From: Puniceicoccales bacterium
Lineage (GTDB): Bacteria > Verrucomicrobiota > Verrucomicrobiia > Opitutales > LL51
Reading direction: 5' to 3'
Assembly: GCA_031283585.1 (NCBI GenBank)
Contig: JAITBP010000010.1
Location: 11,565-75,564 of the forward strand
Length of the DNA: 64,000 bases
The notes below the pieces were generated by a model, which searched no databases, was not told the DNA's origin, and was given only the letters and a program-made list of their open reading frames with translations. Below are positions 1-64,000 of the stretch, piece by piece; positions within the stretch are counted from its first letter, which is position 1, and every line of letters starts with the position of its first letter. The translations under genes and the position numbers were made by a program.

Positions 1-550
1 TGACAAAATTACATGCCTTGACATAAATTTCGCGCTGTTGCAGATCGGAATAGGTTTTAGCGGCAAACTTGGCAAAATCAGAATATTTCAATATATCAGC
101 CAATAAACTAGATGTTAGCCAATCTAACTTCACGCTTTTATCAAAAATTTTCAAAAATTCCTCACTGGTTTTCGAAATCACCCTTATGTTATATTCACGC
201 TGGAGATAACGACGAATGGCATTGGAAACAAGTACAGCAAACTCATCGGTTGTTTCAGGACCAATAAAGCTTCTTGAATGCTTTAAATCTCGTAAAACTT
301 CTTCGAAAGAGGACAACTGTACCGTCGGTAATTTTTTACCATTAAACCGTCGAAAAATCAGATATAATACCAGGACTAGCAATAATAATATCACAACGCC
401 TGCGAAAACCAAAGGCCAGAGATTACCTATTTCGACCGGAGGTATAGACGGCTTCAAGTCGAATACATCGACAACACTTTGCTCATCATCGGAACGAACC
501 AATGCTAGGCTAGAAATTAAAAGTAAAATAAAACACAACACAACTCTCAT
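1..550 (-). CDS. DUF4381-like membrane protein (Bat/aerotolerance-operon type), 3' end runs off the window
   Basis: Absent from the ORF track because no stop lies in the window. My reverse-strand translation from ATG 550-548 reads MRVVLCFILLLISSLALVRS..PPVEIGNLWPLVFAGVVILLLLVLVLYLIFRRF..VSNAIRRYLQREY... This gives a signal-like N-terminus, a TM after a P-x-W-P motif, a basic stop-transfer and an RRYL helix, as in DUF4381. The + strand ORF 216..605 is low-complexity antisense. Confidence 0.5.
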   Translation of the reverse strand, partial: MRVVLCFILLLISSLALVRSDDEQSVVDVFDLKPSIPPVEIGNLWPLVFAGVVILLLLVLVLYLIFRRFNGKKLPTVQLSSFEEVLRDLKHSRSFIGPETTDEFAVLVSNAIRRYLQREYNIRVISKTSEEFLKIFDKSVKLDWLTSSLLADILKYSDFAKFAAKTYSDLQQREIYVKACNFV

Positions 551-611
551 AATCGCTGCGTTAAATGATCCTACTTTCTGTATGCATCAAGTCAATAAAT
601 TCTAATCAAAA

Positions 612-1238
612 TCATGCAAGTTTGCAACAAATTTGACACGAAGCAATGTTATGCCCCCTTGCTTTACAAAATTCCCTACCGAATAAAATCATACGAATAT
701 GCAGGTCATGCCATTTGGTTTTATCGAACAGATTTTTGAGATCTGCTTCTGTTTGGGCCACATTTTTACCACTGCTAAGCCTCCAGCGCCTGGCCAGTCT
801 ATGAATATGCGTATCCACCGGAAATGCATATCCACCAAAGGCTTGAGAATAGACCACCGAAGCAGTTTTGTGCCCCACTCCAGGCAGAGATTCAAGCTCT
901 TCCAGCGAATCTGGTACCTTGCCATTAAACCTCGAGATCAACGTTTCTGCCATATATTTTATAGCCCTTGCCTTGTTTCTGAATAAGCCGCAGGGTCTTA
1001 TTGCGGATTCCAATGAATTGACCGACAGCTGCAAAATATCACCCGGAGTTGATGCCATACTGAACAGCTCTTTTGTCACCCGATTAACCACCCTATCGGT
1101 GCACTGGGCAGATAATATCACCGCAATTAGTAAGGTGAATGGGTCGTTATGACATAGTGGTATATCGATTTTTGGATAGATTTTACTGAGGATTTTTTCC
1201 ACAAAATTTGCCCGGTCAAATATGTCATTTATTTGCAT
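612..1238 (-). CDS. nth: endonuclease III (DNA glycosylase/AP lyase)
   Basis: 208 aa. HhH-GPD motif LPGVGHKTASVV, then VDTHIHRLARRW and a C-terminal Cys cluster CKARGHNIASCQICC. Confidence 0.9.
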   Translation of the reverse strand: MQINDIFDRANFVEKILSKIYPKIDIPLCHNDPFTLLIAVILSAQCTDRVVNRVTKELFSMASTPGDILQLSVNSLESAIRPCGLFRNKARAIKYMAETLISRFNGKVPDSLEELESLPGVGHKTASVVYSQAFGGYAFPVDTHIHRLARRWRLSSGKNVAQTEADLKNLFDKTKWHDLHIRMILFGREFCKARGHNIASCQICCKLA

Positions 1239-2172
1239 CTTCAGACAACCTATCTATTACCGCGGCAAAGTCATCAGGAAAATTTGAGAAAAAACCCATT
1301 TCCTTGCCAGTTACAGGATGAACTAACTCCAGGTTCATCGCATGCAGCATAACGCGATCACATTCGATGGCATTTGTATTACAAGCTTGGCCATAGGTCC
1401 TATCGCCAAGGATTGGATGGCCAATATGGCTCAGATGTACGCGGATTTGATGGGTTCTGCCGGTAATCGTATTTACGCTTAAAAGTGCCGTCGATTTAAA
1501 ATTATTGCACAGGTTCCATATGGTCCTGGCCTCTCGCCCCTTGGTTGTAACACACATACGTGTTCTTAGGGTTCTACTCCTACCGATCGGTTCATCTATT
1601 ATGCCGGTTTTGATAGAAAAATTTCCGTGAACTATACAGCTATATTTTTTCTTGATGACATGGCGAGAGAACTGTTTTTGAAGAGATAAGTAGGCTTTAT
1701 CTGTCTTAGCAAAGATGATTACTCCAGAGGTTTCCTTATCTAACCTATGGACGACGCCTGGCCTGAGCTCACCGCCAAGTTGGCTTAAGTCGCAATGGGA
1801 AAGCACCATTTCTACCAGGGTCGTCTCTCTGGTGCCATTTCCTCCATGGACAACAATACCTGGTCTTTTATCAATAACTATCAACGATTCGTCTTCGAAA
1901 ATTATGTCTATTGGTGCCGGGGTTGGATTCAGGCTGCATTTTTTGGATTTTATCTTTAAAAATTTCACCACGTCACCGGATTTTAACAAAAAATTTTTCT
2001 TTACCGGTCTGTCATTAACAAACACTCCATCCGCCGTGAAAAATTTCTGAATATAGGTCCTTGATATGTCATCAAGTGCTTCTGACAGAAACACATCTAC
2101 TCTTTTGCCTACCGAATTATCTTCCACAGAAATTTCCTGCCAATTACTATAATCTATGCTATGATTTGTCAT
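1225..2172 (-). CDS. rluD: RluA/RluD-family 23S rRNA pseudouridine synthase
   Basis: 315 aa. N-terminal S4-like segment (GKRVDVFLSE) and catalytic motif HRLDKETSGVIIFAK. Confidence 0.9.
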   Translation of the reverse strand: MTNHSIDYSNWQEISVEDNSVGKRVDVFLSEALDDISRTYIQKFFTADGVFVNDRPVKKNFLLKSGDVVKFLKIKSKKCSLNPTPAPIDIIFEDESLIVIDKRPGIVVHGGNGTRETTLVEMVLSHCDLSQLGGELRPGVVHRLDKETSGVIIFAKTDKAYLSLQKQFSRHVIKKKYSCIVHGNFSIKTGIIDEPIGRSRTLRTRMCVTTKGREARTIWNLCNNFKSTALLSVNTITGRTHQIRVHLSHIGHPILGDRTYGQACNTNAIECDRVMLHAMNLELVHPVTGKEMGFFSNFPDDFAAVIDRLSEDANK

Positions 2173-2346
2173 TTGATCGTAAAATTTCTAAGCCATGTAT
2201 TGGATGATGGCGACAATAATAAAGCGATCAATGGATAGCAATCCATGTTTGCAATTATATATTTTAGCTATTTCGTTACCCATGGTTCTGGGAATTAATA
2301 AATTTTTCTTTCAATTCGTTTTTAATTCATTTAGCTAATCACACTA

Positions 2347-3246
2347 GTGGATGAGGGTGTTTCAGTGTTTAATCGCTATACTAAACTGGTTGAAATTGAA
2401 CCAGTGTATGGCGAAGCGTACCTTAAATGGTTGTACTTCAGCCCTATTGGTGAACTTACCCTTAATCTACTCGTTAAAAGGAAGTTCGTTTCGTCGATTT
2501 TCGGGACGTACATGCGATCAAAAAGATCAAAAAATAAAATAGTTCCGTTTATAGAAAAATATAATATAAGCACCGAATCCTTCGAAAAAAAGGTCGATGA
2601 TTTTTTTTCATTTGATGATTTTTTTTCCAGAAAGCTTAAAAAAACTGCCAGGCCAGTGGTTACGGAAGATGGACATGTTGTGTTTCCCTGTGATGGAAGG
2701 CACCTGGTTATAGAAAATACATACGATCTGCCGCCATTTTTTGTAAAAGGCCAAAAATTTGATATAAATTCACTATTATTAAATAAGCAATTACTTGGCC
2801 GGATTAGGGATGGATCGGTCGTTATCTCGAGACTCAATCCGATAGATTACCACAGGTTCCATTTCCCATGCAATTGTGTACCAACCCAGCATTACAGTAT
2901 AAATGGCGATTATCTATCAGTGAACCCTATTGTCACCAAGGAATTTTTTAAAATTTTTCTTCAGAACAGACGTGAAGTTACGCTATTGGAAACGGATGAT
3001 ATAGGTCACATTGTTATGGTTGAGGTTGGAGCCACGTTTGTTGGCAGCATATATCAAACATTTGATCTTGGTGGTAAATATTATGCCGGCCAAGAAAAGG
3101 GATATTTTGGGTTTGGTGGATCGACGATTATAACAATTTTTGAAAAACACAAAATCAAGTTTTCTGATGATATCATCGAAAACTCAAGAAAGGGAATGGA
3201 GACCTATGTGTTGATGGGAGATTCTATGGGAACAAAAGTAAAATAA
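2347..3246 (+). CDS. psd: phosphatidylserine decarboxylase proenzyme
   Basis: 299 aa. Motifs FPCDGRH, YHRFHFP and the G-S-T self-cleavage site in YFGFGGSTII. The ORF-track start at 2347 is GTG. Confidence 0.85.
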   Translation: MDEGVSVFNRYTKLVEIEPVYGEAYLKWLYFSPIGELTLNLLVKRKFVSSIFGTYMRSKRSKNKIVPFIEKYNISTESFEKKVDDFFSFDDFFSRKLKKTARPVVTEDGHVVFPCDGRHLVIENTYDLPPFFVKGQKFDINSLLLNKQLLGRIRDGSVVISRLNPIDYHRFHFPCNCVPTQHYSINGDYLSVNPIVTKEFFKIFLQNRREVTLLETDDIGHIVMVEVGATFVGSIYQTFDLGGKYYAGQEKGYFGFGGSTIITIFEKHKIKFSDDIIENSRKGMETYVLMGDSMGTKVK

Positions 3247-3280
3247 ATCTACAAAACAAAAACAAAAAAGGGGATTAAGT

Positions 3281-3787
3281 ATGAAACGATTATATGTCGT
3301 CCGTCATGCTCAGGCGGTTGTTGATAACGACACGCCTGATTATGACCGGGCATTGAGTAAGGATGGGATAAATGAAGCACAAAATGTGGCTTACAAGTTG
3401 GCTTCCACAGGAATGCGACCAGACCTGATGATTACGAGCGGTGCAAGGCGATCGCTGGACACAGCAAGAATCATCAGAGAAGTGTTTGGCCTTTTGTCTA
3501 GCGCGATACAGGTACATGATGAACTATACCTTGCCGATGCTGACAAGATTTTCGAAGCACTTACACAGATTCCTGATAACAAGAATTCTGTCATGGTTAT
3601 ATCTCATAATCCTGGTATATCCAGGTTTTTGGAAGACATAACTGGTAATGATAAGGTAACCATGACCACAGGATCTATGGCGGTGGTTGAAATCCATGCT
3701 ATGCATTGGAGCGATATTGCCTCAAGACCACATATGGGTCGACAATTGATTTTTTTTTCACCTCATAGTGTTACAGATCATGAATAA
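3281..3787 (+). CDS. sixA: phosphohistidine phosphatase SixA (histidine phosphatase superfamily)
   Basis: 168 aa. N-terminal RHA motif (LYVVRHAQA) and downstream SHNPG. A GGGGA RBS-like site lies upstream of the ATG. Confidence 0.75.
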   Translation: MKRLYVVRHAQAVVDNDTPDYDRALSKDGINEAQNVAYKLASTGMRPDLMITSGARRSLDTARIIREVFGLLSSAIQVHDELYLADADKIFEALTQIPDNKNSVMVISHNPGISRFLEDITGNDKVTMTTGSMAVVEIHAMHWSDIASRPHMGRQLIFFSPHSVTDHE

Positions 3788-4325
3788 GAGAACTGTTGTT
3801 ATTATTGGCAATGGGGTTGAAGAGACTGAGCTGGTGGTACCAGTGGATATGTTACGAAGGGCCGGGACCGATGTTAAAATCCTGTCCATCGATGATAAAA
3901 TTGTCATTGGATCTAACAATATCTCAGTGGTAGCAGATGGGTTGCTGCGTGACTATAGGTACGATAAACCGGATTGTATTTTGCTACCCGGAGGCCCCTG
4001 GGCATTAAAAGCTAGACACAATCAGGATGTGCTTGGCCTTGTAAAAGATCAGTATGATAATAAACTAGTCGTGGCAGCTATTTGTGCGGCCCCATTGATC
4101 CTGAATGATGCCGGTGTGCTCGATGGCCACGAATACACTTCTCATTTTTCCGTGAAACTGGAGTGTTCCGATGTGACCAGGCCGGTTATTCTGGATGGCA
4201 ATATAATTACGGCAAGAGGCCCCGGGGCAGCCATAGAATTTGGCATTGCAATAATAACAAAGCTCTATGGACAGACAACAACCTTTGGCATAGCAAATGC
4301 CATGTGCATACCCATGACAAAATAA
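3768..4325 (+). CDS. DJ-1/PfpI family protein
   Basis: 185 aa. Nucleophile-elbow motif AAICAAPLIL and the GGPWA motif. The likely true start is ATG 3780 (MNKRTVVIIG), which overlaps the sixA stop. Confidence 0.8.
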   Translation: MLQIMNKRTVVIIGNGVEETELVVPVDMLRRAGTDVKILSIDDKIVIGSNNISVVADGLLRDYRYDKPDCILLPGGPWALKARHNQDVLGLVKDQYDNKLVVAAICAAPLILNDAGVLDGHEYTSHFSVKLECSDVTRPVILDGNIITARGPGAAIEFGIAIITKLYGQTTTFGIANAMCIPMTK

Positions 4326-4335
4326 CCAGGAATAT

Positions 4336-4869
4336 TTAGGAAATTAACGACGATGCAGCATCAATTACAAGTTTTTCAATACTGGCAAGATCCGGCTGGT
4401 GCTTTAATATGGCACCTAGACCCGTCGCAATGTCTTTAATATCTGATGGATAGTTACTTATGTCTGCGTTTACATTTATACCAATGCCGGAAACGGCTAC
4501 CAGTATTTTATTATTGAGGACCTTTGTTTCTGTCAACACCCCGGCCAACTTTTTGCCATTGAAATATATATCGTTTGGGTATTTTAGTGTGAATTTTACA
4601 TGAAACATGTCGGCCAATCCGTCGACCACCAATCCAGCAAATTTGGTCGAGAAGTTAGAAAAATCTTCCGGTGTTTGCTTTGGCTTGAAAGCGATCGACA
4701 GGTATAAATTTTTGTCAGCAGGGCTATACCATCGACGATCAAACTTACCACGACCAGCGGTCTGTTTTTCAGCGATTACTATAAACGGCGTTGGTTGCTG
4801 ATTTTTTTCCAGCAAATCAAAAGCATAGTTATTTGTACTATCGATGATTTTTAGTCTAAAAATTTGCAT
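4336..4869 (-). CDS. birA: biotin--[acetyl-CoA-carboxylase] ligase, short form (catalytic domain only)
   Basis: 177 aa. Motif QTAGRGKFDRRWYSP (the GRGRxGRxW biotin-binding loop) and KYPNDIY..GKKLAGVL. There is no N-terminal HTH and no obvious C-terminal cap domain. Confidence 0.75.
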   Translation of the reverse strand: MQIFRLKIIDSTNNYAFDLLEKNQQPTPFIVIAEKQTAGRGKFDRRWYSPADKNLYLSIAFKPKQTPEDFSNFSTKFAGLVVDGLADMFHVKFTLKYPNDIYFNGKKLAGVLTETKVLNNKILVAVSGIGINVNADISNYPSDIKDIATGLGAILKHQPDLASIEKLVIDAASSLIS

Positions 4870-4904
4870 ATTTCATTTTTATATTGTAAAAACATTTCGT
4901 AAAT

Positions 4905-5507
4905 ATGCCATTTACGTCAATGACCAATGGAAAACTTTTCATAATCTCTGGGCCGGCCGGAGTTGGTAAGTCTACAGTTTGTAAAAATTTACTAGCATCG
5001 ACAGGTGACAAAACACTTTGTCGAGTCATAACGATGACCACAAGAAAGCCAAGGCATAATGAAGTCCATGCGGAAGATTACCACTTTGTTTCCGAACAGT
5101 ATTTTGAAGATTGTATCAGAAAAAATAAGTTACTTGAGTATGCAACAGTTTACGAAAAAGCTAGATATGGTACCCCAAAGGAATTTGTTATCGAAAGTTT
5201 ATTGAAAGGAATCAATTTATTACTTGTGATAGATGTCCAAGGAATGATTGGAATTAAAAAAAATATACTGCCAGAATTGCTGCCTAATGTGGTCACCATA
5301 TTTATTTTACCAGCATCGCTGGCCACGGTGGTCGATAGATTAACTCACAGGAATTCCGAATCTCTTGATGAGCTTCATCGCCGGATAAAATCCGCGGAAG
5401 ATGAGATCAAGATGGCCCGGGAATATGACTATAACATTCTTAGTGGTAATGAGCTTGAGGATTTATTATCACTGAAGAAGATCTATGAGCTAGAAACATG
5501 CGTATAA
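4905..5507 (+). CDS. gmk: guanylate kinase
   Basis: 200 aa. P-loop GPAGVGKST, TTRKPR and EYATVY motifs. Confidence 0.9.
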   Translation: MPFTSMTNGKLFIISGPAGVGKSTVCKNLLASTGDKTLCRVITMTTRKPRHNEVHAEDYHFVSEQYFEDCIRKNKLLEYATVYEKARYGTPKEFVIESLLKGINLLLVIDVQGMIGIKKNILPELLPNVVTIFILPASLATVVDRLTHRNSESLDELHRRIKSAEDEIKMAREYDYNILSGNELEDLLSLKKIYELETCV

Positions 5508-6064
5508 CCGGAGGAGTCGCCAAAAGTATAAAACTGGCATTGCTGGAATGCGGGTCATTGCGGCCAGCCACGGATTTTCTCAGACAGGCGGTGTTTTCAT
5601 CGCTTGGAGGCATAACCGTGGGGAAAAAATTCCTTGATCTATTTGCCGGCACAGGAGCCTATGGGCTAGAATCACTTAGTAGAGGTGCTATCGGTGGCCT
5701 ATTTGTTGAAATAAATTTTTCTTTGAAATCAATTCTACAGAAAAACATAAATGCCGTTTCCAAAAGTATCGACATCGACAGCTCCTGTTGCGGTATCATC
5801 ATAGGCAATGGCCTGACATTTTATTCCAAAGAAAAGTTTGATCTGGTCTTCATTGATCCACCCTATGATATCTCGAGAAGTTCATCGGATAGGCTTCTAG
5901 TAAACGCTCTGACACTTCTGTCGGACAGCTATGATGCACGGTTGATATTTGAAGTGCCTTCGGACTTGCCATCGCCGGTAATACATGGATTACATGAGAT
6001 AAACCGTATCGGTAAAAGTAATAAAAGAAATAGCCCGGCTGCCATAATATATGGAAAAAGTTGA
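5498..6064 (+). CDS. rsmD: 16S rRNA (guanine966-N2)-methyltransferase RsmD family
   Basis: 188 aa. SAM motif DLFAGTGAYGLESLSRGA and catalytic FIDPPY. Confidence 0.85.
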   Translation: MRITGGVAKSIKLALLECGSLRPATDFLRQAVFSSLGGITVGKKFLDLFAGTGAYGLESLSRGAIGGLFVEINFSLKSILQKNINAVSKSIDIDSSCCGIIIGNGLTFYSKEKFDLVFIDPPYDISRSSSDRLLVNALTLLSDSYDARLIFEVPSDLPSPVIHGLHEINRIGKSNKRNSPAAIIYGKS

Positions 6065-7762
6065 TCACTCATCCATGTTATTTTCATCAGAAAATTGCAT
6101 GATTTCGGCTAGAGTTGTCCTGCCTTTTTTTACCTGTTCCCAGGCACATTTTGACAACGTTTCCATCCCGTGTTCTATGGCTATATCTCGTATTATTTTC
6201 GTCGGCGTACCCTTTATGATTTCCGAATGAAGTCTGTCATTTACCACAAGAACCTCAAACACAGCGAGTCTTCCACGGAACCCATTTTTACATTTATCAC
6301 AGCCTTTGCCTTCGAATATTTTATCGCTAAATTGTATTTCGTCTTTAGGGTCTATCCCAAGGGCTTTTAGGCAGTGGCTCAGTTCAGCCTCTTCGTATTT
6401 CTTTGGTTTTGCACAGTGTGGACAAAGTTTCCTGACCAATCTTTGGGCTACCACCAATTGTAATGAACTTGCGATCATGAATGGCTCGAGATTCATGTCT
6501 ACTAATCTTGAAATCGCTCCAGCTGAGTCATTTGTATGTAATGTACTGAGCACAAGGTGTCCGGTAATAGAGGCTCTTATGGCTATGTCAGCCGTTTCCT
6601 GATCTCTTATCTCACCTATCATCACCACATCCGGATCTTGCCTCAATATGGAACGCAATGCACTGGCAAAGGTCATGCCGATGTCTGACTGAACCTGGCA
6701 TTGGTTTATACCAGCGATTTCGTACTCCACAGGGTCTTCCACAGTTATTATCCTGATTTCCGGCGATCTTATCTTTCTTATACAGGCTCCAAGCATTGTT
6801 GATTTACCAGAACCTGTTGGACCGGTTACCAATACGATACCATGCGGCCTGGTTATTGCATTCACTATCTTTTTTAACTCAGGTTCTCCCAGCCCCATGT
6901 CTTCTATGGATACTGGTGCATCACCCAGGTCCAATAGACGAAGGCTGATGCTTTCTCCATATACCATTGGCAATGTGGACACACGTATATCCACAGATTT
7001 TTCGCTTGATTTAAAAGATATACGGCCATCCTGAGGTCTTCTTTTCTCAGAAATGTTCAATTTGGCCATGATCTTTAGGCGAGAAATTACCGCTGCCTGG
7101 TAATAGATCAAATTTGGCGGAAGTTTGACTGGTACAAGCGCACCATCAATACGATATCTTATTTGCAAAGCATTCTTTTGGGGCTCAAAGTGAATATCGG
7201 TGGCTCTATCTATGAGCGCCTGTTTTATTACCTCATTTACGAATTTTATTATTACAGCATCTTCATCTTCGTCAATGACTTCTGATTTTGCCTGAAGATT
7301 ACCACTTTCATCACCCTCTAGAAAATTATCTGCTCCAACACCAAATTTGGCGTTTATTATCTTTTTTATTTCACTGGCATCACCCAGGAGATATTTGTGA
7401 TCGCTTGGACAGGCGGCCTTCATCCAACGCTTCATCATTTCATTCGGTGGCCAGCCAAAAATTATGGCAATCGATTCATCTTCCTGCTTTATAGGAATGC
7501 ATATATATTCATGGATGATTTGTGATGGGATTACCGCCGTTATATCATCACAGGCCTCGAATTTCTCAACAAACTCCAAACCTGAGGCTTTGGATAACCA
7601 GCTATAGGTATCCTTGATACTATAATCCAATTTTTCTGCAAGAACTTTGGCTCTTTTTTCAATTTGTGCACCGAGAATATCGCTTTCAACGTCACTGCCA
7701 AGTTCACTAATCTTATTTTCCAAATTATCCATTTTTACATAAATAATACCATTGTCTACCAA
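6065..7762 (-). CDS. gspE: type II secretion / type IV pilus assembly ATPase (GspE/PilB family)
   Basis: 565 aa. Walker A GPTGSGKST, Asp box, Walker B VMIGEIRD, His box and a tetracysteine motif CPHC..CDKC. The track start 7762 is TTG; ATG 7732 (MDNLENK) is more likely. Confidence 0.9.
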   Translation of the reverse strand: MVDNGIIYVKMDNLENKISELGSDVESDILGAQIEKRAKVLAEKLDYSIKDTYSWLSKASGLEFVEKFEACDDITAVIPSQIIHEYICIPIKQEDESIAIIFGWPPNEMMKRWMKAACPSDHKYLLGDASEIKKIINAKFGVGADNFLEGDESGNLQAKSEVIDEDEDAVIIKFVNEVIKQALIDRATDIHFEPQKNALQIRYRIDGALVPVKLPPNLIYYQAAVISRLKIMAKLNISEKRRPQDGRISFKSSEKSVDIRVSTLPMVYGESISLRLLDLGDAPVSIEDMGLGEPELKKIVNAITRPHGIVLVTGPTGSGKSTMLGACIRKIRSPEIRIITVEDPVEYEIAGINQCQVQSDIGMTFASALRSILRQDPDVVMIGEIRDQETADIAIRASITGHLVLSTLHTNDSAGAISRLVDMNLEPFMIASSLQLVVAQRLVRKLCPHCAKPKKYEEAELSHCLKALGIDPKDEIQFSDKIFEGKGCDKCKNGFRGRLAVFEVLVVNDRLHSEIIKGTPTKIIRDIAIEHGMETLSKCAWEQVKKGRTTLAEIMQFSDENNMDE

Positions 7763-8883
7763 TCATAACCATCGTAATCATCATAATAATCATAGTCGCC
7801 GTAGCTACTATTCTCACTACTACTATAGTAATTATTATCATATGAATTACTATTACCCTGTTGCTCACCTGGTACTATTTGCTTTCCCTGTTTTAGTATC
7901 TCCAGATCCTGCTCCCTTCCATTTTGCTGTTTGATTCGTATAACTTTTTTAATCGGATCATAGGCCACAATGGAAAGTGGATCAGCTTCATTGGTTGAGT
8001 TTGTATTAATCACAAAACTTCGTTTCTCAGCCTTGTTATAGAAACTGAAAAAGTCTCCTTTGCTTTTACTATTTTTACCAAATGTAAGAATGCCATGGAA
8101 TTCCAGATCCAGCTTTGGTAAAGAATCCATATTTGGGGTTGCATCTTTATCTTCGCCTTCTTTGTCTTTGCTACCTTTTTTATCACTGGGTTTTTCCACC
8201 GGAGCTGGAGGAATATATTTACCAAATGGAGAATTCTCCAACAAAGAATCAAATTTCAATAACTCCTTATTAATTGGCTTATCCTGGTCCTCATCTTCGG
8301 CTGACTCATCCTCATCAGATTTATCATCGGATTCTTCGGAGGATTCCTCTTTATCCTGGTCCTCATCATCAGAGGATTCCTCCTCGTCATCAGATTTATC
8401 ATCGGACTCTTCGGAGGATTCTTCTTTATCCTGGTCCTCATCATCAGCTGATTCCTCGTCGTCGGATTTGTCGGCCACAGCTTCGGCGGGCTTATTGCTA
8501 CCAGCTGCTGCCACACCAGCTTTGCTCTTATCAGGTTTAGCGGCATCTTCGGAGGATTCTTCTTTATTCTTGCCCTCGTCATCAGAAGATTCCTTGTCGT
8601 CGGATTTGTCGGCCACAGCTTTGACTGGCTTATTGCCACCAGCTGCGGCCACACCAGCTTTGCTCTTATCAGGTTTGGCGGCATCTTCGGAGGATTCTTC
8701 TTTATCCTGGTCCTCATCATCAGCTGATTCCTCGTCGTCGGATTTATCGGCCACAGCTTCGGCAGGCTTATTGCCACCGGCTGCGGTCGCATCCGCCTTA
8801 CTCGGATTAGAATTTTCAGCTGTAGCTATATTAACCAGCAGAAGAATTGCTAAAAATACTTTAATAGCATCGCGCATCGTCAT
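7756..8883 (-). CDS. secreted acidic tandem-repeat protein with a C-terminal beta-rich domain; possible GspC/PilP-like secretin partner
   Basis: 375 aa. Signal peptide MTMRDAIKVFLAILLLVNIATA, three 46-aa acidic repeats, and a beta-rich segment LEFHGILTFGK..FFSFYNKAEKRSFVI..IVAYDPIKKVIRIKQ that resembles HR/PilP-type domains. It ends in a Tyr/Asp tail YGDYDYYDDYDGYDW. It lies between the secretin and the ATPase. Confidence 0.4.
   Translation of the reverse strand: MTMRDAIKVFLAILLLVNIATAENSNPSKADATAAGGNKPAEAVADKSDDEESADDEDQDKEESSEDAAKPDKSKAGVAAAGGNKPVKAVADKSDDKESSDDEGKNKEESSEDAAKPDKSKAGVAAAGSNKPAEAVADKSDDEESADDEDQDKEESSEESDDKSDDEEESSDDEDQDKEESSEESDDKSDEDESAEDEDQDKPINKELLKFDSLLENSPFGKYIPPAPVEKPSDKKGSKDKEGEDKDATPNMDSLPKLDLEFHGILTFGKNSKSKGDFFSFYNKAEKRSFVINTNSTNEADPLSIVAYDPIKKVIRIKQQNGREQDLEILKQGKQIVPGEQQGNSNSYDNNYYSSSENSSYGDYDYYDDYDGYDW
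8271..8781. repeat. in-frame tandem repeats: about 2.7 x 138 bp, followed by shorter acidic repeats
   Basis: The string cggattt(g/a)tcggccacag recurs at 8463, 8601 and 8739, an exact 138-bp spacing. The encoded unit is AGGNKPAEAVADKSDDEESADDEDQDKEESSEDAAKPDKSKAGVAA. Confidence 0.9.
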
Positions 8884-8898
8884 AATAAGTTTAATTCA

Positions 8899-11379
8899 CT
8901 ACCTTCTCCTGCGAAATCGCTTTATGTTGTTCTTATCACCTACATTTCCACCGGTATTATTTTGACTTTTATTATTTTTATTTCCATCCTGCGGTACATT
9001 GGTCACATTATTAACCGTTGTATCTTTACTTTTCTCCTCCAATTCTAGCTGTTGATGTTCCTGTAATATTTTTTCGCGTTCGCGCTTTTTTCTCCTACTT
9101 TCAGCTAACTGTAATCCAAACAAGGTGTCTTCAGGGAATGGCTCTCCATCTTTGAATTTTCCGTTTCTAATATAGGAATTCATATCCTGGGTGAGGTCTG
9201 CAGCAGTTAATCTTTTTTCGAGATAGCCAACCTCATCCTGGGGCTGTAATATTATCGTCGGCTTGATGAATATTATTAGTTCTGTTGTTGTTTCTTTCCT
9301 CCTTCTTGAAGAAAACAGTGCATCGCCGACAACTGGTAAATCGCCTAATAACCACATCTTGCCTCCGCTATTTTCCATAATTTTTTCCTGTAATCCTGCC
9401 ATCACAACTACGTCCATATCGGCTACGCTTACAAACGAGGTTGCATGTTTTGTAGAAATAATAGGTTGAGTCCCTGCGGAAAATACGGCTTCCCCTATTT
9501 TCTTTTCAATTTTCTGTTCTATTTCCAACTGAATTATCCCATTATTACCAATAAGCGGCTTAACTTTCAGCATAATGCCAACATTCTTGTAGGTTATATT
9601 GGTTTTTACTCCACCGCCGGTATTGGCATCGGATACACTTGATTCAAGGATCGGCATGGATTCTCCAACTTCTATCAAAGCTTCCCTGTTATGGGTTGTA
9701 ACTATGGTTGGTGCCGACATTATTTTTATATTTGAGTCGGTTTTGGCTTTTCCAAACACAGTATCTAGTGAAAAATTCCTTAAATTTCCTGTCAGTTTGA
9801 AATGGCTATCAGCTCCACCAATGGTATAGCTTATCTCACTACCTTTACCACCGGACGAGTCTGATGAAGAAGAGGCTCCCTCTGCCCCACCTTCGCCACC
9901 GGATGAGCCACCAGATGAACCACCGGACGGTTTAAAGCCAACATTGAAAGCATCCAGTCCACTTACCTGCCCCTTATCCAGCGTCACCTGGGCAATAACC
10001 ACTTCTATCCTGACCTGATCCAGTAGCACATCAAGTTTGCTTATAATTGACTTCACCCTGGAAATATCCGAAGGGGTTCCGTGGACTATGATAGAATTGC
10101 TGCGATCATCGTGTTCAATAGCCAATGAATTAGAAAATTGCATATCCTGTTCACCTAATTGATTGCTTATGGAGTTGGCAGAACTTGTATCGGCGCTATT
10201 TGGCATACCTATTGAGAATCTGGGCGGTACGGGTGCGGAATTTTGATTCCTCTGAGCCTGCAATTCTAGATTAGCAAGTCTATAGGAATTGGCCTTATCT
10301 TCTTGTTTTCGTTGTTCATCTATTATTTTTCTCATTACTTCCGAGATATCTTTGGCATCACCATGTTTTATCCTAATTACCTCGGTCCTGGTTAGCGGCT
10401 CCTTATTTACATCTAGGTTGGTTATAATTCTTTTGATCACACTTAGACTTTCCGAAGGTGCCATTATTATAAGCTGATTGGTCGTTTCATCGCTTTCGAT
10501 GGTAGTATTGTTTGAAAAATATTTTTTAAACGAACCATGATTGCATATATCCTTTATGCACTTCATCACCGATGAAACCTTTACATTGTTTAGCACATGA
10601 AAATACATCTCCTCTTTTATATCAATCGGCACATCTACCCTTTTTACTATTTCCTCTATTCTCTGCAAATTGGCGAGACTATCTATAACCAACAGCGAAT
10701 TCGATGACTGGAAATGAATTACCTGGGACAGCGAGCCGGTGACTAGAGGTTTTATTAGCTTATTGAAGTCACCAGCATCGAGGTATGAAAATGTAAAAAA
10801 TTTCGAATAGGCCTTTTGGCTGGCAACCACATCAACTAGTGTATCATCAACCAGCTCCGGCGCGTTACTAGAGGTATTTTTAGCTGTAACAGCTTTGATA
10901 AAATCATCGCCCATATCTATTATTGCTATGCCATTCAAAGCCAATAAGCTTTCTATGGCCAATATGGCTTCGGCCCTTGTCATAGGCTGCTGAATTTCCA
11001 GGCTTATTTTAGTCTCTGGTATTTTTTCCCTCAAAACCGTTTTGCCGGTTAATTTCTCTAATATGGATAGCACCTGATTAACCCCTTCTTCGGCTAAAAC
11101 AAGTTGTTCCACTATGTCATTGCTTGGATCACTATCATCATCCACCTCGGTATTATCATCCACCTCGGCCTCGGTATTGTTACCACCATTAGAGCCGTCA
11201 GAGTCATTGCTATTTTCAGCATCATCACCACCAATCTCGCCAGCTGCCATAGGGTTATTATCTTCATGTTGTTGGTCCAATTGGTCCATATCCTCGTCTA
11301 AATCTGCACAGTGTGAAGAGGTATACGCAAAAAAACATAAAATGGTTAAAAATAAAACTTTGCCTCTATTCATTTTCAT
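8899..11379 (-). CDS. gspD: secretin (GspD/PilQ family outer-membrane channel)
   Basis: 826 aa. It has a signal peptide, an acidic N-terminal tract, repeated N-domain-like segments and a C-terminal secretin core (..MSAPTIVTTHNREALIEVG.., ..WLLGDLPVVGDALFSSRRRKETTTELIIFIKPTII). It also carries a Gly/Ser-rich insert and a basic C-terminal tail. Confidence 0.9.
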   Translation of the reverse strand: MKMNRGKVLFLTILCFFAYTSSHCADLDEDMDQLDQQHEDNNPMAAGEIGGDDAENSNDSDGSNGGNNTEAEVDDNTEVDDDSDPSNDIVEQLVLAEEGVNQVLSILEKLTGKTVLREKIPETKISLEIQQPMTRAEAILAIESLLALNGIAIIDMGDDFIKAVTAKNTSSNAPELVDDTLVDVVASQKAYSKFFTFSYLDAGDFNKLIKPLVTGSLSQVIHFQSSNSLLVIDSLANLQRIEEIVKRVDVPIDIKEEMYFHVLNNVKVSSVMKCIKDICNHGSFKKYFSNNTTIESDETTNQLIIMAPSESLSVIKRIITNLDVNKEPLTRTEVIRIKHGDAKDISEVMRKIIDEQRKQEDKANSYRLANLELQAQRNQNSAPVPPRFSIGMPNSADTSSANSISNQLGEQDMQFSNSLAIEHDDRSNSIIVHGTPSDISRVKSIISKLDVLLDQVRIEVVIAQVTLDKGQVSGLDAFNVGFKPSGGSSGGSSGGEGGAEGASSSSDSSGGKGSEISYTIGGADSHFKLTGNLRNFSLDTVFGKAKTDSNIKIMSAPTIVTTHNREALIEVGESMPILESSVSDANTGGGVKTNITYKNVGIMLKVKPLIGNNGIIQLEIEQKIEKKIGEAVFSAGTQPIISTKHATSFVSVADMDVVVMAGLQEKIMENSGGKMWLLGDLPVVGDALFSSRRRKETTTELIIFIKPTIILQPQDEVGYLEKRLTAADLTQDMNSYIRNGKFKDGEPFPEDTLFGLQLAESRRKKREREKILQEHQQLELEEKSKDTTVNNVTNVPQDGNKNNKSQNNTGGNVGDKNNIKRFRRRR

Positions 11380-12004
11380 TTATAAAATCGTAATTCATGT
11401 ATATTTGTGGTAACACATACATATTTGTGTCTTTTATCAAATTAGCTATCAGATCATTGATATTTTGTTTTTCACTGTTTATACCAAGAGCCGTAATGAC
11501 AAATTTCGCAGATATTATGCCATTACCCGACGATGACAGATCAACTTCCTCCACACGCAAATTCTTTTGTTGAGTCTCTATCATATTATCAAATAACAAC
11601 AAACTTTCCATTTTTAACCCCGAGAAACTGATAGCAATTTTATGAAATTCGAAAAAATCCTTTGATTCGGTTGATGGACTTTCTAGCGAATATTGTTCAT
11701 CAGCCTCGCGTGCCGCATCGTCTACCACCTCCATTAATCGATGCTCATCCATTTTATCATTTTTAAAAATATTAGCTACAGTATCTTTAAATTCATCGGA
11801 AATAATTTTTTCGTCATCAAGCCATTTTTTTTGACTAGACATTAAATTTTCATTATTAGTCCGCATTTCTACTAAAATTTTAGTATTTTTAGACACAAGA
11901 TACAGTGAAGAGATCAACAAAGAAAAAGCTGTAATTAGAATGATCCTGCGTATATTTGGACTCATGTAGAAAAACATACCTTTTAATTTGGCGAATATAT
12001 TCAT
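11366..12004 (-). CDS. bitopic inner-membrane protein, GspM/PilO-like by position and topology
   Basis: 212 aa. A single N-terminal TM (RRIILITAFSLLISSLYLV) is followed by a periplasmic domain. Its start overlaps the stop of the upstream gene, and its own 3' end overlaps the start of the downstream secretin gene. Confidence 0.3.
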   Translation of the reverse strand: MNIFAKLKGMFFYMSPNIRRIILITAFSLLISSLYLVSKNTKILVEMRTNNENLMSSQKKWLDDEKIISDEFKDTVANIFKNDKMDEHRLMEVVDDAAREADEQYSLESPSTESKDFFEFHKIAISFSGLKMESLLLFDNMIETQQKNLRVEEVDLSSSGNGIISAKFVITALGINSEKQNINDLIANLIKDTNMYVLPQIYMNYDFINENE

Positions 12005-13080
12005 GATTCCTTTGCCTCCAATACTATGGAAAACGTAGTTTGACCTCCGCTGGTCACAGGCCTAATACATTTAACTGATCGTAATGAATCTAATTCCGAT
12101 AGCTTATCTGTGTATGCGTTTACTTCTTTTATTTCCATCTTTGCCACAGCTGAGATCTCTAGCTTGTTGCAAGCAGTACCCTTAACAGATTTAAACGAAA
12201 TTTTATCCGGCCTCAGCCTGTTGACATCGTTAAGCATTTTGAAATATATTTGCCTTTTTTTAGCAAAAGAATCCAATTCATGTAGCCTTTCATTTTTTTC
12301 CTTAACCATCTTCACTATTTTTTCTTTATCAGCTAAAGTGCGGGAAATGGACGTTTCTTTCGATACATTACGTTCGATCCCAGACAAAAATAAAAACGCT
12401 GCAGTGGCCACAAGAGCGGCTAAAACACCACAATCGAATGATAATAATTGCAAAACTTTGGCTTTACTTCTGGCAGAGTTAAAATACCTGTCATGCAGTT
12501 CCATCCACCAAAATTCTTTATTTTTGAAACTTAGTAATGTTTTTTGTTCTGTGACATTGCCATTCGATGTTATGGTAACAAAAAGCTTTATTCCTTCAGA
12601 AATAACCACTCTATATTTGCGCAACTCCACCACCGGCAAATGTAAATCCTTGCTATCGTCAAATGACCTTATACCAAAAAATGAGCCATCTATTTTTTCT
12701 ATAACAATCATCCTATTATTACGCTTAAATACGACATCTTCCGAACCAGTATTAATCAGCAGAGCTGGTAAAAATTCTGGAAACATATAATCAGAATCGC
12801 TATAGGATGACACAATCCTTTCCCTAAGTGTGGAATATATGAACACACTGCCATTTTTACGATTTACGAAAAAACCATAAAACATGTCATCTTCTTGAAA
12901 AGGGCTAGAAGTTTCAAGGCTCAATGACACTATATCCCCTAGGCTCTTATCGGAAATTTTCTCATCGGGTAATTGGTATCCAGATGCGAAAAAAAGATCA
13001 CTGCTGATAAATGATACACTTTCACGTATGATCCTGTATCTCTCCAGGGTTCCAGGTCTTAACTTTTTTCTAGTTGCCAT
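12001..13080 (-). CDS. GspL-like (or fused PilM/PilN-like) assembly-platform protein
   Basis: 359 aa. An N-terminal domain of about 210 aa without TM, one central TM (GVLAALVATAAFLFLSGI), then a coiled-coil and periplasmic domain. The topology and position between the K-like and M-like genes fit GspL. Confidence 0.35.
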   Translation of the reverse strand: MATRKKLRPGTLERYRIIRESVSFISSDLFFASGYQLPDEKISDKSLGDIVSLSLETSSPFQEDDMFYGFFVNRKNGSVFIYSTLRERIVSSYSDSDYMFPEFLPALLINTGSEDVVFKRNNRMIVIEKIDGSFFGIRSFDDSKDLHLPVVELRKYRVVISEGIKLFVTITSNGNVTEQKTLLSFKNKEFWWMELHDRYFNSARSKAKVLQLLSFDCGVLAALVATAAFLFLSGIERNVSKETSISRTLADKEKIVKMVKEKNERLHELDSFAKKRQIYFKMLNDVNRLRPDKISFKSVKGTACNKLEISAVAKMEIKEVNAYTDKLSELDSLRSVKCIRPVTSGGQTTFSIVLEAKES

Positions 13081-13095
13081 TTATTATATAACATG

Positions 13096-14421
13096 TCATG
13101 TTTCACTTATACTTAAAATATCAAATGTTTCAAACCTACCTTTAGATTTATTAGCAGGTATAGAATTTACAAGCGCTACCAAAGTGAATTCATCTGCAGT
13201 GGATTTAGAGACTTTTATTGTAATTTTCAAATGTGTGGCATCAATTCCGATAAAGTTCTTAAACCTACCACGAGGAAAGCTTTTGTCTCTATTATTAGCC
13301 TCAGCGCTTTTTTGCACGATAGCTTCCTTATATTTAGAGTATTGCTGTGGATTTTTTCTGGCATTTATTAATGCATTGTTATCCTTTGATCTGGCGCTTC
13401 TGATTATTTTTACTTCATATAGCCATTCATCCCTAAAGTCATTGTGTGAATAAAAATTATCACTATACTCATTACTACCTGCACACAATAATCCAGTATT
13501 TGGCTCAGATGATTGTGGACCAACTATAGTATTGCCATCAATAATAATACTAGCAGCTGTAAGTATATTTATCTTGAAATTATTAACATCTTTTCCCAAA
13601 TTTGGTATAATGGTAAAATATTTGCGTAGTTCAGCAAAATATGAAGTCTCGATTCCATTTTCGTCAAAAAATTTATTTTCATTACCCTTAACTTTACACC
13701 ACTCTTCTTGAAATAGCTTAGCAAAGTGTTCCAAGGACCTTACCTGTAGTTGTGATGCTAATATGGTTTCAATGATTGCCTTTATGTTCTTGTTTTGTAA
13801 CCCTTTGGCTAACACACAACGACTGATAATACCTGCATATATGTTTTCAACCTTCCCAGACTTTTCACCCGTTAGCTTTTTATAAAATTCAGCACATAGT
13901 GGGAGCTTACCGGTTTCATCCTCCACTGTTATTTTTATCGTCATATCACCATCCTTTATTCCGGTAATATATTCATGTTGTTGTATTATACTACCATTTT
14001 CACCTTCCACATTTGATAACTTTTCTTTGATAAAATCTGAATTTGGTATTCCAGCTCTTTGCGTTATAGTCTGCATTAAATAATTATTCAGAGCGTATTT
14101 TTTCAAAACATAATTTCCCTTTTTACCTTCACTTACTGGTATCTCCTCATATCCTCTCAGCCAACCTCGGGTAAAAAGTAATCCACCGCCCCACTCTTTT
14201 TTTAATTGATCGAGGGTGGCGATGACCAAATCCATGTAAGAGTATGCCTTAATCTTTAAATCAATTGGCTCTTTTAGCTGAGAATTATAGGTAATTTCAG
14301 ATATAACGCTTTTAATGAACACAGTGACCAAACTGGTCGCAATCAGCATCAAACTTAGCACAAGTAGCAATATACTGCCTGAAGAATTATTTTTACTGAC
14401 TTTTTTAAACAAAACCACCAA
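13096..14421 (-). CDS. GspK-like minor pseudopilin
   Basis: 441 aa. Hydrophobic N-terminus SGSILLLVLSLMLIATSLVTVF without a canonical G-F-T-L-x-E site. The motif ITVEDETGKLPL resembles the GspK I-x-D-E-x-x-K-x-N-L-N motif. Confidence 0.5.
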   Translation of the reverse strand: MVVLFKKVSKNNSSGSILLLVLSLMLIATSLVTVFIKSVISEITYNSQLKEPIDLKIKAYSYMDLVIATLDQLKKEWGGGLLFTRGWLRGYEEIPVSEGKKGNYVLKKYALNNYLMQTITQRAGIPNSDFIKEKLSNVEGENGSIIQQHEYITGIKDGDMTIKITVEDETGKLPLCAEFYKKLTGEKSGKVENIYAGIISRCVLAKGLQNKNIKAIIETILASQLQVRSLEHFAKLFQEEWCKVKGNENKFFDENGIETSYFAELRKYFTIIPNLGKDVNNFKINILTAASIIIDGNTIVGPQSSEPNTGLLCAGSNEYSDNFYSHNDFRDEWLYEVKIIRSARSKDNNALINARKNPQQYSKYKEAIVQKSAEANNRDKSFPRGRFKNFIGIDATHLKITIKVSKSTADEFTLVALVNSIPANKSKGRFETFDILSISET

Positions 14422-14619
14422 CTTGATAATAATGAAACTACAAAAATAAAAAAGCTTTTTTTATATATATACCCTACCGGCCATATATTTATAATTAAAG
14501 CCACCATATCTTTCCCTATTATCCAATCACTATTCCAAATATGTCAATAACGTTTTGTCATATTATAGGTATTATCTCATTGTCTACTAATCAAATCCCG
14601 CCTATGCTGTGACCATATC

Positions 14620-15171
14620 ATGACAAGCCTAGCAGACCATCACAGGATGATAATAACCGAATGTTGCACAGAAATTGGCTGTAAAATTACAGCACATGCG
14701 ATCTATATATCGCTTTCAAAATCGAGATTGTACCATTATAATAGCTGGCTGTTATCCAAATCCTATGTTATTTCCTATTCGCGCAAGCCTATATCACAGC
14801 TGAAAGATTCTCTTGGGACTCCCCTAGGGTTACATGAAATAATCGAAAAATATGGAGATAATTTACCGCCAGGCACAATCCTGAAAGGCCGCGTAGCCAC
14901 AAACAAAACCTACTTCGATTTGGATCCTTCCGAACAGAAAGGCAACTATGTTACAACACGCATACTAAGGCTATCTGGCCTACAGCAGGGGTTTAACAAA
15001 GGCGGAAACTGCGACTCCTATGAGCGTTATATATATATACATGGTACAATCCATGATGAAAAAATCGGTGAAAGAATATCCAATGGTTGCATATGTATGA
15101 AAACCAACGACCTAATAGAACTATATGATATTGTACCTTGTGGGTCTTTGGTGATGATAGCCAATGATTAG
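14620..15171 (+). CDS. L,D-transpeptidase (YkuD) domain protein
   Basis: 183 aa. Catalytic motif IYIHGT..(x)..ISNGCICM (H..G..S/N-x-G-C-I-x-M). No clear signal peptide in the called N-terminus. Confidence 0.75.
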   Translation: MTSLADHHRMIITECCTEIGCKITAHAIYISLSKSRLYHYNSWLLSKSYVISYSRKPISQLKDSLGTPLGLHEIIEKYGDNLPPGTILKGRVATNKTYFDLDPSEQKGNYVTTRILRLSGLQQGFNKGGNCDSYERYIYIHGTIHDEKIGERISNGCICMKTNDLIELYDIVPCGSLVMIAND

Positions 15172-15233
15172 CCGGTGGCCCAGGGCATTTGTATCTTGAC
15201 CTTTGACCCGATATATTTAAAATTTAACTCACA

Positions 15234-15740
15234 ATGGGTGGTTGTGAACTGATGGCGGAAGCCGTGACTGCATTTGGCAACGAAATAGGTATATCACTAA
15301 ATGTAGATAACGAAAATTATTGTTGCATATCGATAAATGATGACATGCAGCTTCATATGAAGTTCAATGACTATTTTGATGGAATCGTTTTCTATGCCGA
15401 ACTGGGCGAAGTTCCGGAAATGAATCAACACAATACGTTAAAATATTTTACCTGTGAAAATTGTGCCCAAAGCAACACCGAAGGTATGACATTTTCCTAT
15501 GATGATGAGTCGAAAAACATAGGAGTAGCATCATTGCTACCAGCAAATGTTATCAACCTGGATAACCTGAAAAAGATTCTGGAAAAATTTATTACCAAAG
15601 CCACCTCTTTAAAAGAGAAGATGGTTGAATTTATGCAAGGAATATCAAATCCCTCTGACAAAACCAGCCCTGGTGAGCCAATTCAGCCAAGTGGCCCGAC
15701 CCAAGGGTTATCGCCGGTTGATCAATTTATGAGGATATAA
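15234..15740 (+). CDS. CesT/Tir-type (class I) type III secretion chaperone-like protein; YbjN-like fold is the alternative
   Basis: 168 aa and acidic. The profile-like layout is AFGNEIGISLNVDNENYCCISINDDMQLHMKFNDYFDGIVFYAELGEVP..LKYFTCEN..GMTFSYDDESKNIGVASLLP..LDNLKKILEKFITKA. A Pro-rich tail follows. Confidence 0.5.
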   Translation: MGGCELMAEAVTAFGNEIGISLNVDNENYCCISINDDMQLHMKFNDYFDGIVFYAELGEVPEMNQHNTLKYFTCENCAQSNTEGMTFSYDDESKNIGVASLLPANVINLDNLKKILEKFITKATSLKEKMVEFMQGISNPSDKTSPGEPIQPSGPTQGLSPVDQFMRI

Positions 15741-15927
15741 AGTACCACTAGTGCTTACCTATCAAAAACTTTTCAGCCACTGCCATGGTAACGAGTATCA
15801 TCAGCACAGAAATATGAGAGGTAATAGAAACTGCCTTTCCATTGAGCCCTGGCATAGTAATAATAATATTGTAAAAAAATATAACTATATACCACAGAAC
15901 CGCTTAATTTTGAGCGATTGAATGGGT

Positions 15928-15963
15928 ATGTCTTTTATGTCTTTTATGTTTTTTATGTTTTTA
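15928..15963. repeat. 4 x 9-bp tandem repeat (ATGTCTTTT ATGTCTTTT ATGTTTTTT ATGTTTTTA)
   Basis: Read directly in the intergenic region upstream of ndk. Confidence 0.85.
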
Positions 15964-16039
15964 CAGATTTGTTCTCACCAGCCTATGCTTCCCATTTGTT
16001 CTATTATGCGCAGCCCCAGGTCTAATAAACATAAAAACG

Positions 16040-16543
16040 GTGGAATCGAATGGTGATAATGCTATGCATAAAAGTTCAGAAATACTGTTGCCAAACACTA
16101 TAAATACAGTAGCCATTGATCCTGTGATTGAAAATACCCTAATGATCTTGAAGCCGGATTGCATGGAGAAAAAGCTTTCTGGTAAGGTGATTGATAGAGT
16201 TCAACAGGTTGGCCTGGATATAGTTGCCTGTAAAATGATGGCCCTGGGATCCGATATATTGAAGGATCATTATTCGCATCTAGCCAGTTTGCCATTTTTC
16301 CCAGAAATACTATCATTCATGGGTTCTTGTCCGGTTATTGTGCTGGTGCTAAGAGGCCTCGATGGTATAAAAAAGCTCAGAGATTTGCTAGGCCCCACCG
16401 ATTCTGCCCAGGCTCCAAAAGGCACAATTCGTGGCGATTTTGGCCAGGATAAGATGAGAAACATCGCCCATGCATCGGATTCGGCTGAGAGCGCCCAGAA
16501 GGAAATAAAAAGATTTTTCAGTGAGTCGGAACTATTTTTGTAA
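16040..16543 (+). CDS. ndk: nucleoside diphosphate kinase
   Basis: The NDK core starts at ENTLMILKPD. Motifs GTIRGDF and active-site NIAHASDS are present. The track start is GTG 16040; ATG 16064 or later is possible. Confidence 0.9.
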   Translation: MESNGDNAMHKSSEILLPNTINTVAIDPVIENTLMILKPDCMEKKLSGKVIDRVQQVGLDIVACKMMALGSDILKDHYSHLASLPFFPEILSFMGSCPVIVLVLRGLDGIKKLRDLLGPTDSAQAPKGTIRGDFGQDKMRNIAHASDSAESAQKEIKRFFSESELFL

Positions 16544-16560
16544 TTTTTGTAATTTTTGTA
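16534..16560. repeat. 3 x 9-bp tandem repeat (ATTTTTGTA), spanning the ndk stop codon
   Basis: Read directly: atttttgta atttttgta atttttgta. Confidence 0.85.
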
Positions 16561-16580
16561 ATAACTTAGATACCAATGCA

Positions 16581-18875
16581 CTATTTGGTGCTATTCGGAT
16601 TTGGTGGAGGTTCATGCATACCTTCCAGTTTTGTTTTATATACATTGGTTCTATTATTCTTGGTTGGTGCATGTCTTAGTGGAACGCCACCCGGGGAAAG
16701 AATGTTCGCCGTAACAAAAATAAGGAGGTTCTTTTTTTGCGATGTTTCGCCTTTGGATCTAAAGAGCTTACCAACCAGTGGGATATCACCTAATATGGGA
16801 ATTTTATCATGGACTTCTTTGATCTCTTCTCTGGTCAATCCACCCATCACCACCGTAGCTCCATCAAACACTGTCACCTCGGTTTTTATTTCACGAGTTG
16901 AAAAAATTGGCTGAAGAAATCCCGAGGGGATATTGACAGTTGTGTCTCCGGAAATAGCTATGCTTCTGCCACCATATTCTATAAATTTTTCGAATTCCGT
17001 AACCCGAGGTTCTAGCCGCATGCTTATGCAATTGTTTTCCTCAACCACCGGTGTGACACTCATTTCAACTCCAAGGTTCCTTGTGGTAAAATCACTAGGT
17101 GTACCGGCCGTTATGGTAACACCAGCTGCACCTGTACCGGTGGCACTGGTCGTAGAACCCACATCAGAGGTTATTGCGCTATAGGTCCTTGGATAAATAA
17201 ATTCCTGGGCAACGGTTATTTTGGCTGTTTTACCTGATAATACAGTCAGTTTTGGAGCACTCATCAGATTTGATCCCGATTGTTGCTCCAGCGCCTTTAT
17301 CAGTAAATTTACCTTGACACTGTTATACACACCGGTGATCGCACCCATAGCACCTATTCCCATGCCTAGATTTACGCCACTTGGTGACGAAGGTAATGTG
17401 TTTGATATATCAGTTTTTTCTATGCGCGTTGTATTGGTTGCGCTATCGTTTACCCTTTGAACAATCGACCCCTCGCCACTGGCAGAATCCTGTAATCCAA
17501 AGGTACTGCCTAGGGATCTCAAGGCGTCCCTTGCCTTGGAGTCCTTTCCACCGGTTCTAAGATATTGCTCCTTGTGAGGCTTACCAAAGGACACTGTCCA
17601 GTTGAAATTTAACTCATCTAAAACACCCTGTTGAACCTCCAAAAATTTTGTTTCTATCTCAACCTGTTTGACCGAATTGTATTTCCTGAGTATTTCTGCA
17701 ACCCTTTTTATGTTTCTTGGTGTTTGAGTTACAATAAGTTGAGTTCCATCATAGGCGATATCACTGCCTTCTATTCCAACAAAATTTACACCAGCATGCT
17801 GGAGAAATTGCTTTATTAATTTTTCCTCCTTGGCAATTAGAGTGGTTTTTTGTTTTTGTTCTTTCGGAGCTTTTATTTCAATAGCCGGAGCTTCGGCAAA
17901 ATTTTTTGTCGATTTGTTAAATAAATTTTTATCTTTTTTAGGCCACATTTTTTTTGATTTTTTAGCATTTGCACTTCCAGCCTCGGTGGAAAAATCCAAC
18001 TGGTCATCCTGAAGCCCAGTCATTCTTATGATCGTCGACCTGGAGATGGTGAAAAATTTTGTTTCCAAATTATTTACCTTCGGGCTACCGGCCTGGGTCA
18101 GCATTATGGCATTATCTTCTATATCCAGTTGAAAATTGCTTGCTCTGGCTACAAAGTTAAGAACCTTGCCAAGGGACAATGCTCTTAGATTAAGACTAAT
18201 ACATGGATCGATTTCATTGGCCCTAATCAGTACTATGTTTACACCTTTGGTATCTTTGTTTTCATCCTTATCATATTGTTCTGACAATTCAATTATGGTT
18301 TCTATTACGTGGGACAACGGTGTTTTATTGAAAGAAATTTTTGGTATCACTATGCTTGATAGCTTTTTTATTATAGGATCGTCATCAATTTCGTATTCCG
18401 TGACAGGAATATCAGCCTCGATTATTTTTGGGGATTCCCAGGATTTATCAACGGTATTCATCATCTCGGTCTTTGATTCCAGGTAGTCCTTTTGAGCTAG
18501 CCTATCGAATGTACGCATATTTCTATTAATTAATGCCTTAAGATACAAAGCATCCTTGTTATCAGGTTCATATTCCAGAATAAGACTTACCAACCTAAAG
18601 GCCTCTTCATAGTCAGAATTAAAACAAAGTGACCTGGCCCTTATCAGGGTAAATTCTTTGCTACGCCGGTCCAATTTGTCATAATTTTTTCTTTTTCCAT
18701 CCATTGATTGTTCTGTTTTTTCATTTCCGGCATCATAGATATCTGTTTTTTGCTCAAAATCTGCTATCTTTGAACCCGATTCAACATCAGCGTGACTATG
18801 ATTTGTGAAAATTGTGTTACCTATAAAATAAAACCAATAGAACATGAAAATAAGAGAAACGGCGTTACAATACAT
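16581..18875 (-). CDS. second secretin-family outer-membrane channel with a TPR-like N-terminal region
   Basis: 764 aa. N-terminal TM/signal and a TPR-like helix pair (YEEAFRLVSLILEYEPDNKDALYLKALI). An N-domain follows (IVIPKISFNKTPLSHVIETIIELS..GVNIVL..ISLNLRALSLGKVLNFVA). The secretin core reads LMSAPKLTVLSGKTAKI..VVMGGL..IPILGDIPLVGKLFRSKGETSQKKNLLIFVTANIL. Confidence 0.85.
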   Translation of the reverse strand: MYCNAVSLIFMFYWFYFIGNTIFTNHSHADVESGSKIADFEQKTDIYDAGNEKTEQSMDGKRKNYDKLDRRSKEFTLIRARSLCFNSDYEEAFRLVSLILEYEPDNKDALYLKALINRNMRTFDRLAQKDYLESKTEMMNTVDKSWESPKIIEADIPVTEYEIDDDPIIKKLSSIVIPKISFNKTPLSHVIETIIELSEQYDKDENKDTKGVNIVLIRANEIDPCISLNLRALSLGKVLNFVARASNFQLDIEDNAIMLTQAGSPKVNNLETKFFTISRSTIIRMTGLQDDQLDFSTEAGSANAKKSKKMWPKKDKNLFNKSTKNFAEAPAIEIKAPKEQKQKTTLIAKEEKLIKQFLQHAGVNFVGIEGSDIAYDGTQLIVTQTPRNIKRVAEILRKYNSVKQVEIETKFLEVQQGVLDELNFNWTVSFGKPHKEQYLRTGGKDSKARDALRSLGSTFGLQDSASGEGSIVQRVNDSATNTTRIEKTDISNTLPSSPSGVNLGMGIGAMGAITGVYNSVKVNLLIKALEQQSGSNLMSAPKLTVLSGKTAKITVAQEFIYPRTYSAITSDVGSTTSATGTGAAGVTITAGTPSDFTTRNLGVEMSVTPVVEENNCISMRLEPRVTEFEKFIEYGGRSIAISGDTTVNIPSGFLQPIFSTREIKTEVTVFDGATVVMGGLTREEIKEVHDKIPILGDIPLVGKLFRSKGETSQKKNLLIFVTANILSPGGVPLRHAPTKNNRTNVYKTKLEGMHEPPPNPNSTK

Positions 18876-18972
18876 CCAGGGCTCCTAGCAACACGTTTTT
18901 TATTATATATCTTCTTACATTATAGTCAATAACTTGTAGCACACGTTAACGGTACAACAAATTCCAGGTGCT

Positions 18973-19917
18973 TCACAAACAGGTTACGACTTTCATAAAA
19001 ATATTTTTACCTAATACGGCTGTTATTATAGAGGCTATGCCTTCCAGTTCTGCGTCGGTGTTGAAGTTTACCAAACATGCACTGCCAGAGCCTGTAAAAG
19101 ACATATCAAACCCGTTATCCGCGAGGGTGTTTTTAAGTTTCGCCAGTGTTGGATAATGACCAAATACCACAGCATTGAAATCATTGTAAATTAAAATTCT
19201 TTTCCCCTGCTCCAGACAGATTAGGAATTCTGTCATTAGTTCGTTGGAGACCTGCTTATCAGTATAATCTCCAGATAGTTGACCGTAGGCCCAGGCCGTA
19301 GAGATATCGATGTTCGGTTTAAAAAGTACAAATTTCAGCCTGTGGATTTTGTCGACATATTTGGAATCTAGATCGGTTAGGATATCACCTCGACCAGATA
19401 CCAATTGGGGAGTTTTTTTCGAAAAAAATGGGCAATCTGAACCTATTTTGGCCAGGTAAGCCAGGAGAGTCTTGGTATCCATGGTATGTCCCATGGCCTT
19501 TAGCAATGACAGAAACACGCAGGCTCCATTGCTACTTCCTCCGCCTAGCCCTGCACAGCCGGGTATTTTTTTATGGATGTGAATATTAACGCTTCCTTTA
19601 AACCCGGATACACTGCGTATAATATTTACGGCTCTGGCCATACTGTTGGTTTCATCCAATGGTATTTTGTAAATACCAGAGGATGAAATACTGCATCCAC
19701 CCAAATTGTCCTGGTCTAATTTCAACAGAATTCTATCATAGAGATTTATCCTAGAAAACAGGCTATATAACTCATGGAATCCATCTTCTCTTTTTCCAGT
19801 AATTGCCAGAAAAAGGTTGATCTTTGCAGGTGAAAATATATCCATCGACAGCTGGCTAATTTCCATTACCGCTATGTTAATAGACGAACTCCGTGAAATA
19901 TCAAATGTTAAAAGCAT
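18973..19917 (-). CDS. ispE: 4-diphosphocytidyl-2-C-methyl-D-erythritol kinase
   Basis: Motifs PAKINLFLAITGKREDGFHEL and GHMP motif KKIPGCAGLGGGSSNGA. The likely true start is MDIFSPAKIN at about 19845, which removes the 5' overlap with murD. Confidence 0.85.
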   Translation of the reverse strand: MLLTFDISRSSSINIAVMEISQLSMDIFSPAKINLFLAITGKREDGFHELYSLFSRINLYDRILLKLDQDNLGGCSISSSGIYKIPLDETNSMARAVNIIRSVSGFKGSVNIHIHKKIPGCAGLGGGSSNGACVFLSLLKAMGHTMDTKTLLAYLAKIGSDCPFFSKKTPQLVSGRGDILTDLDSKYVDKIHRLKFVLFKPNIDISTAWAYGQLSGDYTDKQVSNELMTEFLICLEQGKRILIYNDFNAVVFGHYPTLAKLKNTLADNGFDMSFTGSGSACLVNFNTDAELEGIASIITAVLGKNIFMKVVTCL

Positions 19918-21148
19918 TGGAATATTTGGCGCCGGAATAAGCGGAATTGCCGCATATAATCTGCTGCAATCAATGAAATTAAACTGTATCGTCTATGATG
20001 AATTCAATGAAGCCTATGCTGGGTTTACCCAGGCCGATGTAAAAAAACATCATGTCATAATCTGTAGTCCGAGTTTCATGCCAGGCCATGAATGGGTAGA
20101 TCTGGCCAGAAAGCATTCCATAAAGTGTATCCCAGAACTTGATCTCGCCTATGCAGCTATGATAAAAGGTTACCAGGGCAAAATCATTGCTGTCACAGGT
20201 ACCAATGGGAAAACAACCACGGTGGAATTTTTGACATTTATACTGAAAAATGCTGGCTATAGAGCCATAGCCTGTGGTAACATTGGCCGCCCATTGGCAG
20301 ATGTGGTCCTATCCGAAGATATTGTGGATAATGATTACCTGATATGCGAAGTCAGCTCTTTCCAGGCATCGATGCTTTCTCTTTTTTCACCGGACGTTTT
20401 GCTGTGGACAAATTTTTACCCAAACCATTTGAATAAACACAGGACGATGGAGGAATACTTTAATTGTAAGTCAAACTTATTAAAGACCTTACGATCTGAC
20501 CAATTCTTCTGCGGTCAAAGCGTAACCGAGGTTGCTAGAAAAAACAACATAAACAGCAAAAAATTCAGCCAGGCAATCGAGTGTATCTACAGCGATGAAT
20601 ACGAATCTATGGTCACAGGTACATCCATGGCCCTGGCAACAAATAGGGAAAATTTCGCAATTTCAGCAAGGTTCTGTGACAGAAACAACATACCACTTAC
20701 AAAACAGCTCATAGAAAAGTTCAAGCCGCCAAAATATAGATTGGAATTTGTGTGCAAAAAATATGGTAAATTTTTTTGGAATGATTCGAAATCTACCACA
20801 TTTTCATCCCTTAGAGCAGCCCTTAACAACTTCAATCATAAGGTAATATGGATTGGTGGCGGCAGATCTAAAGGCGAAACCATGGAAGATCTATTGCCCA
20901 TTATTCGCCATAGAATCGAATATGCGCTGCTCATCGGTGAAACCGGCAGTCCACTGGGTGAACTCTTACATCAAAACCACATACCCTATAAATACACCCA
21001 TAGCATTGAATGCGCAATAAGGGAATCCGTACAATTAGTGTCTGATACTGTTTTATTTAGCCCCGCTTTCACCAGTTTCGATCAATTTAAAGATTATAAA
21101 GAAAGAGGTAAATTTTTCGAAAAATGCATTTTCAGTTTGAAAATTTAA
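19817..21148 (+). CDS. murD: UDP-N-acetylmuramoylalanine--D-glutamate ligase
   Basis: Motifs GIFGAGISG (Rossmann-like N-terminus) and AVTGTNGKTTTVEF (Mur ligase P-loop). The likely true start is M at about 19874. Confidence 0.85.
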   Translation: MIFAGENISIDSWLISITAMLIDELREISNVKSIGIFGAGISGIAAYNLLQSMKLNCIVYDEFNEAYAGFTQADVKKHHVIICSPSFMPGHEWVDLARKHSIKCIPELDLAYAAMIKGYQGKIIAVTGTNGKTTTVEFLTFILKNAGYRAIACGNIGRPLADVVLSEDIVDNDYLICEVSSFQASMLSLFSPDVLLWTNFYPNHLNKHRTMEEYFNCKSNLLKTLRSDQFFCGQSVTEVARKNNINSKKFSQAIECIYSDEYESMVTGTSMALATNRENFAISARFCDRNNIPLTKQLIEKFKPPKYRLEFVCKKYGKFFWNDSKSTTFSSLRAALNNFNHKVIWIGGGRSKGETMEDLLPIIRHRIEYALLIGETGSPLGELLHQNHIPYKYTHSIECAIRESVQLVSDTVLFSPAFTSFDQFKDYKERGKFFEKCIFSLKI

Positions 21149-21191
21149 TACAGTATGCATGTAGTTTAATTGTGGGTTGTAACTCAATGGG

Positions 21192-22190
21192 ATGAAGATA
21201 AAATTTAATATGAAATTGGTAAAATTTTTTTATAAGCTGCTGTTTTGTGGCATAGGGTTAAGTTGTTTTGCATTGGTCGGATGTAGTACTATTTTCCACA
21301 AGGACGATGGGCCGACCCCCGGCGATACGGTGGTAAAAATTGATGACCTTCAATCGGATGAGGCTCCCATGGTTGCCCTATCGCCCAGGCCTCGACACAT
21401 CCCAAATCGACCGGTTGTAGTTCCAGAACTAATTGACATTGATGTCGATATTACAAAGGATGTGGTGGTGGCTGATAGGCCGAAATCCGGCAGTGACTAT
21501 GTGGTAAAAAAAGGCGATACCATATGGAAACTTTCACGCAGATTTGGTCTGAAGGTTGGTGATATATTAAGTGCTAACAGCCTGGATAAAAACGATAAAA
21601 TACTTGTGGGACAAAAAATCTTCCTGCCGAACATCTCCGAGGATGCTGTCAAAAGTGTGGCTTCTAGTGACAAATACACCATCCAATCCGGGGATACACT
21701 GTCTAAAATAGCCAGTAAATACGGGGTGACCGTCGCTGCCATAAAATCAGCCAATGATATGACCAGTGATCGAATAATAGCAGGTAGAACCATAGTCATA
21801 CCAAGTGGCAATAGAAATTTTTCTAATCCGAGTTCGATGGCGGCCAATACACACTCCATCCCTCTTGGTGAATACGTTGTTAAACCCGGAGATACCCTGG
21901 CAGCCATAGCCAAACGATCCGGCATCAGTGTCTCTAATCTACAGCAGGCAAATAGCCTAGGTGACCCATCCAGGTTACAGGTTGGTAAAAAATTAATTAT
22001 AGCGAAACCATCACCTAACACTGCCATCGATGCGTCCATCACCGAAGGCCCTGGTGTTTCCAAAGTTGCCAGCGTGCAAAATGAACACCTCAGCAATAGC
22101 AAAGCCAAATCTTCCAATTACGACTTCATGAATGATTCTGATTTTTTCCAGGGAATAGATAATATACCCATAGTACAGATAAGTGAATAG
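21192..22190 (+). CDS. lipoprotein with three LysM peptidoglycan-binding repeats
   Basis: Lipobox LVGCST. The three LysM units are YVVKKGDTIWKLSRRFGL.., YTIQSGDTLSKIASKYGV.. and YVVKPGDTLAAIAKRSGI... No M23 or amidase catalytic motif was seen. Confidence 0.8.
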   Translation: MKIKFNMKLVKFFYKLLFCGIGLSCFALVGCSTIFHKDDGPTPGDTVVKIDDLQSDEAPMVALSPRPRHIPNRPVVVPELIDIDVDITKDVVVADRPKSGSDYVVKKGDTIWKLSRRFGLKVGDILSANSLDKNDKILVGQKIFLPNISEDAVKSVASSDKYTIQSGDTLSKIASKYGVTVAAIKSANDMTSDRIIAGRTIVIPSGNRNFSNPSSMAANTHSIPLGEYVVKPGDTLAAIAKRSGISVSNLQQANSLGDPSRLQVGKKLIIAKPSPNTAIDASITEGPGVSKVASVQNEHLSNSKAKSSNYDFMNDSDFFQGIDNIPIVQISE

Positions 22191-23316
22191 CAGTAACTAT
22201 AAGCAATATAGGGACTTTTTTAAAAACAGTTGGATTGGGGTTTGCCCCCTGGTGGTTGTTTTTTTGCTAACCGGCCTAGGGCTATTGGCACTTTCAAGTG
22301 CTTCATTTTCAATGTCAGATAAACTACTAACCAGACAGTTTATTTGGCTAATTATTTCGGTGATTTCGGCGATGATCTTTGCGTTCATCCCGCTGGAATT
22401 ACTGCATAGGCTGCGGAATCCGGTCACATATGTCATGTTTGTCGCCCTAATCCTTGTACTAATCCCTCCCATTGGCCATGTGGTAAATGGGTCGCGACGA
22501 TGGATAAAAATTGGAAGTATCGGGATCCAGGTCTCAGAGTTCGCTAAAATCGCCATTATAATCTGGTTGTCCGCCTATATATCAAAACATATCCATTTGA
22601 TTGATAACCTATTGTACGGTTTTGGCTATCCGATGATAATCACCTGTATCTTTTCCACCTTGATATTACTTGAACCGGACTATGGCACGGCGTTTCTATT
22701 CATCTCTGTTGCAATTACGTTACTGTTTTTATCCGGAGCAAAAATTGTATACCTGTTATATACGGTGATTTTTGGTGGAATTATTTTCTCCATTTTGATA
22801 TGGTTAAACCCGGTTCGATTGAAAAGGATAATGTCTTTTTTAGATATCGAAGGCAATAAATCCGATGGCTCTTATCAACTCTGGCAGGGCATGTTGAGCT
22901 TTGCTGCCGGAGGTATATTTGGTGAAGGTATCGGTCTGGGTAGGCAGAAAATATCCTATCTGCCAGAAGCACATACAGATTTTATCCTGGCCGTGATTGG
23001 CGAAGAAATGGGGTTCATTCTCACAGGATTTATCATGTTTTTATTTTTCCTGTTTGCCATCAGCTGCCTATTGATTTTACGGCAACAGAGTTCCCTGTAT
23101 CCCAGGCTGCTCGGCTATGGCGCGACATTGATGATAACCTACCAGGCAATTATGAACATGTGTGTCGTAACCGGCTGCATGCCAACAAAAGGCATATCGC
23201 TGCCATTTATAAGCTATGGCGGATCTAACCTGTTATTGCTCTACTCTTTGGTTGGGATAATTTTCAATTGCATGAGATATGATAAGCCTATTTTAGAAGA
23301 TACTTCAACCCAGTGA
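22183..23316 (+). CDS. ftsW: SEDS-family peptidoglycan glycosyltransferase (FtsW/RodA)
   Basis: 377 aa and polytopic. Motifs QVSEFAKIAIIIW, TDFILAVIGEEMGF and GISLPFISYGGSNLL. It follows murD in a dcw-like context. Confidence 0.85.
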   Translation: MNSSNYKQYRDFFKNSWIGVCPLVVVFLLTGLGLLALSSASFSMSDKLLTRQFIWLIISVISAMIFAFIPLELLHRLRNPVTYVMFVALILVLIPPIGHVVNGSRRWIKIGSIGIQVSEFAKIAIIIWLSAYISKHIHLIDNLLYGFGYPMIITCIFSTLILLEPDYGTAFLFISVAITLLFLSGAKIVYLLYTVIFGGIIFSILIWLNPVRLKRIMSFLDIEGNKSDGSYQLWQGMLSFAAGGIFGEGIGLGRQKISYLPEAHTDFILAVIGEEMGFILTGFIMFLFFLFAISCLLILRQQSSLYPRLLGYGATLMITYQAIMNMCVVTGCMPTKGISLPFISYGGSNLLLLYSLVGIIFNCMRYDKPILEDTSTQ

Positions 23317-25447
23317 TTCTTTCGGTAGATTTATTGTTTTTGACCGCCAGATAATAGGATTTTGGATCTCCAACCAGGAAAACTTTACTCCGGCCGCGGG
23401 TTATGGCCGTGTATACCAAATTCCTTTGCAACATGACGTAGTGCTGATTCATCAGCGGTAATATAACTATGGGAAACTCGCTTCCCTGGGATTTATGTAT
23501 TGTGATGGCATAGGCCAGGGCAATGTCACCGAGGTCCGACCTTTTAAGCTCAACGTTCTCGCCGTTAAAATTCACGGTCATCAAGCCTTCCAGGCTATCC
23601 ATAGAAATTATCCGGCCCAGATCACCGTTAAAGATATTTTTGTCATAGTTGTTCCTGAGCTGGATAACCTTATCTCCAAGCCTGAAATTATTCCATGAAG
23701 TTTTCGACGCAGCATGACTAAAGGTTTCCTGTAAAATTTCATTAAAATTGATAACCCCAACGCTACCCTTGTGTAATGGGACCAACACCTGTACGTCGTC
23801 CACCGGATCAATGCCATACCATTCATGTAATAGATCCTTACATAGAATTTTTACAATTTCTATACATTCCTCCGGAGTGGTTGCGAGAATAAAACTGAAG
23901 TCTCTATTTTTATCGACATCATAGACGGTTTTAGTAACCACCGGTAATCCCTGATTGCCAGAAATTATGCTGTGTGCCATCGACACGATATCGCTCCGAT
24001 TATCCTGGCGAAATACGTTTTTCAACCTCGTGACCGAAAACATGTTGGAATCTATGCAATCCCATAAAACATTACCAGCACCCACCGACGGCAACTGGTC
24101 CACATCGCCGACTAACAGTACGCTGGTTCTGGTATTTAGTGCACGAAATAATGCGGCAGCCAGCTTTGTATCAAGCATACTGGCTTCATCAATTACCACA
24201 AAATCTGCATCCAATGGCATGGTTTCATCGTGCAAAAACCTGTGGCCATCGGGTGTAAATTGCAACAATCGATGAATGGTTTTGGCAGGAACTCCGGTCA
24301 TTTCACCTAGTCGTTGAGCGGCGCGTCCCGTGGGCGAAGCCAACAAAACCTTTGCATCTTTTGCAGACAAGATGCTCACAAGTGCACGCAAAATCGTTGT
24401 TTTGCCGGTGCCTGGCCCACCGGTTATTATGGACAATTTGCTGGTCAATGAGGTTTTCAGTGCATCAACCTGTTCCTTTGCAAAAACAAATCCTTCTCGG
24501 TTTTGTGCCCAGAGGATTGCGCCGTCGATGTCTATGCTAGGCAAGGACCTATCAATTGATTTTGAGATTCTACGGAGGCTGTTCGCAATGGTTTCTTCGG
24601 CAATTTTTAGAGCCGGTAACTGCAGCAGCCCACCTTCCAGCACAAAAATGCTTCCAATCTGGATGAGAAAATTCAATTGATCGTCAATTTTATCTTCGGG
24701 AATTTCCAACAAAGCCCTGGCGGTTTTAAGCAGCATTTCCCGGCTAACACAGGTATGGCCAGCTGTCTCGAAGTTATTGAAACAAAAACAGATACAAGCT
24801 TCTATCCGGGAATGATGGTTGCTTGGCACACCCAGGTTAGCCGCAATCCTGTCGGCGGTCTTAAACCCAATGCCCGGCACTTCGTTGGCAACCCTATAGG
24901 GATCGGTCTCCAGTATGGTTTTTGCCTTGTCACCATAGGTCTTATAAATCCTAAGGCATACGGAATTCGACAGTCCATAGGTTTGCAAAAAAATCAATAT
25001 ATCACGTATAGCAACCTGCTCATCCCAAGCGCGTTTTATGCTCTTGGCCCGCATTGGACCAACCCCAGGGACCTCTCTCAATCGTGCCGACTCCGACGAT
25101 ATGATCTCGAAGGTCCTGGCACCAAATTTGTCAACAATTTTGTCCGCATATATCTTACCTATACCAGCAATTAACCCACTTCCAAGGTATTTGCGAATGC
25201 CACGGACATCGGCCGGCAGGGAAGATACAAACGACTGGATTAAAAATTGCCGACCATATTTCGAATGTTCATCCCAATGGCCACTAAGTATCAACGTCTC
25301 ACCACAGTTAACGCCTGGCAAATTTCCACGGGCCATAAAGGGCTTTTTCGTTGTTACAAATGTCAGTTCCGCAATGGAAAAAAACGACTCCTCGTTTCTG
25401 AAAAGGAAACGCTCAAGCACAGCACTTATGTTTTCACAGGACTCCAC
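23288..25447 (-). CDS. recD2: RecD2-type SF1B ATP-dependent DNA helicase
   Basis: 719 aa. HhH region, Walker A GGPGTGKTT, Walker B VVIDEASMLD, VGDVDQLPSVG and a C-terminal TIHKSQGSEF. Confidence 0.9.
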   Translation of the reverse strand: MESCENISAVLERFLFRNEESFFSIAELTFVTTKKPFMARGNLPGVNCGETLILSGHWDEHSKYGRQFLIQSFVSSLPADVRGIRKYLGSGLIAGIGKIYADKIVDKFGARTFEIISSESARLREVPGVGPMRAKSIKRAWDEQVAIRDILIFLQTYGLSNSVCLRIYKTYGDKAKTILETDPYRVANEVPGIGFKTADRIAANLGVPSNHHSRIEACICFCFNNFETAGHTCVSREMLLKTARALLEIPEDKIDDQLNFLIQIGSIFVLEGGLLQLPALKIAEETIANSLRRISKSIDRSLPSIDIDGAILWAQNREGFVFAKEQVDALKTSLTSKLSIITGGPGTGKTTILRALVSILSAKDAKVLLASPTGRAAQRLGEMTGVPAKTIHRLLQFTPDGHRFLHDETMPLDADFVVIDEASMLDTKLAAALFRALNTRTSVLLVGDVDQLPSVGAGNVLWDCIDSNMFSVTRLKNVFRQDNRSDIVSMAHSIISGNQGLPVVTKTVYDVDKNRDFSFILATTPEECIEIVKILCKDLLHEWYGIDPVDDVQVLVPLHKGSVGVINFNEILQETFSHAASKTSWNNFRLGDKVIQLRNNYDKNIFNGDLGRIISMDSLEGLMTVNFNGENVELKRSDLGDIALAYAITIHKSQGSEFPIVILPLMNQHYVMLQRNLVYTAITRGRSKVFLVGDPKSYYLAVKNNKSTERITGLKYLLK

Positions 25448-25497
25448 CCAAAGGACTCATTATCAACACCGATCAAATATTCAAGTCCTAAAGTGCG

Positions 25498-26865
25498 GTG
25501 ACTAAGCTGCATATTTATGTTGAAACCAAAGATTCCTGTCAATATACAGTCAGATGGATGTCTAAGAAAGTTTGTCTCCTGTCATTTGGTTGCCGTTTGA
25601 ATCAATCAGAAATTGTAACCCTGGGTGAACAATTGGAAGACCTTGGTATGCAAATATCCAGGCAAATAACCAGTGATATGGATCTCCTAATTATCAACAC
25701 CTGCGCCGTCACAAACCAGGCCACATCGAAATGCCTGCAGAACATAAGGTCGATGGTTTTAAAATTTCCGATGGCTAGGGTGATTGTAACTGGTTGCTAC
25801 ACAACTATTGGAAGAGATATTTTGGCCAAAATGACCGGCATCGATCTCATCGTAACAAATTCACAAAAAAATACCATCGCCGGCCATGCCTTGGAAATAA
25901 TTTCAAAGCCAAAAAATAAAGTACCAATTCTAATAGAAGAACCTGGCAATGAGAACACTGGATATTTTTCGCAGAAAATACCCAGGGCAAGTTATAATAA
26001 AAGATACAACTTAAAAATACAGGATGGATGCGACTTTTTCTGTTCCTACTGCGTCATCCCATTCACCCGAGGTCATCCTAGAAGTAGAGATTTCAAAAAC
26101 ATTTTGGACGATGTCAAAGCCCATGCCGACATAGGCGTGAAAGAAGTAATAATAACCGGCGTCAACATAGGTAGCTACGAAAATCACAGCAGGAAACTTT
26201 TTGATGTGATCGATTCAATAAACCATATGGATGGCATCGAAAGAATCCGGATCAGCAGCATAGAATTCAAAACCATCGATGATAAAATTTTAGAAAAAAT
26301 GGCTGATAAAAACCACAAGTTGGCTGCCTATTTACATATACCAATGCAATCCGCATCAAATTCAATTCTAGCCGCAATGAAACGGCGGTACTTCATTGAA
26401 GATTTTTTTACATATATACAAAAAATATCAAAATTTATACCAACCATTGGCCTGGGCACAGACATCATGGTCGGATTTCCTGGTGAATCCGAAAAAGATT
26501 TCATGGAATCGGTAAATTTTTTAAAAACCTCACCGATCCAATATGCTCATATATTTACGTTTTCGCCAAGACCTGGCACTCCAGCGGCCGCAAGTAAAGA
26601 TTTTATAACAGAACAAGAAAAGATATATCGAAGCAAATTCCTAAGACAGATAAGCCGAGACAAAAGAAGCGAATTTTATGACCATAACGTGGGACAGATT
26701 GTGGATGTGCTATTCGAAGATGAACATCAGGGAAAATTTCCTGGCTATAGTGAAAACTACATAAAAGTGGTTACCGATTGTGCCCAGAACATAAGCAATC
26801 AAATCAGGAAGGTAAAAATAGTCAAAAATGAACAAACCCATGTGCTGGGAAAATTAATTTTTTGA
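25498..26865 (+). CDS. mtaB: MiaB/MtaB-family radical-SAM tRNA methylthiotransferase
   Basis: MTTase N-domain SFGCRLNQSE and radical-SAM motif CDFFCSYC. The likely start is ATG 25558 (MSKKVCLLSFGC). Confidence 0.8.
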   Translation: MTKLHIYVETKDSCQYTVRWMSKKVCLLSFGCRLNQSEIVTLGEQLEDLGMQISRQITSDMDLLIINTCAVTNQATSKCLQNIRSMVLKFPMARVIVTGCYTTIGRDILAKMTGIDLIVTNSQKNTIAGHALEIISKPKNKVPILIEEPGNENTGYFSQKIPRASYNKRYNLKIQDGCDFFCSYCVIPFTRGHPRSRDFKNILDDVKAHADIGVKEVIITGVNIGSYENHSRKLFDVIDSINHMDGIERIRISSIEFKTIDDKILEKMADKNHKLAAYLHIPMQSASNSILAAMKRRYFIEDFFTYIQKISKFIPTIGLGTDIMVGFPGESEKDFMESVNFLKTSPIQYAHIFTFSPRPGTPAAASKDFITEQEKIYRSKFLRQISRDKRSEFYDHNVGQIVDVLFEDEHQGKFPGYSENYIKVVTDCAQNISNQIRKVKIVKNEQTHVLGKLIF

Positions 26866-27566
26866 TCGACAATGTTGTTGCAATAATTTCATATAGTCAA
26901 CTCAAGTGGCTTTGTTTTTCTATGGAAATATCGGAACAAAACTATTTTATGTCAGGTGTGTTATTGATCGGATACATCATCGGCTCGATACCATTTGCTG
27001 TCATCATATCCAGGATGCATGGAGTCAATATACTCAAGGTTAATAGCGGAAACCCCGGCGCAACCAATGTGAAAAGATCCGTCGGTAACAAGGCAGGAAA
27101 CCTGGTATTCATTCTTGATTTTTTAAAAGGATTTATCCCCACGGCACTTGTGCAGTATGTATTTCTGCGCCAATATGTAAACTTTACAATCAATGTAAAT
27201 ATTGCATTGCTTGCCGGATTGATACTCGGCCATAATTTTTCTATTTTTTTGAAATTTAAAGGAGGGAAAGGCATAACCACAACCATGGGAGGAATGCTCG
27301 CCATAATGCCAGGTTGCTTCGGCGTTGGCCTGGTTACCTGGTTGGTTATATTTAAAGCCACAAGGTTCGTTTCATTGGCCTCTTTATTTTTTGTAACAAG
27401 CTTGCCATTAACATCCTATCTATTCGGTTATCCCAAAGAAGCAATAGTCTTCTGCATCGCCCTGATGGTGATAGCAATCCTTATGCATAGAGCGAACATA
27501 AAGCGATTGCTAGATGGCACAGAGTATAGATTTATCAAAAACCAACAGGAGAATCATGATATATAG
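26862..27566 (+). CDS. plsY: glycerol-3-phosphate acyltransferase PlsY
   Basis: Motifs GSIPFAVIISR, SGNPGATNV and KGGKG. The likely true start is ATG 26922 or 26949. Confidence 0.85.
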   Translation: MIDNVVAIISYSQLKWLCFSMEISEQNYFMSGVLLIGYIIGSIPFAVIISRMHGVNILKVNSGNPGATNVKRSVGNKAGNLVFILDFLKGFIPTALVQYVFLRQYVNFTINVNIALLAGLILGHNFSIFLKFKGGKGITTTMGGMLAIMPGCFGVGLVTWLVIFKATRFVSLASLFFVTSLPLTSYLFGYPKEAIVFCIALMVIAILMHRANIKRLLDGTEYRFIKNQQENHDI

Positions 27567-28984
27567 CTATTGGCAGAAATGGCTGGTTTCACTTTAAGCG
27601 CATTCCATTTTAGCAAAAAATCCACCTTATTCTCAGCAAACAACGGCGAGATTTCTATGTTAAACGGTGGTAATCCGGTTGCATCGACCGGAATTTCTGC
27701 CCCTCCAGCCAAAAGCCATCTTGCGAATAACCTAAGCTGATTCTGCTTACAGGTAGCCAGAGAGTCCGTGCCATGCAAATTTTTTATTGGGCTAAAATTT
27801 TCCCGCCTATCCGCTTCCAGAACTAGACTCCTCTGAGCAAACTGCAATGCATCAAACACAAATGTTTCAAATTTAACCCCATTAACAGATTCTGGTTCAA
27901 TGTAATTGCCATTGGCATCGATGGTTGGGATCCTTTTCTTGGCCATATGAACCTGCAGCTGCTTAAGAGCATTTTCATCACCTATTGCTTTTACAAAATC
28001 CCTGTCAAAAATATGAATCGCTGCATTGCCGGCCCTGAATCTTAACCGACCTGTAATGTCTTTCTCACCAGCAAGTTCCGCTGACAAATCGCTATACTCT
28101 ATAATGGCAGTCTTATCATACATGGTACAAAAAACACCTATTTTTTCCTCAGGATATGTCTTGGTAACCATACGACAGGACATTTGGGATTGCTGCTTTA
28201 TATGAAATCCAACAAAGTGTGGATCTATGCATCTTACCAGCGGATTATCCACCTGAAAATAGCTTATCATATCGATGTCGTTTTCATCTAAAATGTCGAG
28301 TAAGCCGCTGTTTACAAAAGCACCAAATACACCACCATGACCATCCGGATGCATCGCTATCCTATGCTTTTCTTCCATCATTATCTTACCTGAAAAATCA
28401 ACGGCCGGCAGAGATCCTTGATTAAAGAAATGTACGTGAGCTAGGCCAAATGAATCATTTTCATAAAAAAATTTTATTATCTCGTTACGATTCCTGTCGC
28501 TGGTCATTATAAACCAGTGGATTTTATGGCCGTATTTTTTTTCCGCGAATCGAATTTTTTCAGCAAAAACCTGAAATAAAGTTTTTCCATTGACCGGAGT
28601 TACCTTCAGCATACCTTTGGGACTTGCCCGGCCAAGCCTACTACCTTGGCCACCAGCAGCGGTTAAAACCGCGATACGACCCTCGCCTAGAGCCTTCTCG
28701 CCTATATGATAAGCCTCGGCCCATTTTTTTTCATCGGTATCGTTGTTTGGTAATCCAATAAAATTAACCTGGGTAGCCACGTCCTTAAAATGCAGGCCGA
28801 TAAATCCATTGTTCAGAGCCAATAACGTTCTAATTTTGCCGGATAATTTATGTAAATTTATTCCTTTGGCCTGGCACAAAAGATCGGCCCTCTCGGTACT
28901 ATTAAGATCATTTAAAAATCTAAAAACATGATCTTGCCCGTAGTAGCTAAATTTTTCAAGCAACTCCCGCTCAACTGCCTCCAT
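27554..28984 (-). CDS. UDP-sugar / UDP-N-acetylglucosamine pyrophosphorylase of the eukaryote-type UDPGP (UAP1-like) family
   Basis: 476 aa. Motifs LTAAGGQGSRLG, PDGHGG and YFQVDNPL, which are characteristic of UDPGP-family enzymes rather than GlmU. Confidence 0.8.
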   Translation of the reverse strand: MEAVERELLEKFSYYGQDHVFRFLNDLNSTERADLLCQAKGINLHKLSGKIRTLLALNNGFIGLHFKDVATQVNFIGLPNNDTDEKKWAEAYHIGEKALGEGRIAVLTAAGGQGSRLGRASPKGMLKVTPVNGKTLFQVFAEKIRFAEKKYGHKIHWFIMTSDRNRNEIIKFFYENDSFGLAHVHFFNQGSLPAVDFSGKIMMEEKHRIAMHPDGHGGVFGAFVNSGLLDILDENDIDMISYFQVDNPLVRCIDPHFVGFHIKQQSQMSCRMVTKTYPEEKIGVFCTMYDKTAIIEYSDLSAELAGEKDITGRLRFRAGNAAIHIFDRDFVKAIGDENALKQLQVHMAKKRIPTIDANGNYIEPESVNGVKFETFVFDALQFAQRSLVLEADRRENFSPIKNLHGTDSLATCKQNQLRLFARWLLAGGAEIPVDATGLPPFNIEISPLFAENKVDFLLKWNALKVKPAISANSYIS

Positions 28985-29002
28985 ATAATCTAAGCCAAAA
29001 AA

Positions 29003-29368
29003 CTAATCAAAACGAAATAATATCTCATCATTCTCTACATAACCAATTCTTTGTCTTGCTATGTGTTCTACAAATTCATCGTCGTTGAGCAACTGAATTA
29101 TATGGGCCCTGTATTTTTCATTATCTTTATGCAAACAATCCAACTCAGAAGCTTGACAAGCCTCCAAATGTAAAACATTTTTATATTCCCTCCAGGTTCT
29201 GATTAAAACAATACTGGACACGGTGAATACAATAAATAATGACATGCATGAAAAAAACAATGAAACTTTATATAATTTCAGGGTCATCGAAAAAGGCGTT
29301 TTTTTATTATATTCATGCTCAACCATTTTTAAAGCAGAAAAGTATTTCCTTTGCAATATGATTCCCAT
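29003..29368 (-). CDS. ftsB: FtsB/DivIC-like septum formation initiator
   Basis: One TM (VSLFFSCMSLFIVFTVSSIVLI), a coiled coil, and a C-terminal DDEFVEHIARQRIGYVENDEILFRF typical of the family. The start is uncertain. Confidence 0.65.
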   Translation of the reverse strand: MGIILQRKYFSALKMVEHEYNKKTPFSMTLKLYKVSLFFSCMSLFIVFTVSSIVLIRTWREYKNVLHLEACQASELDCLHKDNEKYRAHIIQLLNDDEFVEHIARQRIGYVENDEILFRFD

Positions 29369-29405
29369 GGTTAACTTCGAGAAAACATTTTAATACCAAA
29401 AACCT

Positions 29406-32312
29406 ATGGTTAACACAAAAGAATCAAATACTAACAGAACCAGATGGTGTATTTCAGTAATTTTATGTTTTGCAAGTCAATTTTTATGCTATATGTGTTT
29501 AGGCAATTCTAAGATAGAACAATCCAAAGCTATGCAATTTTGCATGAAAGATAACCCGAATGTGGTTTACGGAAAACTGGGAAATGGTTTTCAATATGCG
29601 ATATATAACAGTGATACGATTACCAATCAAGAAATCTGTATTCGCCTTGTGGTAAATGCCGGATCCATTATGGAAACCGATGAACAATCCGGTGCAGCAC
29701 ATTTTCTCGAGCACATTGCATTCCGTGGATCAAAAAATTTCCCCGGCGGAAATATGATCGAAGAAATGCAAAAAATCGGCATAGATTTTGGTACCGGCCT
29801 AAATGCCTCTACTTCCTATTTGCATACGATTTTCAAAATAAAAATACCCGATACAAATTCGGAAAAAATATCCAAATGCCTCATTGTAGCGAATGATTTT
29901 GCGAACGGCCTAACCATAAGCCAAAAAGAAGTAGATAGTGAGCGCGGAGTAATATTGGCTGAACTCCGAGATGGAGATAATTATAAATCCCGTCTCACAA
30001 AAAAATTCATACAATTTATCTATGGCGAAACAATTATGCCTAAAAGATTTCCCATAGGAAAAAAAGAAATAATTGAAAAAATAACCGCCGAAGATTTGAA
30101 AAATTTTTACACCACCTGGTATACGCCGAACAGGATGTTTCTTGCGGTGGTTGGAAAAATAAAAAACACCGAGGCAGTGGAAACCGATATAAAAAACCTG
30201 TTTTCTGATATGAAGAACCATGACCCAGATGTCGCCGATGTGCTTTTGGGAAATTTCGATAGACATGGAATATTTTATCAGTTTAATGTGGAGAATGATC
30301 TGCCATCAGTAACTGGCCATATCACCTGCATCAATGGCAACGACCACCACAGAGAAGATACCATTGAACAAAGGAAGAACGACATACTAAGAGCCATAGC
30401 TACATCCATAATAAACCTAAGATTGGATAAGCTCGAAAAGAAAAAAAATTTCCTGCTGTCCGAAAGTGAATTTTCTTTCAACTTTAACCGGGCTCTTGGC
30501 TGTGAACAATCATCCATAGAATTCACCTGTAGGCAGGATAACTGGAAGGAATGCCTAACGATTATCTGGCAAGAAATAAAAAAAGTCCTGGAGTTTGGAT
30601 TCACGGACAAAGAATTTGACCTGGAAGTAAATGCATACAGAAAAGTTATACGCGAGCAGCTCAGGAAAGCCGAAAATAGAAAGTCCATTGAAATAATAAG
30701 AGATATGTGCAATGCGTATATCACTCACAGGCATTTTCTGGCAATTAAAGATGAATGTGAGATGAACAGTTTGATAATCGACGAAATCACGAAAGCCGAT
30801 TGTGAAAATATGGTTAAATTCATATGGAATAATGACAATCTATATCTGTCTATAAACTCAAATAAAGCCGAGGAAGATCCGGAAAATGCAATAAAAGAAA
30901 CATTTGAAAAGGCACGGGACCTGCCGGTTGAACAGGATATATCAATGGATGTCCATGAACTTCCAGCGATAGATTTTGAACCCGGGAAGGTAATCAGCAG
31001 GAAAGACATCAAAGATTTAGATTTTTGCCAGATAAGATTTTTTAACAATGTGAGGTTAAACGTAAAAACCATCCATAAGCCTATCAATCAAGTAGATGTT
31101 TCGGTCAGGTTTGGCAATGGGTTGCTTGCGGTAGATAAATCAAGGATAGGCTCCAATATTTTGGCCGAATCAACATTTATCAACGGAGGGCTTTTGACCC
31201 ATAGCATTACTAATATCAATGAAATCCTTTCGGACAAATACGTATCAATGTCAAGCCTTGTCCTAGAAAGCGATAGCTTCAAACTCCATGGCCAATCATC
31301 CTCGGATTTGGACGATTTTAATCTGCTGATAACCCTGCTGTATCATTATATTAAACAACCCGGTTTCAGGAATGAAGCCATCCAAGAATTCAGGGAAAAT
31401 ATGGCAAGATTTTATGTGGCGCTCGAAAAAACTCCCAACATGAAATTGATGGATGTCACGTACAAGTTAATAACCAACAATGATTTTAGGTTTTGTTTAC
31501 CAAGTTTTGATAGAATCAACCAATTGACATTGGAGGATGCCAAAGGCCTAATGCAGGAATCCCTTAGCCACGGCCCGATGGAAATAACAATTGTTGGGAA
31601 TGTCAGCATTAAAGATGCCATCGGTCAGGTTGCGAAAACCTTTGGGACATTGCCCGCAAGAAAAGCCACAAAACCTGCCTATAAAAATGAGCGCAAACTG
31701 AACATAAATCACAGTTCCGGGTTATTTCAGCACTATTTCGATGGAGACGATGAAAGGGAATTATTATCGGTTTTTTGGATAACCTGTGGTCTTAATAATA
31801 GAACAATTTCTGATCATCGGATACTCTCGGTCATTGGATCCATAATAGGTGACAGGCTGAGAGTTAAGGTACGAAAAGAACTCGGAGAGGCCTATTCGCC
31901 CTGTGTGGTGAGTTATAATAACGACACATTTGAAAATCTCGGGCTATTAAAGATAGATGTTTCCATTGATCAAACAAAATTCGAAATGGTTAGGCACATG
32001 GTCGATAAAGAAATCAATGATCTCTATAAAAATGGTGCCACCGAAGACGAATTTATCCGGGCGCTGGAGCCAATAATCCAAAACACAAAAAATGATCTGG
32101 ACGATGAATCCTATTGGCTTATAGCCCTATCTGGCTCCCAGGAAAAACCAGAAAAATTGGATTATATACGATATCGTCACGATTTCTTCAAAAGCCTATC
32201 GCTCAATTCCGTTAATGTTGTTATAAAAAAGTACCTGAAGCCAGAGGCCATGACCTATATACGAATGTGCCAAAAAACAAAAAATACCCAGAACGCCGAC
32301 GCTACTAGGTAA
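29406..32312 (+). CDS. M16 (insulinase/pitrilysin) family zinc peptidase, double-length
   Basis: 968 aa. It has an N-terminal hydrophobic segment (VILCFASQFLCYMCLG) that may act as a signal/anchor, the inverted zinc motif HFLEHIAFRGS (HxxEH), and a second inactive M16 half. Confidence 0.9.
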   Translation: MVNTKESNTNRTRWCISVILCFASQFLCYMCLGNSKIEQSKAMQFCMKDNPNVVYGKLGNGFQYAIYNSDTITNQEICIRLVVNAGSIMETDEQSGAAHFLEHIAFRGSKNFPGGNMIEEMQKIGIDFGTGLNASTSYLHTIFKIKIPDTNSEKISKCLIVANDFANGLTISQKEVDSERGVILAELRDGDNYKSRLTKKFIQFIYGETIMPKRFPIGKKEIIEKITAEDLKNFYTTWYTPNRMFLAVVGKIKNTEAVETDIKNLFSDMKNHDPDVADVLLGNFDRHGIFYQFNVENDLPSVTGHITCINGNDHHREDTIEQRKNDILRAIATSIINLRLDKLEKKKNFLLSESEFSFNFNRALGCEQSSIEFTCRQDNWKECLTIIWQEIKKVLEFGFTDKEFDLEVNAYRKVIREQLRKAENRKSIEIIRDMCNAYITHRHFLAIKDECEMNSLIIDEITKADCENMVKFIWNNDNLYLSINSNKAEEDPENAIKETFEKARDLPVEQDISMDVHELPAIDFEPGKVISRKDIKDLDFCQIRFFNNVRLNVKTIHKPINQVDVSVRFGNGLLAVDKSRIGSNILAESTFINGGLLTHSITNINEILSDKYVSMSSLVLESDSFKLHGQSSSDLDDFNLLITLLYHYIKQPGFRNEAIQEFRENMARFYVALEKTPNMKLMDVTYKLITNNDFRFCLPSFDRINQLTLEDAKGLMQESLSHGPMEITIVGNVSIKDAIGQVAKTFGTLPARKATKPAYKNERKLNINHSSGLFQHYFDGDDERELLSVFWITCGLNNRTISDHRILSVIGSIIGDRLRVKVRKELGEAYSPCVVSYNNDTFENLGLLKIDVSIDQTKFEMVRHMVDKEINDLYKNGATEDEFIRALEPIIQNTKNDLDDESYWLIALSGSQEKPEKLDYIRYRHDFFKSLSLNSVNVVIKKYLKPEAMTYIRMCQKTKNTQNADATR

Positions 32313-32892
32313 AAAATTCCGCCGTTATCTCGAAGCTATCTATGGTTCCTGACAAAATATAGGATGTAAGGTAATTCAAATAAACAGTGATAGGCGTATT
32401 CAGAAAAGTCAATTCATAGCTGACATAGGCCCAGGATTCACCGGTTCTTTTTGTAAAGGCTAACTCGAGCACTGGATCATCCTCCGGGTTACTCCATTCT
32501 TTAAATTCAATTTTTGCGCCATAGACACCAGCCTCACCATTAAAATATACCATGGATAAATCAATACTGGCCAGGGAACTAAAATTCCACCAACTATCAT
32601 AACTAGATCCTATAAATTTCGGGGCTCCAGTTATCCTATATCTTGGAAGCATTGAAGAATCCAATGCACTGAAATTCCTGTTTATAACATATGGAGACTC
32701 CGGAGTTTGATCTAGAGTTATTGTATAGCTATAGTTAAAAGTTACCTTTTCCAGTAGCCAGTAAAAATTACACATATCACTGGGAACGAACCATAAAATC
32801 GTTACCGTATCCGTAATATTGCTATTAATGGGAATGAAATGTGGCACACCAGCTTCATTAACCCTACAGAGAAATGGATCGAAGTTCGTCAT
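32305..32892 (-). CDS. phage-cluster distal protein, function unknown (beta-rich)
   Basis: 195 aa, the last ORF of the cluster. Its stop overlaps the M16 gene's 3' end by 8 bp (convergent). No motif recognised. Confidence 0.3.
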   Translation of the reverse strand: MTNFDPFLCRVNEAGVPHFIPINSNITDTVTILWFVPSDMCNFYWLLEKVTFNYSYTITLDQTPESPYVINRNFSALDSSMLPRYRITGAPKFIGSSYDSWWNFSSLASIDLSMVYFNGEAGVYGAKIEFKEWSNPEDDPVLELAFTKRTGESWAYVSYELTFLNTPITVYLNYLTSYILSGTIDSFEITAEFFT

Positions 32893-32895
32893 AGT

Positions 32896-34650
32896 TCATG
32901 GTACAAATGGTTCACTGGCAACGGAATAGCGTTTCTTGAAAACCCCCGAGTCTGAAACATCCTCTTCTCTCAACTTCACTAGCAAATCTGTTGGTAAAGT
33001 TGAAACGTCCAGGACCATCGATTTGCCAGAATCTTCAGGGTCTTGGAATGTGATTTTTTTATATTTACCTGGGCCATAGGAAGAATTCTCGATTCGAGAA
33101 AATTTTCCCTGTTCCACAAAACCGCTGCCTTCAGCTTCAGCCGTTGACCGGATACCAAAATTTCTCGATGAGAATCTTGTTCTATTTGTCCTGGTAAGCT
33201 CTGAAAGGTCATCGGCACCGAGATGCCTAGCCGGCCCAAACACCACCAGGGTTTCACCGGCATCGAGGTCTTCATTAACTTCTTGAACCACAGCATCCAT
33301 CGTGTTCCAAACCGATTGTCCACCGGAAAGATTTAGTTTCTTACCCATGAAAGCCAGCGAAAGTTCCTTTTCACTGAAGCGAATAAATCCATCGAATTGC
33401 AACACACTTACACTATTATAAACCTGTTCGGCTAGATCCAGTGGCACATCTTCTTCGGTAACCAAGGAAGTAAGCCGTTTATATGTGTAGGTGGTGGCAT
33501 TAGTGGCGTTCAATTTCACGGCCACAGCACGATTATAAACCGATTCATCCGTGGTTTGATAGGATATTTTTGCAGTAATCACATCCTGTTCGACGGTTCT
33601 GTTCATCCAATCGGCCACATTGCCCTGGATGATTTCATTTGGGAGCAGGCTAGATCTGCTCTGATCTGAAATGGAAATACTATCCGTTGGTACCTGTTGC
33701 AGGCCAGGAAGATGAGCTTTCCACCAGGCCACGCTGTCGATCTGGATTGGCTCGGTTTTCATGTATTGCTTAACATAGGTCGCCTGCACACCTTCGAGCT
33801 CTATGGCCATAACCAAGGATTTCAGTTCTGTTCCGGTGGCCGAAATTGGGCACCTTTGAACCTGTACCGTTTTCCAACTTTTACCATCTGTGGAGTGGGT
33901 TTTTTCAAACTTAAGCACCACCGAAGAAACCTGAAGATCATATCGTGGCTGAATGGAAAACTCAGCTATGTCAGTCTGAGATAGTATGTTAAATGTAACC
34001 GACTCCAGCTGGCTTCTGGTTTTAATATATAGGGTTGGAGTATCGGTGGAATAATCAAAATAGCATATGGCATCTGGAATCCAGCGAAGTAATTTTTTTA
34101 TGGCCTCGGCGCAGGAAAGATCTTTGCATTCATCGAATGGAATATTCACCGGCAGATCCAGCTGATCGTCAAGCAGGATTGGCACAGCGCAGGCACCAAT
34201 AGCATAGCTTACAATTTCATCGATCTGATCGCCTATGGTTATCGCATCACCGTCAGAATTTTGGCCCAAAATCAGGTGACTTTTCGTAATATTTTTCAGC
34301 GAACTTGAGGGATCATCCGGATCCACAGGTTCTTTCCAAACCTGTTGATAGATAAGATTTTCAAGAAACCACCAGGTCCCAGATAAGGTATAGTTATGAA
34401 ACTCCGCATCCATGGAACCGTAAACCGGTGTCATGGTAACCACGCCCTGGAACCAAATGCTAGCGCCATGGTATATTTTTATATATTCATTCGCATCAAA
34501 AACCGGTTCATCGAGTATTCCTTTCGATTTGACTGCAAAGGTAACCCTATCGGCAGCCTGATTGCGAAGTTGTCGCTTTAGGGCGCTGATCCCCCAGTCG
34601 GCCAACGATCGCTGTTCTCCTTTATAAAGCAATGACCAATCCATATTCAA
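32896..34650 (-). CDS. phage tail hub / baseplate (gpD-like) structural protein, putative
   Basis: 584 aa. The N-terminal layout (..LADWGI..DRVTFAV..IKIYHGASIWFQGVV..YTLSG) and a later DECKDLSCAEAIKKLL segment recall late-control-D/hub proteins; this is weak. The likely start is ATG 34644, preceded by GGAG. Confidence 0.35.
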   Translation of the reverse strand: MNMDWSLLYKGEQRSLADWGISALKRQLRNQAADRVTFAVKSKGILDEPVFDANEYIKIYHGASIWFQGVVTMTPVYGSMDAEFHNYTLSGTWWFLENLIYQQVWKEPVDPDDPSSSLKNITKSHLILGQNSDGDAITIGDQIDEIVSYAIGACAVPILLDDQLDLPVNIPFDECKDLSCAEAIKKLLRWIPDAICYFDYSTDTPTLYIKTRSQLESVTFNILSQTDIAEFSIQPRYDLQVSSVVLKFEKTHSTDGKSWKTVQVQRCPISATGTELKSLVMAIELEGVQATYVKQYMKTEPIQIDSVAWWKAHLPGLQQVPTDSISISDQSRSSLLPNEIIQGNVADWMNRTVEQDVITAKISYQTTDESVYNRAVAVKLNATNATTYTYKRLTSLVTEEDVPLDLAEQVYNSVSVLQFDGFIRFSEKELSLAFMGKKLNLSGGQSVWNTMDAVVQEVNEDLDAGETLVVFGPARHLGADDLSELTRTNRTRFSSRNFGIRSTAEAEGSGFVEQGKFSRIENSSYGPGKYKKITFQDPEDSGKSMVLDVSTLPTDLLVKLREEDVSDSGVFKKRYSVASEPFVP

Positions 34651-34769
34651 CTCCTCAAATTATTTATCTGTGAACGAAGCGTATCTATTTGCTGCTGAAG
34701 AGTATAGCTAAGCCTGTCCAGCTCATCTCTAAGTTTATTTATCTGACCAATGAGTATGTTATCATCCAT
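34647..34769 (-). CDS. 40-aa coiled-coil micro-ORF between the fibre and hub genes
   Basis: Not in the ORF track. My translation is MDDNILIGQINKLRDELDRLSYTLQQQIDTLRSQINNLRS. The start lies 1 nt after the fibre gene stop, and its TGA overlaps the TTG at 34650. Confidence 0.3.
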   Translation of the reverse strand: MDDNILIGQINKLRDELDRLSYTLQQQIDTLRSQINNLRS

Positions 34770-34770
34770 A

Positions 34771-36180
34771 TTAATTTATGCCATAGATTGAAAAATTACC
34801 ACCGGTAATATTGCCAGAAATGGCTTCTATTTTCAGTGAATTTACATTTACAAAGCCCGAGTTTAGGAATGTGGAGCTGTATCTTCCAGCACCAGCTTCA
34901 TTGACGTAGGTATCAGAAGATGGCACATGCCACAGGTAATTAATTTCGGCCAACAGCTGTATGTAGCTACTGGTTTTACCAGCTTTCCATAGAGAAACAT
35001 CACCATTGAAAAATCCATCATAGGAACGGAAATTTGTACTGCTATTCCCCAGTGGCACATAACCCACGGTTCCATTATACTTCTCATATCTTATTTCATT
35101 GCCTCTGAGATCTGATAGGGATGAAATATATTCTGAAGCTGTCGTTATCCAGGATGTTTCATTGTCCACGGTGTTTCCAAAGACAATGGATAGAAGTGCA
35201 TAGACTGGACTTTTGGTACAACAATTCAGGACAATTTTGTAATGCAGGAACTGCGAACTATTCAGCACTTCGGTAAAAATAACCGCTGCGGTGGAAGAAC
35301 TCAGGCTGATCGTTTTCAGAAGTTTCCAGGGATAATTTTTCCAAGAAAGTCCGGTCTCGGAAGTCGAATCAACCATCAATACCTGATTTTCATCACCCAA
35401 AGCTAATACCGTTGATGAATTTTCTCCACCGCCAACTATCATATCGCCGACACTGGATATGGGCGACAAGTTATTGAATGCTGACACCTTATCCTCGGCA
35501 CCTGTTCCTCCACAGCCAATGCTCAATGGGGTAATACCGGAAATGCTGCCACCGGTTATTGAGATAGCATCGCTATGCTGAACAGCCATCGACCCAAGGC
35601 CAAGATTAGATCTAGCAGCTGCTTCATCATCCACATCCAGCAGGTTTTTTGATCTGTTCATGAAGATGGCGTCGCATTCTGCGGCGGTGTAATATGATTC
35701 CAATGGCGGTGGCGGAATAATTGTATCGCTATTGCCGCCGTCAATCACCCTGATCTTACCAGCACAAACGGTTACGGTTTTTGCGTCGGGTTTCGTGATA
35801 ACCCACAGGCTAAGCCAATAGTCATCGGCGGCCAGAGATGTTTCATTTTCGGAAAAATCAATGACCGCATGTTGAGCCGTTCCATTGGCCCAGGACTCCG
35901 GGGTGACACTGTTATCCAGCGAAGAAGTTTCGCCGTACATCAACACCTGATTACCGCTGTCCACCGTCGTTCCATCGCTACTTAAGACCTTAACTGCCAA
36001 GCAGATCTTATCTATATTCGAAACATCTACCAAGGTTCCATTGGCAAATAATCCCAGCTGGAATTCCATGTCATTGGACTTCCAAAATTGGACCATCTCC
36101 TTGCGATTTACATCTACTGGTAGACAAAATGTTTCTGTATCTATCCCAAGACGCAGTATAAACTTATCTATTGTTGTCAT
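34771..36180 (-). CDS. phage tail fibre protein
   Basis: 469 aa. The central motif NLLDVDDEAAARSNLGLGSMAVQ..ISITGGSISGITPLSIGCGGTGAEDKVSAFNNL..GDENQVLMVD is a signature I recognise from many tail-fibre proteins. The C-terminal domain is divergent. Confidence 0.65.
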   Translation of the reverse strand: MTTIDKFILRLGIDTETFCLPVDVNRKEMVQFWKSNDMEFQLGLFANGTLVDVSNIDKICLAVKVLSSDGTTVDSGNQVLMYGETSSLDNSVTPESWANGTAQHAVIDFSENETSLAADDYWLSLWVITKPDAKTVTVCAGKIRVIDGGNSDTIIPPPPLESYYTAAECDAIFMNRSKNLLDVDDEAAARSNLGLGSMAVQHSDAISITGGSISGITPLSIGCGGTGAEDKVSAFNNLSPISSVGDMIVGGGENSSTVLALGDENQVLMVDSTSETGLSWKNYPWKLLKTISLSSSTAAVIFTEVLNSSQFLHYKIVLNCCTKSPVYALLSIVFGNTVDNETSWITTASEYISSLSDLRGNEIRYEKYNGTVGYVPLGNSSTNFRSYDGFFNGDVSLWKAGKTSSYIQLLAEINYLWHVPSSDTYVNEAGAGRYSSTFLNSGFVNVNSLKIEAISGNITGGNFSIYGIN

Positions 36181-36197
36181 ATAAAAAAATAAAAATT

Positions 36198-36623
36198 CTA
36201 TCCAATGCCATTGGTTATCCTTCCGCCGGTGATTTTATAATAATGCAGCGCTGTGTTACCATTGGCTGAAGATTGCACTGTAACCAGTACAGCATTATGC
36301 ATATAGTAAGTATTATTACTGGGCTCACCGACCAGGGTTAGGTAGGACTGCAACCCGGTGAGCTCCGATGAATGTTCCAGAGAATTGATCTGGGCACTTT
36401 CTACCGAATCGTATTTCTTCATGACCTTGAATTCTATGGTGATTTGTAGATTTCCTCTATCTATGGCCTTGACTTCGGTCCCCCTTACGGTCTCGGCAAT
36501 TTGGACGTTTCTCTGGCCGGAAATCTTCAGATCGAAAGGGTTCTCCCGTGCATTATCCCCGGCGGCCAACACTATTGTACCAAATGATATTTTCATGATT
36601 TTATATTTTTTTATAGCGAGCAC
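36198..36623 (-). CDS. phage structural protein (tail-tube/tubular-like?), unknown
   Basis: 141 aa and beta-rich. It sits after the head-tail joining genes. The likely start is MKISFG at 36596. Confidence 0.3.
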   Translation of the reverse strand: MLAIKKYKIMKISFGTIVLAAGDNARENPFDLKISGQRNVQIAETVRGTEVKAIDRGNLQITIEFKVMKKYDSVESAQINSLEHSSELTGLQSYLTLVGEPSNNTYYMHNAVLVTVQSSANGNTALHYYKITGGRITNGIG

Positions 36624-37063
36624 ATCGCCGTGAAGGTTAAAATTATCAGGTTGGTTTGGTTCTCAACCTCTGATACCCATGGTTTTGTCTCAGAACACGT
36701 TATATATCCTTGCCAGTGCTCCACATCAATTTTCACCAAATGAAGCAAGGCGGTGATTTTTTCTGCAACAGCTATGGAACTTTTTCCCGAGCTGTTTGTA
36801 TAAATATTATCTATTATCTTCAGCTGAATGCTGATGGTCTCAAACACCGGACCGGGGACATTTTTATCGATTCTTATGGGCACAGGAGGCATCACAAGAA
36901 TCGCCACACTAATACCTTCACGCACAGCGTTTGTTATTATGCTCTCAACATTACTTTGCCTATGGGTAAATATCGGGACGCCACGTAGTTCAACATTTTT
37001 TTCGATCAAAGTGACTAGGTAATCCTGAATTTTTTCTAAAATCCCATCGTTTGGCCTATACAT
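36611..37063 (-). CDS. phage head-tail joining / neck protein, putative
   Basis: 150 aa. Called by position directly after the DUF1320-like adaptor. No firm motif. Confidence 0.3.
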   Translation of the reverse strand: MYRPNDGILEKIQDYLVTLIEKNVELRGVPIFTHRQSNVESIITNAVREGISVAILVMPPVPIRIDKNVPGPVFETISIQLKIIDNIYTNSSGKSSIAVAEKITALLHLVKIDVEHWQGYITCSETKPWVSEVENQTNLIILTFTAMCSL

Positions 37064-37064
37064 A

Positions 37065-37514
37065 TCAGAATCCCCCTAATGTTTCACCGGTTACAGTGTT
37101 TTCCCTATGGGTTACTACTTCCACGCCAACAGGTTGGTAATCTTTGGCTTCATCAGGAACCGATATGGCCACCTCTCCTTTAGCCACCCTTCGCAGAGAT
37201 TCACGGGCCTGATCCGCCAGACGAATCTGATCTTCAGATAGCTTCAAACCAGGGATTCTGGTCTGGGCAATCTCCAATATCAGGCTGCAGGCCGCGCTTT
37301 TTAATTCCAACGGAATAGCCCCGGCGGTAGCACTTAATACATTCTGCCGGTTGCTCTTGATTTCAGATCGAATCCTTGAAGAAACATCTTTGATGATCTC
37401 CATAATCGGATCGATCTGATGTTTGGCCAGCGCCTGTTTACGTAGTGCATCTACCTGTTGCGCAACCAAATAGTCATATAAATCTTCGGGTATAATTTTA
37501 ATCCAATTGGTCAT
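37065..37514 (-). CDS. DUF1320 (Mu gp36-like) head-tail adaptor, putative
   Basis: 149 aa and helical. The N-terminal IPEDLYDYLVAQQVDAL.. and the position downstream of the capsid gene fit the family. Confidence 0.45.
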   Translation of the reverse strand: MTNWIKIIPEDLYDYLVAQQVDALRKQALAKHQIDPIMEIIKDVSSRIRSEIKSNRQNVLSATAGAIPLELKSAACSLILEIAQTRIPGLKLSEDQIRLADQARESLRRVAKGEVAISVPDEAKDYQPVGVEVVTHRENTVTGETLGGF

Positions 37515-37537
37515 GATATTTTTGTCTATCCGGAGGA

Positions 37538-37606
37538 TTTTTTACTTCTTTTATTTTTTCCATTTTTTCTGTTTTTTTGTTTTTTCTGCTTTTTCTGTTT
37601 TTGCTT
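37538..37606. repeat. phased T/A-tract (about 9-bp period) in the capsid-adaptor intergenic spacer
   Basis: The + strand reads attttttac ttcttttat tttttccat tttttctg tttttttg ttttttctg ctttttctg tttttgctt. It is flanked by two CCGGAGG copies (37529-37536 and 37626-37635). Confidence 0.6.
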
Positions 37607-37665
37607 CCTATTTTGAATTAAAAATCCCCCGGAGGTTGTTTATTTTGGTTTTGTTAGCCTAGCTG

Positions 37666-38631
37666 TTAGGTGGCTGAAACCACAAGTTTTCTTATTCCCG
37701 TGGTTGATGTTACCACAATGTTACTGTAGTGCTCTACGGTTATGTCGCTGAATTTGCTGTGTTCCTCGACATAAACCCTAAATGGTGAGCCATCGGCCGG
37801 TGTCACAAATCTTTTTATATTGGCCGGTTCATCTTTCATGATCTCATTGTTTGTAAAAAATGCATATATGCTATTGCCCAATATGGCTTCCTTGGATGTG
37901 GCCGCATTTTGGTAGCGTGCATTAATTACACGGACTTCATCTACAAATAATTTACAAGCAAGTTCTTCCAGCGTTAACCCCGCAGCACGACTAGCTCCGG
38001 CATTGTTCTGAGCGTCGTAGGAATTGGCTCTGATATCCCAGGCAGCTTCGCCTATTACAATCCTGTTCGGTCGCACACCGGTGATGTCCGTTGCGGCTTC
38101 TAACTCCGAGCGTATATCTGCATCCGGGTTTGACTCATCCGCCCATACATAGTTAGCGGAAGCAGTTTGAGCATTGGCTTCCAGAGCAGAAATTGCCCGG
38201 CGCAACTCATTGCGATATAACCTCTGCAGCAGCAGTTGGACATAGCGTTCACGCCAATCATCACCAGCCACATCATCGTGATCAATCCGAATTGTAAGTC
38301 CTTTATTAAAAGTCTTCGATGTAACGGATGTACCGGTAAATTCGACCCTTTTAAAGGCTGATCCAATGGAACGGATATCGTCGGTTTCAGATAAAAATGC
38401 CTCATTATTGTTGGCTACCTTAAACTCAAATCGACGGGAGACCGGAACTATCGGTGCCAAAAAGTTCAACAATGACTCTATGTTTTCCCTGTCCTTCCAC
38501 CCAACGGTAAATGCCGTAAGTGGTTCTGAATAATTGGATGCAGTAAACCGCGATTCGTTGGCTGCACAGACCGTTCCATAGTCCTGAAAACCGTCATCTT
38601 TTGGTAATATTTCGAATGTATTCATTTTCAT
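37666..38631 (-). CDS. phage major capsid protein (HK97-fold, lambda gpE-like position)
   Basis: 321 aa. It follows a DUF2190-type decoration gene and a protease/scaffold gene. A 151-bp spacer lies downstream, as often seen after highly expressed capsid genes. Confidence 0.65.
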   Translation of the reverse strand: MKMNTFEILPKDDGFQDYGTVCAANESRFTASNYSEPLTAFTVGWKDRENIESLLNFLAPIVPVSRRFEFKVANNNEAFLSETDDIRSIGSAFKRVEFTGTSVTSKTFNKGLTIRIDHDDVAGDDWRERYVQLLLQRLYRNELRRAISALEANAQTASANYVWADESNPDADIRSELEAATDITGVRPNRIVIGEAAWDIRANSYDAQNNAGASRAAGLTLEELACKLFVDEVRVINARYQNAATSKEAILGNSIYAFFTNNEIMKDEPANIKRFVTPADGSPFRVYVEEHSKFSDITVEHYSNIVVTSTTGIRKLVVSAT

Positions 38632-38647
38632 AATATACTTAAAATTA

Positions 38648-39094
38648 TTATGGCATTACGTGTTTAGTTGGTACGCAGGATAATACCTCCACCATGCCAT
38701 TTGCTATGGCACCATTCAGTGCTATCCCAATGCAATTATAGGTTCCTGTTGACGTACCGAGGGGAGTAATTTTTCCATTGGCCGCCGGCATAAGACGCGT
38801 ACCGGCCGATATTTCTGCACTGGCAATGGCTTTTATGGTATCCGCACAGCCAAGTAATGCCACATTCACAATGTCTCCGGCCGATGCTTCGTCGGTTGCG
38901 ACGCCTATGGGCAGATCCGAACCAGTACAAATATCGACTTCGGCAGAATTGCTGCTATCGATTTTAACCAGAGTATACTTTTCGGTGATGTCGGCTTTCG
39001 CAATCCTGGTGATATTGCCTTCGTGGGTACCTTCTGCAATGTTAGAGAATATTTCTTTTTTCATATTTTTATGGGTGAAAATTTTGTTAATCAA
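38648..39094 (-). CDS. DUF2190-type head decoration/cement-like protein
   Basis: 148 aa. The pattern ..LVKIDSSNSAEVDICTGSDLPIGVATDEASAGDIVNVALLGCADTIKAIASAEISAGTRLMPAANGKI.. matches the DUF2190 consensus as I remember it. Confidence 0.6.
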   Translation of the reverse strand: MINKIFTHKNMKKEIFSNIAEGTHEGNITRIAKADITEKYTLVKIDSSNSAEVDICTGSDLPIGVATDEASAGDIVNVALLGCADTIKAIASAEISAGTRLMPAANGKITPLGTSTGTYNCIGIALNGAIANGMVEVLSCVPTKHVMP

Positions 39095-39098
39095 CGAA

Positions 39099-40088
39099 TT
39101 AATCAGTGAACAGTGATGGATTGGTTCTTTTTGCCCAGGCCCAGGCTTCGCTATATTTATCGCCGGTGGCCATCATATGTTCCTGTACCAAAGCCAGGAT
39201 TTTGTCCTTTTTTTCATAAAAGCACCTGGCCCGGCTGTTTAGACCGATGGTTTTTGTTTTAGTATTTAAATTGGTCGATGGCAAAGATTCCTCATCCCTA
39301 TCATTAGCCATGTCCATGGTGACCGGTGCCGAGCCATCCACAGCCAAATTCACTGCCATCGATTCATTTTCTTGTTTTTGCAACTCGTTGGGTTGGATCA
39401 TGTGATAAAGGTTTTCAGCCTCGGCTCTGAGCTTTTTATTCTCGTCGATCAGTTCCTCGGCCTGAGTTTTCCATTTTACTGAATTTTCCACCATGGATTT
39501 CAATGTGTTTAGTTGCTCTTCAAAATCCATTAACTCATTCAATCCGAGCAGGGTTATGAACCTTGCAAGCTTTTCGCCATCGGATAGTCGCGCATTTTTC
39601 GAACCCGAGTGATCGACTAGCCTGCAGGTCCTGATATTTGGATTGTTTGTAAGACCGACCGACAGCAATTTTATAGGCTCAAAGCCATTGTTTCCTATAT
39701 TTTTCATGCGCCACCTGGGCGATAAAAATCTGAAAAAACCATTTCTAATCAATTGATAACCTACACCGGACCAATGGATTAAAAGCCACATACCATCGGA
39801 TCTTGGCTCAATATCCTTGACCCTTCCATAGACCAGGTGACTTTTGTGACCCGGACTACCGGAAAACCTATCATCATCGGGATGGCCTATAAAAATCGGT
39901 AACCCGAGAAATTTTCTGCTCAGCCGACCTCGCAGTGATTTAAAATTTTTTGCGATTATCTCAGCCGACGACCTGTTGAAATGCTGCACACCTCTGGGAT
40001 GTGGGTAGTCACCATAGGGCAGTAATTTGATCCACTGATCCAGCACCGGCTTTTCCATGGTTTTTAAATTAGTGTTCATTTTATACAT
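39099..40088 (-). CDS. Mu I-like prohead protease / scaffold
   Basis: 329 aa. The N-terminal WIKLLPYGDYPHPRGVQHF..LPIFIGHPDD resembles the Mu-like_Pro family. A C-terminal coiled coil (scaffold-like) follows. Confidence 0.55.
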   Translation of the reverse strand: MYKMNTNLKTMEKPVLDQWIKLLPYGDYPHPRGVQHFNRSSAEIIAKNFKSLRGRLSRKFLGLPIFIGHPDDDRFSGSPGHKSHLVYGRVKDIEPRSDGMWLLIHWSGVGYQLIRNGFFRFLSPRWRMKNIGNNGFEPIKLLSVGLTNNPNIRTCRLVDHSGSKNARLSDGEKLARFITLLGLNELMDFEEQLNTLKSMVENSVKWKTQAEELIDENKKLRAEAENLYHMIQPNELQKQENESMAVNLAVDGSAPVTMDMANDRDEESLPSTNLNTKTKTIGLNSRARCFYEKKDKILALVQEHMMATGDKYSEAWAWAKRTNPSLFTD

Positions 40089-41286
40089 TTTTTATCAGAA
40101 TATTTTCCGAATTTTCTGGAGTGGTAAGACCAAACTTTTCCCTGATATCCTCGATGGCCAATGGCACTCCCATGTCAAAAAGTTCGCGATAAATCACTAT
40201 TTCATCCCTGGTATTAGCTCTGGGTTTTGTTACCAACCTGATATAGGCTTTCGGATTTGCGTCGCCGAATAAATGCCTGATGACAAATTTGTCCACCTGC
40301 TCATTCAATGTCTCGGAAATCATGGTTGCATCATCCTCTTCTATCAGTGCAGTTTCATCGGCCTGAAGCGAAGCTCCCGTTCCAGATGCTCTTGATAATG
40401 TAGATAGATCTGACCCACGCCACAGGGCAGAGATAGCTCTGTCCATCCGATCAACCAACGCCGGATAGGGTAGCTCACCACGGCTGGTTAAGTCTATGGC
40501 TTCGATGTTTGTGCCTTCGGACATTAGGGCATTAAATTCCGCTCCAAAGTCTTCCACCGCATCCCTGGCCGCCTCCCACTGGGGTGATCCGGGCGAAGCA
40601 TCGGTCACTCCTTTGACACCGGGCATTCCATTGCGCTCACAATATACAAGCCAATCCCGCAGAGGAAGATGCTTGAACAGATAGGCAATCGAAGAAGCCT
40701 CCATCAACCCATCTCCGACGGTTACAAGCCAGGCTCCATCATCCAGTGGAACGCCATCGGTGGCCGTGTCGCTTTCAAGAAATCTCAAGGACCCGGTCTT
40801 GTTCTCAAAGAACCACAGCGGCACAAACCTGAAAACAGCTGTCAATTTAAGTTTATCTCCATTGGCCAAAGGAATGTAGATTATTTCATGTACTGCATAC
40901 TTCTTGCCTATGGCATCCATCATTTGCTTCACCAGTAGGCCGAAGCCACCTCGCTCATTACCATCGCAGGCATGGGTAGCCGAAAGATTATTATAAAAAT
41001 ATTCCAGTGCACATTTATGATTCAGGGCTTCTTCGGATTGGTCCAACGCAATGATTTCCCATTGCAACCTGGCCACGGATTTTTTCCTTTTTGCTGCCAC
41101 ACCCTGGATCACATCGTCTCTTCGTTCAATCGAATCCCAGGTCATCGCAGCGCTACGAAGATAGCCTGCCGCAAATGCATCCAACATCTGGGATAGCGAA
41201 TCTGGTGTCAAAGTTTTTATTGGATTAAACCTTGCTCTCATGGAGCTCTTAATCCTTGCTTCCGAAATCTGCGAAATTGTTTTCAT
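40081..41286 (-). CDS. phage portal protein (DUF935 / Mu gp29-like)
   Basis: 401 aa, directly downstream of TerL and upstream of the protease. The segment WEIIALDQSEEALNHKCALEYFYNNL fits DUF935 portals. Confidence 0.6.
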   Translation of the reverse strand: MKTISQISEARIKSSMRARFNPIKTLTPDSLSQMLDAFAAGYLRSAAMTWDSIERRDDVIQGVAAKRKKSVARLQWEIIALDQSEEALNHKCALEYFYNNLSATHACDGNERGGFGLLVKQMMDAIGKKYAVHEIIYIPLANGDKLKLTAVFRFVPLWFFENKTGSLRFLESDTATDGVPLDDGAWLVTVGDGLMEASSIAYLFKHLPLRDWLVYCERNGMPGVKGVTDASPGSPQWEAARDAVEDFGAEFNALMSEGTNIEAIDLTSRGELPYPALVDRMDRAISALWRGSDLSTLSRASGTGASLQADETALIEEDDATMISETLNEQVDKFVIRHLFGDANPKAYIRLVTKPRANTRDEIVIYRELFDMGVPLAIEDIREKFGLTTPENSENILIKNV

Positions 41287-41290
41287 AAAA

Positions 41291-42673
41291 TTAAACTACT
41301 GTTAAGCGATTGGGTCTTTGTATCTTAGTAAAAAATTGTTGCCTGACTGCCGGCATACATTGCTGGGCGGCATATATTGCCAGGGCCAATGCCCAAAATC
41401 TATCCGCATGGCCATTTTTACCGCGATCGGCATAGAACCTGATATTGCCAGAAAAAGTTACCTCCTTCTTTATAGCCCTCAGATCGGCACGGATGGCCGG
41501 ATCATCAGGAATCTTCACCGAACCAGTTTCGAAAGTCGTCAGCAACAAATAGGCCAATTTTTCTTTTATATAATTGGTAAAAGTGATGCCTTCGACCTTG
41601 TATTTTCCAAAAAACGCCGATGCACGCTCTGTAAATTGCCTACCGATACCGGTCTGATCTATGCCAATTCTTCTCAAAAATGGTATGCTCAGAAACTCAT
41701 GCAGAACCCGCTCTTGCTCGGAAAACGGTGCGTCTTTTAGGCAAATCACCCGCCTTGTTTCCAGGCAATCGCCACTTCTTTCTAGCAACCAAAACACCGT
41801 AAGGTCATGATCACGACCAATATCAATTCCAAGAAACACATTATCACTCTGCAAAGTTTCATAATTCAAAATCTCCCAATCATCACCATGTTTATAGGTG
41901 CATTTATCGATCAGTTCCGTTGGCAGGAAAATTGACTGATCATCCCAGGGAACACACATATATTCCTGCATAAACGACTCCTCATCCGGGCAAGAACTTC
42001 TGACATAATCGAAATACTCTGCCTCATCCATATGCTGCCTAGGATCATCTTCGGGTAATTTTCCTTTTAGTTTTGCCAAAAACCCTTGATCGAGAGCATC
42101 CTGTAGCGTAACTCTGTGATGTGAAAATTTCCTAAAATTACCGTTTTCACTTATATCTTTCAGCAACCTATTGAAAAAATTTTGAGAACCCCGGTGGGTG
42201 GATATGATTTCCAGTCGACCACCCCAGGTTATACCTGGGTAAGCCACTGAATATAAAGCCCTTGGGTTTTGATGAAGGGCAAATTCGTCCAATACACGAT
42301 TGCCGCGCTTGCCAGCCTGCGCATCTGGGCTTGACGATAGGGAATGGATATGTGTATTATTTAAAAAGCGCAGGGAAAAAGAAGCAAAATGCCTCGATTC
42401 TGGCAATATTTCAGAGCCCAGGGCCCGCGCGGCAATGTGTAAAATTTTACTAAATTTCCTGCAATCTTCTAGGAAAAGCTTCGCCTGGATTTCGTCCCTT
42501 GATGATACCCAGGAATCGATCTTCTTGTCACAGTTAGCATGTTCTCTAACAAGGCCATAAGCCGAGGCCATAGATATTCCGATTTGCCTGGATTTTTCCA
42601 TTATTTTCAGGCTTGAATCATCATTGATCCATCGCGACTGATAGGGTAAAAAAAATTTTTCCGAAACATCCAT
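41291..42673 (-). CDS. phage terminase large subunit
   Basis: 460 aa. The N-terminal FFLPYQSRWINDDSSLKIMEKSRQIGIS is a Terminase_6-type Walker A variant KSRQxGxS. A C-terminal nuclease-like region carries acidic motifs (GIDIGRDHD, GIDQTG). Confidence 0.8.
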   Translation of the reverse strand: MDVSEKFFLPYQSRWINDDSSLKIMEKSRQIGISMASAYGLVREHANCDKKIDSWVSSRDEIQAKLFLEDCRKFSKILHIAARALGSEILPESRHFASFSLRFLNNTHIHSLSSSPDAQAGKRGNRVLDEFALHQNPRALYSVAYPGITWGGRLEIISTHRGSQNFFNRLLKDISENGNFRKFSHHRVTLQDALDQGFLAKLKGKLPEDDPRQHMDEAEYFDYVRSSCPDEESFMQEYMCVPWDDQSIFLPTELIDKCTYKHGDDWEILNYETLQSDNVFLGIDIGRDHDLTVFWLLERSGDCLETRRVICLKDAPFSEQERVLHEFLSIPFLRRIGIDQTGIGRQFTERASAFFGKYKVEGITFTNYIKEKLAYLLLTTFETGSVKIPDDPAIRADLRAIKKEVTFSGNIRFYADRGKNGHADRFWALALAIYAAQQCMPAVRQQFFTKIQRPNRLTVV

Positions 42674-42997
42674 CTATAATAGCCTCAATTGGGTTTCAAG
42701 ATCCTCGATTACAGCCTCGGACAAAGGCTGCCTAAAATCTGTGTTTTGACTCCCATGTTTTGACTGTTCCATGGAACACATGGTTGTGTGGCAGGTAAAA
42801 AGTTTTTGAATGACGCCGGACAGGGTATTCAGGTCCGAAACAGAAACCTCATCGGATCGACACAGTAAATCGAAAAGTATTTGCCAGGTGCGAGCTAGAG
42901 AAGCCCCAGCTATGGACGAGGAAATTTCCAGGCTATCCAGCATCACATCAGCACCAGGTTTCACGGATTTTAATATCTGCTTGGGTTCCATTGACAA
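42674..42997 (-). CDS. small ORF upstream of TerL; possible terminase small subunit
   Basis: 107 aa. Called by position only (first gene of the cluster, abutting TerL). The start is TTG 42997 or ATG 42991. Confidence 0.25.
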   Translation of the reverse strand: MSMEPKQILKSVKPGADVMLDSLEISSSIAGASLARTWQILFDLLCRSDEVSVSDLNTLSGVIQKLFTCHTTMCSMEQSKHGSQNTDFRQPLSEAVIEDLETQLRLL

Positions 42998-43004
42998 CGA
43001 GCAG

Positions 43005-43013
43005 AGTATAACA
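43005..43013 (-). promoter_or_regulatory. candidate extended -10 promoter element (TGTTATACT) for the phage-like cluster
   Basis: The minus strand reads ..ggggatttctgTGtTATACTctgctcgttgtcaATGgaa. No good -35 is present. It lies in the 121-bp spacer between the tRNA 3' end and the first cluster ORF. Confidence 0.3.
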
Positions 43014-43118
43014 CAGAAATCCCCGATGATAATGAATCGGTTTGGGCTATTGGATAGGGTCGCAGGAACTATTAAATTGCGACAAATTGCAGGATTGGGT
43101 AGACAGATTTAACCACCC

Positions 43119-43192
43119 TGGCTGCCCGGCCAGGATTCGAACCTAGACTAACGGGACCAAAACCCGCTGTGCTACCGTTACACCACCAGGCA
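43119..43192 (-). tRNA. tRNA-Gln (anticodon UUG), CCA encoded
   Basis: Hand-folded 74 nt: acceptor UGCCUGG/CCGGGCA (U1-A72), D stem GUGU/GCAC, anticodon stem GCGGG/CCCGU, loop UUUUGGU (anticodon UUG), T arm CUAGG-UUCGAAU-CCUGG, discriminator G, then CCA. Confidence 0.9.
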
Positions 43193-43259
43193 ATATTAGA
43201 GTGAATCGAATAAACAGCTCAAGGTCTTGCAAGTAAAAAGTAATGCAATCCATGGCCTG

Positions 43260-44303
43260 TCATTTATCCTCGCCATAGTAAACTTCACCTGGTATACCGC
43301 ACTCTAGCCCTAGAGCCTTCATGGTTTCCCTGTTAACGCATATATGTGTAGCAGTTCTTTTCACAGGAATATATCCCATTTTTACACCAAATTGATTGAT
43401 CTCAATGATATCTGCGGCTGTTCTTCCGGCCATATTGTAATCAGGTGTGGTTCCCATAAGGGCACCTCCAGCAACCATCTCTTCGGTTTCAGCAATCAAC
43501 GGAATCTTCAATTCGTTTGCCATGGCTACGATCTCCTTTATGTTTGAAGCAAACAGTGAACTAGCTGTCAGGAAAAGCGCATCAACTTTATACATAGCCC
43601 GATTGGTTTTCATATCGAATATTATACTCATTAGATCTTTACCTTTATTTACATCGATCCGCTGTACTACAAATCCAAAATTTTTCGAACTTTCCACTAT
43701 TTGATAGTAACTATCAACGCAACTTTGCTCCTTGGTACTGACAAACACACCAAGTTTTTTAAATTTCAGGAACTTTACCGCGTTGTTGATCTGCGATTCT
43801 ATCGATACAGAACACTTAACACCGGATAAATTGCCACCGTTGTATTCACTGTTACTATTGATAAGCCCACATTTCTCTGGAAAGCTCACGATATTGAATA
43901 CGTGTGGAATAGAATTATTGAGTTTTTCAGACACCATCAATGACGTGACCGTCCCAAATGTATAAACATAGTCAATCCTGTCTGTGGTTATTCCGGTTGA
44001 TAGGAATTTTTTTAATGATTTTGCACTCTTCCCGGCGTCAAAAACTATATATTTGGCATCATAGCCAAGCTCTTTTAATCTATCAAAAAAACCAAGTTCT
44101 GCCTCGGTTTCACCACGCCAGGTGATAACAAATATGGTCAGATCTTTTTTGCCGTAGTGCGGAAAATCAACTAACCTGGTTGCATCAGCCCCAGGGCCCT
44201 GGGACATTACAGCTTTTTTCGGTTTTGTATCACCACCACATGGGGAAAAATAACATAAGTATAATAAAGCCAATATACTTATGGATCGTATATTCATGAC
44301 CAT
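43260..44303 (-). CDS. ABC-transporter substrate-binding protein (ABC_sub_bind family-like), orphan
   Basis: 347 aa with a signal peptide. Segments NLSGV, KKLGVFVSTKEQS, IPLIAETEEMVAGGALMGTTPDYNMAGRTAADII and VNRETMKALGLE match that family's consensus. No permease or ATPase gene lies adjacent. Confidence 0.6.
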   Translation of the reverse strand: MVMNIRSISILALLYLCYFSPCGGDTKPKKAVMSQGPGADATRLVDFPHYGKKDLTIFVITWRGETEAELGFFDRLKELGYDAKYIVFDAGKSAKSLKKFLSTGITTDRIDYVYTFGTVTSLMVSEKLNNSIPHVFNIVSFPEKCGLINSNSEYNGGNLSGVKCSVSIESQINNAVKFLKFKKLGVFVSTKEQSCVDSYYQIVESSKNFGFVVQRIDVNKGKDLMSIIFDMKTNRAMYKVDALFLTASSLFASNIKEIVAMANELKIPLIAETEEMVAGGALMGTTPDYNMAGRTAADIIEINQFGVKMGYIPVKRTATHICVNRETMKALGLECGIPGEVYYGEDK

Positions 44304-44342
44304 ACCCTACAGGAATATAGGATTATGTCAATTTTTTGTGAA

Positions 44343-45116
44343 TCATAATCGAATATCGATCCCAACCGGAGCATGGTCCGAGCCATAGACATTATTGAAT
44401 ATGAATACCCCATCGACGTAACCTTGTAGCTTCCTACTTATGAGTATATAGTCCAGCCGCCAACCCACATTACGTTCCCTGGATTTCATCCTGTAGGACC
44501 ACCAGCTATAGGCCTTCTTCTCCTCTGGATAGAAATGTCTGTAGCTGTCTAGGAAACCACTGGCTATATAATTCGAAAATCCAGACCTCTCTTCGTCGGT
44601 AAATCCATTGCTGAAATGGTTGTGATCCGGATTCTCAAGGTCTATTTCCTGATGAGCCACATTGAAATCGCCACAGGCTATCACCGGCTTCGTTGATTCC
44701 AATTTTAGCAACAATTTTAAAAATTCTGGATCCCATATTTTTTGCCTAAATTCCAACCTGGACAGATCGGGTTTGGAGTTTGGTGTGTAAACATTTACCA
44801 AAAAAAATTTGTCATACTCGACCACAATCACCCTACCCTCTTTCTCACCGGTGGTTGAATCAAGAACCGTATTTGAATCCACCGCTATGGTATCCAGTTT
44901 TGAAAAAATAGCCGTACCCGAATATCCTTTTCGGTTGGCGTTGTTAAACATCAGGTTACTGCACTCGAAATCGATAGTTGCGATGGCTTCCTGGTTCACC
45001 CTGGTTTCCTGTAGACATAATATATCCGGCTTAAGAAAAGAAACCGCACCGGAAAAATCTTTTTTCAGGATCGAGCGTAACCCATTTACATTCCATGAAA
45101 CGATTCTCATCGGCAA
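44343..45116 (-). CDS. xth: exodeoxyribonuclease III
   Basis: 257 aa. Motifs SWNVNGLR, LCLQETR and a C-terminal GSDHAPVGIDI. Confidence 0.9.
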   Translation of the reverse strand: MPMRIVSWNVNGLRSILKKDFSGAVSFLKPDILCLQETRVNQEAIATIDFECSNLMFNNANRKGYSGTAIFSKLDTIAVDSNTVLDSTTGEKEGRVIVVEYDKFFLVNVYTPNSKPDLSRLEFRQKIWDPEFLKLLLKLESTKPVIACGDFNVAHQEIDLENPDHNHFSNGFTDEERSGFSNYIASGFLDSYRHFYPEEKKAYSWWSYRMKSRERNVGWRLDYILISRKLQGYVDGVFIFNNVYGSDHAPVGIDIRL

Positions 45117-45120
45117 CCTT

Positions 45121-46242
45121 TTATTGTTTCCTTGTTTTTGGACAACCTGCTTTCAGCCAAGCATTTATGAACATATCTATATCACCATCCATTATTGCCT
45201 GGAGATTTGTTCCTTCCACACCGGTACGCAGATCTTTCACCAATTGATAGGGCTGAAACACATAGCTGCGTATTTGGTTTCCCCAACCAATTTCACCTTT
45301 TTCGCCATAAAATTTGTCCATCTCCGAACGTTTTTCATCCTGCATTCTTTCATATATCCTGGCTCTAAGCGTTTTCATTGCTGAGTCTTTATTTTTATAC
45401 TGGGACCTCTCGTTCTGGCATGTCACAACTATGCCCGTTGGCAGATGAGTTATTCTGATGGCAGATTCGGTTTTATTCACATGTTGGCCGCCTTTTCCAC
45501 TAGAACGGTAGGTATCTATCCGGATATCATCCTCCTGTATATTTACGGCAATGTCATCTTCTATTTCCGCAATAACATCCACCGAGCAAAAGGACGTGTG
45601 GCGCTTATGGTTTGCATCGAATGGGCTAAGCCTTACCAGTCTATGTACACCACGCTCGGCCTTTGCATAGCCATAGGCATTCTTCCCAACTAACCTAAGG
45701 GTAATACTGTTCAGGCCTACACCATCACCTTCCTGAATATCCTGAACCTCGACCGTAAAACCTCTACGCTCGGCCCATCTCATATACATCCTAAATAACA
45801 TATCGGCCCAATCACAGGATTCGGTTCCTCCGGCCCCGGCATGTATACTAAATATGGCATTACAGTGATCCTGGGGCTGATTCAAAAAAGACACCAATTC
45901 CAGTGAATCAAGCTCGTTGGCCAAGGTACCAACCGTGGCTGAAAGCTCCTGAAGATGCTCTTCATTGTCATTCTGTTGGTCAATCAATTCAGCTAGAATC
46001 ATCGCATCATCAAGCTTTTGCCTAAATTCAATAATCGCTTTGATCGAGGTTTTTAGATCGCTTACCTTGCCCACCGTATTCTGTGCATTTTCCTGATTGT
46101 TCCAGAAATTATTAGTAGCCATTTCTGTTTCCAGCCTATTGATTTCAAGCTTCTTACCTGATACATCCAGGAAATCAGCAATTGCCTCGGAACGCTTGAT
46201 TAAATCCTTGATAGATGCACTGATTTCTGCTGGAATGGCCAT
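45121..46242 (-). CDS. prfB: peptide chain release factor 2 (single uninterrupted frame)
   Basis: 373 aa. SPF tripeptide (RLSPFDA) and GGQ motif (SGKGGQHVNKT). The N-terminal ..AIADFLDVSGKK.. is continuous across the position where many bacteria have the +1 frameshift. Confidence 0.9.
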   Translation of the reverse strand: MAIPAEISASIKDLIKRSEAIADFLDVSGKKLEINRLETEMATNNFWNNQENAQNTVGKVSDLKTSIKAIIEFRQKLDDAMILAELIDQQNDNEEHLQELSATVGTLANELDSLELVSFLNQPQDHCNAIFSIHAGAGGTESCDWADMLFRMYMRWAERRGFTVEVQDIQEGDGVGLNSITLRLVGKNAYGYAKAERGVHRLVRLSPFDANHKRHTSFCSVDVIAEIEDDIAVNIQEDDIRIDTYRSSGKGGQHVNKTESAIRITHLPTGIVVTCQNERSQYKNKDSAMKTLRARIYERMQDEKRSEMDKFYGEKGEIGWGNQIRSYVFQPYQLVKDLRTGVEGTNLQAIMDGDIDMFINAWLKAGCPKTRKQ

Positions 46243-46297
46243 GTATGTGGAACTAATCTTACCTGGGACCAGCTATCGTCAATTAAAATTAAATAAA

Positions 46298-47653
46298 TTA
46301 AATAAAACCCTTGATGAATTGAATAGCACCTGGTTCATCAAAAAATTTACCATTCAGCTGTGCTTCAAAGGCCAAATCCAACAATTGACTAAAATTTTTC
46401 CCCGGTACCAGGCCAAGGTCGATTAGATGTCTCCCAAGCAACAGCGGTGTGGGTTTCTCATACAATACACCGAGCTTTTTGGCACGATCCTGTATTAACT
46501 CCTCATTGGTACCATGAATTTTTACCCTACGAAATGTGTCGCAAAGAGATACTTTTATCAACAGATCTATCCGCTCAACCTGGGTTGCCAAAACCCGTAT
46601 GTCTGTGTCCATGTCATTGCTTTTCACTATATCTCTGATATCCATATGATGCTCAACAAGATGAAGTACTTGGTCTACAATGCGTTTTGGCACACGCATT
46701 CTTTCCAAAAATACTCTGGCAGGAGCAACACCACATTTGGCATGGCCATGGTTGTGTATTCCATTTTTATCGCGAAACATGGTGGCTGGTTTGCCAAAAT
46801 CATGGCATAGCAGTGCAAACCCAACGACCATATCGTCAAAAACATCACCGCTTCTAACCCTAGGAAAATAATCCATGGCCAGGCAAACATGTTCGAAAAC
46901 GTCGCCCTCGGGGTGTAGTATTGGATCTTGTTCACAGCCAACAAGATTGCTCACCTCTGGAAAATATCTCAGCCATCCACAGGCTTTCAGAAATCTGAGG
47001 CCTCTCGACGGGGTTTTCCCTAGCAATAGTAATTTTTTCCATTCTCCTAAAATCCGTTCACAAGAAATATTATCGCAGGAAAGACCTCGTGAAATCTCAA
47101 TGGTTTCCTCGGCCACAGTCATATCAAATCTCGCCGTAAATTGCATCGCTCTGAGAACTCTCAGTGGATCCTCGGCAAATTTATCGCTGGTGTGTCTAAG
47201 TAGTTTATTTTTTATATCCTTCAGGCCATCGAACCTGTCAATCACCTGGTTAGATAGCAGATCAAAATATAGGGCATTTATGGTGAAGTCCCTACGTGAT
47301 GCTGCCATGGCAATATCCATATCTGTCCTCTCAACTATGGAAAATGTTCTGTGAGTTTCACCAATCTTTTCCTCGGTTCTTGGCACAGAAATATCCATAT
47401 CAAGGCCATGAATCTTGATTACACCAAAACTCTTACCAACATAATCTATATCGTGATCTTTAGCCAATATCGATGAAAGAACGTCAGAACTAATATTAAA
47501 AACTTCCAGGTCTAGGTCTGTGATCGGTTCGCCAAGAATCGCATCTCTAACACAGCCACCAACAAAATAACATTTCGCTCCATTTGAATGCAGGGTAGAT
47601 AAAACTTTCCTAAGTTTTCCGGTTGATGCTAAATCTACGAGCTCCTGTAACAT
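46298..47653 (-). CDS. cca: CCA-adding tRNA nucleotidyltransferase with HD domain
   Basis: 451 aa. Motifs GGCVRD, DLDLEV and RRDFTINA, plus the HD region LCHDFGK. Confidence 0.85.
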   Translation of the reverse strand: MLQELVDLASTGKLRKVLSTLHSNGAKCYFVGGCVRDAILGEPITDLDLEVFNISSDVLSSILAKDHDIDYVGKSFGVIKIHGLDMDISVPRTEEKIGETHRTFSIVERTDMDIAMAASRRDFTINALYFDLLSNQVIDRFDGLKDIKNKLLRHTSDKFAEDPLRVLRAMQFTARFDMTVAEETIEISRGLSCDNISCERILGEWKKLLLLGKTPSRGLRFLKACGWLRYFPEVSNLVGCEQDPILHPEGDVFEHVCLAMDYFPRVRSGDVFDDMVVGFALLCHDFGKPATMFRDKNGIHNHGHAKCGVAPARVFLERMRVPKRIVDQVLHLVEHHMDIRDIVKSNDMDTDIRVLATQVERIDLLIKVSLCDTFRRVKIHGTNEELIQDRAKKLGVLYEKPTPLLLGRHLIDLGLVPGKNFSQLLDLAFEAQLNGKFFDEPGAIQFIKGFI

Positions 47654-47694
47654 TTAGATTGGCTATATATAAACATAAAAATTTTACCATAAAA

Positions 47695-47716
47695 AAGAGG
47701 ACCATAAGGTCCTCTT
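47695..47716 (-). terminator. rho-independent terminator after the 544-aa gene
   Basis: Perfect 9-bp stem AAGAGGACC / GGTCCTCTT with a 4-nt loop. On the minus strand it is followed by TTTTATGG. Confidence 0.75.
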
Positions 47717-47743
47717 GGTGGTAATTTTACCTAAATATAGTAA

Positions 47744-49378
47744 TCAATTGTTGATAATCTCCGCCACACTGGACACGAAATTAACAACACTATTGCTCAC
47801 ACCCTTTCCAAAGTATCCATCAATCAATCTGGTAGTCAAGGTTTCAAGGTTATCATTCATACTTTTCAGTGACTCTTTTCTCTGTCTGCATTTTTTATCA
47901 CCTGTGTTGCGAAAAAATCTACCCGTTGCCGGATCAAACAGATTCCGTTGCTGAAGCTCAAACATCAATGAGCGTATAGTAGGTACCTCCAGTGACCTGA
48001 TCATATTTGCTGTAAAATTTTCAATTATTACATAGGCATTTTGTGTCATATGGATTTTCAATACATTACATAATAACTTAATATTGGTCAAGATTCGGAC
48101 CAATATTATATTAAACAGCCCACCATTTCCTTTTATAGCCTCTGAAGAATTTCTAAGCATAGTAATCTGTTCCTGAGTAACACATCCATTCAGTAATCCT
48201 TGATGGTACACTTCATCATTGGACAGGCATAATCTTATATTATCCTGCAATTCTGCAATATTATCAATATTATCATTTTCCAATGCACCTATTATCATTT
48301 CCTTTGCAAAATTTGGGAAAAACTTAGCAAGATTCATATAGATCATTATGATAATCATGTTTTGCAAATTTTGTGGTATGCCGTTTGAAAAATCTATACC
48401 ACAACCGACCTCTTCCCAACGCTTTTGTAAAATTGTGTTTACGAAACACAGATCAAACCCAATGCCATTTAATAATTCATACTCAAGATTTGAGCACATA
48501 CGCGCAAAACTCATTGGAAGAGGCATTTTGTCGACATGATTACAGAATCCGAAACAGGATACCTCAGAACATCTAGCTTCAGAAGCTCTATGATAATCTC
48601 CTGCATAACTGCCTAAGCAAGTTCCTACCAAATTGACCACATTAGAACCTACCTGATTAAGTATGGTTCGTATTTGATTTTCAATCTCACACATAACCTG
48701 CCTTGAAATTTTGATATCAAAACCATGGCAGACAAGCAGTATTTCATCGATGGCTCGCAGTCCTACTTGATGCAAAAATCCATTATTTCCGGAAACAGCA
48801 TTATTGACAAAATATCTTATGGCCATCTGCTCTCTACCGTTTAACCTATTGCTATCTGGCACATAGGTGAATGGATCACTATTAGCTATAAATAGCCGCA
48901 GACTGTCCGATTCCTCCATACCTTGTATGACACAGCCATTATCTCTAAATTCATTTATAATTTGCCTAACAAACGATGGCAATTCATCTGCCACTATACG
49001 CAGAGCTATATACTTCATTGAATTTATTATATTCGAAACCGTATCTTCGTCGAATAATTCACTCAATGTTATGCTAACCGAAGACATAGTTTTTTTGAGC
49101 ATTTTATTTCTGTATCTGGTCGATTCACGTCCTCGTGGATTCTCACCTAGATTAAATCCCATAGAAACCGGGTCATAGACAAAAGATCTAGCTCCGTGTA
49201 ACTTATTCAATAGTCTAGGCATTTCCAGATTACGCTGTTGTGCCACGACCAAATTACGCCGTTGTGCCACAATATTTTTATCACTATTATTTTTATTAGT
49301 CTTGCCAGCCAATGCAATTCCTGATGATAACCCACTAATAGCTGCGTAGGCTAAATATTTCTTAATATTAATATCCAT
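47744..49378 (-). CDS. hypothetical 544-aa protein with a signal-like N-terminus (lineage-specific)
   Basis: The N-terminus is KKYLAYAAISGLSSGIALAG, with a short internal repeat VAQRRNLVVAQQRNL. It is Cys-rich and carries no motif I recognise. It is very AT-rich: two 60-nt lines counted 25% and 28% GC. Confidence 0.5.
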   Translation of the reverse strand: MDINIKKYLAYAAISGLSSGIALAGKTNKNNSDKNIVAQRRNLVVAQQRNLEMPRLLNKLHGARSFVYDPVSMGFNLGENPRGRESTRYRNKMLKKTMSSVSITLSELFDEDTVSNIINSMKYIALRIVADELPSFVRQIINEFRDNGCVIQGMEESDSLRLFIANSDPFTYVPDSNRLNGREQMAIRYFVNNAVSGNNGFLHQVGLRAIDEILLVCHGFDIKISRQVMCEIENQIRTILNQVGSNVVNLVGTCLGSYAGDYHRASEARCSEVSCFGFCNHVDKMPLPMSFARMCSNLEYELLNGIGFDLCFVNTILQKRWEEVGCGIDFSNGIPQNLQNMIIIMIYMNLAKFFPNFAKEMIIGALENDNIDNIAELQDNIRLCLSNDEVYHQGLLNGCVTQEQITMLRNSSEAIKGNGGLFNIILVRILTNIKLLCNVLKIHMTQNAYVIIENFTANMIRSLEVPTIRSLMFELQQRNLFDPATGRFFRNTGDKKCRQRKESLKSMNDNLETLTTRLIDGYFGKGVSNSVVNFVSSVAEIINN

Positions 49379-49599
49379 GATGAAAAGAATTTTATTGAAT
49401 TTTTTTTTAATATCTATAGAGGGAGCACTTTTTTACTTTAAATGTAATTAACCATTCAATTTGATAATTAATTAATAACTTTCTTGACAATTTTGATAAT
49501 GTAACCTACCTCTGTTTTTACATTTGCATCCTTTAATATTTTTTATTATCTATGCATATATAAATCCCCGTGTGAATATCTTGACAAAATTACAATCCT

Positions 49600-50973
49600 G
49601 TGATTTTGGTAAATAGAGTTATGTTGACTAAATACAAACCAGGTAGCGTTGCTGAGTTATGGGCCATATCTTGGCCTATGATGATGGCTGCCTTGTCGAA
49701 TTATTTCATGACACTTGTCGATAGAATAATTCTGATAAAATACTCCATCGATGCATTTAATGCGGCTTCCTGCGCCCATCCATTCTATTGGTCATGCATG
49801 CGAACCATGATGTCATTCATAGCTGTAACAAGCGTATTTGTCGGATATTTTAATGGTACAAGGAAATATCATCACATAGGCAACGTGGTATGGCAAACCA
49901 TATTTGTTTCCTTTGCCTATTGGATAATTTTGATTCCAATGATGATATATGCCAAAGCATTTTTGGCAGAACCCATTGAAGCTCTTGGCACACCCTATCT
50001 CAGAATTATACTGGCATTTTTACCTTTTTCACTGGCTGGATTTGGGTCCATAGGGTCATTTTTCGTCGGTCGAGGAGATACGCTACTGATGCCGCTAGTG
50101 CTGATTATTTCAAACCTAGTAAACATTATTGCAGATGTAGTCCTCGTCTTTGGAAAGCTAGGTATGCCAGAGATGGGAATAAAAGGTGCAGCCTATGCTA
50201 CGGGAATATCAAATGTTACCGCTTTTATCATATTTCTAATGATATTTTTGAGAAAAAATTATGCAGAAAAGTTTCATACAAACGAGATCAAGCTATCACC
50301 GGGATTATTAAAAAAATGTTTTTCCATAGGGTTTCCAAGCTCTATGAATTCGCTGATAAACTCTATTGGCACAGCAGTAATATTCCAGATTATAGCAAAA
50401 TTTTGTACCAGCGATGACCTGGTTTACTATAACATAGCTTCGTCCATATATATGTTTTTCTGGTTTGTTTTGGATGGTATCGGCAAAGGTGTATGTTCCA
50501 TATCATCGAATAGCATAGGCAGTGGCGAACTTCAGACGATCAAACACGTATTCCTGTCCTCGTTGAAAATAACCTGTCTATTTGCCGTGGTAACAAGCTT
50601 TTTTATGATTATCAATACCGATATTATAATGTTTATGTTCTCCAATGATAATTATCAAAAAAACGCAGATAATATTTTGGCCAATATGCTGATCTGGACC
50701 TGGGTAAACATAGTAATCGAAAGTATTCGTTGGACCCTTCAAAACATATTGATTTCTGCCGGTGATACTAAGTTCACAACCGTTTCCAATATAACATGCT
50801 TTTGGTTTTTTGCCTTCGCACCAATATCGGTACTGATATGTAAATTTGGCTATGGAGCATTGATATGCTGGCCGTTTTTCGCCTTCGACAATATCATGAG
50901 AATCATACCTAATATTATTAGAGTCACCTCATTAAAGTTTAAAAACAAAGCCATGACCTTGTCCTATTACTGA
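49600..50973 (+). CDS. MATE-family efflux transporter
   Basis: 457 aa and about 12 TM. The N-terminal ELWAISWPMMMAALSNYFMTLVDRIIL is typical of MatE repeats. The start is GTG. Confidence 0.8.
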   Translation: MILVNRVMLTKYKPGSVAELWAISWPMMMAALSNYFMTLVDRIILIKYSIDAFNAASCAHPFYWSCMRTMMSFIAVTSVFVGYFNGTRKYHHIGNVVWQTIFVSFAYWIILIPMMIYAKAFLAEPIEALGTPYLRIILAFLPFSLAGFGSIGSFFVGRGDTLLMPLVLIISNLVNIIADVVLVFGKLGMPEMGIKGAAYATGISNVTAFIIFLMIFLRKNYAEKFHTNEIKLSPGLLKKCFSIGFPSSMNSLINSIGTAVIFQIIAKFCTSDDLVYYNIASSIYMFFWFVLDGIGKGVCSISSNSIGSGELQTIKHVFLSSLKITCLFAVVTSFFMIINTDIIMFMFSNDNYQKNADNILANMLIWTWVNIVIESIRWTLQNILISAGDTKFTTVSNITCFWFFAFAPISVLICKFGYGALICWPFFAFDNIMRIIPNIIRVTSLKFKNKAMTLSYY

Positions 50974-51254
50974 TTCTGTCGATCGGTGTTATCTTTGCCA
51001 TGCTTTGCACCGATTGAGGTTATACAAAACTCCAACATGCTATTGAGTGTTTCTTTATCCTGTTCTTCCAGCCATGAAATCTTGTCGCCTAGCTTAAGTA
51101 ATTGCACCTGCTTCCATTGGCAATTTTTACAACATTCACATTCATAGTCCAAAGGACAGGATAATAAAAGCCTGGCGATCTGTTGTTCCCGTGACAATCT
51201 AAAAAACTCTTCTTGGTTTTCTAACACATTGCATATCCTGGAACTTTTGTACAA
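50967..51254 (-). CDS. small Cys-rich hypothetical protein
   Basis: 95 aa with the cluster CPLDYECECCKNCQW. Function unknown. Confidence 0.35.
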   Translation of the reverse strand: MYKSSRICNVLENQEEFFRLSREQQIARLLLSCPLDYECECCKNCQWKQVQLLKLGDKISWLEEQDKETLNSMLEFCITSIGAKHGKDNTDRQNQ

Positions 51255-51383
51255 TTTTCAACTTGAGGTAATCGATATCACAAGATTTACAAAAAATTAT
51301 TTATGTATAAAAAGTATGTCGATTCTTGTAAAAACACATTTGCTCTTGCCCATTGATACCAGCAATTAATACTAATCAAGTCT

Positions 51384-52835
51384 ATGCATGAATCACAGAC
51401 TGTCGAAAAAAACGAAAAAAACGAAAAAAACGAAAAAGACAAAAAAAAATACGACATAGCCATAATAGGTAGCGGATTGGCAGGGTTGACCGCCGCAAAC
51501 TATCTCGCAAAACTTGGTTACAAGGTGTCAATATTTGAACAACACTACGAAATCGGTGGTCTTGCAGCCTGGTTTTCAAGAAAGGGAGGCCATATTTTCG
51601 ATGTATCATTGCATGGGTTTCCCCAGGGTATGGTCAAATCCTGCAGAAAATATTGGACAAAAGAGATCGCTGACAGCATCGTGCAATTGAAAAGGATCCG
51701 TTTCGTGAATCCACAGTTTGACATCGAAACAACCTTCACAAGAGAAGATTTTACGAAAATTCTTGTGAAAAAATTCGGCCTGGCCACAGAGCAGGTCGAG
51801 GCATTCTTTACCAGCCTACGTAAGATGAATTTTTATGATGACGACCTGCGCAGCACAAAGCAGCTATTCGAGGAATTTTTCCCAGGACGCAGCGATGTGC
51901 ATAGATTATTACTGGAACCAATAGCCTATGCCAACGGTTCCACCCTGGATGACGAGGCAATAACCTATGGTATCGTGTTCTCTAACTTCATGAGCAATGG
52001 AGTGTTCACCTTCGAAGGAGGTACTGACAGCTTGATAAATAAAATGTCCAATGAACTAAAATCCCATGGCGTAGACATCTTTACCCGTAGCAAGGTCGAA
52101 AAAATTCTCGTAGATTCGGACGGAGTTTCACAAAAGAAGGTGATTGGTATTGTTGTAAATGGTCAAAATATCTATTGCCGAACTGTGATTTCAAATGCCA
52201 ATATATTGTTTACCATATCCACATTGGTCGGTGAAGATAAATTTCCAAAAGAATTCCTGAAAAAAAACCGTTCTGTCCGGATTAATAATAGTTCCTGCCA
52301 GGCCTATCTAGGCATCAGAAAGGGAGAAACAATTCCGGATATAGGAGATCTGATTTTTTCTTCGGAAAATAAGGAACTGGACAGTAAGGAGTTATGCCAT
52401 TTCCATACCAAAAGCAGGACCTTTTCGATGTACTATCCGAAAACCAGGCCACAGCATGAACCTAGCTACGCCATCGTGGCTTCAATGAACGCAAACTGGG
52501 ATGACTGGGCCAGTCTATCCAAGGAGGAATACAAAAAAGAAAAGTCAAGAATCATCGAAGATTCTATAGTTTCGTTGGAAAAATTCATACCAGATGTCCG
52601 GTCAAAAATAGATTACACCGAAGCGGCAACTCCATTGACATTCAACCGGTATACATCCCATCCAAAGGGAACTTCGTTTGGTACAAAATTTGAAGGCCTC
52701 GAGGTTTCCATGGATCTCCCAAATCAGATAACCGGCCTATATCACACCGGCTCCGTGGGAATAATAATGTCCGGGTGGCTTGGAGCCATGAACTACGGAG
52801 TCATTGTGGCTCACAAAGTTGCTAGCATTTTATGA
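51384..52835 (+). CDS. FAD/NAD(P)-dependent oxidoreductase, phytoene-desaturase (CrtI)-like family
   Basis: 483 aa. The dinucleotide motif is [30 protein letters not shown]. An N-terminal [12 protein letters not shown] is encoded by a 9-bp repeat (gaaaaaaac) x3. Confidence 0.7.
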
Positions 52836-52862
52836 TTAAACCCTTGTGTTTATTTAACATAG

Positions 52863-54197
<1,335 letters not shown>

Positions 54198-54236
54198 TGA
54201 TTATGGATTGGCCAACCAATAAATTGCTAAACAAAA

Positions 54237-54701
54237 ATGGCCGAACATATATTAATCGATGGCTACAATGTTATCCATTCAATAAAAGAATTCAAAAAAA
54301 ATTTATCTTTTGGTATAAATGCTTCGGCCCAAATTTTTATCCAGGAAGCATCCAGGTTGCTAATGATCATAGATAAGGTCACGCTAGTCTTTGACGGCAA
54401 GGATACTAAAACCACCATCGACTACCCCTATAATAGCAAAAGGTTTTGCGTGATATATTCGGATAAAAATACCACTGCCGACACACTTATAGAGCGGATT
54501 GTGAGAGAATCCAAGCACCCCATAAACTGCACCGTAATGACCAATGACCATGCCCTCGGTGATACCATAAGATCCGTCGGTGGGATCGTAATGCCATCAG
54601 AAGAGCTAATCAACCTTATTTCCGGTGGAGAATCTGTCTGTAAAAGAAGAATTATCTCCAGTAATAATGACCAATCCTTCGGCAATAAGCTATTTGAATG
54701 A
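54237..54701 (+). CDS. NYN/PIN-like YacP (Rae1) family RNA-binding/ribonuclease protein
   Basis: 154 aa. The N-terminal ILIDGYNVIH and VTLVFDG motifs are typical of YacP. Confidence 0.7.
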   Translation: MAEHILIDGYNVIHSIKEFKKNLSFGINASAQIFIQEASRLLMIIDKVTLVFDGKDTKTTIDYPYNSKRFCVIYSDKNTTADTLIERIVRESKHPINCTVMTNDHALGDTIRSVGGIVMPSEELINLISGGESVCKRRIISSNNDQSFGNKLFE

Positions 54702-54939
54702 ATAAAATAGCAAATACATTTGAAAAATAGATTGAATATTGCATAATAGTAGTTAGCTAATTCAGAACAGCAAGTAGATGCATTGCGTTTCGGCGTGAAG
54801 ATTTCCAGGTTGTCACAGATTGTTACAATCAAGAAAGTGGCTACTACAAGCAGATCGAAGGTATATCGTGCCATGGGGTTACTTTTCGATGACGATCTCG
54901 TGGCATAACAACATACAGTATAAAAAAAATAATAATATC

Positions 54940-55326
54940 ATGAGGATTTATGTAGGAAATCTTTCGCAGGACTCCACAGAGGATGGCGTGAAGATTGCAT
55001 TTGAAGCTCACGGTGAAGTAGAAAGCGTGAGATTTATAGTTGATCGGGATACAAACCAACCCAAAGGATTTGGATTCATCGAGATGCCGAAGCAAAACGA
55101 AGCAGTGGCTGCCATAACAGCATTGAATGGCAGCGAACTAGATGGCAATGAACTGATTGTCAGCGAAGCTAGGCCAAAACCAAATCCAAGGTTCAGGTCC
55201 GGTGGCGGCGGCTTCCGGGGTGGCTATCGAGATGGAAGAGGTGGCGGTGGATCCCACGGTGACTTTGGTGACCGAAATCGGCGTTCCGGCGGAGGATTCC
55301 GCGGGAGTCGTGGTGGCGATCGCTAA
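54940..55326 (+). CDS. RRM-type RNA-binding protein with an RGG-rich tail
   Basis: 128 aa counted from ATG 54940. RNP2 is RIYVGNL and RNP1 is KGFGFIEM. The C-terminal reads GGGGFRGGYRDGRGGGG..GGGFRGSRGGDR. Confidence 0.85.
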   Translation: MRIYVGNLSQDSTEDGVKIAFEAHGEVESVRFIVDRDTNQPKGFGFIEMPKQNEAVAAITALNGSELDGNELIVSEARPKPNPRFRSGGGGFRGGYRDGRGGGGSHGDFGDRNRRSGGGFRGSRGGDR

Positions 55327-55353
55327 CAGTTAAAACCTATTCCAAAGTTTTCA

Positions 55354-55386
55354 CCGGCCCTATCCATTGGGTCGGGTTTATTTTTA
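55354..55386 (+). terminator. rho-independent terminator after the RRM gene
   Basis: Stem CCGGCCC / GGGTCGG (one G-U pair), an 8-nt loop, then GTTTATTTTT. Confidence 0.65.
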
Positions 55387-55478
55387 TAATTATTTAGACC
55401 TAGGCATGCTGTGGTCCTAAAGTCGGCACAGTTTTTATTTCATCCTGGATTATAATTGCAATACATCGATATTGTTAT

Positions 55479-56171
55479 ATGGATGTAGACCAATTGGATG
55501 GGTATATAATGACCGATTCTGTCCCCAGTCACTGGGAAAACAGATGTTTCTCGATTATAGAGATCATCATTACCCTGGCAATCATTGGTATAATAGCCAC
55601 GGCCACGGTACCGATGATAAAAAAACTTACATGGAATGCCAATAGGGCGAACGGTGCATCTAATATGAGGCAAATAACCTTGGCTTATGTTCTGCTCCTG
55701 TCCGAAAAAAACATTAGCCCAGCAACGGAAGCAGCTTCAATAGTTTCGAATGCCCAGCCGGGTCAAATAACCGACCATATCTATGCAGCCATACTCACCA
55801 AACACAGAAATGATTTGAGTCCAAAAATCTTTGCCTGGAAGTCAGATAAAATGGTAAAAACATTCGTCAGGACCAATAAATTTCCATCCACCATCCTTAG
55901 CAAACAAACCGGTCAGATGGCCGATAATTTTTCAAACCTTCCGCTGAGTGTGCATTTTTTTGAGGTGGATCCGGATGTTTTTAATAGGCGTATGTCCCCA
56001 TCTCTAGTACCAGTGGTATGTTCCCGTGGCCTAGCCATTGAACCAGATGGCACATTTAAACTTGATCCGGAAACCGGTGTGTTTGGAGACACGGGTGCTT
56101 TCCTAGGCTTTCTTGATGGCCATGTGGAATGGTGTGATACGGCTGATCTAGCCACACTAAATAGGCATTAA
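55479..56171 (+). CDS. prepilin-type N-terminal domain protein (pseudopilin) with a DG-type C-terminal motif
   Basis: The N-terminal ..ENRCFSIIEIIITLAIIGIIATATVP is a class III signal-like F-S-I-I-E plus hydrophobic helix, but with Cys where Gly(-1) is expected. The C-terminal AFLGFLDGHVEW is present. The likely start is ATG 55509. Confidence 0.7.
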   Translation: MDVDQLDGYIMTDSVPSHWENRCFSIIEIIITLAIIGIIATATVPMIKKLTWNANRANGASNMRQITLAYVLLLSEKNISPATEAASIVSNAQPGQITDHIYAAILTKHRNDLSPKIFAWKSDKMVKTFVRTNKFPSTILSKQTGQMADNFSNLPLSVHFFEVDPDVFNRRMSPSLVPVVCSRGLAIEPDGTFKLDPETGVFGDTGAFLGFLDGHVEWCDTADLATLNRH

Positions 56172-56173
56172 AG

Positions 56174-57292
56174 CTAATGCTTCCATACCTTCATGATCAA
56201 TGGAATTGCTATGCCAAGTAGAGCCATATTGGGCAGCCACACCAGCCAATGTCCATGGGCTACACCGCTGAGAGATGATAGAAAAGACATCAGGAAATAG
56301 TAGCAAAGACTCAGGATTAGTGCCAGGGTAAAATGAAAAAAATTATCCGATTTTTTTGCTATCAGTGCCAGTGGTATCGCCAGTAATGCTAGAACAAACA
56401 CACCACAGGCCATGGCTAAATTTTTATGTAACTGCATCATTATCAAAGCACTTCTCTGGGTATCTCCAGTCAAATCTGCCTGATTCTTAGCTTCCACTAG
56501 GGCTGACAAATTCATGTGGCTTATCTTCCCAGACTTCCAGTCATTGTGGCTAAATATATCATCCAGGCACAAATCAATGGAGAGCCTATCATAGGATATC
56601 ATTGGCATGCATTTCTCGTAAAACGATTCCGGAGATAGCTCGGGCCTCTTCTCTATATTGCCATTCTCCAGCACAAGAACCAATGCAGCGGAATTTTCAT
56701 CGTAGGCCAACTCACCGCTCTTTGCACGGCCATAGGATATGACCTTCCTGGCCGTATCCATTTCCCATATATGAAAGTTATAAAACTTATCACGGCCCAT
56801 TTCTCCACAGTAGATCAAATAACCTGGAAAATCATCTATAAAAGTCCCAGGGGCAATAAATTCCATTGGATTTTCCTTCACCGCATTATGCAACCCACAC
56901 CTATACAGCTCCATAGAATTTGGGCCCCAGTAAAAATTCACCACCAGCGCAAACACTGAGGATATCACGGCAATAATTATTATCGGCTGCGCGATTTTTT
57001 TTATACCTACGCCAGCAGACTTCATAGCCGTTATCTCACCGCTACTACCCATTCGCCCTAGAACTATGAATATTCCTGATATCAGGCCAAGTGGCATGGC
57101 ATAGGAAATCACCGCCGGCAGCAGTGCCAAAATCAGGCAAAGTGCAGGCAACAGGGATAACTTCCTGGTGGCAACCAGGTCCAATAAGTCCCTGACAGTG
57201 TTACCACTTAACAAAACAAATACGAAAAACAACAACGAACCCAACGATGTTTTCAGGATTTCAACGGATATATATCTTGGCAAAAGCTTCAT
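56174..57292 (-). CDS. LptF/LptG (YjgP/YjgQ) family LPS export permease
   Basis: 372 aa. The N-terminal LLPRYISVEILKTSLGSLLFFVFVLL and GEITAMKSAGVGI motifs, with 6 TM around a central periplasmic domain. Confidence 0.8.
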   Translation of the reverse strand: MKLLPRYISVEILKTSLGSLLFFVFVLLSGNTVRDLLDLVATRKLSLLPALCLILALLPAVISYAMPLGLISGIFIVLGRMGSSGEITAMKSAGVGIKKIAQPIIIIAVISSVFALVVNFYWGPNSMELYRCGLHNAVKENPMEFIAPGTFIDDFPGYLIYCGEMGRDKFYNFHIWEMDTARKVISYGRAKSGELAYDENSAALVLVLENGNIEKRPELSPESFYEKCMPMISYDRLSIDLCLDDIFSHNDWKSGKISHMNLSALVEAKNQADLTGDTQRSALIMMQLHKNLAMACGVFVLALLAIPLALIAKKSDNFFHFTLALILSLCYYFLMSFLSSLSGVAHGHWLVWLPNMALLGIAIPLIMKVWKH

Positions 57293-57295
57293 GGT

Positions 57296-57928
57296 TCACC
57301 CTGGTTCCTCTAGCAATCTGATCGCTTCCATAATCCTGTCAGCGGCATACTGGTATCTGTCTTCATGGTTAGGTCCAGGATCATAGATAATACTATGCAT
57401 TGGCCTCCCCACAACTACGGTGGCTTCAGTATTTATATTTGGCCACCTGGTTTCTTTGCTCCAAATTTCATAGGTTCCAAATAATCTGATAGGTATCACC
57501 GGAACCGAAGACCTGCAGGCTAACAGGCCGATTCCTGCCCTAGCCTCATGGATCGCTCCATCCGGAGACCTAGCACCTTCAGGAAATATGACAACGCCAT
57601 GACCATTTTTCAATAAATTAAACACTTTTTTAATGGCAGCCACATCACTACCGTTATCCCTATCGACGGGAATTGTATTGATCCTACTAAGGATAAACCC
57701 AAACAATCCTGGTACTATAAGTGTTTTCCTTGCAAAAAAAAATACATCGCTGCGTTTCATAATTGCACTTATAAACGGCGGATCAAGAAAGCTAGCGTGG
57801 TTGGCAGCGGCTATAAACGCACCCGTTTCCGGAATATTTTCAACCCCATAGACACAACCATCAAAAATTTCCACGAAACATAACTTGAAAAATGACTGAA
57901 CAACAAGGTAGTATGGATTCCAAGCCAC
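57296..57928 (-). CDS. plsC: 1-acyl-sn-glycerol-3-phosphate acyltransferase
   Basis: 210 aa. Motifs NHASFLDP (HX4D) and IFPEGARS. The start is GTG. Confidence 0.85.
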   Translation of the reverse strand: MAWNPYYLVVQSFFKLCFVEIFDGCVYGVENIPETGAFIAAANHASFLDPPFISAIMKRSDVFFFARKTLIVPGLFGFILSRINTIPVDRDNGSDVAAIKKVFNLLKNGHGVVIFPEGARSPDGAIHEARAGIGLLACRSSVPVIPIRLFGTYEIWSKETRWPNINTEATVVVGRPMHSIIYDPGPNHEDRYQYAADRIMEAIRLLEEPG

Positions 57929-58083
57929 AACTCTAGATTCGATTAAGCTGGGAATTTGTCGAGATAAATGTTATTAATCCATCCCAACAACATATTCTTC
58001 CGAATTGATAATGTCAACATGCATAGAGGCAAACAGATAGCACACTTGACTAGGTGAAAAATTTAATAAAACTACCCTAGTCT

Positions 58084-58320
58084 ATGGCGAATAAAAATAA
58101 TAAAAATCGAGAAAATTGCCCTGGTAAATTTTATGTCGATGATCTATGCATTGACTGTGATATGTGTCGTGACATGGCCGGTGAGTTTTTTGTTAGGCAG
58201 GAAGAAGAGGGCTATTCATATGTTATCAAACAACCTACATCTAAAGAGGATATAGAAATTTGCGAAGAGGTTGTGGATAGCTGTCCCGTCGGAGCCATAG
58301 GCAATGATGGAGATGTCTGA
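58084..58320 (+). CDS. small [4Fe-4S] ferredoxin
   Basis: 78 aa. Motifs CIDCDMC and a distal CP (SCPVGAI). Confidence 0.8.
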   Translation: MANKNNKNRENCPGKFYVDDLCIDCDMCRDMAGEFFVRQEEEGYSYVIKQPTSKEDIEICEEVVDSCPVGAIGNDGDV

Positions 58321-58372
58321 TAGTAAAAATTAATGCCAATTTCGATTCTATGTTGGGATTCTGTATCTGTGG

Positions 58373-59482
58373 ATGGGTTTTGGCTTACTTGTTTATTTGA
58401 TTGTGTTTCTTTCCCTAGGGACGACAGGTCTAGCCAGTCCAATGGTGACAGTCAGTGGGAAAGCAGGAGTTATATATACAACCAACCTGTTTTGTGATGA
58501 AAAAGGTACCATCTCTGATAAAAAGGCCTATGTAACACCAAAGATTTCCGTATCCAGCGGTGATATGAATTCCACCGTAGTGACTTCGACATCATTAAAA
58601 CTGGACGCGTATAGATACGCCAAAATGCACGGTCTAGATGACCTGAATATAGCATCTAGATCGAAACTTGAGGTATTTCTACCATCGAATAACCTAAAAT
58701 CGAAATTTTCCTATGTCCAGGCAGACACAAACAAACCAGGATTAAATGTGAAAGGCCAGCTGGTTAGCCTGGATACATTCGATACCTATTTCACCTCCGA
58801 GCATGAACTTACCGATAAACTGACATTGTCCACCTTGGCCGAGCTTGAAAAGATCCATCTGACGAAAAAGTACAATAATCTCTATGATAGTCAAACCACG
58901 TACCTTGAAACCAGCCTTAGCCATGCATTTTCAGACAAAATTAAATTAGGACCACTGGTAAAAACTTCCTACACAAAGAATAAAAGGCCAAAAAAATTTT
59001 CCAGCCAGACCATTGCAATCACTTCAAAATATGACCCCAGCTTCAGACTAGAATTAAATGGCTACATTGGACTACAATTCTACAACAGTGACAATAATCA
59101 GACTAAAAATTCATTTGCATTTAAAGGTTCCATAGAGTACATTCTTTCGTTTCCGTCAAAAATTATTGCCGAGTTCAAGCAAAAGATGGCTAGCAGCCTT
59201 GAAGGCAGCCTACTGCAGAAAACCGTCGCCGAGCTAAAGCTCTTTCTATTAGTATATAGAATGATAGCTGTTGGTATATCTGGCACAGCCCAATATCATA
59301 ACTACAACAGCTACAAAAGGCATGACAGGGTTGTAAAATTTGGAATAGACTTTCGGGCCTATTTTGGAGAGAATAGATACATCGATATGGTGTCCTATCA
59401 ATTTATCCAGAATCATTCCGATGTTATTGGAAAATCCTATGTGACCCATATGGTTGGTGTTGGTATAACCTGTGACTTTTAA
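58373..59482 (+). CDS. putative outer-membrane beta-barrel protein
   Basis: 369 aa. It has a signal peptide, alternating-pattern strands throughout and a C-terminal aromatic residue (..GVGITCDF). It lies 12 bp upstream of a Wza-like gene. Confidence 0.45.
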   Translation: MGFGLLVYLIVFLSLGTTGLASPMVTVSGKAGVIYTTNLFCDEKGTISDKKAYVTPKISVSSGDMNSTVVTSTSLKLDAYRYAKMHGLDDLNIASRSKLEVFLPSNNLKSKFSYVQADTNKPGLNVKGQLVSLDTFDTYFTSEHELTDKLTLSTLAELEKIHLTKKYNNLYDSQTTYLETSLSHAFSDKIKLGPLVKTSYTKNKRPKKFSSQTIAITSKYDPSFRLELNGYIGLQFYNSDNNQTKNSFAFKGSIEYILSFPSKIIAEFKQKMASSLEGSLLQKTVAELKLFLLVYRMIAVGISGTAQYHNYNSYKRHDRVVKFGIDFRAYFGENRYIDMVSYQFIQNHSDVIGKSYVTHMVGVGITCDF

Positions 59483-59494
59483 TGCTCAAATATT

Positions 59495-60073
59495 ATGAAG
59501 TGGAATATAGATATTTTGGCTAGCTTAGCCATAATGATTATGAGTTGTGCATCTTTTGCATCAAAATCCGAACAACTGAATAAACTGGTACCTCTGGACG
59601 AGATATCTATTTCTATTTTTGGAAACCCGGATCTTGAAACCAAAACAATGATATCAGAAAATGGCGAAATATCATTGCCATTAATTGGAAGCATCAAGAT
59701 TTCTGGACTGACCCAGGATGAAGCGCAAAATATCCTGGAAACTAAATATAGCAATGGCTACCTGAAATCTCCTTGGGTTTCTATCAATATAACAAAGCGA
59801 GCGATAAAATATGTAACCGTACTTGGCCATGTTCAAAAACAAGGCGTAGTTGAATTCGAGGCCCATCGCGGCCTTACTCTGACCGAGGCCATTGGTAAAG
59901 CCAACGGCCCCACACTAAAAGCTGACATTTCAAAGGTCACTTTGACCTCCACCGATGGTAGCGGTAAAATCAAATCAACCCAAATTGATCTGAAAATGAT
60001 TATCCAGGGAAAAGCCGAAGACATTCAGCTAAAGGATGGCGACCTGATCTATGTCAAAGAATCCATGTTCTGA
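59495..60073 (+). CDS. polysaccharide export protein (Wza-like Poly_export + SLBB domains), short form
   Basis: 192 aa. The Poly_export-like segment is ISIFGNPDLETKTMISENGEISLPLIGSIKISGLTQDEAQNIL. The SLBB-like segment is VTVLGHVQKQGVVEF..GLTLTEAIGKANG. Confidence 0.75.
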   Translation: MKWNIDILASLAIMIMSCASFASKSEQLNKLVPLDEISISIFGNPDLETKTMISENGEISLPLIGSIKISGLTQDEAQNILETKYSNGYLKSPWVSINITKRAIKYVTVLGHVQKQGVVEFEAHRGLTLTEAIGKANGPTLKADISKVTLTSTDGSGKIKSTQIDLKMIIQGKAEDIQLKDGDLIYVKESMF

Positions 60074-60206
60074 TCTATATCTATATGGCTATAAAGAAGT
60101 AACAACTTACGATGCTTTGGATAATTTTACGTAAAAATTCACCAACAAGACAATAATTTATTGCATATAGATCTATTATGTAAATCATGTCATTTGGAGG
60201 TTTAAT

Positions 60207-61211
60207 ATGAATAAAAATAAAATAAATAAATGTAGTTTAGCTATCATGTTGGTATCAATGGCTTGCTTTGATGCTGGCAGATGTTATGCCGTACAAGGCT
60301 CAGACTCAGATAGCGATGAGGAGTTTGTTGTTGAGGTATCAAATGATGACAATAATATGCAAGGGGAAGATTACTTAGATTTGTGCCCAAATCTTTCTAC
60401 TGCTATCAAAATAATCACACAGAAATATTATAGAGGCGAAATCACACGTAGAGATTGTTTAAAAAAATACAAGGAAGCTTGTAAGTTATTTGGTTCCGAG
60501 TATACATCGTCATTTCGTAAAAATTTAGAGGACTGGTGCCTTAAGTCTAATCGTAAAAATTTAGATTGCTGGGACCTTAGGTCTAATGAGATTGTAAAAG
60601 ATATTGAGCTTGGTGTAGAGCTTGGTGATATTTTATATTCAATTAGGTATAGGCTCGACCGAAGTGTAGCCGTTGCCAAGAGTAGTGATGAGTATCGTAA
60701 AGGATTCATACCTGAGATACTGGAAGCTAAATACCTAATGAGTCGTAAAATTAAAGAAAAAGTGAAAAAATATACCGAAAGCATTGTTGGACTACGTTAC
60801 GTCCCAAATAATAGCGATAGATTGGCATCACTAAATAACTTAAATAAGAATATAAATGCGTGTCTCTCAGAATGGAAAAACATAAGCAAGTATATCTATG
60901 ACAGCATTATACCGCTAATAAAAGCCCCTGAGAATTTTGATGAAGAAACTAAGAAGAAGTATCAAATTTCAGAAATGCGTTATGGTTATTTGAAGCCCTA
61001 TATTGAAGATGTACAAAGAGGAAATGAGTCTCTTGATTCTGATATTGCTAAGGAAATTTTAGATCTTTATAAAAATACAAAGGATAATGGTTTTGATAAT
61101 GAAAAAAAGATAAAAGAATTAGTGAAAGCGGTTAGAAGTATTATTCTTAATGCTAATAATCCTGAGTTGACCGAAATATTGGATGGATATAATATTGATG
61201 AAAATCTGTAA
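60207..61211 (+). CDS. hypothetical secreted protein (Sec signal, acidic N-terminus, helical)
   Basis: 334 aa. The signal peptide MNKNKINKCSLAIMLVSMACFDAGRCYA is followed by SDSDSDEEF. No recognisable motif. Confidence 0.45.
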   Translation: MNKNKINKCSLAIMLVSMACFDAGRCYAVQGSDSDSDEEFVVEVSNDDNNMQGEDYLDLCPNLSTAIKIITQKYYRGEITRRDCLKKYKEACKLFGSEYTSSFRKNLEDWCLKSNRKNLDCWDLRSNEIVKDIELGVELGDILYSIRYRLDRSVAVAKSSDEYRKGFIPEILEAKYLMSRKIKEKVKKYTESIVGLRYVPNNSDRLASLNNLNKNINACLSEWKNISKYIYDSIIPLIKAPENFDEETKKKYQISEMRYGYLKPYIEDVQRGNESLDSDIAKEILDLYKNTKDNGFDNEKKIKELVKAVRSIILNANNPELTEILDGYNIDENL

Positions 61212-61229
61212 TCAATATAATATACAACC

Positions 61230-62426
61230 ATGAGTTTTGGAAGTGTTGGTAGTGGTTCCATTCCGGATGGGATATATGTTAATGGTATACTCGTGGATCC
61301 AACAGCGATCCCCGAGGTTACCACTAACGTCAAAAAGAAAAAAGTTTCCGGCGATGCTCAGATTGGTGGTCAGGTGCTAAAAATCGTAGGACCTGAGGGA
61401 GTAGGAATCACCAGCGCGCCTGGTGAAGTGGCTGGATATTACCCTACCCTCACCGCTGACCCGACTTTCACCACCGAAGATGGCAAATGGGCAAAGGTGT
61501 TACAAAGCTTTGAGCAGGATACCAGTATGCGTATTGGGAACAGTGCAATCACAGCCAATGCAGAAGAATATAACGCCATGTTAAATGGCCTCGATGCCTC
61601 TTCAAACATAGCACCAAGTTCACGCACAGCCGCTAGTATTGGTACCCTTGCGGCCCAGGTAGCCATTCTAATGACAAAGAACGCTTCTTTGCAAAAATCC
61701 ATCGAGCGTGAAATGAAAGCCGAAATGACTCAGCTGCAATATCAGATAGGAATGGATGTGGCCCAAAAAATAAGAGAAAAAGGTGAATTGGAGTTCAACC
61801 AAAAGATGGTCGAGGCTTTCAGTGGTATCGTTGAAACTGCCGCCGGAATGATTGCTCAACAAATCGGCCGAAAGATATCTGAACATAATTTGCAAAAATA
61901 TGACGAAGGTGTTGCACAAATTGACACCACTGCACCCACATCCACACCCAGCGCAAAAGCTGCCGAAACAAGATCAGAACAGGCAGCCGACGAAAATTTT
62001 AATCGTGACCAATTTAATGCAAAGCAAGAAATCATAGATCAAAAAATTCAAAACGAGGAAATCATCAATAAAGATGCCAAGACCCTAAGTGGCCCAGCGA
62101 ATCTAGAACAAAATCAAAGAATGGCCATACCACTTACCGAAGCGGAGAAACAACAGGTTAATATGGAGGCTAGCCTGGCCGGCGATCTAGGTAAAGCCAT
62201 AGCCGGCTTTGCCATGAAAACAGTTTCCGCACATCTGGGTCTGCAAATCTCCAATAAAGAAGCCGATATCCGTGGTATGGAAGCGCTTAATCAATTGGTT
62301 GGAAATATCATACAGAATACCGAAAGTAGCATACGCTCCGCTGACCAAGCTACACAGGCGGCCATGCAATTATTCCAGCAAATCTGCCAGACCCGTCATG
62401 AAGCTTTCCAAAGTGTGGTAAGGTAA
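61230..62426 (+). CDS. hypothetical coiled-coil protein with amphipathic/hydrophobic segments, no Sec signal (secretion-substrate-like)
   Basis: 398 aa. The N-terminus is MSFGSVGSGSIPDG. Hydrophobic stretches are AASIGTLAAQVAILM and AIAGFAMKTVSAHLGL, with long Q/E/K-rich helices. The start lies 18 bp after the upstream gene. Confidence 0.45.
   Translation: MSFGSVGSGSIPDGIYVNGILVDPTAIPEVTTNVKKKKVSGDAQIGGQVLKIVGPEGVGITSAPGEVAGYYPTLTADPTFTTEDGKWAKVLQSFEQDTSMRIGNSAITANAEEYNAMLNGLDASSNIAPSSRTAASIGTLAAQVAILMTKNASLQKSIEREMKAEMTQLQYQIGMDVAQKIREKGELEFNQKMVEAFSGIVETAAGMIAQQIGRKISEHNLQKYDEGVAQIDTTAPTSTPSAKAAETRSEQAADENFNRDQFNAKQEIIDQKIQNEEIINKDAKTLSGPANLEQNQRMAIPLTEAEKQQVNMEASLAGDLGKAIAGFAMKTVSAHLGLQISNKEADIRGMEALNQLVGNIIQNTESSIRSADQATQAAMQLFQQICQTRHEAFQSVVR
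62287..62402. repeat. 116-bp block (3' coding end of gene 61230..62426), copy 1
   Basis: 115/116 identical to 63282..63397 by manual alignment. The single difference is AGT/AGC, synonymous in the gene frame. Confidence 0.9.
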
Positions 62427-62432
62427 TTATAT

Positions 62433-63239
62433 TCATAAAAGGCCACAATCGTAAATGGAAAAATCACCTAAGTCTTCTTCTTCTTTTTTAATGTCAACGT
62501 TGTTGACTCCTTCTCCAGTACCTGGTGGTGTTTCCATCGAACCAGATTTCCTTACTGTTCTGATTTTGATTTCTATTGCATTACATAGATCAGTGGATGG
62601 GTTACCAACCTCTTTAGCTATTTTGTATGCATTTTCAAAGAGATCAACATTTTCCTCGGTTACTCCTTCGCATTCCGGTGTAGAGAGCTTTTCAAGAATC
62701 TTTAACCAGGGCAGATATACATCACCATGTACTTTACACCAAACCTCATATACAGTAGAGCATTCAAATATATAACACAACATATTAGTCAGCCTACACT
62801 TCAATTCTTCTTGACTATTATATAAATTGCCCACATTGTTGTACGACCAGTCTGACATGGCTATAATCTTGCTGCTATCAGGGTTAAGGATGTAGGTAAA
62901 CCCTAGAAATTTTGGCACTTGACAGAAAAGATTTTTCAGGTTGTAAAAGAATAAAGTGGGAATATCCACGTATTCACCACAACAGATGTTAAAAGCGCTA
63001 TTATACGTGTTGTTACCAGGACAAAACCAATTTGTGTTTTTGTCGTCTTCAATAAAACTAAAGCTATTGTCACGACAAATTTTACAGAAATTATGCCAAG
63101 TTATATAATTACCGTCACAATCAATCCATGATTTGTCTCTTGCATCTTTTAACCAATCTTGCCAAGGGTCAGCACTCAAAAAATTAAACACTGACATGGC
63201 CATAAACAACAATATACATTTTCTACTATTATTACACAT
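62433..63239 (-). CDS. Cys-rich secreted hypothetical protein, paralogue 1
   Basis: 268 aa, about 20 Cys. Signal peptide MCNNSRKCILLFMAMSVFNFLSA. It is clearly alignable to the ORF at 63391..>64000. Confidence 0.5.
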   Translation of the reverse strand: MCNNSRKCILLFMAMSVFNFLSADPWQDWLKDARDKSWIDCDGNYITWHNFCKICRDNSFSFIEDDKNTNWFCPGNNTYNSAFNICCGEYVDIPTLFFYNLKNLFCQVPKFLGFTYILNPDSSKIIAMSDWSYNNVGNLYNSQEELKCRLTNMLCYIFECSTVYEVWCKVHGDVYLPWLKILEKLSTPECEGVTEENVDLFENAYKIAKEVGNPSTDLCNAIEIKIRTVRKSGSMETPPGTGEGVNNVDIKKEEEDLGDFSIYDCGLL

Positions 63240-63281
63240 GTCGTTGATTTTGATAGAGTTATATTTTTTTACAATATTTGT

Positions 63282-63397
63282 TTAATCAATTGGTTGGAAA
63301 TATCATACAGAATACCGAAAGCAGCATACGCTCCGCTGACCAAGCTACACAGGCGGCCATGCAATTATTCCAGCAAATCTGCCAGACCCGTCATGAA
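63282..63397. repeat. 116-bp block, copy 2 (orphan gene-3'-end fragment)
   Basis: Offset by 995 bp from copy 1. In the gene frame it reads ..NQLVGNIIQNTESSIRSADQATQAAMQLFQQICQTRHE, then diverges (NFQCAIK*). The upstream frame hits a stop at 63254-63256, and no ATG precedes it. Confidence 0.9.
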
Positions 63398-64000
63398 AAT
63401 TTCCAATGTGCGATAAAATAATTATGCCTACGAAGCATGTCAGCGTTGTAAGGGTTTCCTCCAGTATCTGGTGGTGTTTCCATCGGATCAGGTTTCCTTA
63501 CTGTTGCGATTTTTTCTTCTATTGCTCTGCATAGATCAGTGTTCATGTGACAAACCCTTTTGGCTATTTTGTATGAGTTTTCAAAGAGATTAACATTTTC
63601 CTTGGTCACTACTTCGCATTCCTGCGAAGAGAGCTTTTCAAAAACCTTTAACCAGGGCCAATATACATACCCATATACTCTCCTCCAAACCTCAAATACA
63701 CTAGAGCAATCAAATATATAACACAACGCACTGGCCATCTTATCTTTCATTTCTCCTTCATATAAACTGCCCACATCGTCAGACATCCAGTCTAACATGT
63801 TTATAGTCGAGTGATTACCATCGTTGAATTCATAGGGATATTTTAAAATATTTTGCATATGACAGAAAAGATCTTCCAGTTTGATAAATAATAAAGTGTT
63901 AATATCCCCGTATTCATCACAACAAAACCAATTTGTGTTTTTGTCGTCTTTAATAAAATGAAAGCTATTGGCATGACAAATTCTACAGACATAGGCCCAA
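63391..64000 (-). CDS. Cys-rich hypothetical protein, paralogue 2 (5' end beyond the window)
   Basis: The track lists 63391..63858, but the frame stays open upstream to the window edge (my translation: ..WAYVCRICHANSFHFIKDDKNTNWFCCDEYGDINTLLFIKLEDLFCHMQNIL..). That stretch aligns with paralogue 1 apart from a 12-aa in-frame gap. The 3' end reads into the 116-bp block. Confidence 0.5.
   Translation of the reverse strand, partial: WAYVCRICHANSFHFIKDDKNTNWFCCDEYGDINTLLFIKLEDLFCHMQNILKYPYEFNDGNHSTINMLDWMSDDVGSLYEGEMKDKMASALCYIFDCSSVFEVWRRVYGYVYWPWLKVFEKLSSQECEVVTKENVNLFENSYKIAKRVCHMNTDLCRAIEEKIATVRKPDPMETPPDTGGNPYNADMLRRHNYFIAHWKFS

Follow-up and report, generated by a model that had tools for sequence, protein, structure and literature searches.

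The genes and the repeated block

The last part of the window (the window being the whole 64-kb stretch of DNA that was analysed) holds an intact gene for a 398-aa hypothetical protein, a convergent gene for a Cys-rich secreted protein (paralogue 1), and a second gene of the Cys-rich type (paralogue 2), whose reading frame is open to the window end (Table 1). A 116-bp block from the 3' end of the 398-aa gene occurs again between the two Cys-rich genes, and pairwise comparison within the window found 115 of the 116 bases identical. The only difference, T at 62327 and C at 63322, makes the codon AGT in one copy and AGC in the other, Ser either way. A third copy of the block is absent from the 64-kb window.

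Table 1. Positions of genes and repeat features, in window coordinates
Feature	Position	Strand	Remarks
Intact 398-aa gene (NCBI LBB20_03025, hypothetical protein)	61230..62426	+	ORF; 100% match to P0001
Block copy 1	62287..62402	+	Residues 354-391 of the 398-aa protein; putative conversion donor
True gene tail AFQSVVR plus 4 nt	62403..62430	+	Stop at 62424-62426; homologous to 63398-63425 (20/28)
Cys-rich paralogue 1, 268 aa	62433..63239	-	Signal-peptide-like N-terminus; convergent, 6 nt from the stop of the 398-aa gene
AT-rich 42-nt spacer upstream of paralogue 1	63240..63281	.	Right end is the novel duplication junction
Block copy 2	63282..63397	+	3'-end relic between paralogue 2 and paralogue 1; putative conversion recipient
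Relic tail NFQCAIK, apparently unconverted	63398..63425	+	Stop at 63419-63421; background divergence
Cys-rich paralogue 2 (NCBI LBB20_03035 = P0007), 259 aa	63391..64000	-	3' 203 codons in window

The two edges of the block differ in kind. On its left there is zero similarity between the copies, the similarity stopping exactly at 63281/63282, which is therefore the novel duplication junction. On its right the alignment continues without a gap for 28 nt, 20 of them identical; so good a match is not expected of unrelated sequences (P = 7e-6) and is in keeping with a 77% background (P = 0.29), that is, with background divergence. Past this flank, indels of 2, 47, 6, and 39 nt bring the start-to-start spacing of the units down from 995 through 946 and 940 to 901 nt. 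The 995-bp unit of the preliminary description thus stands as the spacing at the block, but over the part that is visible the second unit falls about 94 nt short of the first.

Copy 2 has no upstream reading frame: an in-frame TAG lies at 63254-63256, and there is no ATG. On the minus strand, paralogue 2 ends inside this copy, which contains its final two codons and its stop (63391-63393). Beyond the block the two copies end differently, in RHEAFQSVVR for the gene and RHENFQCAIK for the relic, each followed by a stop codon. The eight codons of the relic tail are homologous to those of the true tail, with 16 of 24 bases matching (P = 0.16 against the unit background); the relic tail has N for A392 and K for R398, two residues that are invariant in all four orthologues. 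The preliminary description had reported a nearly identical block with one synonymous change, alternative tails, a paralogue 2 that terminates inside the block, and a second copy with no coding continuation upstream, and our analysis confirms these points. Taken mechanically, a TTG at 63278 opens an ORF of 47 aa, which we disfavour as a free-standing C-terminal domain because it has no ATG and an in-frame stop eight codons upstream. A Shine-Dalgarno sequence is missing from the intact 398-aa gene too, which tempers that rejection. Of the short stand-alone homologues elsewhere, P0024 proved to be a fragment of a repeat unit and P0025 a decayed fusion.

In the rest of the unit, 467 of the 603 aligned columns are identical (77.4%), with four indels. 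The next-best stretch of 116 columns reaches 101/116; against the background, the binomial probability of at least 115 matches in 116 is 4.6e-12, and none of 20,000 permutations reached 115. Computed per column, divergence along the unit is not uniform, which bears out the earlier view, formed by eye, that the Cys-rich genes carried on the repeat had diverged, indels included, while the block had not. Between paralogues 1 and 2 we found a dN of 0.28-0.32 and a dS of 0.20-0.24 (dN/dS ∼1.3), with 53-55% identity at the protein level. Against that dS, the block has its one synonymous change although copy 2 is non-coding; because its high identity extends to synonymous and non-coding positions, protein-level selection does not explain it. 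Identity across the Cys-rich genes is itself patchy, at 53-91% per 58 columns, and other recombination events may have shaped the unit.

Paralogue 1 has no Pfam or NCBIfam match, and profile scans of genome and metagenome contigs with the Cys-rich alignment gave no matches. The metagenome-assembled genome (MAG) holds at least three Cys-rich paralogues, the third of which (P0006, 82% identical to paralogue 1) is on a separate 25,462-bp contig. Paralogue 2 carries an extra 24-aa in-frame repeat of the paralogue's 5' end; this fused fragment indicates that the array was rearranged more than once and gives indirect support to further units past the window.

The 398-aa family and related loci

The 398-aa family is small and unannotated, with 24 cluster representatives among 1.84 billion proteins. 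Comparison of orthologues places its most conserved part at the C-terminus, and the block encodes sequence conserved in the orthologues P0002 and P0003. The 398-aa protein has no Pfam or NCBIfam match, and PDB profile searches with its family gave no match. Structure prediction for the protein returned a helical model of low confidence (pLDDT 38, from a four-sequence alignment), and the family is predicted to be all-helical. Of 21 family members, three matched SseC weakly, with a best E of 1.9e-4 that does not reach the cut-off; curated translocator models did not match the 398-aa protein itself. At three loci of related MAGs (L005, L007, and L008), a diverged paralogue with about 25% identity follows a SycD/LcrH-like chaperone (full-length TIGR02552 match, E = 1e-27, 96.5 bits) and a weakly SseC-like protein of 555-680 aa. 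In the window no chaperone or type III secretion system (T3SS) apparatus gene adjoins the 398-aa gene, and the chaperone/translocator operon is likewise absent around the orthologue at locus L001. We treat the connection with T3SS translocators as a lead, not an assignment; judging from that context, the family is probably secreted or host-facing.

At the related locus L001 a single 398-aa gene and a single gene for a Cys-rich secreted protein converge, with no relic, so the duplication in the window is lineage specific. The block is 72-73% identical to the L001 orthologue, much like the remainder of that gene (71-73%). Where the two copies differ, it is the relic (C), not the gene, that agrees with the orthologue, which is uninformative about direction. 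Two other loci, L003 and L004, have independent duplications of a 3' fragment of the 398-aa family together with the adjacent secreted-protein gene. The L004 duplication is of the same kind as that in the window; its gene fragment is 81% and its neighbour-gene fragment 88% identical, and the decay is even, with a deletion of ∼700 bp, so such relics are not generally kept identical. L003 is a closed 1018-bp path (k = 119) of gene 3' fragment plus neighbouring gene, and shows that amplification, or perhaps circularisation, of these units occurs in a relative. When the L003 fragment was searched against proteins, it returned only itself and no full-length partner from that organism. We found no sister genome with the window's duplication, and a scan of metagenome contigs with the family's C-terminal alignment gave no matches.

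Origin of the block

The reading that we favour, with a probability of about three in four, is that a tandem duplication of old date was followed, recently, by a short ectopic gene conversion in which the intact gene overwrote part of the relic; the conversion is read from one sequence. The ancestral arrangement was that of L001, a 398-aa gene convergent with a single Cys-rich secreted-protein gene. A unit of about 1 kb was duplicated head to tail in this lineage. Because its left breakpoint took in the final 140 nt of the 398-aa gene, the second unit opens with the last 46 codons, in a copy that has neither promoter nor start. The units then drifted apart, acquiring several indels and reaching ∼77% identity. 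At a much later time, homologous recombination of the RecA type between the direct copies would have transferred at least 116 nt from the intact gene, which is under selection, to the relic, in a non-reciprocal manner, that is, by gene conversion. Leftward, the tract would have been stopped at the duplication junction because homology ends there; its right end would fall between 62402 and 62403. With one substitution since then, the conversion would be about 4% as old as the duplication (1/116 versus a dS of ∼0.22). That the 28-nt right flank is homologous and at background divergence shows that the old duplication already held the gene end, only part of which would have been re-homogenised.

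Nearby direct repeats are good substrates for RecA-dependent recombination. The donor was presumably the intact gene, since the block is conserved in the family and the relic tail, which would have escaped conversion, lacks A392 and R398; a third copy of the block outside the window is a possible alternative donor. Under gene conversion the block needs no function of its own, and the event is of a known kind: ordinary gene conversion, and no new switching device. Recent conversion was one form of the homogenisation proposed in the preliminary description, and the abrupt right edge, beyond which divergence is at background, together with a left edge at the end of homology, speaks in its favour. 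We rejected a target-site duplication left by a mobile element, as 116 bp is far too long and neither a transposase nor inverted repeats were found.

The near identity of the block might instead date the duplication itself, or a Campbell-type integration of an excised circle by crossover within the block, the 77% identity elsewhere being due to a diverged third unit or allele from which the tail and Cys-rich gene of one unit came, or which later overwrote them. Suitable material exists, given at least three Cys-rich paralogues in the MAG (P0006 and P0007 are 82% and 55% identical to paralogue 1), an array rearranged more than once according to the extra 5' fragment fused in P0007, and the closed L003 path, which points to units that are amplifiable or possibly circular in a relative. 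We nevertheless think this history unlikely: it needs a replacement of >600 bp and a donor unit that also bore a diverged gene tail, which is less parsimonious than a single ∼116-bp tract; the relic tail is without the family-invariant residues, unlike a functional allele from another strain; and the window has no third block copy. It is very unlikely, in our estimation, that a dedicated mechanism uses the block as a portable recombination handle with which effector-like neighbours are amplified, excised as circles, re-integrated, and exchanged, this traffic, and not a one-off conversion, keeping the copies identical. The combination of a translocator-like gene 3' fragment and an adjacent secreted-protein gene was seen in three Puniceicoccales loci (the window, L003, and L004); in L004 the fragment has decayed. 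An artefact, in which a short-read assembler produced the tandem layout or the identity, for example by joining strain alleles, would suit the source, which is a MAG with sister MAGs assembled by MEGAHIT to a final k of 119 (contigs named k119_*), and a neighbourhood whose repeats disturb assembly, as shown by the closed L003 path at k = 119 and by L002, which ends 116 nt past its orthologue. We judge it highly improbable by reasoning on three points: the copies share exact runs of 40 and 75 nt, and the block, at 116 nt, is shorter than k = 119, so that the path is unambiguous at the final k; the 63281/63282 junction connects sequences that are not homologous, a join that a de Bruijn graph cannot create unless reads contain it; and a local rise from 77% to 99% identity is not something that assemblers make.

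Both of the functional roles proposed for the block in the preliminary description fared badly. Orphan cdiA-CT, Rhs tips, and pilS are the comparators for a programmed C-terminal cassette, in which the relic would be silent and the 116 bp would be the handle for switching the last eight residues. The layout does resemble that of orphan CDI modules, with a start-less fragment downstream of the gene, a region of homology, and an abrupt loss of identity (PMC3150448); 3' fragments of the family recur beside duplicated neighbours in L003 and L004, and the family is probably secreted or host-facing, from its T3SS translocator context. Such a cassette is barely credible, though, since the variable part is only eight codons, homologous to the real tail and at background divergence, and the swapped tail would replace two orthologue-invariant residues. 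A single cassette is visible, and the equivalent L004 fragment has simply decayed. Beyond the tail the homology is poor and is broken by a 47-nt indel, which leaves an irreversible deletion of paralogue 1 as the one easy exchange.

The other role, constraint at the nucleotide level, would make the block a cis element, whether a 3' antisense target or terminator shared by the convergent genes or, on a transcript spanning paralogues 2 and 1, a promoter or intergenic element. Copy 2 does lie between the paralogue 2 stop and the paralogue 1 start, where it would be antisense if the two were co-transcribed, and copy 1 lies just past the paralogue 1 stop. However, promoter-like matches in the region number 16, only a little more than the 10.4 ± 2.7 expected from shuffled sequence. 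We found no terminator-like site in 62200-63500, and the fold energies of both strands of both copies are indistinguishable from those of shuffles (z = -0.04, +0.59, -0.40, and +0.05), which tells against the shared terminator or antisense element that had been suggested. The block is also no more similar to its L001 orthologue than is the rest of the gene; at 72% identity, constraint on the nucleotides is so improbable that we regard it as excluded for practical purposes.

If gene conversion is the right reading, local identity can badly misdate a duplication. Two direct repeats of 116 bp make the locus unstable: a deletion between them would remove paralogue 1 and fuse the gene to the decayed tail, damaging the conserved C-terminus of the 398-aa protein. 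In MAGs of this sort, only repeats just below the assembler's k-mer size survive intact. The context is of more interest than the block: an unannotated family, predicted to be helical, from termite-gut Puniceicoccales, with synteny to T3SS translocator operons, is adjoined by rapidly diverging, repeatedly duplicated genes for secreted Cys-rich or ankyrin-like proteins. Rapid divergence and repeated duplication of secreted genes are typical of host-interaction loci, and the pattern could guide effector discovery in uncultured termite-gut symbionts.

Comparison with known systems

Orphan cdiA-CT/cdiI modules and Rhs loci (PMC3150448) likewise have a start-less 3' fragment downstream of the main gene, a stretch of homology, and then a drop in identity, and a deletion between the homologous stretches would likewise graft the downstream tail onto the main gene. 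The window differs in that neither a VENN/DUF638 nor an RHS/YD-repeat signature is present (the 398-aa protein matches nothing in Pfam or NCBIfam), in that the homology is followed by eight homologous codons and not by an unrelated toxin domain, and in that the neighbouring gene is not an immunity gene; it lies on the opposite strand, begins with a signal-peptide-like sequence, and is paralogous to its counterpart in the first unit.

As for T3SS translocator operons (class II TPR chaperone SycD/LcrH - SctE/YopB/SseC - SctB/YopD), a comparison that concerns the identity of the 398-aa family and not the repeat, the gene order around the diverged paralogue in L005, L007, and L008 is similar. All scores, by contrast, fall below curated cut-offs, and the 398-aa protein matches nothing.

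Concerted evolution of bacterial paralogues by gene conversion is well documented (PMC6053082), tufA/tufB being an example of interlocus (ectopic) conversion (PMC6053082; Santoyo & Romero 2005 cited therein). In such pairs, as in the window, a nearly identical patch that includes silent sites has sharp edges and older divergence outside it, and the window's copies are likewise nearby direct repeats. The differences are that the putative recipient in the window is a non-coding 3'-end relic and not a second functional gene; that the tract would be short (at least 116 nt) and single, not recurrent and full length; and that selection for uniformity need not be invoked. The layout also matches partial-gene tandem duplications, in which the duplication breaks within a neighbouring gene and so leaves an inert, shortened copy of it where the units meet. 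L004 is a case of the same, decaying (81-88% identity, with an internal deletion), whereas the fragment in the window appears to have been partly refreshed, and looks younger than the duplication that produced it.

The near-identical block and its origin

The two copies of the block agree at 115 of 116 positions, and, as the preliminary description had reported, the sole mismatch (T/C at 62327/63322) is synonymous in the frame of the 398-aa gene (AGT/AGC, Ser). Left of the block the copies share no similarity, so 63281/63282 is a novel junction, joining the upstream spacer of paralogue 1 to codon 353/354 of the 398-aa gene. To the right, a further 28 nt remain in register with 20 matches (P = 7e-6 for unrelated sequence), beyond which alignment of the copies needs indels of 2, 47, 6, and 39 nt. 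The rest of the unit is 77.4% identical (603 ungapped columns right of the block, up to the window end), and the best 116-column window other than the block reaches 101/116. The near-identity of the block is real and highly nonrandom; a binomial test gives P = 4.6e-12 for 115/116, and in 20,000 permutations of the match vector that count was never reached. Several further details described earlier were recovered: upstream of copy 2 there is an in-frame TAG at 63254 and no ATG, paralogue 2 ends inside the block (stop at 63391-63393), and translation gives the alternative tails AFQSVVR (gene) and NFQCAIK (relic).

Nucleotide constraint, a shared terminator element, and recent gene conversion had all been offered as causes. 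Compared with the orthologue locus L001, which has a single copy and no relic, the block is 72 to 73% identical, like the remainder of the gene; we found no terminator-like feature in it, and its predicted folding energy is the same as that of shuffled sequence on both strands and in both copies. Judged by these comparisons, nucleotide constraint is excluded, and we abandon the terminator proposal as well. Since copy 2 is noncoding, it would be expected to drift at no less than the synonymous rate; the block has diverged by 0.9%, versus an expected (synonymous) level of ~22%. Because the 28 nt past the block are homologous at background divergence, an old duplication already held the end of the gene, and only part of the relic was later made identical. 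Such partial re-identity is the signature of a short nonreciprocal recombination (gene conversion) tract, bounded where homology ends on the left and between 62402 and 62403 on the right, which favors the last of the three causes. The intact 398-aa gene is the most likely donor, because the block encodes family-conserved sequence and the unconverted relic tail is altered: two residues that do not vary across the four orthologues, A392 and the terminal R398, are replaced. We put at roughly three in four the probability that an old partial-gene tandem duplication left a relic of the 398-aa gene end, into which the live gene would recently have donated a short conversion tract. The mechanism is ordinary and the kind of event already known; gene conversion is well established as a driver of concerted evolution in bacterial paralogues (PMC6053082).

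Features discussed (window coordinates unless another locus is named)
Feature	Location	Strand	Remarks
398-aa gene	61230-62426	+	LBB20_03025; source contig 75,943 bp, metagenome-assembled Puniceicoccales (Verrucomicrobiota)
Block copy 1	62287-62402		3' end of 398-aa gene
Block copy 2 (relic)	63282-63397		
Paralogue 1, Cys-rich	62433-63239	-	
Paralogue 2, Cys-rich	63391-64000	-	LBB20_03035; runs past window end
36-nt tandem repeat	60515-60586		2 copies, 83% identical
Terminase_6C ORF	41291-42673	-	E = 1.6e-12
Two secretin genes; T2SSE-type ATPase	6065-11379 and 16581-18875	-	826 and 764 aa; 565 aa
L002, locus of orthologue P0004	10001-11079		
L003, repeat contig	1-1137		JGI 3300042643, Ga0466704_080247
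L004, tandem duplication	1973-4120		GCA_031278845.1, JAITJQ010000056.1; 1053-bp unit
L007 cluster	9302-14131		family gene (+), diverged family paralogue of 298 aa (-), 555-680-aa weakly SseC-like protein (-); small ankyrin-like gene after family gene
L005 cluster	1081-5081		same order
L008 cluster	9287-13943		same order; small ankyrin-like gene after family gene

Duplicated genes for secreted proteins

The Cys-rich genes, of which the MAG has at least three, encode products of ~260 aa with signal-peptide-like N termini, and a search for known domains matched none. A distant Cys-rich homologue occupies the matching convergent place in L001, which makes a single gene of each type the ancestral state. 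For the pair formed by paralogues 1 and 2, dN (0.28 to 0.32) exceeds dS (0.20 to 0.24), and the C-terminal tails are wholly unlike each other because of the 47-nt indel; for secreted proteins, such divergence points to selection that is either diversifying or relaxed. The NCBI protein of paralogue 2 (P0007) begins MSVFNFLSADPWQDWLKDIRDKFA/MSVFNFFSADPWQDWLEDIRAKSW, encoded past the window end at ~64100-64170. Here 24 aa of the signal-peptide/N-terminal region are repeated in tandem and in frame, in place of the normal n-region, so paralogue 2 may be damaged, and the array underwent a further rearrangement. A shorter repeat (36 nt), encoding RKNLEDWCLKSN/RKNLDCWDLRSN, sits within the signal-peptide gene (334 aa) that lies upstream of the 398-aa gene.

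When family C termini were searched against all fetched loci with tblastn, second copies appeared in the window and L004 only. In L004, a full-length family gene is followed by an ankyrin-like signal-peptide gene, frameshifted into ORFs of 143 and 88 aa, and then by a second copy of the last ~166 nt of the family gene; the unit comprises these 3' ~166 nt and the ankyrin-like gene. In the second unit, a ~700-bp deletion has joined the family-gene fragment, in frame, to the ankyrin-like C terminus (P0025). The gene fragments are 81% identical and those of the neighbor 88%, so this duplication has decayed evenly, without a refreshed patch. The first and last 119 nt of the 1137-bp contig L003 are exactly identical (period, 1018 nt), which makes it an assembly path closed on itself at k = 119 and implies that another organism carries either identical units in tandem or a small circle. 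The L003 unit combines ~80 codons for the C terminus of a family protein, after in-frame stops, with a 226-aa ankyrin-like signal-peptide gene. Both events are independent of that in the window, because neighbor family, orientation, and breakpoints all differ. Duplication of a secreted-protein neighbor with the end of a 398-aa family gene in tow is recurrent; a fragment kept identical is not, among these loci.

The 398-aa family and its context

The 398-aa protein has no match in Pfam, NCBIfam, or PDB and is predicted, at low confidence, to be nearly all helical. An exhaustive profile search of 1.84 billion representatives yielded only 24 related clusters; conservation within the family is highest in the C-terminal ~45 residues, exactly the stretch that the block encodes. 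Four related Puniceicoccales MAG contigs (L005 to L008; names beginning k119_) come from termite-gut assemblies. In L005, L007, and L008, a family member is convergent with a diverged paralogue (~25% identity), which comes after a protein with weak SseC/translocon matches. Homologous 164-aa proteins come next in L005 and L007; that of L007, followed by a 2012-aa ORF, matches the SycD/LcrH type III secretion chaperone model (TIGR02552) over its full length (E = 1e-27), at 96.5 bits, below the cutoff of 104.8. Because of the weak translocon matches, the chaperone-like neighbor, and weak SseC matches in 3 of 21 family members, a relationship between the family and type III secretion translocators is probable, which is a lead drawn from synteny and subthreshold scores rather than an assignment. 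The three clusters look like a type III secretion translocator operon of termite-gut Puniceicoccales. The L002 contig stops 116 nt past the stop codon of P0004, and a partial ORF of 37 codons lies on the strand opposite this gene; by ending so soon after it, the contig may point to another repeat, one that assembly at k = 119 could not cross.

The ten largest ORFs of the window include no type III apparatus genes. The secretins and T2SSE-type ATPase are type II secretion or type IV pilus machinery, and the ORF with a phage terminase large-subunit nuclease domain suggests a possible prophage or phage remnant at ~37-47 kb. The interest of the locus lies mainly in its context, a putative translocator-like family in uncultured termite-gut Puniceicoccales and secreted-protein genes that evolve fast and are duplicated repeatedly.

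Other explanations for the block

It is possible, though not likely, that the duplication itself is recent, or that a Campbell-type integration occurred via the block, with the diverged Cys-rich unit supplied by a third copy or allele. That more than one rearrangement has affected the array is clear from the N-terminal repeat of P0007, and a third paralogue exists; however, this requires a far longer replacement than conversion does, and a donor also bearing the diverged gene tail. An assembly artifact is very unlikely. The final k in the assembly of sister MAGs was 119, and the block, at 116 nt with exact runs of 40 and 75, falls below it; the path should therefore be unambiguous, as argued from k rather than from reads; by assembly logic, moreover, a de Bruijn graph cannot invent a nonhomologous junction. 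Identical tracts survive inside a contig only when shorter than k, which amounts to an ascertainment effect.

We consider it very unlikely that the relic is a programmed cassette for exchanging the C-terminal tail. The layout does fit formally: orphan cdiA-CT modules are start-less fragments with homology to the upstream gene, after which identity drops abruptly (PMC3150448), and the relic likewise is start-less, shares a stretch of homology with its upstream gene, and then falls in identity. However, its "variable" part is 8 codons long, is homologous to the true tail, has diverged no further than the background (P = 0.16), and strips away conserved residues, the family signatures of cassette systems are all absent, and, unlike in orphan cdiA-CT modules, the neighboring gene lies on the other strand.
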